From Paragordius varius (taxonomy: Eukaryota; Animalia; Nematomorpha), in NCBI GenBank assembly GCA_964247055.1, contig OZ176052.1, forward strand, positions 3,286,001 through 3,350,000: 64,000 nucleotides of DNA. Reading direction: 5' to 3'. The first letter of the stretch is position 1. Every line of letters begins with the position of its first letter. The translations under genes and the position numbers were made by a program. Under the pieces are notes generated by a model, which saw only the letters and a program-made list of their open reading frames with translations, had not been told where the DNA came from and ran no database searches. Of this stretch, positions 1-64,000 are shown one piece after another.

Positions 1-52
1 ATATCATTTTGATTTCAAACTTTTCCTCTATTCCCCACGTCTTATAATATAG

Positions 53-3000
53 ATCAAACTGCTGGTTCCAGTCATCATAACTCAACATTAGCAGCCATCT
101 CAAGTGTCAGCAGTACCAATGTGTCTAAAAATGGCAAAATTGATTCAGTTGGACAACCTTTGAGTGTAACGGATTCACCCCTTAACCTTCTTCAAGCAAC
201 GACAGTAACCACAAGCTCTAAAAAGGGTGCCATCAACATTGAATCAGCTGGTACTGGCACGTCTTCCACGGGTCATCATTCGGTAGGAAGCAAACATAGG
301 CGGCGCTTAATTGTTGATGCACAAAAGGGGATTGATGGTATATTTATATATAATATATATTACTTAAACTTTTTGCATTTGATTTATTTTGGTATGATCA
401 AATATAAAAACACGTTTGTATATGCGAATGAAATAAATTAGATTTTGAAGTATTATTAAAATTTGGGTTATTAAGGGAACTGGGGTATTCTTTTTTTATA
501 GCACGATTTTAAAATTTGAAATGGTTGTATATATGTTTTTGATTGTGTTTAGCTTCCATATTATTTGTGTTTATTTCAGTTATTTATGTTACTTTTCTAT
601 TATTATCATTTAAACTCGTTTAGGAATGACCATTAATAATCATTATTTTGCCTGAATTTTTACGTGAATAACCATTATTTATATTTTTGCCCATACTTTG
701 TATACCACTTTTTTACACGAACGAGTAAACCACCATAATAAATCCATTTTTTGCTCCAGCTTTTACACAAGTAATTTTTATTATTTCCCTTTCCCTCATA
801 GGTGATGTTATATTATTTTAACTCGTTTAGGAATAACCATTAATAATCATTATTTTTGCCTGAACTTTTACCGAAATAACCATTATTTATATTTTTGCCC
901 ATACTTTGTATACCACTTTTTTACATGAACGAGTAACCACCACCATAATAAATCCCTTTTTTGCTCTAACATTTTACTTACCTTTCCCTCCCTCATAGGT
1001 GATGAGATGCGAAAACAATTGAGTGATAGTAGTGACCTTGTGACGGATCTTAACCTTGCCCCACCAACTAAACGACTCATGCAATGGAAAGAAACGGGTG
1101 GATGCACTAAACTCATTAAAACTTTGCGTGGGTTCGGTTGCACCACGCGGTCAAAATCTCCGGCTCGTGTTCTTTTTGGCGGCACAATGACAGCTGGGCT
1201 TTCTTCGCAACCGTCATCCTCTGTTTCCTCTGGGGGTCCCTGCACAAATATTTTGGGAAGTGGTGGGGCATCTAATGTCAACAACATTAACACAAACACA
1301 ACTATGTTGGGACTCTTGACGGCCGCAACAGGCGCTTATGGAGTAACGGATTTCATGCTGGGAAAGGTAGGGGAAAAACTATTTGAAAATGTGTTGTAAA
1401 GAACGAAAAGTAATGTTTGTGTCTAGTTAAACGATGTTATGGTGATTTAGAATCTATATTCATAGGGCAATGAAATATATATTTTTTAAAAGGAATCATT
1501 TAATTTGTTCATTATAAAATTAGAATCTGTTTGGTTTATGAACACGATAATAACCCTTTTTGTTACGAACTTTATGACTTTTTTCATATTTTTAGTAAAA
1601 TTATATTATGAGCCACGCATAAATTAATTGGTTGTTCCTAAACCAAATAAACGCGTTAATAATTTTATTGTAATTAAGTTATTTTTACAAAATACTTTTT
1701 TATGCTGCTTTATTGATGAACAAAGTTTTCATAATTTTTAAATTTTCCACTCTTCTATATATTTTAAAAAAAGTTGGAATGTTATCGTAATTTTTTTCAT
1801 AAATACCCAAATTAATTTTCTGTCTTTTAGCCAAAATTAAATTTATATTGCAATATTCGTAATAGCTCTATCATCAAATTTTGAGTGTAACGAATCGTGC
1901 TATATCCGATATCGTGGCCCGTAGTGCAGTTCAACCCAATTTAACCCTACAAATGGCACCGGATGAATGTGGTGTTTCTTTAAGCGGCATTCCCAATGAG
2001 GACACAAGCGGTATTGAAGTCAACAACCAAGGCTCAGTACGAAGCCAACAAAACCAATCTGGACCACAGGGTCAAACACCCAAAAAACGAACTGATCATG
2101 GTTTATTTTTTCTTTTTTCGCACAAAAAACGAAATTTTTAGAGCAATTTGAGAAAACAATATAAATATAATACTTGATACTTGATGGCTTTTTGACTTCA
2201 TCTTTGAAGGTTACCGTGAACGGTCTTATTCCAAAGGTCCTTATCTAGACATTTGGTAATGTCGAGGTTTAGGGTTTTTATGTCATTTTTAATGTTGTCG
2301 CTCCAGGAATGTGTTGGGCGCCCTTTGCGGTTGTTTCCAAAGGGTTTTATGTGCTTGATGGTTTGGAGTGGGTGGTCGGTTTGTCTTCTTTCAATGTGAC
2401 CCAAGTATTTAAGCCTGCTTCTTTGTATAAACTTTTCTACTGTGTCATTTTTGTGTTTAGGATGAATATTGTAGTCAGAACACCAAGCTTTAATTATTTT
2501 GTTTTCCGTATTTATCATTTTGTCAAGATTTGTTTTGTTTAGGGGCCATGTTTCGGTGGCGTAAGTAAGAGCTGGTCTGACACCTGCTTTGTATATTAGC
2601 CATTTATTATTGTTAGATACATTTTTATTTTTGAGGACAAATTTTAGGGAATTGACTTTACCCCATGCTTGTTGGATACGTTTCCGTATTGCTCCAGTTA
2701 CATGACCTTTAGAGTCTATGACGTCTCCTAGGTATGTAAACTGGTCTACTTTTTCTATTGAGTTTTCGTCGATTGTCATATATGTCGAGCGTGTTTGAGT
2801 TGTATTATTGTTTTTACAGTTGTCACATTTAAAGTTTATTTGTTCGTTGAGTTTGCCGGTGATTTTGGAGCATTTTTTGTGAACCCAGAATTTGCATTTG
2901 TTGCATTTTATTGAATTTGTTTTGACCTCTTTGTCGCAGATAGCGCATGGATATTTGGGGCGCTGCGTACGATCTCCTGATATCATTATTTTTGTTTTAT

Positions 3001-6000
3001 TAATATTTATTTTCAGCCCATGGTTCTCTAAACAGATTTTCCATGTTCTGAATTTGTTTGAGATGTTTTCCATTGAAGTATCTGTTAAAACGATATCATC
3101 CGCGAAGATTAACTCCCAGGGCGGTTGAGAAGATATGTTTTTTGTTATACTGTCTAATATTATAATGAATAGTAATGGACTAAGTACAGACCCTTGGTGT
3201 AGGCCAGTGTTTGTCTTGAAAGGTTCCGTGTCTCCTATTTGCGTGCGTACCATTGTAGTTGTATTTTCATAAAGGACTAATATTATTTCTATTAAATATT
3301 CTTCGATGTAATTTTGTCTTAGTTAATTGTTGCCCTAGGGATATTATCAAAAGCTTTCTCCAGGTCTAGAAATATGTGGAAAAGTTTTTGATTTTTTGAA
3401 AGGTATTTTTCCTGTAGTTGCCTGATTATGAAGATGGCATCTGTAGTGCTGTGTTCTTTACGAAATGCAAACTGATTATTTGTTATTGTAATGGTTTGTC
3501 TAAGGCGATTGTCAATGATGCTTTCAAATATTTTGAATGTGTGTTTCTAAAAGTTTTAAGGGGCGGTATGAGGAGCAGACGAGACGATCCCCCTTATTTT
3601 TATATATAGGGATCGTTATACTTTTATTCCAGTCATGGGGAATTTCACGTTTGGTAAGAATTTCATCAAAAAAAGATGTAAGGTAGGATGTTAAGCATGG
3701 TATTGCTTTAAGCAGATCGATTGATAGTTCGCTGGCACATGGCGACTTGTAATACTTCATTTTCTGTGATTGCGTGGATGGGGGTGGTTTTAGTGTTAGA
3801 GGGATTTTTAAATTGTTTGTTTGGTTCATTGATTTTTCTAAGCTTTCTTTCCATATCTTGATTACACTTTCTGGGTTAGAGATTATTTCATTCATATTGT
3901 TTTTTATACATTTGGTTTTAATGATGTCTTGTTTGTTTGAGTTTATATTCTTTATGTATTTAAAGATTTTTTTATTTTTAACCTGGTCCTCTAGTTTACT
4001 GGCCAGTTTTATTCAATTTTCATTTATAGTTTTTCTAATTTCTTTCTGCGCTTTGTGTTTTGCGATCAGATATGTTTGTCTGTTTTTATCATTGCTATCC
4101 CTTTTCCATGCTTTGAAGGCGTCGTTTTTTTCTTTAGTAACCTCTTTTAATTCCTTTTTCCACCACCAATTTTTCTTTTTTTTATTGTATGGTTTGCATC
4201 TCCCACAAATATTATCTGCTGTTTTAACTATTGTTTTTAGGTTATCCCATCTTGAACCAATGGATTCATTGTTTTGCTGGAGCTTTTTGGATGCCTGGTT
4301 GATGTATTTGTTCCTGATTGTTTGATTTTGTAGTTTATTGTGGTTGATTTTGGCAGGTCTTTGGTATAAGGGTTTAGTTTTTAGTGTTTTCAAAACTGCA
4401 ATCACTATTTTGTGTTGAGTGAAGCTAGTTTGATGAGTTTTAATGTTAAGTAATTGTGGCCGTTTTATTTTAGGCAAAAGGATATAATCGATCATGGTAG
4501 ATGAGTTTGCTGTTTGAAAAGTGGTAAGTTGATTGTGGTTTTTTGTGAAGTGGGTGTTGGCTATGATTAGTTGGTTTGCTTGGCAATATTCTAACATCTG
4601 TTCTCCCATCTTGTCAGTACTGCCATAGCCGTTTCTACCATGGACTTCCCTGAAATCGTGTTCATTGTTACTAATGTGACTATTAAAGTCACCTCCTAAG
4701 AAGAAGGATTCCTTGCCTTGTATTGTATTTGTTAGATCTTGGAGTTCCGTCCAAAATTGTTGTTTAATTTCGTCTTTTAAACCTGGTTGGGGCGCGTATA
4801 TCGATATTATATTTAGGATGTAGTCATCGTGCACAACCTTAAGCTGTATTATTCTTTCATTGTGTCTCGTTACTTGGATAACGTTTTCGCGAAGACAATT
4901 TTTAATCGCTATTGCTACACCAGCCTGACCATTTTCTTGTCCTTGATAATAGAGTGTGTAATTGTTCGTGGTAATTAAGTTGTCTCCTTTTAATCTGGTT
5001 TCTTGTAAGCAGCAGATGTCGACATTCTTAGATTCGAGAAAATCAATTATCATGTGTAGTTTTCCATTTAAAGTACCGATGTTCCAGGTAGCAAATTTAA
5101 ATGTGTTGAGATTATTCATAATTCAGGTGTCGTGTTTTTTATAATTGTTATATCAGTTTATTATTATAATTATTCGGTATTGGTATCGTTATGATGAAAT
5201 AAAAAGTATTAAATTAATTGGTAGGAGGATTTTGTAATTAAGATATAATGTTAATAGTAAGAAAAATTAAATAAGTAAATATATTATTGTTATGATAGTA
5301 GGTAGAAGTTATTAATAATGTAATATCAATTATTATTATCGTTTCGTTAGAGAGTAAGTAGTTTTTGAATAAGACGTGTTCATGGTGTATAGGTTGAGGC
5401 GAGGTTTTTACTTTTCACATGCCCTTGTGAAAAAACTCCTTACGGAGTAGATGTTTTTGCAGAACATCCAAAACTGGCCTCTGCTGTTCGTTCACCAAAG
5501 GTGATCCGACCAACACCGCGGGGAGGTAGCAGTAGGACTTTGTTGGTCAATATAAATATAATGTATAATTTAAGGAAAAGTATACTTTGATTTTGTGTTT
5601 AATGTTTATGTATATGAAATGGAAATGTATTTGAGTGGGCATGTTCAATTAATATGTGCGTTTACTTAATAAAATGAATAAACCTTTAATATATAATATA
5701 TGTGAATTTATTTTAAACTGCCAAAAATTTCATAATATATAAATTGGATTATATTTGAGTTCTTAATGAATTTTAAGGTCAACCATCAACACCCGCCAAA
5801 AAACTTAAGCTAGAACCAATAATGGAAACATCTAAAAGAACAGAAGGTAATTGCTAATTTTTAACAAAATTTTATCACTCTCCAAACATATTAAATTAAT
5901 TCATTTCCTTATTTCGCTCAAATTATTTCAAAAATATTTGTTTTTAATTCTTATATTATAATTAGACGATTTTGATGATAACGAAAGTCGACACATGTCC

Positions 6001-7436
6001 CCATCAGGTTATGTTGATGAAGGCGACGATGATGAATTTTATAATGCTGGTTCAGCTGCCCGATATCAAGTTTTACATTTTTTGATATAAATTATTGACT
6101 TCTCCGGTTTACCTTGTAATATTGAGCCTCTTAAAATGAAACTGAAGCTCTTTAATTATAATGTACTTTGCTGGTTTTTAAAATGCTATAGTTTTTAACA
6201 ATCGTTAAATATTGAGTAGTTTTAATTTTATCACTTATACGAAAGATATTCGCAAAAAAATAATTTTTATAAAAATATCAACAAAAGAGTTTATAAACTA
6301 TTCAAAGATTACGATACGGACTATGAGCTATCATCTTTTTTTTTCCAATTGTTATGAATAGCGCTATTCTATTTTTTAAACATCATAATTAATGTTACTT
6401 ATATGTAACTGTTTAATAGGATTCTTCAGTTGGGCGATTTGATCAACCACCCTCTATGGATTCTCAAACTCATGACATGCGATCACCATTATCAAGTATT
6501 TTTTTATTTTTCATATAAGTATCCAAATTTAATAAAATTAACGCTTTATCTGTTATATTACCATTGTTTTTTTTTCTTTTATTAATTGTTGTTTAAATAT
6601 ATTGTTTTAAAAAAACTATTTTGAAAAACCTATTTTAAGAACAAAAACCCCAATCTCGCATGCCTACGGCGAATGGTACATCCGCCCTTGATGATGAAAA
6701 TGATCTCTTGCTAATGAATAATGCCTTGATTGGAGTTAAGGAAGAAACTGAAACACAAGAACATTACAGTGAAAGGGTGTGGGGTCAACGCGCCCTAACT
6801 TTTTTCAATACCATAGCCCGAACCTTTGAACAGCTCTCCTTACAAAAAACTTTACCTGGTTTGTGTGTTTATTTAGGCCATTTTTTTAGCAGATTAAAAG
6901 CAAAATTTTTTGCTATGTTTTTACCGATATTGGTGTTTTAACGATTGTTTATCCATATAAAATTATATATTCTTTTATCAGGTCAAACCCCTTATTTAAC
7001 TTTTGATCAATTTATACCCATGACCTTGGAACGATCAAAGGGTGGTCACACGTCACACAAAAAAACTACGCGAAAACTTGTGGCTGCCAAATTTTACAGT
7101 TTGCTTGTGCTGAAAAAGGATCAGGTTTTGGATATTCAGCAGGATATCCCATACGGAACCATATATATAAAGCAGGGGCCCAAGTATAAAGATGTCCAAT
7201 CGGTTAAATCTTTAAGTTCTGCATTACCCCAAAATAACAACGTTAACAATAATGCCCCACAACAACCTATAATATCCGAAAATTATGGTCACTCTACAAC
7301 GCATTTACAAGCCCATAACCAAATGTTACAACAATACATGTTAAACAATAATAATGTAAATAATCAACCCCAACAACCATCTTCAGTAATGAGTGATTCA
7401 ATGTCTGGAAATAGTACACCAGTTGCAGTGGCCTGA
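53..7436 (+). CDS. RAD21: Cohesin kleisin subunit Rad21/Scc1 (5'-partial; N-terminus lies upstream of the window)
   Basis: Exons 53-337, 999-1366, 1866-2100, 5778-5846, 5966-6069, 6420-6495, 6640-6858 and 6982-7436 have GT-AG boundaries and consistent phases (603 codons including the stop). The peptide [50 protein letters not shown] matches the Rad21 STAG-binding segment (human [50 protein letters not shown]). [32 protein letters not shown] matches the C-terminal winged helix. Confidence 0.93.
601..1005 (+). repeat. ~200-bp tandem duplication in a RAD21 intron that includes the 3' splice site
   Basis: 601-807 and 808-1005 are near-identical (aactcgtttaggaat..cattaataatcatta..ccatactttgtataccacttttttaca..caccataataaatcc). 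Both copies end in CCCTCATAG|GTGATG. Confidence 0.85.
2198..5119 (-). pseudogene. Disabled EN-RT polyprotein of the RTE element
   Basis: An in-frame TGA at 4013-4015 interrupts a frame that continues into 3895-3524 (probably TGG>TGA). A +1 frameshift follows near 3545 ([18 protein letters not shown]), with further indels at ~3400 and ~3320 around FLDLEKAFD. The RT C-terminal part 3253-2198 is open. Confidence 0.9.
5478..5548 (-). ncRNA. HDV-like (double-pseudoknot) self-cleaving ribozyme
   Basis: Minus strand: GACCAAC-AAAGUCCUA-CUGCU-ACC-UCCCCGC-GGU-GUUGGUC-GG-A-UCACC-UUU-GGUGA-ACGAAC-AGCAG-AGG. P1 is 7 bp (5548-5542/5514-5508), P2 is CUGCU/AGCAG and P3 is ACC/GGU. The L3 CC pairs with GG (P1.1), P4 is a 5-bp hairpin, and J4/2 holds the catalytic C (5490) in CGAA. 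Every HDV-fold element is in the canonical order. Confidence 0.88.
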
Positions 7437-8719
7437 AGCTATTGAAAGATTCTTTTCATTTAGTACAGATAATGCAACCCTTAAAATTAATGATTAATTG
7501 ACGCTTTTTTTCAAAAACGTAGATCAACTTGTTTTTATATAGATATACAGTATGAGTAAGTATACATTGCTAAAAAGTTATAAATTATTGCGAAATGGCA
7601 TTTTAGTATTATTGGCTTATAGTTTTTTCATATTTTACTATTATTAGCCAATAATTTTCTTTGCTGCATATGCTATATGGCAATAATTAATAACTTTCTA
7701 GCATGGTACTTACTCATACTGTTATATTAATTAATAACGCCCCATTCATCTTAATGTTTTACAACTCTTTTTATTACACATAATCAAAAACTTTTTTGGA
7801 TACAAATGTTATTGTCAAATAGACTAGTTAAATATCGTTAATATGCTGTGACATTATTTATCTATATCGTAACAAATATCTTTATATTTTTTACTACTCC
7901 CTAACTTTTTATCCTAGCTAAATATATATTTATTTACGTCGAATTAAAATTTTCATACAAATTTTTACACTTCTTATCCCCCAACCCAAATAATATGTCA
8001 AAACTATATTTATAACTTTAATCAATAAATTAATATTGGAAATTAATATTTGTTGGTGAGTTTTATAAATCACAATATCTATTTTTCGAGGTTTGTTTAT
8101 TATTAATTAGCTATAACATTAAAACATTCATCTATAAATATTTTCTTGTGTAAGCGTTTGATCAGAGGACGTTCGTAAAAAAACCAGATTATTTTGAAAT
8201 TTTAAAGATATTTATTATTAAAATAATAATTACTTCATCTTTATATCGGTACGTTTCCAAAATTTGGAGCATCCAATACTGACATGTTAAACACATCATT
8301 TAATTCTAAGACCGAAATTTTTAAATTGTAACAAAACATAATAATCTTAATTATGTATGTAGTTTAATATATTTAGTAAATTAAAAAATAAAACATTTTC
8401 ATATCCTTTCTTTTTCAAATGGCAAATTTATGAATCAGGATTTTTAACAATATCATATAGTAAATTTAATATATTTTTGCATAATATGACCTTTAATTGA
8501 AAGCGCCCATATAATAAAATAATTTATTAAATTATCCGTTTTCATCTATAGAGGGGGCTCCCTGAAAAATAGCATAAAATTTATTAAAAGTTTTCTTGGC
8601 TAAAATTCATATATTTATTGAACATCATATATTTCTCATGTACCAAGCGTCAGACTGTGATCGCGCTTAAAATAACTATTACGCAAGTTAACCATGTCTA
8701 ATAGGATGCGTGTTAGAAA

Positions 8720-9490
8720 CTAGTGGCGTAGCGACTCTTAAATAATCATAAATAACCGTTTTCCACTCCAAATGATCTTGACTTTCGAATTATTTGGGTA
8801 TATAACTGATTTACGGATATCGGCCACCGCTTTTTGAGGCGGCCTCCTTTGCGAGTACCATCGACCAACCCAAGGAGAATGTTTTTTCCAGGGAATCGGA
8901 TCGTAGAATGTGGCTTAGATATTTTAATTGCTTATAGATCACCAGATCGTAAATTAAGGATTCTGGTTTGATAAAGTTAATTATATATACATGTGGGTTA
9001 TTTAGAAAATCCTCAATTTTCCGGAAGTACCACATTTGAAATGAGGTAATGCCTGCTTTGTTAGTGGATTAATATAATCATTGATTCAGACCTGTAAATA
9101 GCAATGGGGTAAACCATCGCCTTTAGGATGGCTAATTTGGTTAAAACTCTTATGATACCGAGGAGTTCCAAATTCTAAACAGCTTGCCTTCGTAGCGCGC
9201 CCTAATCCAGCCGTGACGTGATCTGAATTGCAGTCAGTTGCAAATATTGAAAAACCTAAATATTTGCACTAATCGGTTAAGTGGATGGAGGAAGCATTAA
9301 GTGATATTTGAATTTTTGGCATTGTTTCTACATTGCGTAGATAACAATCATGAAAGCTCAATACAAATGACATTTTAGCCATTGAAGGGTTACAGGTCGA
9401 GATTAACATAGGTGGCGCTTTAACATGGTTTCCTGAATCGGCGTGAGTAAAAAGATGGAAGGAAACCCGCATGCCAATATTTTCAATCAA
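8720..9490 (-). mobile_element. Degraded, 5'-truncated RTE/BovB-like LINE fragment (RT C-terminal region)
   Basis: Frameshifted minus-strand peptides: KYLGFSIFATDCNSD, TKLAILKAMVYPIAIYRSES (~9082-9140), WYFRKI, LKYLSHILRSDSLEKT and ILLGLVDGTRKGGRLKKRW. They follow the order of the RTE/BovB motifs FLGS, TKVRLVKAMVFPVVMYGCESW, YFGH..R..SLEK and G.R.RGR...RW. Boundaries are approximate. Confidence 0.7.
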
Positions 9491-12400
9491 AAACCGGTAT
9501 ATAGCTTAGATATTACTAGATTTTTAATAATTTTTGAAAATTGTAAAAAGCGAAAAGGAATTTATTTTAGCATGACGTTTTCTTATTAGTTTTTTCTTTG
9601 TCGATTAAACGGTTGTTTGGGATCTCTGCATAAGCATATGCTCAATCATGCTTTTATCCATTTTAAATTGATTTTTATTATTTTTTCCAACTGAATCTCC
9701 TGACGATGTCTTTGGCAAAAATTTGAGAATCAATAAATTATATTTTATTTTTACCTTATTTTACGATGATCTCCACATGGTTCCTTTTAATATATGTCCA
9801 AACTTTCGGTTACAAAGGAAGCGAAAGATTTTGATAATAATAAATAAATGTTAGTTTTGTGTGAGATTTTTTAAAAGAGATTTTATATAAAGTAAGGACA
9901 TACTGTCCATATGATACCTACATAATTCAATAATCAGGCAAAATTTTGACGTTTTTTACAGATAATAACACTCAAATTTCAGTAATATAGCACAATAACA
10001 TTAATAACAATATGTCATATTATATTATTATTATTATTATCAATATATGATAATTACATTAGCATTATTCCTCGCCAAAACTAAAAGAAATCAGGAGTTT
10101 ACAAAAATTGATCTTTCTTTGGGGAATTGTATGGAAAGCATATTCATAAATTATTTAAGCACAATATACAGATTGCAATATCTAAATAATCTCTGACGGT
10201 CAAATTTTTATACTAATTTTCACTCATTATCCATAAATTAAGATTTTTATCAAATATTGATTTTATCACTCTAAATTACATTATCACTAACCGTGATGTT
10301 CTATAACGCTTACTAAGGATTGATAAAAAAGATAATTATTTGTCGTTTACAATTGAGATGATTTAAATAATGATGGTATATAAAATAAATTAAGCCAAAC
10401 GGTAAATCAATCGGTAAATTATAATATAAGTTTAAAAAACGGCTGTATCTAAAATTCCGAACATAGTAGCAGAACTTATCTATGTTTTTTATTTTTATGA
10501 TTTTCAATGTTACCATTTTGGCTATTATTCCTGGTTAATCATCCTACAAGTTATACATACAATCTAAGCAATTTTAGATTTTAGTTATAACACAAATTAG
10601 CTTAATATTATAAATTTGACCATAATTTGCGCACATAACAAAGAAAATGATCAATATAATATGTTCCTTGTCGTTTTCCAAAAAATCGTTATAATTTTGT
10701 AGGCTTTTTTTCATAGAGGTGGGATTAACATGGGTTAATTTACAAAAGTGTTTTCTTATCATCATATATGCGTAAATGGTATATCTTATCCATAATTCAT
10801 AAATAAATTCAGGTAAGGATACCAGAAAATTGATTAGAAAGACTCGATAAACGTGTTTTGGTGATTTAAATTTGTTGGTAAACTAGGTTCAATATAATAT
10901 TCTTTGAACTAAATGTCGAATAGTACATCGATAGTTTCAAAAAAATATATATTGTGAGGAAAAACCAATGTGAATTTTTTTAACAACAGGTATATCATAC
11001 AATATTTATTCAAATTTTTACCTATTTTTACTTTTTGCAATATTGCAGCCTATATAACAAATTACATTAACATCTTTAATCTACTTTTTCTATTCATATA
11101 TTATTATTTTTTTAACTGTTATGATGTTTTAAAAAGGAACGGTGGATGAGACCTGAGATGGTAAGTAGGAATATAAGCTAATTTGATAAGTACTGTGTAA
11201 TTATTTGCCTTTACTAATTTAAATATTTTATGATAAAAGCTTTTCTCCTCTCAAGTTTTTTTACATTACAGAATATATAATAAACATCTTTCTGGAATTT
11301 TTATTTCGTTTAGGAGAGCCAGAAGCAATTTTCTCTAAAAACTCATTAGTTTAGAGTAGATAAAAAATATGAAATTATAATAACATTATTACATATTTTA
11401 TCCTAATGATTAGATTAAAAAGGATATTCTTTATTTTTTATTATTTATGTTATCTCGTTGTGGTTTTTATTTGTCCGGGTTTATGAACACCAACAAATAA
11501 CTGTTAATTTTTGTACAGGATTTATCATACAAATTTCAGATACTTAAAGTAATGTTCTCGCTAAAAACTTGGATGTAATTATATAATTTTACGGAAACAC
11601 TAGAGATATTTATTTGTAATCTATTCACTGATTTTGATTTTTGGATTAAGGAATTAGTTTTTTACCTGCTATATATAAAAAACATTTTGACCTTGGGTAT
11701 ACTTATAATAAGTTTTATATTTCATTTACAAATTGATAGCCTATTTCACAATACAAAGTTCCACTTAATATTATTATTATCAACATATCATTCATATTTG
11801 TTGTTTTTATTTTTACATCTAAATAAAACGTAAAAAAATTAATGCTCGATTATCATATTATTTTTTGAATATATATACAATATATTAAAAAAGGAAATAA
11901 AGATTATTTATTTTCGCAGATAAATTAATATCTACCTGACCAAACACACACTTGTGTTTTATATTTTTTTATTATTTTTTTCCCATTTATCAAATCAAAC
12001 ATTTTTTATTTAATGATAATTTTTGGTAATAATTTATGATGGGAATTGAAATATCATTCGAGCTATTGGCCGGATACTATTTCTAAAATGTATGTTTTTT
12101 ATTTTTGTATATTTTTTTATTATATTCTCAATATAAGATATTTAAATCATTTAAGCACCCTTTTTAAATATAGCTTTTAACATTTTTTGTATTAACAAAA
12201 TTTATTAGATATGTTTGTTGTAATGTATTAAAGTATATCAAACTTATTTTTTTATAGTATTGGCCTCATTTTTTAAAAGATTATTTACATATGTTACATA
12301 CATTATGACAAGAATTTGACACGCAATTTTTGTTTCATTTACCATATAATTCATCCAAAAGTTTTTAATTTTGAATAACATTTGTTTATATAAAAAAAGC

Positions 12401-15239
12401 AAATATATTATCAATATTAAGGATTTTTAACTCTAATTTACGGGTTAAAATTTAAATTTTCTAAATATGCATAGTTTTGTCACAATATATATGAGAGTAA
12501 CTATCAAAAAATTTATTAATTATATTCGGAGAATGGTTCGATACCTTATTTACATGTTGATTTCCCCTTAATCTGTTGAATGAGCTTAAATTACCCTTTA
12601 AAAAGTGTTATAATTAGAGAATGAACGAAAATATTCTAATTTTCTAACAGTTTTCAGTTATTTTTTGACAGATTTAAGAGTGGTGATCATATGTCTGATG
12701 CGTGCTCAATTTTATCCATAAAACGCAAATTTAAATATCTAATAGTTCCTACATTCCTTTATGTCAAGTCACATACTTTTATATGTTTTTTCACCATACT
12801 GTCGCTTTTAGTTTATCAAATACTTAAATATCAATAAATACGTTAATTCCTCCCTAAATTGTGTTAAGCCTTTTTGTGGCCTATTATGTAGTTTTATATC
12901 TGTTAACTGTAGTTAAATACCTAATATTCTTCTAAAAATAGATTTTACATTTATATTTGTTAGATTTAGTACTATTGTAAAATTTATGTTTAAATTTCAA
13001 CTCCCTTTTGAGACAACCCGCAATTAAGGTATTTGTTTGCACTCTTTACATTACACTTTAGTTTCATAATTGATTGAAATGTACCCAAGAAAAGAGAGCT
13101 GCATGGTATTTGCATAAAAATAGTTTTAAAGGAGATATTTTTAATATTTTTAATAATTTATTACAAAAACATGTGCCGTCATTATTTGTACATAGTCAAA
13201 AAGTATGAAAAGTTCTTAATGGCTTAGGTATTTGCAATTAGCATTCATTACGCTGCCATTCCTTAGTTACACAAAATCGCCTCAATGATAGTATAATTGT
13301 ATTGAGATATAAAATATGCGGCTAAAAAGTAAGAGTAAATTCCAATTATAGTTTGAAAAACAAGAAGAAACGAAAGAATGGAATTGACTAATGTCAAATG
13401 GAAATAATTAAGGACGTTTATAACTTTCCATTTTCTAAAGCACTCAACCGGCTTAATTATATATTGATACAATTATGATTGTATTTATCGATAATTAAGA
13501 TTAATATTCACATCATAAAGTCAAATGATGTACAAATCAGAAAAAATATCTGACGGAAAAATCTAATATTTCCGATATTAATATAAAAAAGTGGCGAAAA
13601 TACGACTTATCACAAAAGGTTTAAGACTTAAAAGTGGTCTTTATACGAGGAAAACAGAACTTATATAAGGGAAAATGGCTTTATAGCGAAAATTGAAAGG
13701 TAACCGTAAACCAAACCTTATCGGCTTAACGAAATCACGATTAAATTTAAAATTAGTAAATACCATAGACTAAATGTTATAGTATGATAATTAACTCAAT
13801 AAAAGCGCTTGAAAGACTGATACCATATGAATTTTTACTTTTTGGAATTTAAAAACCTTACGGTTTTTATAGCAAATCCTTATCTCTAACATATTGTGAA
13901 AGTTCAATCTATAAGAATTAATTTGTGTTTAAAAGTATGAATCCGCTTAAAACCTATATCCCGACAAGATTTTTTGGAGCCAAAAACCCTTTATTTTACT
14001 TAACCAATACTGATTAATTTAGGGATTTTCTTACCAAATATTATATAAAGGAATGTCAATAGTTTCATGAGCAAGGGTGAATAGTTTTTTACGTATATTT
14101 CTGACATATAATTAAAAAGTAATGGTTAATGCTATAAATGCTACAATTTTAGTATAATATTTTTATTATAAAATGATTTATTTGGTTTATAAATTTTTTG
14201 CGGGCCTTAAAATTTTTTGAAGCCGTGAACATCCCTGTTCTATTCTTACCTGCGTTGGCAAAATTATATTAGCTTAAATTAAGATTCATTTTTTCAAATA
14301 ATAATTAATTTTACAAATGCACTTTAACCATTATAGGCCAAATGCTTTTAATATTTTCAAATAAAAAATCAAGGTCAAAATTTCTTAAATGTTGTTTTTC
14401 ATTTGTTAGCGGTGAAGCTCTTTAAATTGCTTTTGGAAAATATCGATTAATTTTTAAAAAACAGCTTTTTTGCCATAAATTAGAACTTTATTTTGTTGTT
14501 TGGAAATGTGGTATTTACAAAATCATAATTTCAAAACGGTTGATTTACAATTTATTTATAATTTTTCGAATTATTTATTTAAAATTTTGCAATACAGGTG
14601 GATAAACTGTTTAAGCATTAAATTTAAAATTTCCAGTCGCAAAAATAATGAAATTATATTAAACCACGGGAAAATATGTTGCATTCGTAAAAGATGTTGT
14701 GCGCTAAAATCATGGAATGAGGAACTATTAAATGGAAACTAAAATCTAAGCTATGTAACCTATAGGAAAATAATTATCTAAGGTTTTTATTTGTGTTTTT
14801 TATTTCTAAAATAAATTGAAAAAAAATTCAAAGCCTTATAAAAAGCGAGATCCCTTGTCGGTTATAAACAGCGCTATCGGAGACATTAAAAACTTGTGCG
14901 GTTATTATTGACAAATCCATTATGCAGACATAAAAATGAAAAGTCGTCCAATTAGTCATTTTCAAAGATTTCGATTTAAATGAAAATAAGTTTTTTTAGA
15001 TAAATATATGTTGAACATTAAAAATATTATGGTTAAAAAAGGAGCATAATATTTCATTAAACGAATTTCCTTTGTTTACAAGTTTATTATTTTACTGAAT
15101 TCGGATAACAATTTCGTAGAAGATCTATAGCCCAATGCACTCTTTTTAATTTAAAATTAAAAGGAATATATATTTTATAGACGCTTTTTTTCCAAATAGT
15201 AAGAACTTAATTGTATTAAATGTTTAGAGAGACTTTTAA

Positions 15240-15450
15240 CACACACTTGCACAAGGCTAACAGTTATAATGGGAAAATTGTGCTGTTACGGGCCTTTATC
15301 ATTCTTAATCCATACTTTAAATTTTTAATTGTCATAGCTAATAGCCATAAATTGGATGCTAATTATTCACATGTTTAAAAATTTGCTTTTGGTTAAGCTT
15401 CTCATTTTTAGGATTAACTTTTATTTGTGCGAACTTTGTGCAAGATGTGC
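15240..15450. mobile_element. Possible small TTAA-flanked MITE
   Basis: TTAA|CACACACTTGCACAAGG ... CTTTGTGCAAGATGTGC|TTAA form an imperfect ~17-bp inverted repeat. Confidence 0.35.
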
Positions 15451-15626
15451 TTAATTGAAATTAATTATTCCTGTGAAAACAGCTGTTATTGTTGGTTTGC
15501 ATTTATTTTTCTTATAAGGCGCAATTTTTCAGATTGTAAGAGCCCATATTCATTAAAAAAATGCGCCTAAAACGAACAAAAGGTTGTCCGAATTTGACAC
15601 ACTAAGTGTATACATATATATATATA

Positions 15627-16663
15627 CCGGTATAGTAATTGGTCTTTAAAATTTTTATGGTAAAAATATGTAACTTTTGAAGAAATCCATTATACCCATC
15701 AGCTTATACCCAGTTCGCCCATCTCTCAGGTATTATAAGAATGCCATACTAGAAAAATGATTGTAATTTGCGGCAAACCATTCGTCAAGCCATAACGGCT
15801 ACAAAATATTGGAGTGCTGCGCTGCGCGCGTGATTCCCATTGATACATAGTGGTAATAGTCAAATAGCGTTAGGTCAGGAGAGTACAACGGATGCGGATT
15901 AGCTACCGAAAAGATTCAAAGGTATCTATCGCTGGTTTTTGCTGTGTAAGACGAAAAACTGTTATGTAGCCAAATCACCATGTCTTATGGCCCATTCGGT
16001 AGTTTTACAATTAATGCATGGGTCAAAATTATTTGTTGGCGATATTGTTGTGTATTAACGGTTTCTTGGGCTACAAATATTCATAATAACAATAACGCTC
16101 TGGTTTCACCAGACACAACATGGTCTTTACCAAGCGATTTGGTTGGTGTTGATGGACCGTCATGAAAACATTAAAGTTACGCACCATTTGCAATTTTTGA
16201 TTTGACGTTTATCCTTCCTTTTACCGTGGTGTTTCTCATTGCTCTTAGTCGGCTACTGATTGTTTTTTGTGATACACGTAATGCTTCTGTTTCCGTTGAG
16301 TTTAAGTTGAGTGAGTCATCCGATAATTGTTGTACTTTATCTTCTTTGCAGATATGTGGTTTATCAGCGCACCCACTTTTTTCACATTGAAATTAAATTT
16401 TTTCGTAACCATGTTTCACAGTTTTAATTGATGAAATGACTCTCGACATTTTTTATTCTGATGGCAATGCATGCCGAAAATGTTCTTTTTCAGGCAAAAA
16501 TTTCGACATGATTACTGTTTGATGAAATAAGACATACGTTTTACCGGAATCAACTGTGTGTTAATCTAATGTTATTTACATAAAATGGTGTGTCAAATTA
16601 GTCGTCTGCGTAATTTTCTGACTTTTTATCTCAGTTAAATCAATAATGACTTACGACTATACC
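15627..16663 (-). mobile_element. Decayed mariner (DD34D) transposon, Mos1/mauritiana-like
   Basis: Minus-strand fragments MSKFLPEKEHFRHAL, ALRVSQKTISSRLRAM, ETVNTQQYRQQI, PHPLYSPDLTLFDY (15857-15897) and WLDEWFAA (15771-15793) match Mos1 transposase motifs. Residual TIR GGTATAGT/ACTATACC with (TA)n on both flanks. Many stops and frameshifts. Confidence 0.9.
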
Positions 16664-17040
16664 TATATATATATATATAGGTAGCTTTAATATTTTTCAA
16701 GAGTATATATATTAAAAACCGTGACAAACTCCGATATCCAACTTCAGACCAATGGCCGCAATATTGCAATGATTAAAATATTTTATTTTATAATTACGTT
16801 AAAAATATGTAATAGTTTATAAAAATGTTTTTTTAATGTTAAAAAACCAGCTTTGCCGATTTTAATTCTACCACTTCTTTGTAAAAAAAACTTTTATATT
16901 AATTTACTAGCCATCATTTTTTAACTGTTTGAGAATAAACAGTTAATTTGTTTGAGAGATAATATTTTAATTACATAAGTTGGATGTACTTTTCCAAATT
17001 AAATAAATTTTAATTACTTAAAAAATTCATCTGCGCATAA

Positions 17041-17674
17041 TAACATTTATTGTACTTTACCAATCTCAAAAGTTAAAGATTATTAATATCTATTTGCCTA
17101 TTATAAATCAATCAAACCTACTTTGTTATTAATTGGGTTCTGATTCACTTTGTCTAATAAAAACATTTTATAATCAAATATGGTTTAATTATTATCATAT
17201 TAATATAAAACCAGAAAGAATCTTTAAGGATTATATATATACAAAATAATAAATCTTCCAGAATATAAAAATTTAAATTTGTTTTGCTAAATTTATTTTT
17301 TTTACATATAATTCTGTAACTTTGTTTTCAATTATCTGGCATTACTCTATTGTCCGTTTAATAACATTTATTGCTTACCAATCTCAAAAGTAAGATCATT
17401 AATATCTATTTGCCTAATATAAATCAATCAAACCTACTTTGTTATTAATTGGGTTCTGATTCACTTTGTCTAATAAAAACATTTTATGATCAAATAGGGT
17501 TTAATTATAATCCATTTAATATTAAACAAAAAGAATCTTTATATATATAAATAATTAAATTTTCCCAGAATATAAAAATTTAAATTTCTTAATTCGCTAA
17601 AATATATTTTTAATTTTTTTACATATAATTTCTCTAACTTTGTTGCTAAGTATTCTGGCATTATTCTATTGTCC
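17041..17674 (+). repeat. ~320-bp tandem duplication upstream of the formin gene
   Basis: 17041-17361 and 17362-17674 share long identical blocks, e.g. ATAAATCAATCAAACCTACTTTGTTATTAATTGGGTTCTGATTCACTTTGTCTAATAAAAACATTTTAT. Confidence 0.9.
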
Positions 17675-18146
17675 TCTGGTACTAATTCCAATTTTGCCCC
17701 AAAACATTTACTTTTTTATTTGATGCAAATATTTTTTTATGTTATCTGTGGGATAAATTATATTGTGTTAAAGTAATTAAATAACTTTAGTTGTTTGTTT
17801 GTTTTGGATTAAAAGATTTTTATGGAGGTTTATCTATCTAAAAATCATATTAAATAGAATGTGCCGTGCAATATAATTTGACACTTCAGTTATTGCTGCT
17901 TTTAACATCTATATGTTAGAAAGTTAACAAGACAGCTCAAGAAAAATTTTAGCATATTTTATTTAAAATTGTTTTTTTTCAATCTAAAGCTATTCCTTAA
18001 TGGTTAAATATTGTTCTGAAATCAAATAATTTATGCGAACTCATCATTATTCACGAAGGAGTAGTATATAGATAATTAATAATTTAGTTAGATTTTCATT
18101 AATTTTATTTTTTTCCACTCATAATATTTTTTGCAAAACTGTGATA

Positions 18147-21100
18147 ATGAACCGTATTCATTTATATGTTGCAGGTAAGCGCTTTTTTCTACAAGAATTT
18201 ATCCAACAAAATGGCCTACTTAACCACCCAGGAGAAGGACAGATTGACATTTTAAGTGGTGAAATTAATTCAGGAATACTATTTCTATTAGCCTACTACA
18301 CTATCATTATGGCATACTTATTAAAAAGATGGATTTTCCCCACCGATGATAACATCAGTGACATTTGCGACAAACTTGAAAATTCGACAACCGTTTCGTT
18401 ATTCCCTTCTTATCCTCCTGCTATCAATAAAATTGAGAATTTTATGGTTGCAGATAAATACGAAAACGTAAAGCAGAGTGCCATAGAAAACAGTACGAAT
18501 ATAGAGTCAATCAACACTCAAAATCAAAATCCTGACTCCTGTTTGAATATAAATAAGTCTGAAGAAAATGTGAATGGTATATGCATTACAATTAATGGTG
18601 AATTGTCGGAGAATGAAAAAATTAGTGAAGAGGATAATTCATGGAACAATGTAACGGATTTCGATATACTTTCCATGGGGTATAACGAGGACCAACTAGC
18701 AATAAAAAATGCAAAAAAGGAAGATTGTTTCCCAATTGAGGTAGTCAAAAAATTGATTGGTAGTTTAAAGAATAATAATCCACAAATTACGATGCAAACC
18801 CAGCAGGAGATTACGAATTTGTTGAAATGTCTCAATCAAACGCCAGATTATTATTATAATTCTACGCAACATGACAAGCCTGGAGAGATGACCCAACCTA
18901 ATATCGATATTGATGACATTAATATGATTTTTACATTTTTATTGGCGAGAATAGACAATTCACAGGCAAATTTCCAGATACTTCCTAATTTAGAAGTCGA
19001 ATTGGTTGAAAATCTAATCACTCTTTTATTGAAGCTGATAAAGTGTGATATGATACATTACGAATGGGTAAATAAGGACTGGGAATTAATGACAAACTTA
19101 TTAATAAAAGGTTAGTTTTTCCTTTTTATAAATATAAATAAGACCACATATGATATCATCTAGTATATAAGTTCTATTTTTGCGTAAAATTTATTATTTT
19201 AATCCTTTAAACTATGATGGTTTGAAATGTCACACTTAAAACAATAAAGGAATTAATGCTCTTAAAATGGTTATTTTACCGAAATATTTCAGGTATATTG
19301 TACATAAGCAGCTTTTTATATATTTGATTGATAAAATATTTTTGGCAAATATATAGATAAATACCTAACTTTACTAATGTAATTAAAAAAAAATTAAACT
19401 TATATATATAATGATTAAAATATTAAATTCTTGATATATGGTTGAACAATTTTAATTTTTGTTCCATTATTTTTGATATTTAAGCTTAATGAAAAAAATA
19501 GCTTTCCTACCCTAATATACTTTTTTAATCAAATTAATTATACATTATTTTTTTAAAAAAATTTTAGTAATACAAAGCAATCAGATAGCTTATAGTAAGA
19601 AAATTGGCATAATTGAAGCTCTTATGGTTCAAGGTGAAAGTAACCCAAAATTCTGTCCTATATTAATAAATGTCTTAATTCAAAATTCAAAGGTTAATAT
19701 ATATATTTTTTTTATAATATTAGCTATATAAAAAGCCCTTTCTAATCAAATATAGATGTAAAATTTTTTATATTTATAGTTCATATCCCAGCAATTTGAT
19801 GATATAAATGAAGCTTTACAGTCTCGAATCCTCCATATATTCGACAAAATTTTTAAAGTTTCCGAAAAGGAGGACCTGATGTCAGAAATATCTGATTTGG
19901 ATATCTATATTTTAGGTAGAGTTCATTTTAACTGCTAAAAACTTTATACATTTCAGTTCCATTTATAATTTTGCTGCTTAAAATTATAGATTACCTAATG
20001 GGAAGATGTATAATGAAATATGTACACCATCATAAATTTAACGATATATCACTAACCGGGATCGTAAATTTGCTACAAAGTATAAAAAAACGTCAATCGA
20101 GTCTAGCTTCCAGGGTGGAAAGAAGCTTGTCCTTATCCACTCTTTTCCTCAAAGTGCATTCCAGTGTATATGAAAAAAAAAATATTACGAAATCCTTTTT
20201 GTGTATTTAACTGCATAGCATGGACAGCAAAATTTGAAAATTAGTTTTGATGGGCTGAATTTGATTTTTTTGTCATAGGGTCATGGTTCCGCTTCTTTCC
20301 TTATATATATTCATGAGAGTGACTGTGGCGGCTTTTAAAATAACCAGCTCATAAGTTAAACATGTGTTTATCTTGTGATGTAAAATCATAAAAGACAAGA
20401 AAAATTTTTTTTCAATTAATAAATAAAAAATATTATAATTCTTTAAAATAACCAATCTTATACAACATAAAAAATGGTAGACCGAATATACAAAAAGAGC
20501 GTTCATTTGTATTTTAACCTATTTTTCGCTAATCATAATTATGAGCTATCAAATAACATGTCTATTGTGCAGATCGTACTTACATAAAAACTGAAATTAT
20601 ACGGACAAAACGTAAAAATATAAAGACACCTACTTTTTTTAAAAGACAACCGTACTTAAACAATTTAGATTTATATCAACAACTCATACGGAAAAGTGTG
20701 AAATAGAGATATATAATACTAACACAATTAATTCTATATTTTAAAATTGTAACTAAGTTGCTTATATGGGAAACATTGAGGTTTTAAAAAGTATGGTTGT
20801 CTTTTAGATAATTTGTCTTTATATTTTCACCTTTTGTCCGTATAATTTCAATTTTTATTGTATATCTAATTGATAAAATGTTCTTTCATCCCAATATTTT
20901 TTAGATCAAGGGAACATGGAAAGAAAACGTATGTTGCAAACTTTTTGCCAAATTGCTTGCAACAAATGATAATAAAAAGTAATTATATTTATTTTAAGGT
21001 TAGATATTAAAAAACAATCTTATAACATTTTTATCAGTCATCAAAATATTAAATACCATTCCCTTAAATTATCAGGATTATCATGGTTCTTTTCTTCAGT

Positions 21101-24100
21101 CCGGAGAATTTGTTGTGAATTATAATAGCTAGCGGTAAAGATGTATATTTGAACAAAAATAATGACTAAACGTATTTAATAAATCATAATTAACATTTAA
21201 TGAAAGATGCTTTATATTTTAAAAACTATTTATTTTAAATATTTTAGCCAATTAACCAAAGAACTAATAAATATGAATTTCAGATATTTAATAAATGTCC
21301 TAGATGGATTATAGTAATTTATAGCATCGATCTACTCTTAAAATGTATAAAATTACATCTCATTTGAATTAAACAAAAGTCGTTTTATCTGTTTAATCCA
21401 GACACTTTTAAAAAGTGAATGCATATTTCCAGATATTTTACAAGTACCTACTTATGCCCGGTAGGCCAAATATGTTTTATTTGGGAGGCCAATGCACTTT
21501 ACTTTTATAAATATTTATAAGTTGCTATTTTACAGTGAAACAGATGGTGTTTGGACGGACCTGAATACATTAATTGGATCAAATAAAGACGCTAAAGTTA
21601 TCAATAGTCATCATACGTCGACATTGTGCAATCGTAAGAAAATTTATTCTAAATCTTTGAAAATTAAAAAATCCGACCCTCGTATGCAACGAATTCGGAA
21701 ACGTTACTCATTTAATCGCGAAAGCTATTATACCGACAGCCCGAATTTTATATCACATTATGCAGACGCCTTGGATTTCAACAACAACAACCATATTAGA
21801 CAAGATGAGAAACGTGAATATTTCCAAGTCCATGATTCTACAAATGATACAAAAATTAGTAGAGAACCACCCTATTTCCCACAATCTAATTTCATACGAC
21901 AGTTTTCCCCTGTATCTTTTTCCGAATCCCGAGGAACAGAAACTACCGATGATGAATGTCACTTGGAAAATTTTTCAGAAGATGCACGAAATAATGTTAA
22001 TGAATCGCATGTGAATAAGTCGAAAAAACAAAATGACATAAACGCTATTAAGTTAAAGGATGAAACAGAAAATATTATATCTATCCCGCAAGCTCCCAAA
22101 CCCCCTCCGTTGCCAATAAACCTAAACGTATCGCTAAATAAAGGGAATCTTTTGTCATTTAATTCTGAGTTGCCAAAGGACAATGCCTCTACAGGGACCA
22201 AATCGTATGAAAAAACAACAAACAGTAAATGTCTATATTATGCAATCCAAATTAATTGTATAACTGATAACATTTTGATGTTATGTCAATCGTTATCCTA
22301 AGGTAATACAAATTAAAATTATTCCATGTTTTTAGAAGTGAATCCAGCCTCTATCAAAAGTCCACAAAGCTTAAATCTCAAATCACCACCACCCTTGCCT
22401 ATGCCAGATTGGATGCCTAACGATATAAACAGCAGCACTGTTTCAGAGCCCCTTACGCCAGTTACTCATAAATTTAGTCGAAAAATTAGTCAAAAATTGT
22501 GTTCAGATGATTTAGATGCATCTACACCGCTTAATAAATTACCCCAAGCAATTTGTGTTCCCAAACCAAAACATCGTATGAAAACGTTAAACTGGACAAA
22601 ACTGCCATCATCTGTTGTTAAGAGTATTTTATAATTTGCTACAATATTAGGGACTAGGGTGCGATTTATATAACTAATTTCTTAAGGATATATATGAAAC
22701 AGGTTTATAAAGCTTATTCTTTTTTATATCGAATCACATTGGAAACCGATTACGATTACCATTAGATTAAAATAATAAAAGCAATGAAAGACTTTAAACT
22801 TAACCACCTTTAATCATTCACACTTGGTTATACGATTGACTTAAAAACCAGAAAAATTCTTGCTATATAAAGTTGTATAAACTAATAAAACAAAAATATT
22901 AGATAAGGAATCGATTTGGACCAAAGTATTGACGCTTCCAAATTACGTGAAAATAAACTACGATGAATTGGAGGATTTGTTTTCAGCAAACAGTGCTCAG
23001 GATACACCGGTTAAACTTAAAACCTCTAATGGGACCAAGGATAATTGCGAAGTTCGCCTTAAATAAACTTAAAAATATATGTCTCTCTCAATGTTGTTAT
23101 TTTATTTTTAACAAGGTAATAAATCATGGTTGTGTATACAGTAGACCTAGTAGTTCCCAAAAGGGGGGCGCAAAAAATTTGAAGAATTTAGATAAAAAAT
23201 AAAACTAGAGACATTGAAGAAATTCAGGTGCGAATTATTAAGTTTTGTCACCGATATGGAAAAATATTTTTAAAAATGCAGATATAAGGATCTCATTGAT
23301 TGGGATTTTATAATATATTTTACTTTTTTATCTTTTTTAGGGGGCGCAAGAATTTTTATTTTTAATTTGGTGGGGCGTGAACAAAAAAGAACCATACTCT
23401 TTGATAATGAATTATCAAATAAACAGTTAAATTACACGCTGACCATTTCCGATTAATAAGGCCTTAATTTTTAAATTATAATCGTTTAAAGTTGAGTATA
23501 ACTTTCGTATGTGTTGGGTGTTTTGGATACCTCATAATAAGCCAAAGATATAAAAATATATCTTTTAAATAAATTATTAAAAATTATTATATATTAATTT
23601 AATATATAAATTTAATTTTTTTATTTTTAATGGGTCACAAATTATGAACCAAGTTTTTCCCAAAATTGGAATCATTAAACCGGGGATATTACTGTAAAAT
23701 ATATTTTTTTGTCAGATAAACTTGTTGGATTACAAAAGAAGCATGAATGTCAACATATTACTCAAACAGTTTAAATTGCCATTACAATCCATTCTTAAAC
23801 TCATCAGGGAAGGAAAACACAAAGAAATTGGGTCTGATCGTTTACGCGGACTAGTCAATATACTCCCTGATAAAAATGAAGTTTTTTAAATTTCTAAATA
23901 ATCCTATTTTACTTGAACGCTGTAATCAATATGCGAAAGTTAAAAATATGCAGTGTAGTTTACCATGATCTATTAAAATACACAATGGATAATTTAAAGC
24001 GAGTTTTACTTTTTAATGTCCTTGTGAAAAAAAACTCTTTAAGATATACCATTTACACCTCGAATTTACCCAAAATATTTATGTTTTTTGTAAAATAAAA

Positions 24101-27100
24101 ATATTTTTTTAAATTAATATTTGTAAAAATGAAACTTTAACATAATACAGGGAAAATTATAAACTATTCTCCATAAATATATATGAGTTAGATTTGCCCA
24201 AAACATAATTTATTTTTAGAGTGAATTTGAAATGTTTAAGGATAAATTTTAGGTGTAATTGGTATATTATTAAATAGCACGCAAAGCTATCCTCTGTTGT
24301 TAGTTCACCAAGGGTAATCCAGCTAACACCACGGGGAAATAGCAGTTATATAATTTAAGATCTTCATATATTATGTATTTAAAAACTTAGGTATCAATGA
24401 TGCGTAACTACGATGAAGATATTAATAAACTTGGAAGTGCCGAACAGTTTATATATTATTTGATTCGTATACCCCATTACAACGTTCTGATAGAGGGTAA
24501 AATTTCATAAACCGATTTATTTTAGGGTTATTTTGAAATAATTTATATCGTTTGTGATTTTATTTGAAATATCATTTATTTAATATGCATGCTCGATTTT
24601 TTAAGGATTATCCGCTAAAGAAGATTTTTTCCAAAATGTCGAATGTTTGAGTAATCAAATGGACTCGCTCCAAAAAGTGTGTCAACAACTGATGGACAAC
24701 CAAAATTTGGAAAAATTTCTTTTGCTAGTACTGAAGATTGGAAACTTTTTTAATGCAGTTTAGTAATTTAAGTATAACATTTTTCTGATGGAGCTATTTA
24801 AAATTAAATTTTAATTGGTATTCTAGACAAAATTTGTATTATTAATAAGCTTTGCTAAAGAATAAAGTATATTAAGTATAATAGACTATTCCAAGAATAT
24901 TTACTACAAATTCTAAACTTGTGATATAAATAAGACATTGTAATTTTTAAACTATTTTGATGTTTATGGAACCGAAACATATACTCAAGCACTGTTTAAC
25001 TAAAAACTATTTTTAGAATAGTTTTTAAAAAATTTTGATTTATTAAATTATTTAACTTTGCTACAATTTTAATTTTTTTGAATTAAAGTAATTTTATATT
25101 TTTAAGAGAAATTAAATTTTTTTAACCGGAAGCAATTTGTTTTTAACTGTTTTTTGAATTGAACGGTAATCACAGAAAAAATATTAACCCCTTATATTTA
25201 TAATCGTATATAAGTTATCTATTCGATATATTTTGAACAACATTTTTCACCTGATATTCAACAAAAAATTTTACAATCGAAACATCTCAATTATGTTATT
25301 GATTGTACATAACAATTTTAACGTATTCTTTTATTTGAAAATAATTACAAAAATTTTAAGTTAAAAAATAGAATATATTGGTGTATATTAATTAGAATAA
25401 CTATGCTGGGAATGCCCTTGGTTTTAAAGTCTCATTTCTATGCAAATTAATCGATATGCGCTCCAAGACACCTCGCATGACTCTCCTCCACTATATACTG
25501 GATATGGCAGAAAAAATTGATGCCGAAATTTTGGATTTTCCTAAACAACTTTCTGGTCTGCGAACTGTACAAAGGTAGTTAATAAAATACTTTCAGAAAC
25601 TGTTGATAAGGCCAGAATAATAAGCTAAAATTTGCGCAAGCAATATATTTTTTCACAATATTTTTCTTTGGGTAGAATAAGCCTTGATGGTTTACAGACA
25701 GAATTGTCGGACATTGAAAAGAATATACTGAAGCTGGAGAGTGATGTTAATTCCACACAGGATTCAGAATTGAATCAGATATTTGCAATGTTTATCAATG
25801 TAATTATACATCTTACAAATATACCTTATCCTTCATGATTTGTCATTATTTTGTAAAACAAAACCACAAATTTTAAAAATAATATATTATCTAATTTTAT
25901 GGAAAGTCCAAACATCTTTTTATTTTATTTTATTTTAAAACATAAAGGCAGCAAAATTAGCAATAACGGATTTGAAATTGAAGTTAGAAGAAACTCAAAA
26001 TCTTATAAAACATTTGGCTGTCCGATACTGCGAAGACGAAACAAAATTCAATCTCCAAGATTTTTTAACCATGTTTAGCACATTTTGTGATAAAGTTGAA
26101 CAGGCCAAAAAGGTTATCATAAAAACAAACAATATCATATATATATATATAACATGGATAGGAACCAAAACTAAAAAACTTAACGGTTTTAGAAAAAAAC
26201 ATTTCATTTCTGTGTTACCCGCCTAACCGTTACCTTAAAAAAGATAAATTTAAACTAGTTTTAATAAAATCAGGATTTTTATTCTAAGTTAGATTTTAGA
26301 ATATTTTATTTACAGTTTCGTCCACGGTTCTATTATGAAACTTCTAAGGTTTATATTATATTTAGCAGAAACATATATATCTTTCTGCTTTTAACGTTTA
26401 TATCAGAAAGTTTACTTTGACAAAAATTAATCCATCGTTAAATTAGGATAATACCCAACGTAAATTGAGAGCTGAAAATGAGCAAAAACGAAGATCTAGG
26501 CAACCCAATTTTTCCACCAAAAACTCAAATACATCAATATCTTCATCAAGTAATTGCGAAAATATATAATTTTTTTATTCTTTTAAATGGTTATTAAACT
26601 AATTGTTTTTAAAATTATGCCATTTAAATTTTCTAACAAAGTTCTTTGAATTAAATTGGGGTAGTTGGATAGCTCAGGCTTGGTTAAAATTAAATACTTT
26701 AAAAATATGGAAGGAATCGAAATCATGGCAAAAGTTTGCACTTATATAACATTAATGAACCGAAATTAAAAAATTAATTTAAAAATACTTAATACTGCTT
26801 ATTTTAAGGTAAAACCCAAACGTAAAAATTTGTCGAGACTTGAGTGGATTAGTTAAATTTAAAAATAATACAAATTATACGACTTTTTCTGTTTCTATCA
26901 ATCTTAGATGTGAATCAAACAAAAAAGTAGCTTTAGTTTTAGTTTTAAAATTAAATAACACGATATTTCACATTTGTTGATTAAAATGGCGCCGAAGTAG
27001 TTTGATATCGAATTTCGAAACTAAATTTTATATAGATATTTCGGCTTATTTATATAACTTTTATTAGGATACAAACATAAATTTAAATTAAGACCGTTTC

Positions 27101-27199
27101 TTTCATTAGTTGTTTAAAATATCAACTTAAATATAACCTGGGGTGTTTAGATACCCCCATTTTGAATCGAAGTGTTAACTCAATAAATAGTCCGCTATG

Positions 27200-27253
<54 letters not shown>

Positions 27254-27509
27254 TGGTGGCAAACCTGGTAAAGTAATCGAAGAAGAAGAAAATTTGATTG
27301 AAAAGTTAATGAATGAAATCCGTCAAGGAGATTTTAAATTACAACATCATAATTATGGTAACAACAGCCCTTCGCCATCTATTTTTCCACACTCCAATGA
27401 TTCTTACAATAGCAAAGATAAACAGAATCAACCTGAAAACCTTGCATCTTTCGTTATAGACTCCCACGATAAAATTAATCTAGACACGGTTCCTGCCGTT
27501 GCAAATTAA
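18147..27509 (+). CDS. INF2: Inverted formin 2-like (FH2 plus C-terminal WH2/DAD motif), ~1315 aa model
   Basis: Phase-consistent exons: 18147-19110, 19568-19692, 19780-19915, 19990-20114, 20905-20978, 21076-21114, 21248-21296, 21402-21460, 21536-22224, 22336-22623, 22903-23051, 23716-23880, 24391-24496, 24606-24757, 25396-25574, 25676-25799, 25948-26112, 26447-26549, 27253-27509. FH2 motifs: MKTLNWTKLP, LLDYKRSMNVNILLKQFK, LVLKIGNFFN, ALGFKVSFLCKL, RMTLLHY, YCEDETKFNLQDFL. LIEKLMNEIRQGDFKL resembles the INF2 WH2 (VIDALLADIRKGFQL). The FH2 part is secure. The start codon and the joining of exons before 21536 are less certain. Confidence 0.82.
20583..20860. mobile_element. MITE with ~75-bp TIRs and TA flanks (Tc1/mariner type)
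   Basis: CATAAAAACTGAAATTATACGGACAAAA..AAAAGACAACCGTACTT is inverted as AAGTATGGTTGTCTTTT..TTTTGTCCGTATAATTTCAATTTTTATTG, with TA on both sides. It sits in a formin intron. Confidence 0.8.
23148..23396. mobile_element. Degenerate hAT-type MITE in a formin intron
   Basis: Left end TAGTAGTTCCCAAAAGGGGGGCGC resembles hAT ends of the CAGTGGTTCCCAA type, and GGGGCGC/GGGGCGT motifs recur. The right TIR is eroded. Confidence 0.35.
24291..24347 (-). ncRNA. Degenerate, 5'-truncated relic of the same HDV-like ribozyme family
   Basis: cctctgttgttagttcaccaagggtaatccagctaacaccacggggaaatagcagt aligns without gaps to 5478-5533 (cctctgctgttcgttcaccaaaggtgatccgaccaacaccgcggggaggtagcagt). P4 and the catalytic C (CUAA) are kept. 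The P1 5' strand is missing. Confidence 0.72.
26637..27174. mobile_element. piggyBac-like TTAA MITE, copy 1 (last formin intron)
   Basis: Colinear with 63087-63641 and inverted relative to 52210-52785. Right end GATACCCCCATTTTGAATCGAAGTG|TTAA; the left end is eroded. Confidence 0.7.
27203..27250 (+). repeat. (AT)n microsatellite immediately before the last formin acceptor AG
   Basis: About 48 nt of pure AT repeat followed by AG|ATGGTGGC. Confidence 0.95.
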
Positions 27510-28526
27510 TTTTTGTATCCATAGATATAAAATTTGAATAGAGACCAAAACTTTAGTGTTACGTTAAAATTCATCTCTCCTAATCTAGTCAATGTGTTAA
27601 AATTTTGATTTTTAAGATTTTTCATATTTTTTCCTTACATATAATATTTAATCACAATACGAACTATTTTGTTTAAATCTTACCTTAGTCTACAATAAAA
27701 ATTAATAAATATTGTTGTATCATATAATACGAAATGTTAATTAATTTTAATAAAATTTTAAAAAACTTTAAATAAATTTAATTTAATTACGCCTTTTTTA
27801 TCCGACAATTATCAGATAATTACAGTATCAAAAGCGGCTAAAACAAATACTCCAGTCTAAATACGGAGTTTAATGGTGGACTTAAGCTCGTATACAAAAA
27901 TAATAATATTATATAAACATTTTTAAAATAATTAAAATTATATATAATGATTAATATAATTTGGCGTGAAACATATATGGTTTTAATAGTGCTAATTTTT
28001 TTTGATTTTAAATAAATTAAGTGTCATAATTGGCTCATAAGACTCCAAACCAAAAAGACCAATAAAATCCTGATAATAAAAATAAATTTTTTATGATGAT
28101 AATTTTTTGTATTGCACTGTGTAAAAAAAGTAAGAATCAGTTTAAGCTTATTATTATTACCTAAAGCATGTAAAAATTACATTTGCTATTATTTTACAAT
28201 AAATCAATTATTAATGGTTACAATGTAATACCATGGTATGATTGCCAATAAGTCTTATATTATTAATACCTCAAAATTACAAGCAATATAAATATTATAT
28301 CATATTATAGATATGACATTGAAAATAATTGGGTTCAATTTAGCAAGAGGATTTATCTAGGAAATAAGGATATTAAATTAAATAAAAATTGTATTCATTA
28401 AAATTCATTATCACACTTAATATAATGTGTATGCTTTTGAAAACTATCCAATTAATTATTAATAAAAGAAAAAAAATATTGACATAAAAAATATTTTTAT
28501 TACAATCCTACCCGGCGGCCCTGTAG

Positions 28527-31464
28527 ATGAGATATTATTTCAAGGGTTCCCCCTTGTTTTTTGTACCATTATTGATGATGGTATTTCGGCTACCTAATTA
28601 TATATACGGTTTAAGAAATTTTCCTAAAACACACTTGATTGTATTTAAAGACATAAATATTGGTGCTTTATATGAAATCTATGATCGTAACTCAAGCCGT
28701 GGAGTTATGTGTAGCAATACTTTTCACGATTATTCCATTGTTAATGGGTTAAGCGTCCTCTACACCTTGAGTGAATGGAATAAAAATTTATTCGTGCCAA
28801 AATACAATATTAGCATTGGGGTTATCATGTTACCAACATGCCAAAAACAAGGGACATCACAGGTAATGAATATGTACTTTAATAAACTTTAATATACTTT
28901 TATATACCATTTACAGTTCACATTCACCCTTGAACAATTCAAATTGACCCTTAAACAATTTAAATTCACCCTAAAAATAAATTATGTGTTTTCGAAGAAC
29001 TAATATAATTCATTATTAATAAAAAATTTATCTTTAGGGCATATCAGTATTATTTTAATTTAAAACATTTTTAATTTTTAAAAATATATAAAAATATAGT
29101 TAATTTTTAAACTTAAAAAACACATTTAATTTTAGGGTGAATTTGAATCGTTCGAGGGTGAATTCAAATTGTTCAAGGGTAAATTTGAATTGTATATGAT
29201 ATATACGCAATCGTGGATTCGTTTTGTTTTTATTGTATTTCAAAAGTTTTATCCCAGATCTTTATATCGATCGATATGAAATGCTAATAAATTTATTAAA
29301 TTAATCAAAAAAAGTGATTCAGCATAAACTAAAGCAACAAAAATTGTTCTTTACAGCGCGTTAATATAGAGATTAAATCAAATTTTAAACAAAAAAATTT
29401 TATATTCTATTAGAACCGAATAAATTAGGTTCGCTATTTGGCAGCCTTGATTTTTAAAATTCTAGTCATTAAATAATTTTAAACCCAGCATTTTGAATAT
29501 TAGCAATCGGCCAAAATAAATTTTAGCAATCAAATATAGATATAAAAACTTATGCTTCCCAAATTTTTTATAGCTACAAAGCATACGACTTGGTAACACA
29601 CATCAAAGATTGATGTTGAGAGGCATAATAGGTCCCGTATCCACTTACGAATCTAGGATGGCGTCTCCCATTTTAGGATTCCATCGTATTCCTCATATAA
29701 GTCCCGAAGTCAATTCGGCCCAATTGAGAGGAAGAGTGTAAGAAATTAAATTTTATTTCTGACTTTTGTTCTTATTATGAGATAATTTGATATTTTTTTA
29801 TGATAGGTATGATCATCTTTTTACCATTTTGACAAGTCAAAAAATATATTTGGATGCTATCCTAAATCTTTTCGTCTATTTTCGATGGAATCAGTTTACA
29901 CTTATATACACGGAGGCTCCTTTTTACCAATGGTTTGTACATGAATTGCATCGTAAACTACCAAAATTACGGATTTGTATGTTAGATGTCATCATGGTAC
30001 CTTTTGAAGTCATTTTTACTGACACGTACAGTAAACGATCTGAAGCCATAGAATCTGCTTTTACGTCTTTAATGGAAAGGAATGATCAACAATTAGTTTT
30101 AATGCTTTGTTCTCCCAATCATGTGTTGTATAGTTTGGCCCTTCTAAAGGCTCTAAATCAACACTATGCAACCAAACTCATGTTTGTCGGTATTGACACT
30201 TGGCCATCAACATATAATTTGGTGAGACACAATCTGACAGATTATGCGGTAGGATCTATCATTATATACGATATAACGGTAGATACCTCGTTATTTCGTT
30301 CATGGCTAAAAAATGTGTCGAAAAGTAGTCATAACCTAATACAACATCCATGGATCACTCACCTTCAACAAAACTTAGCCAAGTTTGGAGAGAAGGCTGT
30401 GGAAGCAATAGTTGATGACCGAGTTTCAAATAATATTGATGCCACATCTGCCTTGTTATATGCCATTATTAATATCATTGAAATGGAATGTAAAAGATTT
30501 GTGAGCACCAACAAGCGCGAGTTATTAAAGTGTATCATGAAAGCTGATTTAAGGGCACATTTACTTAATGTTAGTTTTGTCGGATTGACGGGACCAATCG
30601 CTTTTCGAAAATCAGCTAATGTAAAAAATAACCATATCCTTAACTATGGAAATTATTTAGCTTTTGGTGTACAAAAGATTTATCATATGGAACGTGTGGC
30701 ATATGTTTTGGATACTGGTAAATTAACTCTTATACGCCCATTTATATGGCAAAACTATAAATTTTTCGTTCCTCAAGAGGCCCCATCGTTTCGTTGTAGT
30801 TCTCCTTGTAAACCATACGAACAGCCCATAACTGGAACTAAATTGTGTTGTTGGTCTTGTAGGGCGTGTGGCAGGCGCCAAATTTTTACACCAAATCATC
30901 TATTAGCCAATAACAGTTTTAATCCTTGCATGGTGTGTCCTACTTTCACATGGCCCGTTTTTAATCGTACCTATTGTCAACCATTACCTGTACGTAGATT
31001 AATATCTTTGAAGTGGTACCCCTTTTTTATATTTGCATCAGTGTTAGGTTTGATTTTAGCAACATTTCTTATCATTTACTACTGGTTCAAGGCGGGAAGC
31101 GACAAATTTCAATTCGAATATCGACCTATACTTTATGTCCAATATCTCGTCTCTATTTTAGGATTCATTGCCATCTTGTTACTTATTTCACCGAGAACAA
31201 ATAAACGCATGTGTGGAAGTGGAACATTTTTATATCTTGTATCCATAACAATTATATTTGGAATTTTGTTAGGCAAACAGTATATCATTCTACGCAAACA
31301 GCGTGCCAAAGGAAAATCTGCAAAATCTATTGAGAAAATGGGATTTTTACTAATAACCATTGTGGTGATTGTACAAGTAATTCACTTTTGTCTTTCCTTC
31401 CACAATTATAATAACAAAATTATAAAAATTTTCGATACCTTATATATTCACATATTGTTTTTAT

Positions 31465-31510
<46 letters not shown>

Positions 31511-32279
31511 CCCCTTGGGTTAGATTATTATGATTGGTGTCGATTATTCAAACGGTACTTCAGCTCATAGGATTGAAGTAATACCACAATCATTTACGTC
31601 TTTCCCCAAATCAGAAATGGTTGAAACTAAAGACACCACATCCATTCAAAACAACTTTTTAGGGAAAATGATTAGATCAAAATTTGCCAATGCCTTTAAT
31701 CCAGCTGCCTATGTGGAAGAATTTTGTTCGTCCTATTTGTGGCCAATAGGTTTGCTTACCATTGTGGTGATATTTCACATGATACTTATAATCATAATAC
31801 TTATACAAAGTGTAATTATATATCATACATTTTTCCTGCGTTACAAAGAAATAACGTTCCTTCAGATTCAAACAATCATTACAATAGCGGCATATGTAGT
31901 GGGCATAGTTTTATACTATATATGGACAGGTTTAAAAGCCCAAATCTGTATTCTCATGGTATTTTGCATCATACTTTTCGCGCAATTGTACTTTTGTTAC
32001 CAATTTATTATACGGGGGCGTAAACTCTCTACGTCAGGAAATTCCTCGCCGCGATCAGATGCAAGTACGCCCCAAAAAAGATTGTCTCCATCAGAAAACG
32101 AAACGAAAAAATATTCATTCGATAATAATAATAATAATTATAATAATCAACAAAATTTTGAAAAAAACGAGGTTAATCCGCCAAAAGACAACCATGAAAA
32201 TGTGGGACCCCCAAATGAAATGATACCAAACACAATTGAAAACCTAGAACAAAGAAAATCGATTATCAAAGATCAATGA
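28527..32279 (+). CDS. Class C GPCR paralog 1 (signal peptide, Venus flytrap, 9-Cys domain, 7TM), 941 aa
   Basis: Exons 28527-28862, 29574-29737, 29807-31376 and 31524-32279 total 2826 nt and are open. Motifs: DINIGALYEI, LPTC, RGIIGP, IPHIS, FRWN, FVGIDTW, CSSPC..CCWSCRAC..CMVCP..YC, seven hydrophobic helices, LLGKQYII in TM3 and YKEI before TM6. Confidence 0.92.
28914..29192. mobile_element. MITE with ~80-bp TIRs built from ~21-bp internal direct repeats, TA TSD (Tc1-like)
   Basis: TA|CAGTTCACATTCACCCTTGAACAATTCAAATTGACCCTTAAACAATTTAAATTCACCCT is inverted as AGGGTGAATTTGAATCGTTCGAGGGTGAATTCAAATTGTTCAAGGGTAAATTTGAATTG|TA. It lies in GPCR1 intron 1. Confidence 0.82.
31468..31507 (+). repeat. 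(AT)n microsatellite in the last intron of GPCR1
   Basis: About 40 nt of pure AT repeat, 15 nt upstream of the acceptor AG at 31522-31523. Confidence 0.95.
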
Positions 32280-33075
32280 GCAAAATTATAAATATCATGT
32301 TAAATATTTGAATCTTTTTTGGTTATCCCTTGTGTGACCTATTTTAGTTTTTGCATATAGTTATAACTGAAGTCAATAAATATACTGAATGGCTGTTATG
32401 TTAATGGATCTTTAAAAGTTTAATATATATTTATTTATATATATAACGCTATTTTTATCGGTAACAAATAGAAGACAGTGAACACAGTTTTTTAGTTTAT
32501 GTTCCGTTTAAAGATTTTACTTATCAGAAGTTGTAAAAAATGGTAAAATAAAATAAAACGGTGTTAATGGCAAGCATTACATTAATCTCTTAATATTGTT
32601 TAGAAAAACCAATATAATAATAATAATAATGACTAACATTTTAAATTAATCAAATACTGATTAGTATAAAATTATTGGAACTTATATATAACTTTTTAAA
32701 AAGAAATTAAGTTTATATTTAAATAGTTTTGCATCGCTATAATATTTGACTCTTTTATCAAAACTAGATGTATATTATGGGCTGTAACAAAATATAGAGC
32801 AATCATTTAGAGGTTATTTAAAAGAATTTATATTAGTGAAAAAGCAGCTTGTCACACCTGGTTTACAAAAAAATCATATGTTCTGTCCTATTAAAAGAGC
32901 CAAAATATATGAATAAATTATACTAAATTACTCATTTCTAAGGAGAATTTTTAATTGGTAAATTCAATTATAAAACCTTCTTCTGTATTGGATAAATAAC
33001 TTAGATATTTTAGATTTTTTAATTTTTAAAGTCTCAAATCATAGCTCCACAACACGATTGAAATGAACACAGATA

Positions 33076-35367
33076 TCTATATAATTATGAAAATGGAAAA
33101 TGCTGGCTTTGTAATCTGTTTCCGAAAAACCGGTATACCCATTCAAAAAACGTCGAAAAAATTTAATCATTAATGAATGCCCCGACTATAGCTTCGCCCT
33201 TTTACTGAATTAGGCCCTTAGTTCGGGCCCACCCCGTGTAAAAAACAGTTTTTTTTGAAAACAGTATGTCCACAGAAATCGTGTCTTTGAGACAATTTTC
33301 CGGAAAATGTGTTGGACCATTTGATTTCAAATATGATTTTTTAACTTATTTTTGATTGCGCCGAACATAGTCGACCCGCTCCCCTCTTAAAAAGCCTTTT
33401 TTTTTAAAACCAAGTCCACAAAAATAATTTTTTCAATCTATTTTTCGCCCAAGGTTTGAGACCATATAAATTCAATAAGGTATTCCCGGTTAAAAGGCAA
33501 AAATTTTAGTCGTGCGCTTTTTATATTGGCTTCTGGGTATGGAGATACCCGCTAAAAACTACCCCGTCATATCGAAATAGCTTGCCTTTGGGACTAAGTT
33601 CTAGAAAACTCAGGTCATATGAGTTTAAAAGTTGCTTCAAATATTACCCATAACAAGGCAAAATTTAGGTAGTGGGGTTTTTTAAAATAAGCCGTTAATT
33701 AGGCCCTTCAGGGCCTGATAAATGCGCCACCATAGAATTATTTGTTTTGAGGCAATTTTACCAAAAACTATGAAATTATATGAATTAATCAGATTCCAAT
33801 CATTCTCCCTAAAATGCCAAAAATTTCGCTTTTGTATCAGCCTCTGGGTAGGGAGCTACTGGCCTAAAACTGCGCCACCATATCGAAATTGCGTTGTTTA
33901 GGAGTTAATTTCAGAAAACTTATCAGGTCACTGAAATATTATTCGTAAAAGGCAAAAATTTAAGTAGAGCGGTTTTTAAAAATTTGCCGTTAATTAGGCC
34001 CTTTACGCCCTAAAAAATCGGCTATCGTTGAACTATTATTTAATTTGAAGCCATTCTTCCCAAAACTATTGATCGGGTTTTCCCCTATAAAGGCAAAATT
34101 GTTTTATTGAACGTCCTTTTTATATTGGCCTCAGGGTGGAGGGCTATCTGCCTACAACTGCGCCACCATATCGTTACAGCGTCACTTTGTAGACAAGTTT
34201 TTGAAAACATATTAGGACATATGAGTTCAATAAGGGCTTGAAATATTACCGGTAAAATGCAAAAATTTAGTTAGAGCGGCTATTAAATTACCCCTTAATT
34301 AAACCGTTGCCCTAAAGCATGCGCCACCATAGAATGATTTTTGGTTTCGAGGCAATTACGAAAATCGCATAGCACATGGAGTCAATCATGATTCCAGGTA
34401 TTACCCAAATTGAGGCAAAAATTTTAATCGGGCGTTTTTTTGTTGTGCCCTGGTTGGGGGCTACCCGCCTAAAACTGCATCACCATATCGATACATTATG
34501 CCTTTGGAGCCGAATTTTAGAAATCCTATGAGACTAATAGGTACACATGGAATCCATGATAATTCCAGATATTCGCCATATAAAGTCTAAAATTTTGCCC
34601 AACGCTTTTTTTATACCTGCCCCTGGGCAAGAAGCTATCTGCTAAAAACTGCGCCATTATATAGAAATTCCGTTGTTTTGGAGTTAAACAGAAAACTTAT
34701 GAAGCCATATGACCTCATTAAGCTTGAAATATTACCCGTAACTAGGTAAAAATAAAGGTCGGGCGTTTTTTATTAGCCAATAATTTGGGGTCTTTGTGCC
34801 CTTAAAAGACACCATCATATGACTATTATTTAGTGTTGAGGTATTTTTTCGAATAACTCATGAGACGTCAAAGATGATTCCAAATATTTGCTCTATAAAA
34901 GCAAAGATTTTAACTCAGCGCTTTTTCCATATAGGTCTATGGGTAGGGGTCTACCGATTTAAAACTGAGACGCCATACAAAAATGGCGTGGTTTTGGATA
35001 TAAGAAGCCATACGAGTTCAGTTCAACACATTTCTGGGGAATTTGTATAATATCATTTTTTCCTTTGAAAAGAGACCACAAATGATTTACTTTTTATATC
35101 CCTTGATCCCAATTGTGTGAACACAATTAATAAAACTTTTAACCATGATTTCGTAAAACGAAAATCTTAAATTTAATATGGGATAGTTAAATATGGTCGA
35201 TTTCAAGCAAACAATATTTGAGTCTATGCAAAACCCGTAAAAGAATATTAAAGACATCCTTTTTAATAAATATGTTTTTTTATTTCCATTATCTCTATTT
35301 ATTGCAAATTATTAAGAATAATTATCGGTGAAACTACGTCACAGCGAAGCGTGACAGGACCAGCTAG
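33076..35367 (+). mobile_element. Non-autonomous Helitron (~2.3 kb)
   Basis: The 5' end is A|TCTATATAATTATGAAAATGG. The 3' end has the hairpin GTCAC-A-GCGAAGC-GTGAC (35338-35355) followed by CTAG|T (35364-35368). It is inserted between A and T with no TSD, and no Rep/helicase ORF is visible. Confidence 0.8.
33440..35000 (+). repeat. Tandem array of ~150-170-bp monomers inside the Helitron
   Basis: The motif (c)taaaa(a)ctgcgccaccata recurs near 33555, 33724, 33872, 34020, 34160, 34321, 34476, 34650, 34800 and 34960, each followed by catatgag..aatatt.ccc.taaaaggcaaaaattt variants. Confidence 0.88.
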
Positions 35368-35544
35368 TTAAACCAATAAATATCAATAATTTTTAAGCTT
35401 TCCTAACTTAAATATTTTTTTAACCATAATATACATCTATTTGCCTGTTGTATTGAAAAAAAATATAAGGAAAAAATGGCAGTGAAAAAGTTTGAGTTGA
35501 GGTTTTACAATTTTAATATTTAAGGATTTTTTATATAAGTCACC

Positions 35545-36325
35545 TTAAGCTAAAATAACATTTTTTATTTTTTTATTCGTAATCTGGTTCATGAGAGTGT
35601 AATAAATTTGCAGTTTTATTTTGAAAACTCGCATGGGCGGGAATTACAAAGTAAAAAATTAATAGAAAATTGGATTAAGAAATAGTGGAATATCAACCGC
35701 CGTAGAAACCCAGTAAAAATATTATTTCGTTTTAGACAAACTTGTTAGTGAGATTTGTACGGATTGTTGGTTCATAATCCACCACCTGTAAATCCTATTT
35801 TGTATTATTTATATACTTTGTAAATCCCACTCATGTAAGATTCCAAAATAAAACAGCTAATTTATTATACACTCATAAACCAGATGACAAAAAAATGAAA
35901 ATTTGAAAAACAATATTTTTTAGTTTTATATATTTATAATTTTTTTCACAAAATATGAATGTTAAGAGTTTAAAAGTTATTTTATCTAATAAAAAATTAT
36001 TTAAATATAGTTCCATAAAATTTTTTGTGCATTAAGTATGTTTAAGGAAAAACACGATTTTTTGATCTGAGTTTTAATAAAACCCCTAACTATATGTTTT
36101 TTTAGGCTATTTATAAATTGTAAATATTGATAAAAGTATAATAAGTCTTAACATCTCAAGTTTTACCATTATTTTTTTGATTATGCTTAAAACTAATATT
36201 TTCTCTTTTTGCCCAATTTTTTTCTCTCATTATTTCAAAGGTAGTCTACAAAATTTTTGCCGCAAATGAATTTGCTGATTAGCTATTTTATGAAAAATTT
36301 TTGCTAAAAATATTTTTGCACAAAC
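35545..36325. repeat. Fold-back repeat plus ~600-bp segment also found at 45531-46158
   Basis: ATCTGGTTCATGAGAGTGTAATAAATTTGCAGTTTTATTTTGAAAACTCGCATG (~35580-35635) is inverted at ~35830-35886. 35728-36325 is colinear with 45531-46158 (e.g. CATGTAAGATTCCAAAATAAAACAG, TATACACTCATAAACCAGATGAC). Confidence 0.78.
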
Positions 36326-36623
36326 GTTCATATATCAATTGCACATTTTAGCTTTTAATAAGGATGACTTTAATGGGACTCATTAGGAAATAATATTTTA
36401 TGTGAGCTCTAAACCAACAAAGGAAACAATTGTATAGCTCATTATCATTAAAAATACCAAAATTAATTATTAATTATTTATTATTTCTATGAATTAATGT
36501 ATATTATTTTAAAGTAGTACAATATAACTTATCTAATATAATTGTATTTCTAAAGGTTATTTTAAAGGTTAATTTTATGGATTTTGGAATTATAATGATG
36601 GCAATCAATTTTCCTAACAAACT

Positions 36624-39600
36624 ATGTTCGTTCTCCTTAAGCAAACCATGAATAAGAATATTGTATCTATAACTTTTGTGTTATTCATATCCAACAACCT
36701 AATATCGACAAGTAAATTACAAGATTTTCCAATCACTCAATTAACCGGGCTGAAAGATGTCAATATTGGGGCTTTATATGAAATATACCATAGAAGTCCA
36801 AATCGAAACAGTATGTGTAGTAATTCTTTCAATGAGATAACGATAGTCAATGCCCTAAGTGTAATATACACAATATCGGTGTGGAATCAAAGATTATTTC
36901 GACCCAAATATAACATAAGTGTTGGTTATATCATATTACCTACTTGTAGGAATCCTGGAACAGCACAGGTTTTATCGTTGTTACATTAAGTATATAATTG
37001 AAGTATATTATACTGTTTAAAACAGGGCTGCCCAACACAAATGGTATTTTATTTCAAAAAAATCTCGGCGAGCCGCATTGATAAAATATAGCAAATGGAT
37101 ACATCAATAAATATTTTATTATATTTCAATAATGGGACTGTCAAAATTACAATCATCAGATATATATTAATTATTTAAATAGTTTATTCCGTTGGCAATA
37201 TCTTTACGGTTTTCGTTTTTAAAAATTTTGAATGATAATTTTACCTTAAAGATTTTAATGAAATCCATTTTAATCACAAATATGTGGCATATATAAATAT
37301 TCCATCTTATAAAATAACGCTTTACTGAATAATCAATGGTGTTATTAAACTATACAGATATTATTATAAAAAAATAATATATATCAATAATATTAATTTA
37401 ATTTTACTGAGATATTTTCTAAACTAAAAATGTTGTATTCATTTTTGCGCGGGCCGTTTTTTTGAAGAAGTGCGTGTTGGAAACGCCTGGTTAAAACAGG
37501 CGGGCATTTACTATTGATAATTCGGCCCAGTTATCAAGCGCTAAAATTCCTAATAATAAAATTTCACTTTTATAAAAAAAGGCAAACTAATGATTGATTT
37601 TACAATATATGTATACTTTATACCAGGGGTGCCTAACTTACAGCCGACGAGCCGCATACAGTTTTCCAAAAAATTTTGAAAAAAGCAAATAAATCCAATA
37701 ATTTATAATGTTAGAAATTTTTTCGTAAAAATTACAATTATACTGAAATATTATTTTTTGATAAAAATTATTAAGAATTACATATTTCGTTTATCATCAC
37801 CATTAATTGTTTAGTAAGGGCTATTTTAAGGCTTTGAATATTTAGATATACCACCTATTACCCTTATTTTTTCAATGCAGTCCGCCGGATTTTTAAAAAT
37901 GCGGTCCACGAAGGTTTGTGTGTCGGACACTCCTGCTTTAAGCGTTATAATACTGTATTATTAATCTTAAATGGTGATTTTAGAAATAGCCTTTACCATA
38001 ACACAAACTTTTGTACTAAATTTTCTAACAACCAATAAGGTCTAAAAGCAAATTACTTATTTATTTAGGCATGTTAAACAATTCAATATATACGCTCTTT
38101 ATAATTATACAACCAACGGTTAAAGTCATAACTGAAATATAATGATCCTAAAACTATAAAATACTTAAGAGCTTAAAATTTTTTGTTTTTCCGGTTTAAA
38201 AACCTCTATATAAGCTTACGAAAAGAACCATAACTGGAACCGGATGTATTTTTGGAAGGAAAATAGTTTTTTAGGTAGAAACCGCGATTCCGGTTTTCAT
38301 CCCTGAAACATTTACAGAAAATAAACAATTTGTCAAAGGAAATATATCATTGCAATATTATTTTGATAATCCTATTAACAAAATAAATTCCCAAGATTTT
38401 ATTTTTAACCAGATTCAAAGTATTATGTTGAATCGGATGAAAGGCAAGGTTAATCTGCGTGGTATTATTGGGCCTACATCAAGTTACGAAAGTCGAGTTA
38501 TATCACCATATCTGGGGTTTCACGCCATTCCACACATCAGTCCAGAAGTGAATTCTGCCACGCTGGTCGGAAAAGGGTATGTCATTTTTGTTTTAAGTTT
38601 GAATATGCTAAATGAAAATTTTTTTATCATAAAAGCATGCATGCATTGGGGCTTATTTGGATGTGAAATGCACATGTTGCCTTAATTTCCTGACTTAAAC
38701 TTTTCCTTTGTAATATTATATTTTTTGTTTTAATTGTTAAACCAGATTTAGGGCCATGTGATCAATTCACATAATATAAGCCAAGCGAAGTCGACTTAAA
38801 TGACTACCATATTTTCCTAATATTTTTTGTTTTTAACCTTTTATTAGGAAAAAAATGATGGATCAAACAATCTCTAAGTCCACTTATTGATAATTTTTCC
38901 GAAAAAACCGTTTCTAAAATTAACTCCTAAATCTAGATCCGATTTTATCCCTTACGACAAAAAAATATCTTTTTCTTGTGTTTGCGCCTTTGAAATGGTT
39001 TTTAATAATATTTAATATTATAAATATTTAATATTATTCTAGTTTCGAATACCTGTTTACCATTATAAAGAATCAAAAATTTTATCTGCATGCAATCCTC
39101 GATTTAATGAATTATTTCAATTGGAACGAAGTGACAATAATTTACTCGGAATTCTCGTTTTATCAATGGTTTGTAAAACAGCTAAAACAAGCCAGCCTTG
39201 TCCATAAAATATGTATTTTGGATACTATAATGATACCATTAAACACTGTTTTAAGTGATCCGCTTAGCCGAGAACCCAATACCGAGAGAAAGTTTACTAA
39301 ACTGCTAGGGAGGAAAGGACCTCAGCTTGTGTTACTACTTTGTTCTATTGACCACAGTTTACATGCCCTAAAGATCCTTCAACAGTTAAACGTGCTGTTT
39401 GATACTCCTTTATTGTTTGTAGGCATTGATACATGGCCCTCCACCTACATTCTTAACCATCATAAGTTAACCGATTTCGTCCTCGGTTCAATAATTATTT
39501 ACGATATAACAGCAAACAATAATTTGTTTGGAGGTTGGTTGAAAAATATTTCATCCCTAAATTATGGTGAAAGAGGTCGGCATCCTTGGTTATCTCACCT

Positions 39601-42600
39601 GCACCATGTATATAAAATGGATTACAGAAGATGGTATTTTTTAGTAGATGAGCGCATATCTCCAAACATTGATGCAACAACCGCCATACTTTATGCTATA
39701 GAAAATATTATCACCAAACAATGTTTACCCACCATTCATTCAGTTAATAATAAAACACAATTAATCGAATGTGTTATGGAGTCAAATTTACGAGACGCCA
39801 TTTTAAATGTCAGTTTTTATGGATTGACGGGTAGAATTAGTTTTAAAGGTGGTGCGAAGGAAATGGCGAATACGAGTGATAAACATACACTTAATTATGG
39901 GGTATATCTGGAAATTGGCAAACAAAAACTTTATAAGTTAAAAAAAGTTGGTCAAATCCCTGAACAAGGAAACATTACAATCACCGATAATTTATTTTGG
40001 AATAATATTAGTTTTACCAATGCGGTGGGAGCTCCTGCATTCAGATGTTCTAGACCTTGCCGGGCAAACGAACTCAAAGTTACAGGAACCAAAGTATTTC
40101 ATATTGATGATTAATGTATTTTACAAATGCATTTGTTATATTAAATTACATTATGGTATCAATTATGCCCAAATTGTATTAGTGTAAATATAAGGTTAAT
40201 GTGCTTAGAATTATCTTTTCTGCTAAACTTTTATTTTTAACATTTTATAACTTCTATATTCAAAGATTAGTAGTTAGTTATCAAATAGTCCTAATAATTT
40301 AGTGTATAATTACAAATTAAGATGAAAAATCATTTAATTTTTTTTAAATCAATAAAATAATTGGCGTCAACATAAAAACGCTGTAAATAAAAATTTACTT
40401 AATCTCATGGAATTACAACCAGGGCTTCGAACCGGAGCCGGAATCACATGGATCCTTAACCCGGTTCCGGTTCTAATCATCAGGAACAAGTTCCCTTTTG
40501 GTTTCACCTCCAAAATGAGTGGTTCCCAAATGGTTTTATTTTTTTAAAAAAATATACTGTTTAAAATATAACTTTAGATTGATTGCATAATAGCTTGTTT
40601 CTAGTTTTCCATCGAAATGAGATGACCACCATAATTTTAAAATTAATCATTAAAATATTATTTTTTAAAATAAAATAATCATATGATATTATTTTTTAAT
40701 GGAATACCATGTTAACAATTTTTGGAATATTTTACCCTTAACACCTGAAGAGAATCATAGATATAATTAATTGCTTTAAGATATGGATTGGGAACATTTA
40801 CCTTATTAATTAATGATTCTGGTAAAAAACCACAAACTTTAGCGCCCATAATCTATTACCCATAAAAATAATGAGCCACCCTAACCTCGGACCATGGGCC
40901 ACATGAGGCCCTTTCGATTTTTGGCCACAGTAAAAATAGTCAAATTTATCATGTAAGGTTCCATTAGTTGAAATACTATGGCTAAAAGTAACTTTCCACG
41001 CTATTATATTTTCAGATGTGAGAAATCTGATAACCAAATTACTTGTCGCAATCATTAACTCTAGTTAATACAGATACACCTATTACCTATCTTTGTACCT
41101 TACATTTAGCTATTTCATTTTTTATAAATTCTGTTTTGATTTACGATTTTTTATATTTTGGTTTATATTATAATAAAAATGTTATATGAATACTATTTAA
41201 TAAAACAGGAACCGAAATGAAACTGGTTTCAAATATATAGAACCGGTTCCGGAACTAATTCTAAGAAAAGCAGGCCAATTCCAACCGTCCAGGTACCAAA
41301 CCGGTTCTGGTTTAATTTTTCGAACCTATTCGAAGCCCTTTATAACATATTATATCCAGTTTATGATGAGTGTAAATTTTGGAATAATTAACGGAAAGTT
41401 TTTAAACAAAATAACAAAAAAAGTTTTGGAAAGTCAAAAATCTCACTACACCCATATTTGTTAGATTATAATATTTTTGAATAAATTTTTGTGCTGGCTT
41501 TCAAGAGCTTAAATATAGCCAAATCTTTGATTTTTGGTATAATTAATATTATCCGAATTGCTATGAATTAATTTATATCCTGTAAATTTATTATCCGAAA
41601 TATAAAATAATATAACTGATATTTTAAATAATTACATTAATGTTAGTTGGTTAACATTAGAAGTTTTTTACCACCAATGTGTTAATGGTATGTTATTTAA
41701 ATATTTTGTAGGTATGTTGTTGGACTTGCATAACTTGTAGAAAGCGTCAAATATTTACGCCTGTCGATCAATTAGCTAATCATAGTCTCCGACCATGTTT
41801 GGATTGCCCAAAGTATACATGGCCCCTGTACAATCGATCAAAATGTCAAAATTTGCCTATTCAACACATCGATAATCTCACTATTTATCCCTTCTTAGTA
41901 TTTGTTGGTACAATAGGTTTATTAAGCGCTTTAATTCTCATTATATCGTATGTGGTGAGTCAATCAAAAATTGAATACCAATTCGAGTATCGTCCACTTT
42001 TGTACGCTATGTATGCGAGTATTTTGTTAGGGTTCATCGGATATTTTCTCCTTATATCGAATCGACCGAATCCGAAAATTTGTGGGACTGCAACATTTTT
42101 GTATTCAAACTCAATTACAATGATACTAAGCGTTATCATTGCAAAACAATATATAATCTTGCGCAAGCAAAAAAATAAAGGCAAATCCACTAAAATTCAA
42201 AAGATGGCTGTTACAATATTTTCGGTTATCGTTGTGTTACAGGTATAATTTATGTATCTAATTAATTAATGATTGGCAATTCTATGTATATTGTGCTATA
42301 TTAAGGGTTATAAATATATTTTTCTCTAATTCGATTATTTTTGTATGAATCACCAGCCCTCAGACTCTGATAATTTTTAGTGCCACTTTGCTTATAAGGA
42401 AAATCTGATTTTAATCAGTAAACTGTTTCGGAAGTTTATCAATATATTCATGGTAAAAAATGTCAAAAAATTTTCATATCTATAGATTATTTAATACATA
42501 TTATATAAGTTTGTGTTTCAAATAAGTTTTGATATTTAAGTTAAGCATCTGACTTGCGAAAATCATAACCATAAATTAGTTAATATCTGGTGAATATTTG

Positions 42601-44279
42601 TTTATGACGGTTCAATGTAAAAAAATTTTCTAGAAAATTAGCGCCGCTTAATTTTTACACACTAGCTTTAATTTTATATTAAAAGCATATGATTAACCCG
42701 TTCGGTACTTGAGATGGAGAGATAAAATATAAGATTTAAGTAAAATTTGTCCAACGAAATAAAAGTCTATGCGTAATATAATGATTTTAAAGTGAAGTTA
42801 ACAAATTAATCGCCTAAATAAACAGATTTAACCCCGTCACAGGACTATTTACTTGTTGTCTTATTTTTTATTTGTAAAATTATTTGTTTAAATTTTGATT
42901 GCCTCGATTGTACCTTCGTTTTACGTGTATATGGTTCGTATTTTTATGGCTGGTTCGTAATATAGAATACCTATCAAATAATTAATTTTTATACTGCCTA
43001 TTAAAGTCAATTATACAAACACAAAGCATGTCAGAACACTAACATTGCAACAAACTGTTTTTAAAGTTTTAACGGAAAAATATAATTGTTTAATAACATT
43101 TTATTAAAAAATTAGAATATCTGTTGTTTAAGATATAGATCAGAAAACAATGAGACCGAACGTAAAACTATAAGTTTTGTTCAAACTAATATTTATATAC
43201 ATCTAGAACAACTAGAGAAAAATGTCCGGGAACCGTTAACAAAAACGTTTTTTTCAATCCCTGTTTATAAAAATATTACTCCTAATAATATCTATTGATT
43301 TAACTATGAATTGTTGCATCTATCTACTTTGAAAAAAAACAAAAATATTTGGTTAACAAGCATATGAATTTACTTTATTAAAAAATATTAATATTTTATT
43401 ATCCTGAATTATTATAAATTTGATAATAATATTTTTATATTTGTTTTTTATTTAAAAAAAGTGTAGGTTCAAATTCAATAACTCCCAATTAAAAGAAAAT
43501 TTGTAGGCACAGTAAACCAAAAATTGTGCCAACAAAATGGTTTTTAGTTAGCATCAATGAATATGCGTTGACATATTTTTAACCAACAATTATCAAACTA
43601 AGGATTTAAGTTATAATATGACTAACTTTATTATCCGCAAAAACATTTCTAGATTTTGTTGACAATCGTTGATTTCCACAACGGTACATCCACAGACAGG
43701 GTTGAATATATACCAAAGTCATTCATAGAATATGATGAAAGGACTGAAACTGTTCCGATGTTGACACCAAAACGTAATAAAGGTTTTAAAATGTGGAGGG
43801 CCAAATATCATAATATTGAAGCTCTTCCTCATATTGAGGAATACTGTTTACCTTATTTATGGCCTATGGATTTACTAAAGTTTTCTATATTATTTCACAT
43901 GAGCCTTATACTATTGCTTGTAATACAAGGTGTATCTATGTACCAAATCTTCTACCTTAATTATAGGGAAATTAATAGGTTACAAACACAAACCATTATA
44001 AATTGCATGGCTTATATACTAGGCATCGTGCTTTATTTCATGTGGACAGGATTCAGAGCCCACATAGCTATTCTATTAGTGTTTGCTACTATTTTGTTTA
44101 CACAATTATATTTTAACTTCAAAGCTCCCTTGCCATACTCGAAAAATCGGACAGGTCAAAGTTCTATTGCTATGCCTGGAACATTGGCTAATTCAAGTGG
44201 TGGTCAACAATCACAACGCAAAGTATCTCCTGTCACGAAAACTTTTAACGCAATTACAATTGATAAAAAATCGGAATAA
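36624..44279 (+). CDS. Class C GPCR paralog 2, 905 aa
   Basis: Exons 36624-36968, 38413-38576, 39043-40093, 41712-42242 and 43653-44279 total 2718 nt and are open. Same motifs as paralog 1 (DVNIGALYEI, RGIIGPTSSYES, FVGIDTW, CSRPC, CCWTCITC, IIAKQYII, YREI). Confidence 0.92.
37023..37488. mobile_element. hAT-type MITE in GPCR2 intron 1
   Basis: TIRs CAGGGCTGCCCAACAC / GTGTTGGAAACGCCTG, subterminal CGAGCCGCA and similar AT-rich flanks (GTTTAAAA / GTTAAAAC). Confidence 0.65.
37624..37935. mobile_element. hAT-type MITE in GPCR2 intron 1
   Basis: TIRs CAGGGGTGCCTAAC / GTCGGACACTCCTG, 8-bp TSD CTTTATAC / CTTTAAGC (6 of 8 match) and subterminal CGAGCCGCA. Confidence 0.75.
38220..38305 (-). mobile_element. 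Single hAT terminus (CAGGGATGAAAACCGG on the minus strand)
   Basis: TTTCATCCCTG at 38295-38305 with adjacent AACCGG-type subterminal motifs. No convincing partner end was found. Confidence 0.45.
40420..41340. mobile_element. hAT-type MITE (~920 bp) in the paralog-2-specific intron
   Basis: TIRs CAGGGCTTCGAA / TTCGAAGCCCT(T), multiple subterminal AACCGG/CCGGTT motifs at both ends, and TSD-like TTACAACC / TTATAACA. Confidence 0.7.
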
Positions 44280-45530
44280 AATACCAAAAATATAATGTAT
44301 AACAAAGTTACATTACCATAGAGTGACAAATTTTTGGGTCTATTTTGTATACTTTTCCATGCTATTATATGAGATGATTTTTGAATAAAAAATGGGAGAA
44401 TATTCAAGTGAAATGAATTCAAAAGAAACAAAATGCGCCAAACAGCTGATTGTTAGTTTGTGGCTATAACGCTTTTAAGCAGTAGGTAAAACAAAGAAAA
44501 AATGTTTTAATATATGTAGCTTTAATGGTAAAACCATCGCAATAGCTTCGGCCAAAACTTATTTAAGTTGTGGAAAATTTGAGTTTCAGTATACTTATAA
44601 TCCTAACATTTAAAATTTTTCAAACTCTTATGCTTTTATGTCAAAAATTAAAGTTTTCAATGCATATAAATGTACTATAATTTTAACATTTTTACTTGCG
44701 TAAGGTCAAAATAATAGGTTGTGGTCCATTTTGGTTCTTAGTTATTGATCTTATGATCGCATATTTTCCCGGATTATAAATCCTCGTTACTTTTTTCCAA
44801 TAAAATCTAGTCACTCACCTGTTGGACCCTGAAATTTAACATACTATGATTAATGCTTAAAATGATTATGATTTAATGAAAATTTGTGTATTATTATTAT
44901 AATTTATAATAAATGTATTATGTCGTATACAATTTATTATTGCTAAGATTTAACAAAAAAGGATTGCTGTTTACTCATCAATATACACAGGCAGTGAATA
45001 TTTTGGAGCGTATTTAAAATTATCCCGAAAATAATCATCAGACTCTCATTGTGCCACTTTTGGGGCTTACGACTCATTCAAGCTTTCATTTTTGTGGTGG
45101 TTGCCCATGAATCGCAAAATTGGCTCTCTATAGATAAAATTTTGATAACCTAAAATATGGTGCTATGCATAATAGTAAAATATATATTTACAAAGTAAAG
45201 CAATATTTATAATTAATATACTAGCTCAAATCCCTAATTTTTTGGGCCCCACTCGAATGGTCTAGTTTTTTAGAAAAATAAATTAAAATGTGGAAAATTC
45301 ACGATAACACTTTTTATGCAAAATTGTAAAAATAAAATAAACTTGTAAAAAATATCTTTATTTTGCTTAAAAGTTGAATATTAACGAAATTTTGTTAAAG
45401 TATACATTATCTATGAAGCCACGGTATTTTGTTTGTTTTGATTTTGAATAATAGACTATCGGAGTGAAGCGCTTAAAATTAAATATATTTTAAAATAGTC
45501 ATTAAAATGTTTTTTTTGAACAAACAGGTC

Positions 45531-46158
45531 TGTTTTTAGACAAATTAATATTTTTGTTGAGATTTGTACGGATTATTGGTTGATATTGCACTACTTTTAA
45601 ATGCTATTTTGCATAAATTCTTTATAATTTCCTATCATGTAAGATTCCAAAATAAAACAGTATAAATTTTTTATACACTCATAAACCAGATGACACAAAA
45701 ATGAAAAAATAAAAAACAATATTTTTTGGTTTTATTTTGATATATAAGTTTTTTTACTGAATAAAATATGAATGTTAAGATTTTAATAGTGAGTTTAGCT
45801 AGTAAATAATTAAAAAAAATTATTTTAATATAGTTTCATGAAAAAATTTTGTCTTTTAAGTGTGTTAAATGAAAAACGCCATCTTTTGAGCTAAGATTTT
45901 ATAGAAACCCTAACTATATAATTTTAGGCTATTTATATATTGAAAATATCTCCTAAAATGAAAACCATAATATCTCAAATTTTATCATTATTTTTTGAAA
46001 TATCCTTATAACCTTAATTTTCCCTTTTGCCTGATTTCGATTTTCTCTCAATATTTCAAAACTAGGTCGTAAACAAATAAAATTTTTACGGCAAATGAAT
46101 ACGCTGGTCATGAGCTATCTCATGAAAAAAAATTATTTCGTTATTTTTTTGCACACAA
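45531..46158. repeat. Second copy of the ~600-bp segment, upstream of GPCR3
   Basis: Colinear with 35728-36325 and in the same orientation. Confidence 0.8.
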
Positions 46159-46825
46159 AGTATCTGAATAATTTAGATATTTTTACTATAAAATAGCGTA
46201 ATTAAATATGTTAACTTTATTTATTACTTAAAATAAATATATTTTTTTTAAATTAATTATTTCTGTCACCATCATATTTTATAAAAGAAATTAAATTTAT
46301 CCATATGATATATTATAACATAAATAATTTGATTAACATAATCCAATTGTTAATAATAATACAATAATCCTAATTTGGATGAGCTATAAGTGAATTTTTG
46401 AATGCAAATATTAACCTTCTCTCCAGGAGGGGAAAATGACGTATTTTTTATTTCTTTAAAAAATTAATTGGAAGTTGTAATTATAAACGGAAATCAGATT
46501 CATTAAAAAAATAATGAACAGAATACAATTAAAAAGGGGTAATAAATAAAAAGGAGTCCCAATTATATTAATAATTATCTATTTATACAATAATACAATA
46601 TTGATTTTTTTTCGTCTCTAAAAATTTATCCCGTTGTATTAAAAAATTTAAATTTAATTATTTTCTAATTTTATTTTCTTTTTTTAAAAATTATATTTTT
46701 CTTTTCCTAATTATGAGAATTCTATTGTAAAGACTTGTCATCATAAAAATATTTATCGGCCCAATTTAGATACATATACGCTAACAATTTTTAAACCCTG
46801 CAAAATACATCCAATTACAATAATA

Positions 46826-49800
46826 ATGCTTTGGCTCACACCCTTATTGCATATTTTATTTTTATTCGGTTTACCATACAAAAAATCTTTGGTGAGTGCT
46901 CATAAGTTAGTAGAATTTCCTTTAACCCAATTAGTTCGTTTGGGTGAAATTAATATTGGGGCTTTGTATGAAATTTTTGAACGGAACCCAAATCGACCCC
47001 ATATGTGTAGCAATGTTTACAATGACTATACCATAGTTAATGCCTTGAGTGTCCCCTACACGCTGAGTGTTTGGAATGAAAAACTGTTTCGACCCGAATA
47101 CAATGTTAGTTTGGGTTTTATCATACTACCAACATGTCGGAAACAAGCAACTGCCCAAGTTAATTTTTTTTCATATTGGGTTTTTTATGGTACGCTGGTT
47201 AATTTCTAGAACAAATGGCTAATTTCTCATACATTTTTATATAAAAATTTAAATTTTTATTTACATAAAAACCATTCTCCTTTTGCCACAAATTACAGTG
47301 TATAAGCATAACTTTTCATCATAAGGAAATTATACATTACATAGGTTCAAAGTATTATGTTCAGTCGCATGAAGGACCAAGTTAATCTGAGAGGTTTGAT
47401 TGGGCCAACATCCAGTTATGAAGGCGAGTTTATCTCAGAATATTTGGGTTTCCATAATATCCCACACATTAGTCCAGAAATAAATTCAGCTGCGTTGACA
47501 AATAAAAGGTTTATTTTGCTAATTTTTTTATATGAACCTTAAGTATATTGATAATTATTAAATTTTCTGATTAAAAGATTTGATATTATTTAACTGTTAA
47601 GTCATTCCGTTATTATGTGGAATAAATATAATTAAATATTTAAATGTGATCGGTGTGCTTTTGGAAAGAAAATTATTTAAATGTCTAACTAATCCCACAC
47701 AATCAATTAAATTGTTTAAACCAGCGGTTCTACCGAAAACGCCCCTAGTATTCTAATTTTTAATCCTATTTAAAATTAATAATTAATACATGTTTTCGCA
47801 ATCAATTTATAGATTCAATAGCTTATTTACCATAACAACAAACCAAAGGGTGTATTTAAATGCCATCATAAAACTGTTAATTCACTTTGAATGGAACGAG
47901 ATTACAGCTATTTACTCTGAGTTACCATTTTATCAATGGTTTATTCAGGAAATGAAAACTAGAATGCCAAAGTTAAAGATTTGCCTTGTCAATGCCATAT
48001 TGATTCCCTTTGAGGCTGGTTTGTCGGAACAACAAAAACTTCCGCAAGGCTGGGAAAATTCTAGCCAGATTGTAGAATTCGAAAACTTCTTGAGTCGAAA
48101 AAAGCCAACAATTGTCGTAATGTTATGCACAATCACCCAAAATATTTATACCTTTTTGGCCCTTCAACAAATTAATCTACGTTACAGGACACCCCTTTTA
48201 TTTATAGGGATTGATACTTGGCCCTCTAATTACAACCTTGTGTTCCATAATTTAAGCGATTTCCTCAGAGGGTCTATCGTAATATACGATATTATTACAT
48301 CAACCAACGATGATTATAAACAATGGTTAAGGAGACTTCTAACAACCAACAATACATTGAGGCATGAACCCTGGATAGCCAATCTGGAGAAAAATTTTAA
48401 TGCATTCAATGAAAACCTTAATGTTCTTCTAGACAATCGAATAGCCGTTAATATTGATGCCACTACAGGTTTAATGTATGCACTTGATAATATTATGAAA
48501 AAGTGCAAACTAATGTATAGAGCTGACAAAAAACTTTTCATTCAATGCATAAAAGAATCGAATTTATTACAAAGCATATTGAACGTTAGTTTTAGCGGAT
48601 TAAGTGGCAATATAAATTTTCGTGCGCAACGCGCACACAAGGAAGAATCATTTTTAAGTTATGACAATTATATCCCTGTTAAATTGAATCAATATAATTT
48701 GGTACAAATTGGACAATTTTACGATAGTCGTATCACGCTTCAAAAACCTTTTACTTGGTTTAACTATACTTTTTCGACACCAGCCGAAGCGCCGAAATTC
48801 AGTTGTTCTCCACCCTGTTTGCCAAACCAACAAAAAGTTTCAGGGAGTCGAGTTTGTTGTTGGGGTTGTAGATCATGTTCTGGGAGACGTCAAATATTTA
48901 CACCGCTAGATGAATTGGCTAATAACAGCTTTAATCCATGCATTACGTGCCCATCATTCATGTGGCCCGGGTATAATCATACGTATTGCCGTCCTTTACC
49001 CATTCAGCGAATGTCAAATCTTAGAATGTATCCTTTTCTTTTGTTTGTGGGCGTTGTAGGTCTTGTGCTGACACTATTTCTCATCTTCTTTTATTGGAAG
49101 AACCGAAATACGGCCAAATACCAATTCGAATATCGGCCGCTACTGTATACACAGTATTTGGCTATCTTGTTGGGTTTTATAGCTTTCATGTTACTTATAT
49201 CTAAGCGTACGACTTCAGCGGTATGTGGGAGTGGGCGATTTTTTTACCTCATGTCAACTACTTTAATCTTCAGTACTCTGCTAGCCAAACAATACATCAT
49301 CCTACGCAAACGGGCCAAAGGCAAATCCGTTAAATTTGTGGAAAAAAGGGGATTGATTTTGGTTTTCACAATATCTCTTATACAGGCAAGTTTTTTGAAT
49401 TTAATTTGTAAATTTAAATATATATATATAAAAGGTTTAATTAATAGATGAAGACAAAGGTGGGATAATTGTTTGATAAAATATTTTTATATTTATTACG
49501 CAATTATACATACACATAAAGAATATTTGATTTCGGAGTACATTTGAAATGGGAATCAAAAGTGGTTAAGATTTTTGAAATATACGAAATTAAATTAATC
49601 ATGCATTTAATTTTAGCGATAAAAGTTATGGTTGCATTTATTACTATGTATATTTTATCAAACGATAGCTAATATTAATCATCCTGGATTTCTCTTATGG
49701 TGTACCGTCAAACAAAGTAGAAATAATCCCTGAAACTTTGCAAAGCAATCAAAATCCGTCTGCTAAAAATGCGTCGGGCATAATCAGAAATTTGAAAGTA

Positions 49801-50280
49801 CAAAGATGGTGGACCGGCACTTCCGATATCAAGGGTCTAGCCCATGTGCAAGAATATTGTTCAGCATATCTACAATCTCGTAATTTATATAGTTTATCCA
49901 TCATGTTTCACATGTTGTTATTGGTTATTGTGCTGATACAAAGTGTCATCCTATACCAAAGATTTCTACATTTCAAGGAAATTAATAAGCTACAAATGCA
50001 AACACTAATCATCATTTTGGTTTATACGGTTGGCCTAATCTTTTACAATATTTGGTTTGGATTTAAAGCACACATATGCATACTGCTTGTGTTTGCGATA
50101 ATCCTATTCTCACAAATTTATTATGGCCTATTTGGACTTCAATTGCTAACTACGCATTCGCATTCCTCATCTAAACCCGGGATATCTGGCATGAATACAA
50201 AGAATCAAACAAATCAACTTTCTAAGAATTCTCAAGCACCACCCATTGATGATACAGATATTAGCGGAGTGCCTGGATAA
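46826..50280 (+). CDS. Class C GPCR paralog 3, 893 aa, last intron GC-AG
   Basis: Exons 46826-47158, 47345-47508, 47813-49385 and 49669-50280 total 2682 nt and are open. Motifs: EINIGALYEI, RGLIGPTSSYEG, FIGIDTW, CSPPC, CCWGCRSC, LLAKQYII, FKEI. The donor CAG|GCAAGT lies at the position of the GT donors of the paralogs. Confidence 0.92.
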
Positions 50281-52209
50281 ATCTTGATAATGTTTAATTT
50301 ACCTAGTTAAAAGAATTTGTTTATTGTACAGTATCCGTTGAATATATTTCGTTTTAAATTTTTATATATATCTTATATTACAATATGCATTTCATATTAA
50401 TCCTATATTCTGAAAATTATTATGTTGAAAAAAAACGATTTTATGGACATCTAATATCAATTAATAAATATCAATCATAAGAATTTTTTAACTGTATTTT
50501 ATCCATACCAATTGCGTATATTATAATTCTCTATAAGCCAAATAATAAAAAAATTGTTGTGATGGCTATAAAAGAAAAGAACTTCTAAAAATCAATAAAT
50601 AAAATATATTAATAGCAATAAATATAATAAATAATTTATCTCAGATTTCTATTATTCTACAGTAAAAAATGATTTTTCAACTATTACATAATTAAAAAAA
50701 TGTTTTACCATATACGCTCCATTAATGAAAATCGCACATCTTTCAGTTTTATTCAGGATATTTTACATTACATGGTTTTACTACTTTAAACATACTTACG
50801 GCGCTCAATATATCCTAACACCAGGTATTATTACGCATAATTATCTTTTGATTTTACATACTTTTATGACTAACCAACCAAGTATTTAGATACAAAAAAA
50901 AATTATTTTTCATCTTATACAAATATTAACTTTTATTTTTGAAATGGGACGATTTTGGGTAATTAAAAGGAGGAACATAAAAACGGTGGTTGAATTTTGA
51001 CTCTAGAGATTCTTTATATATTATATATATGTATTTTACTGATGTTATAATTTATAATTAAAAAATAAAAATTAACATCTAACAAAACGTACATTTTTTG
51101 CGATCAGTGTAAATTGTTAAAAATTATTTCTCCGCTTAAACAAGGTAAAGGCATTAATTTACCGTTTTAACAATATGTAAGAGAAGAATAATTCTTTATA
51201 AAGGGGCTAGAATTCTAAACATAAAAATATAACATAGTACTGTTTGAATTGGTGTTCGTATTTTTGACTTCATTTTCTAAAAAACTTTTTTATTCATTGG
51301 CACTCAAAAAAAGTTTTTAAGGGCCAAATAAAATATTTTCTCTAGGGAGTAAACCATAAAATATCGACCTATTGCATAGCTGTTCTTACATATGCAGATA
51401 TTTATTATTAATAAGTTCAGGAAAACATTAAAATGAATAATTCAGGGCTTATAAGGCCCTTCTAGGGCTCCATCAGCTGCTCGGTTTAAGGGCGAGTTTA
51501 AAATTATTACACGAAATGAGCTGAGTTTTATCACCATTTTTTTCCAATCAATGCTTTCGGGTTTTAACAGCATTTTTTTTGTTTAAGGCGTGCCATCAAA
51601 AACATATATTATAAAAAAACGAGAAATTGGTTTCAAAAATTAAAAAAAAATAATTTATTTAAAGAGTTAAATATACGTTTATTAAATAAAAACAACACAA
51701 TTTTAACAAAAATATTTTTCTATCATAATTTCTCATTTCAGAGTTCAATTAAAAACCCCTGTTTGTGGTAAACGTGTGCAAAATTGGATTTAAAGCAGAA
51801 AAATATATAAAACCGTGGTGCTTCCGGTTTCGCGAACACAAGTCATTTAGAAAGTAGCACTTAATGGAAAAAGCTCCAATCAACGCAAATTGTGCTTTTT
51901 TGGTGTAAGCTTAGATTCTCAAATATTTTATTATAATATATCATTAACTCTAATTAAGAGGAGATAATATTTTAATTAAATAATTTGTGGGTGGCTAGTA
52001 TTCTTAATGAAATTTAAACGTACTAAGACTTAACTGTAAGAAGATTTACATATGCTATATTATTACAACAAAATACGTATTGGAAAAAAAATACTTTAAA
52101 ATTTGAATATTGACGAAAACGCATAATGGAAACTGTACTTTAAAAGATATAAATAACAGGATTTCTACATAATTCGAAATTCTGTATATCACCTCATATT
52201 TTTGCTTAA

Positions 52210-52785
52210 CACTTCGATTTAAATTGGGGTATCTGAATACCCCCGACTAAATTTGAATTAGGATTTTTTAAAAAACTACTGATGGAAACGGTCCTAATTT
52301 AAATTTATGCTTCTATCCTAATAAAAGTTATATAAATATGCCAAAATATCCAAATAAAATTTTGTTTTAAAATAAAGTTCCATGTCAAACTACTTCGACG
52401 CCATTTTGATTTTACAAAATTTTTGCAAAATATCGTCTTCATTTAATTTTAAGGGTTAAATTAAAACTAATTTTTTATTTAAATTACATCTAACATGGAT
52501 AGAAATGGAAAAAGCTGTTTATTTTGTATTATTTATCAATTTTACCATTGCATGCATGTCACGTTGATTAAATTTTTACCTTTCGGTTTTAGCTTAAAAT
52601 AAGTAATATCAAGTATTTTTGAATAAAATTTTTATATATTTCGGTTTATTTACATAGGTGCAGGATTTCGCCATGTTTTTGATTCTTTCCATATTTTTTG
52701 AAGAATTTAATTTTAAACAGGTCTGGGGTATTTAACTACCCCAATTTAAATCGAAGGACTAAAATGAATGTGTTGTATCCAAGTG
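52210..52785. mobile_element. piggyBac-like TTAA MITE, copy 2 (most complete)
   Basis: TTAA|CACTTCGATTTAAATTGGGGTATCTGAATACCCCC ... GGGGTATTTAACTACCCCAATTTAAATCGAAG..AAGTG|TTAA, with TTAA on both sides. Confidence 0.8.
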
Positions 52786-52996
52786 TTAAACGATTCGTTC
52801 TTTTACAGTATGAGTAAAATGTTTTGTTAGTTTTTCATTACTTCCCACATTTGAAGTTATTTTTCTCCCTATGCAATTGGTAAATAATTCTCTTTTCTGT
52901 AAATGCTCACTATCAAAATTTAATGAAAAACTAGAAATGCATTTATTTATGCAGTAAGATTAAATATATATTGTGTTCGATTGCGAAGGATTTGGA

Positions 52997-55900
52997 ATGC
53001 TTAGTGAAATACTTCTTCCGGTGTTTTTAACGGCCCGCCCATTGTCCATTTGTTTTAGTGCAAAACATAATAGAGTGGAAATTTTTTCAATAATTTTTAT
53101 TCTTCCAATCTGACAGCGACGACAAATAAAAATCCGACCATATTGAGAGCCTAAAAAAATGTACCGTAAATCTCAAAATATTTTTTAATGATATAAAATT
53201 AGTTAATAAAAGTAAGAGCTTTCGCAGAATATATAATATATTACCATATATCCTCAACAAATACATATTGGGTAGGTTTTTTACTAAATGGCGAATTTAA
53301 CAATTATAGGCCAAAAATCGGAGAAATAAAAATCAAAGAGTCACAGGCGTGTTTTGAAAAAATTGTTTTTTAATGGAATAATTTCCCATTAAATTTTTAT
53401 ATAATTTCTTATATTATTGAAAATAACACATCTGTAATTATTATTTTTGTTTATCTGTAGAAACATGCAATCTAACCATTAAAGGATTCTCTGGTCTTTG
53501 GAGTAGTGTTCATTTACTATCACGAACTGCTCCATTTAGTACAAAAACAGAGTTTGCTTGCATAATCCAAATCATATCTGCCCCCAATCAAATAATTCAT
53601 TTGCAATTTTTTACGAATTTGGTACAAGAAAATACCGAATTATGCGATCGCGAATACATAACCATTGGAGATTATGCATGGGTAGAACGGGATTCGATAT
53701 CGGCGGCAAATAACTCGGAAAATGGTAAAGGCCAAAATAACATATTTATGAATTAGATATACACTCTGAGTAAGTATACATTGCTCGTTTTTCATTGAAT
53801 GTGGCAGATAGTATATACACCAAAGAGAATTATTTATTAGCTACTTATAAAAAGGGAAAAAAATAACGATAAGCCAATAATACTGCCCTTTATGTATATT
53901 CTCTTTGGAAATATTTGATGAAAAATTAACAATGTATACACATAGTCTATATACCCTAAGAGTAGTATTAGGTAGCCTATTACTCAATTTATATAACTGC
54001 TCCATAATATTTTCAACTCTAAATTCAAAAGGAGCACATATGTTGCTTTTTCAATTAAGATACTGTTTTCAACCCTGTTACGAGAATTTGTGTATAAATT
54101 AACAGATCAATTTAGTTATTAATACGATTTATATAAAAATTGTCTTTAATATAAGCATTGATAAATTAAGTCGATGGTGCCATAATTAGATAACTGGCCA
54201 ACAAATGAATTTTATTTTATGTAACATTTTTTATGTTAAATATATTTATTTAGTGAACAATGGCCTGACATTAACTTCGTCCACCATTTTTAATCAATGC
54301 ATCAGCAATGAACTTTGTGAAAATCAACCATTCGATGGTATATTTTGTTCGTTTTTGGTGAATGGTAAATCTTACTATTACTCTGAATACAATTCGGTAA
54401 GGATTGGTATCAAACATGACTTATTTACTCGTATTTCACACAACAGTCGTGGCAAGATGCCCTATCTTAAATTTCGATTCGATTACCGTTTCATAGAAAG
54501 TTTGCGGGCCGAAGCGAGGATCGGTAATGTCGAAAACGTTATACATAATGGATTACCTATACCAAACACCTATTGTGATAAAATATTTGTTGGGTGCGAT
54601 CAAGCCAAAAATTGCAGAGTTCAGTCACCGGGATGGCCCGGCACCTACTTACGTAACATAGCCTGTAAATATTATATTATCAATCCTAAAAGTGGAAATA
54701 AACGGTTTTGGAACGTGCTAACAGCCAGTCTTAGTGAAGGTGATGTCAATTTTCCAGGTTCCGCTAAGAAAGGTGAAACGGCTAATGCCACAGTCCCTAT
54801 CACATGGAAGTTAAATGCCTGCTTTTCCGACCGCATTGAAATTTACGACGGCTTAGAAGCCATCACATCCAATCTAATAACCGTTCTATGTGGGCAAAGC
54901 ACCATACCAGACATTATTACTTCTATGTCAGATATCGTGATTGTGTTCAAGAGTTTACCATTCGGAAAATTTGGTTATTCCGGTTTTGAGTTTATTTTGT
55001 ACAGTGTTCCCGTTTACATGTCGATTGGTGCAGGTTTTATGGTTAAACCTAGGAATAAAGAATGTAAATTTATCGTGGATGGTAGTTTCCGAAACGAAGG
55101 ACAATTTTCGAGCCTTCAACATTGGATTCGTCCTAATACCACATGTACCATAGAATTTATCGGGCATAATCAAATAATCCTCCTAATATTTCAAGAATTG
55201 ACTATATTCCCAGCGAAAATGTGTGGAAGGTTTATTGAGATATCAGAAAATGATTTGGGTAAACAAAATGAAGGGGACAAGAAAAATAAAATTCTAAATC
55301 AAAAAATTCGAAAACACTATAAACTATGTAACACAAAAAGTTACCCAGACATAAATATTTTGAGAACTTCAGTTAAACATCACTTTAGCTCTCTATTTAA
55401 TATATTTTCTAGAGGAAACTCACTGAGGATAAATTACCATGAACCAGAAGGAAGTTTTGATTCAGGACTTTTACGATTTAAAGGACAATATATATTTTTG
55501 AATGTTACTCAACCTTCAAATAGCATTCATGACAATAAAACCATTTGTGATTATGTTATCGAACAAAATACTAATGGGTAATTAATAACCCAGTATAAAT
55601 ATTATAATCTAACAAATAAAATAATTTTAGCTATAGATTTTTGTTTGTTAAAATCAAAAATTTAAATTATATTTATTATTATGATATAGAGAATCCGATG
55701 GAATACTTATAAGCCCACAAAATGACCTACTTTTTGGATTAGGACCGCTAGATCACTTAACTTGTCAGTATGAAATAAGAGCTAGAGAACAATACGATAT
55801 TCACATATCAATTCAACAAATAATGCTTTACTCCAAAGACGAACACGATGATGGCGGGAATTCAAACCCTGAGAATTTGAATTGCACGACCTATTATAAT

Positions 55901-57061
55901 TCCACGACATTGGCCTATGAATGTATATGGCATGGTAAAGATATACATTACAGTCGTCATCTAAGAGTCCTAGCAGGAGATGGGAGAGAATTGGCTTGCT
56001 TCTGTGAAAATACCGAAAACATGATACAAACGATAAGTATGGAGGAACCGGTGCATTTATTCAGATCAGCGCAATCGATCAAAATAATATTCCACGTAAA
56101 TCAAATGCAATGGCCAGAAAACAGTAAAACCATCAATTTTCAACTCAAATATAATTTTCAGCGTGTCACACAATGCAGTTTTAATGATATACATTACACG
56201 TTACAGGGTTTGGAGAGGGGTTCTTTAAATTTTATCCACAAGGTATCACGCCTGATTCCACCGAAACCTACTGCAGAACCAGCTTTAAATTATTCCCTAA
56301 ACATAAAATCCAATTACAATCTTCGTTTAAGTCAGGAAACAAATCAGACAAATAATATGTCATCTAATATGATTGATGATGGAATGGAATCAATAGTCTA
56401 TAATTATTCAGCTTGCATTTGGACATTTAAGGTTGTACATCCATTACATTTTCTCTATTTCAAAATCTTTTTGGGTGTTAACGAAGATTGTGTACAAGAA
56501 AAAGTTATGATTTACACATTGGGACAACCGAAACCGTATATAATACTATGTCAACCGAAGACAAGCAAATATCCGGACAAAATGATAGACTTTTTTTCTC
56601 AGGGTTGGTTTCAGTTAGATTCTATAGCCAATGCTATTCAACATTTTCAAACGGATCAGAACTTGGTCAATACATCATCCATGGTATTTGGAGATTTAAA
56701 TCATCACACGCATGAAACCACTTTTGATTCTATGAATTCGGTATTGGTAGAATTAATAATAAATAATGCACCCTTGGCTCCAACCTCTCCAAATCTCATC
56801 AAGACTCTTGGTTTAAAATGGTTAACTGTCATGAAAACCAAACAGCAATTAGATTTTGTCACCCAAAAATTCACGACCTTAACAAATATATCACTTGATA
56901 TAGATTTGAAAGGCCTTCATAAATTTGTTAAAGAAGAATGTAGCTTTGAATGCCCAGGGGCATGTATTGGCCCATTTATGTGTGATGGGGTCTTTGATTG
57001 CCCTGGTTACTATGATAATCGTACGTTTGATGAACGCCATTGCCAAACATTCAAAAATTAA
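52997..57061 (+). CDS. Extracellular multi-CUB-domain protein with C-terminal LDL-receptor class A-like module, ~1006 aa
   Basis: Exons 53461-53724, 54254-55577 and 55690-57061 are phase-consistent. A putative signal-peptide exon 52997-53057 (MLSEILLPVFLTARPLSICF) is less certain. About five CUB-like repeats are visible (e.g. CRVQSPGWPGTYLRNIACKY..DRIEIYDG..LCG; GILISP..LTCQYEI), plus the LDLa-like CPGACIGPFMCDGVFDCP..DERHC before the TAA. Confidence 0.8.
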
Positions 57062-58067
57062 AATAATAATAATTTTCTTATTACATAAATAAAAGTGTTT
57101 ATGAATGAAGACTTTGACACGCATTTAATTATAAATTTATAACCCTAATCTACACAATCCAATTTTTGGTGTTTATGGGAAATTTTTTATTAGCAGTAAC
57201 CATTTAAACAATAAAAATTCTATTTGATACAGTTATTAAATGATTTATGGTTTGGCATATTTACATCCATAATTAATTTCATAATTTATTATATAAAATA
57301 ATGACTGATTTCGAAATTTATTTATTATATATTTGTTTAAATTTCATATTTTTTGTCTTAAATTTTGGTATTTTTCGCTTTAAATCAATATATTTTATAA
57401 GAATTGTCGATGTTTTCAAATTGCAGTAGAAAATTCCTTAAACTCGTTGAACATGCCAAATATTTAGGCAACATGTGCAGTTTGGTTTGGATCATGCGCA
57501 TCTTGTTCGAAAATGATTCTGATTTTTAAAATATATTCTTATGAAATTATTATGAGTTTTGGCAAGATATGTCAATTAGTATAAAATATTTTTGACTCAT
57601 CCTTACTGTTTTGCTCCCAACTTATGAACTATGTTAAAAATTTATAGAAATCGGTTAACAGATGCTCATATGGATAACTAATTAAGATTGTCTGGTCATT
57701 ATGTGAATACTTTCATTTTTTTAATAAATAGCACAAGAGACATCTTCAATACATCTGCGAAGATTTACTAATTTAGGATATCAATATCTTAATATGTGTC
57801 AATTAACTGTCTATATGTCGGTATTATATAGTAAACGCTGCCCTTGAGCCAAAAAATATTTTTATATGGCCAAATATTTTTATTTTATATATATTTTGAT
57901 AGTGAAATTTATCAGGATCATGGTGCTTTTGGTTTAGGCTAGAACTGATTTAAGAAATTATTTAAATTTTTTCGCTCTCCATACCAGAAAATGACAATGC
58001 GCACAATCTGAGTTTTTTTGCTGACTAAATGCTTCATTCCAAAATATATTAAAATGCAATATAAAGT

Positions 58068-58385
58068 TGACGACAAAGTAAAGTCAATGGTAAATTTATT
58101 GTATATCGTATTGTATAATGATCTATATATATATATATATACATCTAAGATAATTAGGTCTAATGTATTCACATATATCAAGGTGAGATGTTTGCTTTTA
58201 TACAATTAACTCAAGGTATCATAATAATAGTCACACGTGGTGGTGAGGTTATAATAATATAATAATAGTACACAGATAACTTAATAGGTTAATATAATAA
58301 TATATAACGAATGTTGTTTGTGCGGTTAATATAATCGTGTAATAAAAGATTCCATCAAATTAGCCTGTCAGTTATCACTCTAACA
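58068..58385 (-). repeat. 3' LTR (318 bp)
   Basis: Direct repeat of 61687-62032 with a 10-bp deletion between two GAC repeats and a shorter (TA)n tract. Confidence 0.92.
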
Positions 58386-58388
58386 TCA

Positions 58389-58400
58389 CTACCCCCTCCT
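58389..58400 (-). promoter_or_regulatory. Polypurine tract (PPT)
   Basis: Minus strand AGGAGGGGGTAG, 3 nt before the 3' LTR start TGTTAG. Confidence 0.75.
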
Positions 58401-61400
58401 AACGAAAGCGGGCAGGTTTCTGACGACTTCTTGTCGGGTACCGTCGTTCTTGTGTTTTAGCGGGGGAGTAGATTGTCGCAGATTTCTGGGTATTATCATT
58501 ATTTGGACTTTCGGCTGTCGGAGTAATTGGGATTTCGTTCTTTTAATTGATCGTGTTTGGTTGCGTTTCAGCGATTGCTCCATCATCCGTGGCAGTGGTT
58601 ACCTCCTCCTCATTTGTGTTGCTGGCAGTGGTCGGCTGTGGTTGTGGTTGTTGTACTATTTGGTCAGTGTGTTTCCTCACAACTTTGTCTCGTTCCTTGT
58701 CTCATACCTTGTATGAAAATAATCATGTACGGTCCGTAATCTCTCCGGCGCGCCACCCTGGACTTAATTCATTTTTAATCATTACCTGGTCATTAATGGC
58801 AAACTGCCGTCGGAAGGCCGGTGCATCTAGCAATGCCCTACTATTTAACCAGGTTAAGGGGGTATGGGGAGTACGCTTGAACATTAACTGGGCCGGGGTT
58901 TTTTTCGTTGTTGAGTGTATAGAATTTCTATACGCCCATAGGCTAGTGTTAAACGCTTCGTGGGTGGATATCGCATTATTTTTTATTCTTTTGCATTTAT
59001 TTTTTATTGTACCTACTAATCTTTCTACCATCCCATTACTCTTAGGATGGTAGGGGGTAACAATATCTTTCACCCCTAACGTACTTAAGGTTGACGTGAA
59101 GTACTCATTACTGAAATACGAAGCGTTATCGCTAACGATCTCTCTTGCAAAGCCAAACCTTGCAAAGCCAAACCTTGCAAAGGTTTCTTCTACTTTGTGG
59201 ATTATATTCGCTGCGGTTACCTTTTTCAAAATAAATCCTTCTGCTTATTTCGAGGCACTATCAATTATCAACAACCAATAAAAACCGTCTACCGGTCCGG
59301 CTACATCAATATGTAAACGCTCCCACACAGCAACATTATGATCCCACTGATACGTGGAATTCTGTGTAAAATTCGGCCTACTACATTGGCACGATTCGCA
59401 TTGACTACTGGCTTTTACCAGGTCATTTTCTAATTCTGGCCAATAACACTTAAATCTGGCCATCGCTTTCATGGTCTCTACGTTGTTATGCCCGCTGTGT
59501 AGGTATCTCACCACCTCTTTTTGGAGGGGTTTCGGAATTACAATCCGATCATTTAAACTTAATAAGCCATATTGATATGCCAACTCGTCTTTACGGTTTA
59601 CAAACTTTTTTAATTCTGGAGAACTCCAGTCATGGTTGTTTAACGCTTTAATTACTTTTTGTAATACTGAATCTAATGCGGTTTCTTTTCGAATTTCATC
59701 TCTGCTTAACCGCACGTTAAGACAATTCAAAAATCTCAGATATCTGGTATCCGCATAATATTCATGATAGGCAACGATCTCGTCAATCGGCCATCTCGAT
59801 AAATAATCAGCTCTATTTTGAGCCCCTTTTTGATGACTTATTTCAAAGTCGTATTCATTTATCATATTAATCCATCTTAGTACTTTAGCATTATGTATCT
59901 CTTTTAAATTTCGATCTCTATTTATTAACTTTACTAAAGGTAAATGGTCAGTTAATATTATGAATTTTCTACCGTATACGAAACTATGAAACTTTCGTAA
60001 CGCAAATAATATTGCTTTTAATTCCTTCTCTATAGTGGAATAATTCTTTTCAGCGTTGATACACTTTTGTGAGGCATACGCTATCGGTATCCTTTCACTA
60101 TTAACTTCATGACTCAAAATACACCCGAATCCTAAATCTGACGCATCAGTTTCTATTATCAACCATCTCGTATTTTTACTAGTTAATTCATGTAAGGGGC
60201 CGACTACCATTTGTAATTTTGGTATAAAGCGTTCATGAAATGTCAAAAAACCTAGAAAACTACGTAATTACTTTTTATCTACCGGCCTTTTTAGTTTCTT
60301 AATTGCTTTGATTTTGCTTTCACATGGGCTTATACCCTTTTTCGATATTTCAAACCCTAAATAGTTTACTGATCTGCGCCTATCATTATTTTATCTTGTC
60401 TTAATTTAAATCCGGACTTATCGAGACGACTTAATAGGTTATTTAAATTGTTAATGTGCTCATTTTCCGTCCTACCAGTCACTAGGACGTCATCTAAATA
60501 TAAGCAAGTTCCCGGACTTTCAGCCAGCACTTGTTCCATCACTCTTTGGAAGATGATAGGTGCCGTGGCCAGTCCAAACGGCATGCGTTTGTCTCTAAAA
60601 AAACCTTTATGTGTTGATATTGTTAACAATTCCTGACACTCCTCTGCCATAGGGATTTGGAGGTAAGCATCTTTTAAATCAATTTTTGTGAATGTGATAC
60701 CTTCACCTATTTTCGACACCAACTCATCAAACGTGGGGATTATATGGGAGTCTTCTTGCAACCACTTATTAATCGTTACCCGAAAATCACTACATATTCT
60801 AAATTCGCCATTCGGTTTAATTACATTAACCGTAGGCGTGGCCCATGTCACAGGTGTAATGTTAGGATCAACCGGTTCTAAGATGCCTAACTTTTCTAGC
60901 CTTGTCAGTTCTTTCTCCATCTTTTCTCTTAATGGAAAAGGCACCCTGCGAGATGGCCATACTTTCGGGATCGCATTCGCTGCAATGCGAATTTTTACAG
61001 GGTCCTTATAACACCCTAACTTACTTTCGAATAAGTTTTTACACAAATTTCATTCTTAAGATAATTAACTTTAACCTGTGGCATCTCAATCTGGAATTTC
61101 GCCATCCAGTCTAGTCCACAGATCAGCGGAGCCATCCCAATCGTTTTGCTTAGGACACATATGTCCCTGACCATTTGTTTACCATTTACCTGGACCTTGA
61201 CACTTGCTGTCCCCATCATTGGCACTGTGGTATTATTGTACGATTTTAGTGGGGGTGTCGGTCCCACGTTAGAAAGTTTATTACGCTAATATCCGAACCG
61301 GTATCGTAGATAAAGTCTTTTTCTAACCCGTTTATTACTAGTGTTATCAGTAAGGAAGTTTGCGCATTAAGACCTACGTTGACTTCCTTCAATAATTGCC

Positions 61401-61671
61401 TATTGAAGTTGGGTCTTTGTCTCTTAGCCACACACATTCTCGCAAAATGGTTCAGCTTTCCGCATTTGTTGCAGGATCGTCTCCAGGCTGGACACTTGTT
61501 GGTTGGGTGTGTTGACCGAAATGTTTGCATGTAATAGATGATTTTATTTATTGTTTGTCGGTAGGGTTTATTATGTTGTAACCAATTGATATTATTGCTG
61601 TTGCTAAGTCGTCGATTGCTATTATTATTGTATTTTTGAGCTGTGATATTCATTGGTTTGTCTGCCATATT

Positions 61672-61685
61672 CGTTTTGGCCACCA
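61672..61685 (-). promoter_or_regulatory. Primer-binding site (PBS)
   Basis: TGGTGGCCAAAACG begins 1 nt after the 5' LTR end (..TGTCA-G-TGG). The cognate tRNA was not identified. Confidence 0.6.
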
Positions 61686-61686
61686 C

Positions 61687-61750
61687 TGACAACTGGGGAC
61701 GACAAAGTAAAGTCAATGGTAAATTTATTGTATATCGTATTGTATAATGA

Positions 61751-61793
<43 letters not shown>

Positions 61794-62032
61794 AAGATAA
61801 TTAGGTCTAATGTATTCACATATATCAAGGTGAGATGTTTGCTTTTATACAATTAACTTAAGGTATCATAATAATAGTCACACGTGGTGGTGAGGTTATA
61901 GTAATATAATAATAGTACACAGATAAGTTAATAGGTTAATATAATACTATATAACGAATGTTGTTTGTGCGGTTAATCTAATTATGTAATAAAAGATTCA
62001 TTCAAATTAGCCTGTCAGTTATCACTCTAACA
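61687..62032 (-). repeat. 5' LTR (346 bp)
   Basis: Starts TGTTAGAGTG and ends ..CAGTTGTCA on the minus strand; contains (TA)19. Confidence 0.92.
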
Positions 62033-62444
62033 AAAGTATATATAAAAAGTAAAATAATATATTTATAAATTTTATTTTTATCCGAAAATCCCAAATTTTG
62101 GTCCATGGCTAGTTCAAAATAAACGAAAAAATGCCGAGATTGTATGATAAAAATTTTAAAAAATACTAACATAAAAAAAGTTTTCCCCGAAAAAATGGAT
62201 ATTTTGTCTAAAAATTAAATAAGCAAAATTTTGTTGAAGCGTACCTCATTCCTTTTTTGGGATGATGAAAACGGGTTAAAAACACCTTGTTAAAAAAACT
62301 TTTTTTATAATTGAATGCCTGCACATTTTTATCACCTAAAAATTTAAATTTATAGGTTTGCCTGCTTTCAAATTTGGATAAATTAACACACAATTTATAA
62401 TTTATTAAATAAATTAAGCGAACAAAAATTTTGATCAATGTTTT

Positions 62445-62586
62445 AAAGTGATAGAAATTTTCAGCATCATCATATTACATAGAAACAGTGTTTTATAATA
62501 TGCCATTTGCACTTCAAAGTGATAGAAATTTTCAGCATCATCATATTACTTAGAAACAGTGTTTTATAATATGCCATTTGCACTTC
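62445..62586 (+). repeat. 71-bp perfect-minus-one tandem duplication
   Basis: AAAGTGATAGAAATTTTCAGCATCATCATATTAC(A/T)TAGAAACAGTGTTTTATAATATGCCATTTGCACTTC occurs twice. Confidence 0.95.
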
Positions 62587-63086
62587 AAAAGTGTTTTTGA
62601 ATACTTCAAGTTGGTTCTGAATATTTCAAGTTAATCTTTAAACACTTCTAGTTGCTCTTAAAATAATTTAAGTTTGGATCCAACCATAATTTTTGCATCA
62701 TTTTTCCGTAGACGCTGGTTTAGAAATATAAATAAATCTTTTAAGTTTAATTCTACCAGCAAATCTTTTAATTTATTTATTTTAAAATCAGCGGTTTGCT
62801 TCTATCATGTTTTAAACCAATTCGAGGTCAAGATTATAAATAAATAATAAAAATAAAAGCATTATCCAATGAGAAAAAATTTAACACTCCTTTACTTTCT
62901 GGGGTTGATTATATCGAAAAATGATTTAAAATTTGACTATTTAAAAAAATATTAAGATTAAGCCGAAAAAATATGCTTTCTTCAGCCGTTTAACCGCATT
63001 ATACAAAATAATTAAAAAAATTTTAACAAAAATCCTCATCTCAATTTTTTTTGCCGCCATTTTTATATCTAATTTTTTTAAACTAA

Positions 63087-63641
63087 CACTTGGTTCATTT
63101 CCATCCTTCAATTTAAATTGGGGTAGTTGGATACCCCATGTCTGTTTAAAATTAATACATCAGAAAATATGGAAGGAATTAAACCCAGGCAAAAGTTTGC
63201 ACTTATATAACATTAAAAACCAAAATATAAATTTAATTACTTCAAAAATACTTGATATTACTTATTTTTATGTAAAACCCAAAGTTAAAAATTAAGACAA
63301 GCTAAATATAAAAAATAATGCAAAATATACCACTTTTTCTGTTTATATTAAGGTTAAATGTGATTTCAATTTAAAAGTAAACTTAATTAAAGCCTTAAAA
63401 TCAAATAAACACGATATTTTGCAAAAGTGTTGTATAAAAATGGCATCCAAATAGTTTAAGACGGAACTTTTTTTCCAAAACTAAATTTTATTTAGTTATT
63501 TAGGCTTTTAGGCTCATTTATAAGATTTTTTTAGGATAGAAGCATAATTTCAAATTGGGATCGTTTCTTTCAGTAGTTATTTAAAAATATCAACTTAATT
63601 ATAATCTGGGGTATATAGATACCCTAATTTAAATCGAAGTG
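63087..63641. mobile_element. piggyBac-like TTAA MITE, copy 3
   Basis: CTAA|CACTTGG..CTTCAATTTAAATTGGGGTAGTTGGATACCCC ... GGGGTATATAGATACCCTAATTTAAATCGAAGTG|TTAA; colinear with copy 1. Confidence 0.8.
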
Positions 63642-64000
63642 TTAATGCCTTAGGCAATGTTTATTATGGTTAGATAATGTAAATAATTAAGTTTAAAAAA
63701 GCTTTCAGGCTCATTTTAATTACAGCTGCATGTTTCAATCGTGTTTTGAAAATGTCCCAATTTTAGACCTAGAAATCACAAAACTGGAAAAAAATATAAG
63801 CCTTTTTATCTAATACATGAAAACAAGGTTTAATAACAAATTTCAACAAAATTTCAAAACTATAGTTTATTTACAAAATTAAGTATGGGATATAAAACTA
63901 ACCCAAAAGTTAAACTGAGACAAAAAATTTAAAGGTAATTAAATGTTTACTAACTTTAAATACCGTAGTTTATTTAAAGCTCTAAAGTGATAAATGTCAT

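Follow-up and report, generated by a model that had tools for sequence, protein, structure and literature searches.

Three tandem class C GPCR genes of Paragordius varius belong to a divergent receptor family known so far only from horsehair worms

Three neighbouring genes on the forward strand of a 64,000-nucleotide stretch of Paragordius varius DNA (the window) raise the question of whether they are orthologues of the metabotropic glutamate receptors (mGluRs) or members of a separate receptor family, and what such receptors might detect. A first-pass annotation described them as intact same-strand paralogues of 941, 905, and 893 amino acids. Models of the three genes (G1, G2, and G3) rebuilt by hand from the sequence and then checked by script bear this out, each having a spliced open frame of the proposed length and a single terminal stop. 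Start codons and splice sites are predicted from sequence; the slash marks the exon boundary in the following list.

28527-32279, + strand: gene G1, class C GPCR of 941 aa in 4 exons (hand-read splice sites; open joined frame; Pfam ANF_receptor, NCD3G, and 7tm_3 in exon 3)
28527-28862, + strand: G1 exon 1, signal peptide and start of Venus-flytrap lobe 1 (ATG at 28527; donor CAG/GTAATG)
29574-29737, + strand: G1 exon 2, 164 nt, GPxS(S/T) and ISPEVNS pocket motifs (acceptor ATAG/, donor GT/GTAAG; mGluR alignment)
29807-31376, + strand: G1 exon 3, remaining flytrap, Cys-rich domain, TM1-TM4 (Pfam; donor CAA/GTAATT)
31524-32279, + strand: G1 exon 4, extracellular loop 2 (~65 aa), TM5-TM7, low-complexity tail, stop (acceptor TTAG/ATT; alignments; hydropathy peaks)
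36624-44279, + strand: gene G2, class C GPCR of 905 aa in 5 exons (hand model, script check, Pfam)
36624-36968, + strand: G2 exon 1 (donor CAG/GTTTTA)
38413-38576, + strand: G2 exon 2, 164 nt (acceptor CCAG/, donor G/GTATGT)
39043-40093, + strand: G2 exon 3, flytrap and first third of Cys-rich domain (donor AAA/GTATTT; ANF_receptor)
41712-42242, + strand: G2 exon 4, CCWxC part of Cys-rich domain, TM1-TM4 (acceptor TGTAG/GTA, donor CAG/GTATAA; 7tm_3)
43653-44279, + strand: G2 exon 5, extracellular loop 2, TM5-TM7, tail, stop (acceptor TCTAG/ATT)
46826-50280, + strand: gene G3, class C GPCR of 893 aa in 4 exons (hand model, script check; Pfam 7tm_3 46.2 bits, above cut-off)
46826-47158, + strand: G3 exon 1 (donor CAA/GTTAAT)
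47345-47508, + strand: G3 exon 2, 164 nt (acceptor ATAG/, donor G/GTTTAT)
47813-49385, + strand: G3 exon 3, flytrap, Cys-rich domain, TM1-TM4, GC donor at end (acceptor TATAG/A, donor CAG/GCAAGT)
49669-50280, + strand: G3 exon 4, extracellular loop 2, TM5-TM7, tail, stop (acceptor GATAG/CTA)

Every intron of the three genes follows the GT-AG rule except intron 3 of G3, which has the GC donor. The 164-nt exon 2, earlier described as identical in the three genes, is so in length and phase but not in sequence, and four paralogues from other parts of the genome likewise have an exon 2 of 164 nt. The frame of G3 exon 4 stays open upstream of its first listed start codon and can be aligned with G1 and G2. 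An extra intron of 1,618 nt lies within the Cys-rich domain of G2 and was overlooked in the first-pass annotation.

All three are class C GPCRs with the full architecture proposed for them, in which a signal peptide is followed by Venus-flytrap and nine-cysteine domains and then by seven transmembrane (TM) helices. Searches were run exon by exon, and the joined models were used only to check lengths and stops, to build alignments and trees, and to compute pN/pS. The large exons contain ANF_receptor above the Pfam cut-off (E-values of 1e-12 in G1, 1.5e-11 in G2, and 2.7e-14 in G3), and 7tm_3, covering TM1-4 only, at 46.2 bits in G3, 33.3 in G2, and 26.5 in G1 (cut-off 33.5). NCD3G scores 23.8-23.9 bits, under its cut-off of 38.9, and the nine-cysteine domain is therefore assigned from cysteine pattern and fold; all nine cysteines align with those of mGluRs, with an insert of 7-8 aa specific to the hairworm family. 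The TM5-7 exons searched alone against Pfam gave no match. Hydropathy analysis finds seven hydrophobic peaks in G1, and the TM3 stretch of G2 and G3 falls below the 1.6 cut-off. The full-length orthologue P0155 from the hairworm Gordionus matches ANF_receptor at 1e-30 and 7tm_3 at 56 bits over profile positions 10-242 of 251. An AF2 model of this Gordionus protein, rather than of any window protein, has a pLDDT of 86 and seven TM helices, and resembles full-length mGlu2, 4, 5, and 8 and CaSR (E-values of 1e-41 to 1e-36, TM-scores of 0.67-0.76). Against PDB sequences its best match is an mGluR at 3e-36, while phmmer places mGluR6, mGluR7, and mGluR4 at the top for G3 exon 3 (1e-20); exons 1 and 2 alone gave nothing meaningful against PDB. 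The AF2 model of G3 exon 3, a partial protein, is of mediocre quality (pLDDT of 71.5), with a local Foldseek match to mGluRs (1e-12) and no global match.

Counting the trio, this genome has about 15 loci of the family, and contig C3 carries 12 of these. The trio ends a five-gene cluster whose other two members (G000:C3:3267003-3269068, + strand, and 3275977-3277635, - strand) precede the window by 9-19 kb; tblastn of the models found no further family fragments within the window. As the first-pass annotation had noted, G1, G2, and G3 are much more similar to one another than any of them is to mGluR, CaSR, T1R, or V2R proteins; their pairwise protein identities are 46-48%, and identity to other class C receptors is 21-23%. 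Among 1.84 billion representative proteins, a profile search returned close relatives (33-37% identity) from Gordionus only, and these alone exceed a general class C plateau of about 200 bits that is made up of unnamed class C proteins, including those of Lottia, Owenia, Tubulanus, and Ptychodera. The word-based protein search is nearly blind for this family: G3 exon 3 retrieved two weak V2R matches and nothing else, a 13-row family alignment retrieved none, and P0155 retrieved only Gordionus proteins and fish mGluRs. The suggestion of a lineage-specific family thus holds as regards lineage restriction but not as regards confinement to this genome, and the subfamily, judged from the one other annotated hairworm proteome (Gordionus), has so far been seen in horsehair worms (Nematomorpha) only. 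Some paralogues were only partly covered in the comparison, and the distant paralogue at C3:9.79 Mb carries an in-frame TAA.

Phylogenetic analysis separates this family from the mGluRs. Members from this genome and from Gordionus form one clade in three trees, one of them built in IQ-TREE (LG+F+G4, 1000 ultrafast bootstraps), with SH-like support of 99, SH-aLRT of 100, and UFBoot of 100, and the same values (99, 100, 100) split the clade from all other rows, including the mGluRs of this genome and of arthropods. Conventional mGluR-type genes are found at G000:C1:8.31 Mb and C1:4.50 Mb (human mGluR3 and mGluR2 are matched at E-values of 2e-103 and 3e-57) and cluster with arthropod mGluR-like proteins in a well-supported clade; because these genuine mGluR-type genes lie elsewhere in the genome and in a different clade, one-to-one mGluR orthology is rejected and the trio is assigned to a lineage-restricted family. 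The V2R representative, P0001 from rabbit, falls in the opposite half of the tree. AT-rich amino-acid composition was considered as a cause of the grouping and discarded, since the mGluRs of this genome show this bias as well and yet group with arthropod mGluRs. Several one-to-one orthologue pairs link this genome to Gordionus, and the family had therefore already diversified in their common ancestor. The G1-G3 branch duplicated independently in each hairworm lineage. The RefSeq names of the Gordionus members, 'mGluR8-like' or 'GPRC6A-like', reflect similarity and not orthology.

G1, G2, and G3 are under purifying selection. Synonymous differences between them are saturated (pS 0.75-0.88), so that dN/dS by domain cannot be estimated and only pN and pS are given; constraint by domain is nevertheless visible, with pN of 0.28-0.36 in the folded domains compared with 0.6-0.67 in the tail, and pN/pS of 0.36-0.41 in TM5-7, which are as constrained as the flytrap. 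Saturated synonymous sites, intact frames, and constrained folded domains together indicate that all three are maintained genes. The G1-G3 duplications appear to be ancient and the family old and modest in size, with no sign of a recent burst.

Residues of the ligand pocket and of the TM switches were read from alignments, with the pocket in mGluR1 numbering. Ser165, Thr188, Asp208, Tyr236, Asp318, and Lys409 are glutamate-binding residues of mGluR1 (PMC2680970). The trio has Ser or Thr for Ser165, Asn for Thr188, Gln for Asp208, Phe for Tyr236, an unchanged Asp318, and Arg for Lys409. Arg78, also a glutamate-binding residue, is replaced by Asn. The full glutamate-binding set is thus absent from G1-G3, and glutamate is an unlikely ligand given the changes at Thr188, Asp208, and Arg78. 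The trio has a common set of core pocket residues that extends nearly family-wide; the sharing within the trio argues against a GABA-B-like split into binding and non-binding subunits.

Among the class C elements with described roles are the TM3-ECL2 disulfide and the K3.50/E6.35 ionic lock, as well as the important motifs Trp6.50/FxP in TM6 and FxPKxY in TM7 (PMC8163086). The two disulfide cysteines, K3.50, and E6.35 are all present in G1-G3. Trp6.50 is a Tyr, the TM6 FxP is gone, and TM7 ends in LF(A/T/S)Q(L/I)Y(F/Y), which lacks PK, so that FxPKxY has become (F/Y)xQ(L/I)(Y/F); the W, P, and K are kept in ~80-87% of other class C matches with complete TM6-7. An IPKI motif following the TM7 motif is found in Gordionus and in deeper paralogues and is missing from G1-G3 and from the paralogue at C3:1.07 Mb. 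Loss of Trp6.50 and FxPKxY could result in altered or absent G-protein coupling, and the family offers a natural experiment on the question of which class C 'microswitch' residues are dispensable. Extracellular loop 2 measures ~65 aa compared with ~20 in mGluRs, and extracellular loop 3 is ~17 aa shorter than theirs. In the trio, no cysteine occurs in the short lobe-1 loop, the position of the inter-subunit disulfide in mGluRs.

Taken jointly, these data favour, at a probability of roughly 55%, a reading of G1-G3 as functional, anciently duplicated hairworm class C receptors that would work through a flytrap ligand as putative sensors of external or host cues. A small polar ligand would bind in the flytrap cleft; a carboxylate is probable given the retained Ser165 and Asp318 equivalents and the Arg in place of Lys409, and a ligand other than glutamate or a standard alpha-amino acid is expected because Thr188, Asp208, and Arg78 are Asn, Gln, and Asn. 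When the flytrap closes in a dimer, the change would be relayed through the Cys-rich domain and the unusually long extracellular loop 2 to a 7TM domain in which the TM3-loop disulfide and the K3.50/E6.35 lock are kept and Trp6.50 and FxPKxY are replaced. Sensing of external or host-derived chemicals is proposed as the most likely role by analogy with other class C families that are clustered and lineage-specific. The modest size and age of the family and the possible change or loss of G-protein coupling count against this reading. Nematomorphs absorb nutrients although they have no functional gut, manipulate the behaviour of their hosts, and need to find water and mates, and a phylum-restricted family with changed pocket and switches provides concrete candidates for reading host or surroundings. 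A more specific and doubtful proposal is that the re-tuned pocket (Thr188 to Asn, Asp208 to Gln), the tripled loop 2, and the replaced TM6/TM7 switches mark a hairworm clade with modified or non-canonical signalling that senses host haemolymph nutrients or host-exit timing cues in a gutless parasite. No paper on this receptor family or on the nematomorph receptor repertoire was found.

It is possible, though on balance unlikely, that the trio instead consists of divergent neuromodulator receptors for an endogenous transmitter or metabolite in the nervous system or tissues of the worm. Their closest solved relatives are neuronal mGluRs, the pocket is shared across the trio and nearly the family, and one-to-one Gordionus orthologues on several branches are more typical of physiological than of fast-turnover receptors. 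However, the genome already contains conventional mGluR-type genes, the searches run did not find the family outside hairworms, and the tandem clusters and independent duplication of the G1-G3 branch in both hairworm lineages fit such a role poorly.

The combinatorial heterodimers suggested in the first-pass annotation find no support in these data. A strong form of that suggestion, that G1-G3 lack G-protein coupling of their own and serve instead as partner subunits, whether modulatory or obligate, or signal non-canonically, is improbable. The altered Trp6.50, FxP, and FxPKxY, the missing IPKI, and the cysteine-free lobe-1 loop are consistent with it, but K3.50, E6.35, and the TM3-loop disulfide are retained, TM5-7 are as constrained as the flytrap, the shared pocket leaves no division of labour between binding and coupling, and the family has no partner with canonical motifs. 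That the genes are unexpressed relics or mis-modelled pseudogenes is very improbable: the models are predicted from sequence and the paralogue at C3:9.79 Mb is interrupted, yet ~900 codons remain open over 4-5 exons with conserved splice phases despite saturated synonymous sites, and non-synonymous change is only ~0.3 per site in the folded domains.

The preferred reading, of hairworm receptors for external or host cues, can be set beside known systems. With mGluR1-8 the trio shares the flytrap, nine-cysteine, and 7TM layout, the best sequence and fold match among solved structures (TM-score up to 0.76 for the Gordionus orthologue), and the retained Ser165 and Asp318 equivalents, TM3-loop disulfide, K3.50, and E6.35; it differs in its 21-23% identity, its clade, its changed Thr188, Asp208, Arg78, Trp6.50, and FxPKxY, its longer loop 2, and its shorter loop 3. 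Vertebrate V2R/OlfC and T1R receptors likewise combine a class C layout with lineage-restricted expansion and tandem clusters, although the hairworm family is far smaller (~15 genes) and has no phylogenetic affinity to them, and there is no indication of T1R-type obligate heterodimers. Unlike GABA-B, the trio has a Cys-rich domain and the same pocket and TM motifs in G1, G2, and G3. Orphans of the Drosophila mangetout/DmXR type, mGluR-like with an altered pocket, are presumably a suitable comparison; their flytrap keeps part of the alpha-amino-acid signature and has lost the residues for the distal carboxylate of glutamate, and by this description the trio resembles them. Arthropod mGluR-like proteins of Centruroides and Strigamia also lack Arg78, but unlike the trio they group with C1:4.50 Mb of this genome and keep PSD, SDGW, Trp6.50, and FxPKxY. 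The Lottia, Owenia, Tubulanus, and Ptychodera expansions comprise class C clades that are likewise unnamed, rich in species, and built from these three domains; in contrast to the trio, they form separate clades (SH-aLRT and UFBoot of 100) and have canonical TM6/TM7 motifs where complete.

Three plainly paralogous sets of open frames lie on the positive strand at window positions 28527-50280, in AT-rich eukaryotic DNA (25-35% G+C) that corresponds to G000:C3:3286001-3350000 of a 110 Mb assembly of 44 contigs. Exon junctions were read by hand, giving the following gene models:

28527-28862, 29574-29737, 29807-31376 and 31524-32279, + strand, exons of G1
36624-36968, 38413-38576, 39043-40093, 41712-42242 and 43653-44279, + strand, exons of G2
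46826-47158, 47345-47508, 47813-49385 and 49669-50280, + strand, exons of G3

The spliced frames comprise 941, 905 and 893 codons, respectively, with a single terminal stop each, exactly the lengths put forward in the first-pass annotation, and the 164-nt exon 2 described there was recovered at that length in all three models. This exon starts in phase 0, ends in phase 2 and is also present in the paralogues at C3:1.07 Mb, C3:3.267 Mb, C3:3.276 Mb and C8:1.09 Mb of the Paragordius varius assembly (G000). Intron lengths are 711, 69 and 147 nt for G1, 1444, 466, 1618 and 1410 nt for G2, and 186, 304 and 283 nt for G3; the 1,618-nt intron is an extra one, located within the Cys-rich domain of G2. 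The genes are separated by 4.3 and 2.5 kb. All introns are GT-AG with the sole exception of G3 intron 3 (window 49386-49668), a GC-AG pair whose donor, CAG/GCAAGT, has the classic GC form and whose counterpart in G1 and G2 is GT-AG. No additional family fragments were found when the window was searched by tblastn with the G1-G3 models. Intron 1 of G1 contains two arrays of 21-bp tandem repeats in inverted orientation (window 28913-28976 and 29134-29193), with three copies each; the arrays are mutual reverse complements and may represent a hairpin or MITE-like insert.

G1-G3 have the architecture of class C GPCRs. Window sequences were searched and folded exon by exon, with joined models used only locally. 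Pfam identified ANF_receptor, NCD3G and 7tm_3 domains in the large exons, and all nine cysteines of the Cys-rich domain, which carries a family-specific insert of 7-8 residues, align to those of mGluRs. Hydropathy analysis resolved seven hydrophobic peaks in G1, the TM3 stretch of G2 and G3 falling below the 1.6 cut-off. The final exon, encoding TM5-7, had no Pfam match when taken by itself; it aligns lengthwise with P0155, a full-length orthologue from the hairworm Gordionus in which 7tm_3 spans profile positions 10-242 of 251. The AlphaFold2 model of P0155, built from a 42-row alignment that included the window exons, has seven TM helices (pLDDT 86.4, pTM 0.69) and matches full-length mGlu2/4/5/8 and CaSR structures with E-values of 1e-41 to 1e-36 and TM-scores of 0.67-0.76. 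Folded alone, G3 exon 3 gave a weaker model (pLDDT 71.5), the top structural matches of which were still mGluRs.

The best sequence matches of G3 exon 3 among solved structures are mGluR6/7/4/1/8/5 (E 1e-20 to 1e-15), compared with 5e-10 for CaSR and 1e-5 for T1R2. Orthology with mGluRs was nonetheless ruled out, since conventional mGluR-type genes sit elsewhere in the genome, at C1:8.31 Mb (L013, G000:C1:8313374-8314084; E 2e-103 to human mGluR3) and C1:4.50 Mb (L014, G000:C1:4496245-4496916; E 3e-57 to mGluR2). The genome-wide paralogue count proposed in the first-pass annotation was made by six-frame searches, which yielded some 15 divergent-type loci; contig C3 carries 12 of these. The paralogue at C3:1.07 Mb is 47-49% identical to G1-G3. 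Two further members, L039 (G000:C3:3267003-3269068, +) and L007 (G000:C3:3275977-3277635, -), are 30-32% identical to G3 and precede the window by 9-19 kb, which makes the trio one end of a cluster of five genes. A distant paralogue, L010 (G000:C3:9795178-9796713), has an in-frame TAA closing the Cys-rich domain (…CLALP-stop-KIIS…), which could mark a pseudogene or belong to a very short intron that went unrecognised.

Word-based homologue searching is nearly blind to the family. A HMMER profile built from 13 large exons of this genome was searched against 1.84 billion representative proteins. Six single-receptor matches stood far ahead of the others (E 1e-146 to 1e-66), omitting two long fused-array Polypterus models labelled CASR in the same score range and P0010, a 2,802-aa unnamed Logan protein; below them lay a plateau of general class C receptors at ~200 bits. 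All six belong to the hairworm Gordionus sp. m RMFG-2023, where RefSeq names them 'metabotropic glutamate receptor 8-like', 'GPRC6A-like' or 'uncharacterized', and the next-nearest long branch, P0070, is from Gordionus as well. Joined G1-G3 share 33-37% identity with the top Gordionus proteins over nearly their full length, compared with 21-23% for any other class C protein compared. The family is thus lineage-restricted, 'hairworm-only' being defined here by one other annotated hairworm proteome.

Phylogeny, also proposed in the first-pass annotation, placed a hairworm clade apart from spiralian, hemichordate, vertebrate V2R and arthropod sequences, with SH-like support of 99 in a 156-row FastTree tree, SH-aLRT of 100 in a 60-row IQ-TREE quick search under LG+C20+F+G4 (PMSF), and UFBoot of 100 in a 60-row IQ-TREE tree under LG+F+G4 with 1000 ultrafast bootstraps. 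The clade holds 13 own-genome and 7 Gordionus rows in both 60-row trees, and the same 13 with 8 Gordionus rows in the FastTree tree. The own-genome mGluR-type genes cluster with mGluR-like proteins of Centruroides and Strigamia (UFBoot 100), L014 grouping with arthropod mGluR-like proteins that lack Arg78; these genes have a compositional bias equal to that of the family and still fall with arthropods, which argues against a composition artefact. Within the clade, G1, G2, G3 and C3:1.07 Mb form a group with support of 99-100, the sister of which is a Gordionus trio of P0003, P0153 and P0155 (SH-aLRT 85, UFBoot 100), and orthologue pairs between the two hairworms are seen for C5:12.47 Mb/P0157, C3:9.79 Mb/P0154 and C3:7.67 Mb/P0007. 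These pairs and sister groups show that the family diversified before the Paragordius/Gordionus split and that the G1-G3 branch duplicated independently later.

Pocket residues of G1-G3 were placed by L-INS-i alignment and numbered after mGluR1 (7dge) by HMMER alignment with P0155, in which five landmark residues gave a constant offset of 30 and so validated the numbering. Arg78, which binds the distal carboxylate in mGluR1, is replaced by Asn in G1-G3 and by Lys in the Gordionus trio. The remaining residues compare as follows, with their ligand contacts in mGluR1 (PMC2680970):

Ser165, binds ligand carboxylate; Ser or Thr in the family
Thr188, binds amine; Asn in the family
Asp208, binds amine; Gln, nearly invariant in the family
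Tyr236, binds amine; Phe in G1-G3
Asp318, binds amine; Asp in the family
Lys409, binds distal carboxylate; Arg in the family

Judged from these residues, the pocket is of an amino-acid type that has been re-tuned, with the change conserved family-wide, and glutamate is an unlikely ligand. The core residues are the same in all three proteins; unlike GABA-B, with its division into binding and non-binding subunits, G1-G3 show no sign of such a split in their pocket residues.

In the transmembrane domain, G1-G3 keep the TM3 and loop-2 cysteines, K3.50 and E6.35. Extracellular loop 2 is very long, at ~65 residues compared with ~40 in P0155 and ~20 in mGluRs; its initial segment is conserved as (R/K)(I/V)E(V/Y/I)IP, it carries N-glycosylation sequons in G1-G3, and in P0155 it is modelled as a hairpin with an inserted helix. 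Extracellular loop 3 falls ~17 residues short of that in mGluRs. Tyr occupies the position of Trp6.50, the TM6 FxP is gone in G1-G3, and (F/Y)xQ(L/I)(Y/F)(F/Y) stands in place of the TM7 FxPKxY motif, which is highly conserved among class C receptors (PMC8163086). Downstream of this motif, IPKI is present in P0155, C8:1.09 Mb and C3:3.267 Mb and missing from G1-G3 and C3:1.07 Mb. The W, P and K are kept in ~80-87% of other class C matches with complete TM6-7; smaller alignments were used for the family because the large automatic TM6-7 alignment is unreliable for its rows. P0058 and P0138, 700-740-aa class C 'proteins' of metagenome/SRA contigs, end directly after TM4 (7tm_3 positions 1-131 and 4-138), where the exon 3/4 intron of the family lies. 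Both could be gene calls on eukaryotic DNA that cover one exon only, which would hint that this intron position is old and shared; these two were the ones checked among many profile-search matches of similar length.

G1-G3 are under purifying selection. Synonymous differences among them are saturated (pS 0.75-0.88), so a dN/dS ratio is not estimable; pN is 0.26-0.36 in the flytrap, Cys-rich and TM domains, 0.42-0.47 in extracellular loop 2 and 0.60-0.67 in the C-terminal tail. With a pN/pS of 0.36-0.41, TM5-7 is no less constrained than the remainder of the protein, and the TM6/TM7 changes are therefore a conserved alternative and not decay. At the sequence level, ~900 open codons and splice phases conserved despite divergence strongly support all three as functional genes.

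By the established class C mechanism, the receptors would act as dimers whose flytraps close on a small ligand, closure being relayed to the 7TM domain by way of the Cys-rich domain and loop 2. Heterodimers are possible, being conceivable for any class C receptor, and nothing here points to them. The tandem clusters, the duplications that arose independently in two lineages and the restriction to one phylum are consistent with a sensory family, for which environmental or host cues are speculative ligands; a set of endogenous receptors fits about as well, the family being modest in size and old, with stable orthologue pairs. No paper on class C or chemosensory receptors of nematomorphs emerged from literature searches. 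Class C families confined to one lineage are common among invertebrates, the Lottia, Owenia, Tubulanus and Ptychodera matches being examples, and the kind is therefore already known; the G1-G3 family is an undescribed phylum-restricted variant of it, distinguished by its altered pocket, long loop 2 and replaced TM6/TM7 switch residues.

Other features identified in the window are as follows:

2198-5119, - strand, LINE whose ORFs encode an APE endonuclease (4013-5119) and a reverse transcriptase with a PHD/C1-like zinc finger (2198-3253)
6945-7436, + strand, exon with a conserved C-terminal Rad21/Rec8 domain (Pfam E 6e-14)
18141-19115 and 21492-22301, + strand, two open frames (324 and 269 aa) that precede the cluster and match nothing significantly in Pfam
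54205-57061, + strand, probable single gene located downstream of G3, comprising two long open frames of 458 and 412 aa; a CUB domain is present, and DUF7805 matches weakly, below threshold
59245-61716, - strand, pieces of a Ty3/gypsy-type LTR retroelement spread over separate frames, with zinc knuckle, RT, RNase H and integrase zinc-binding domains
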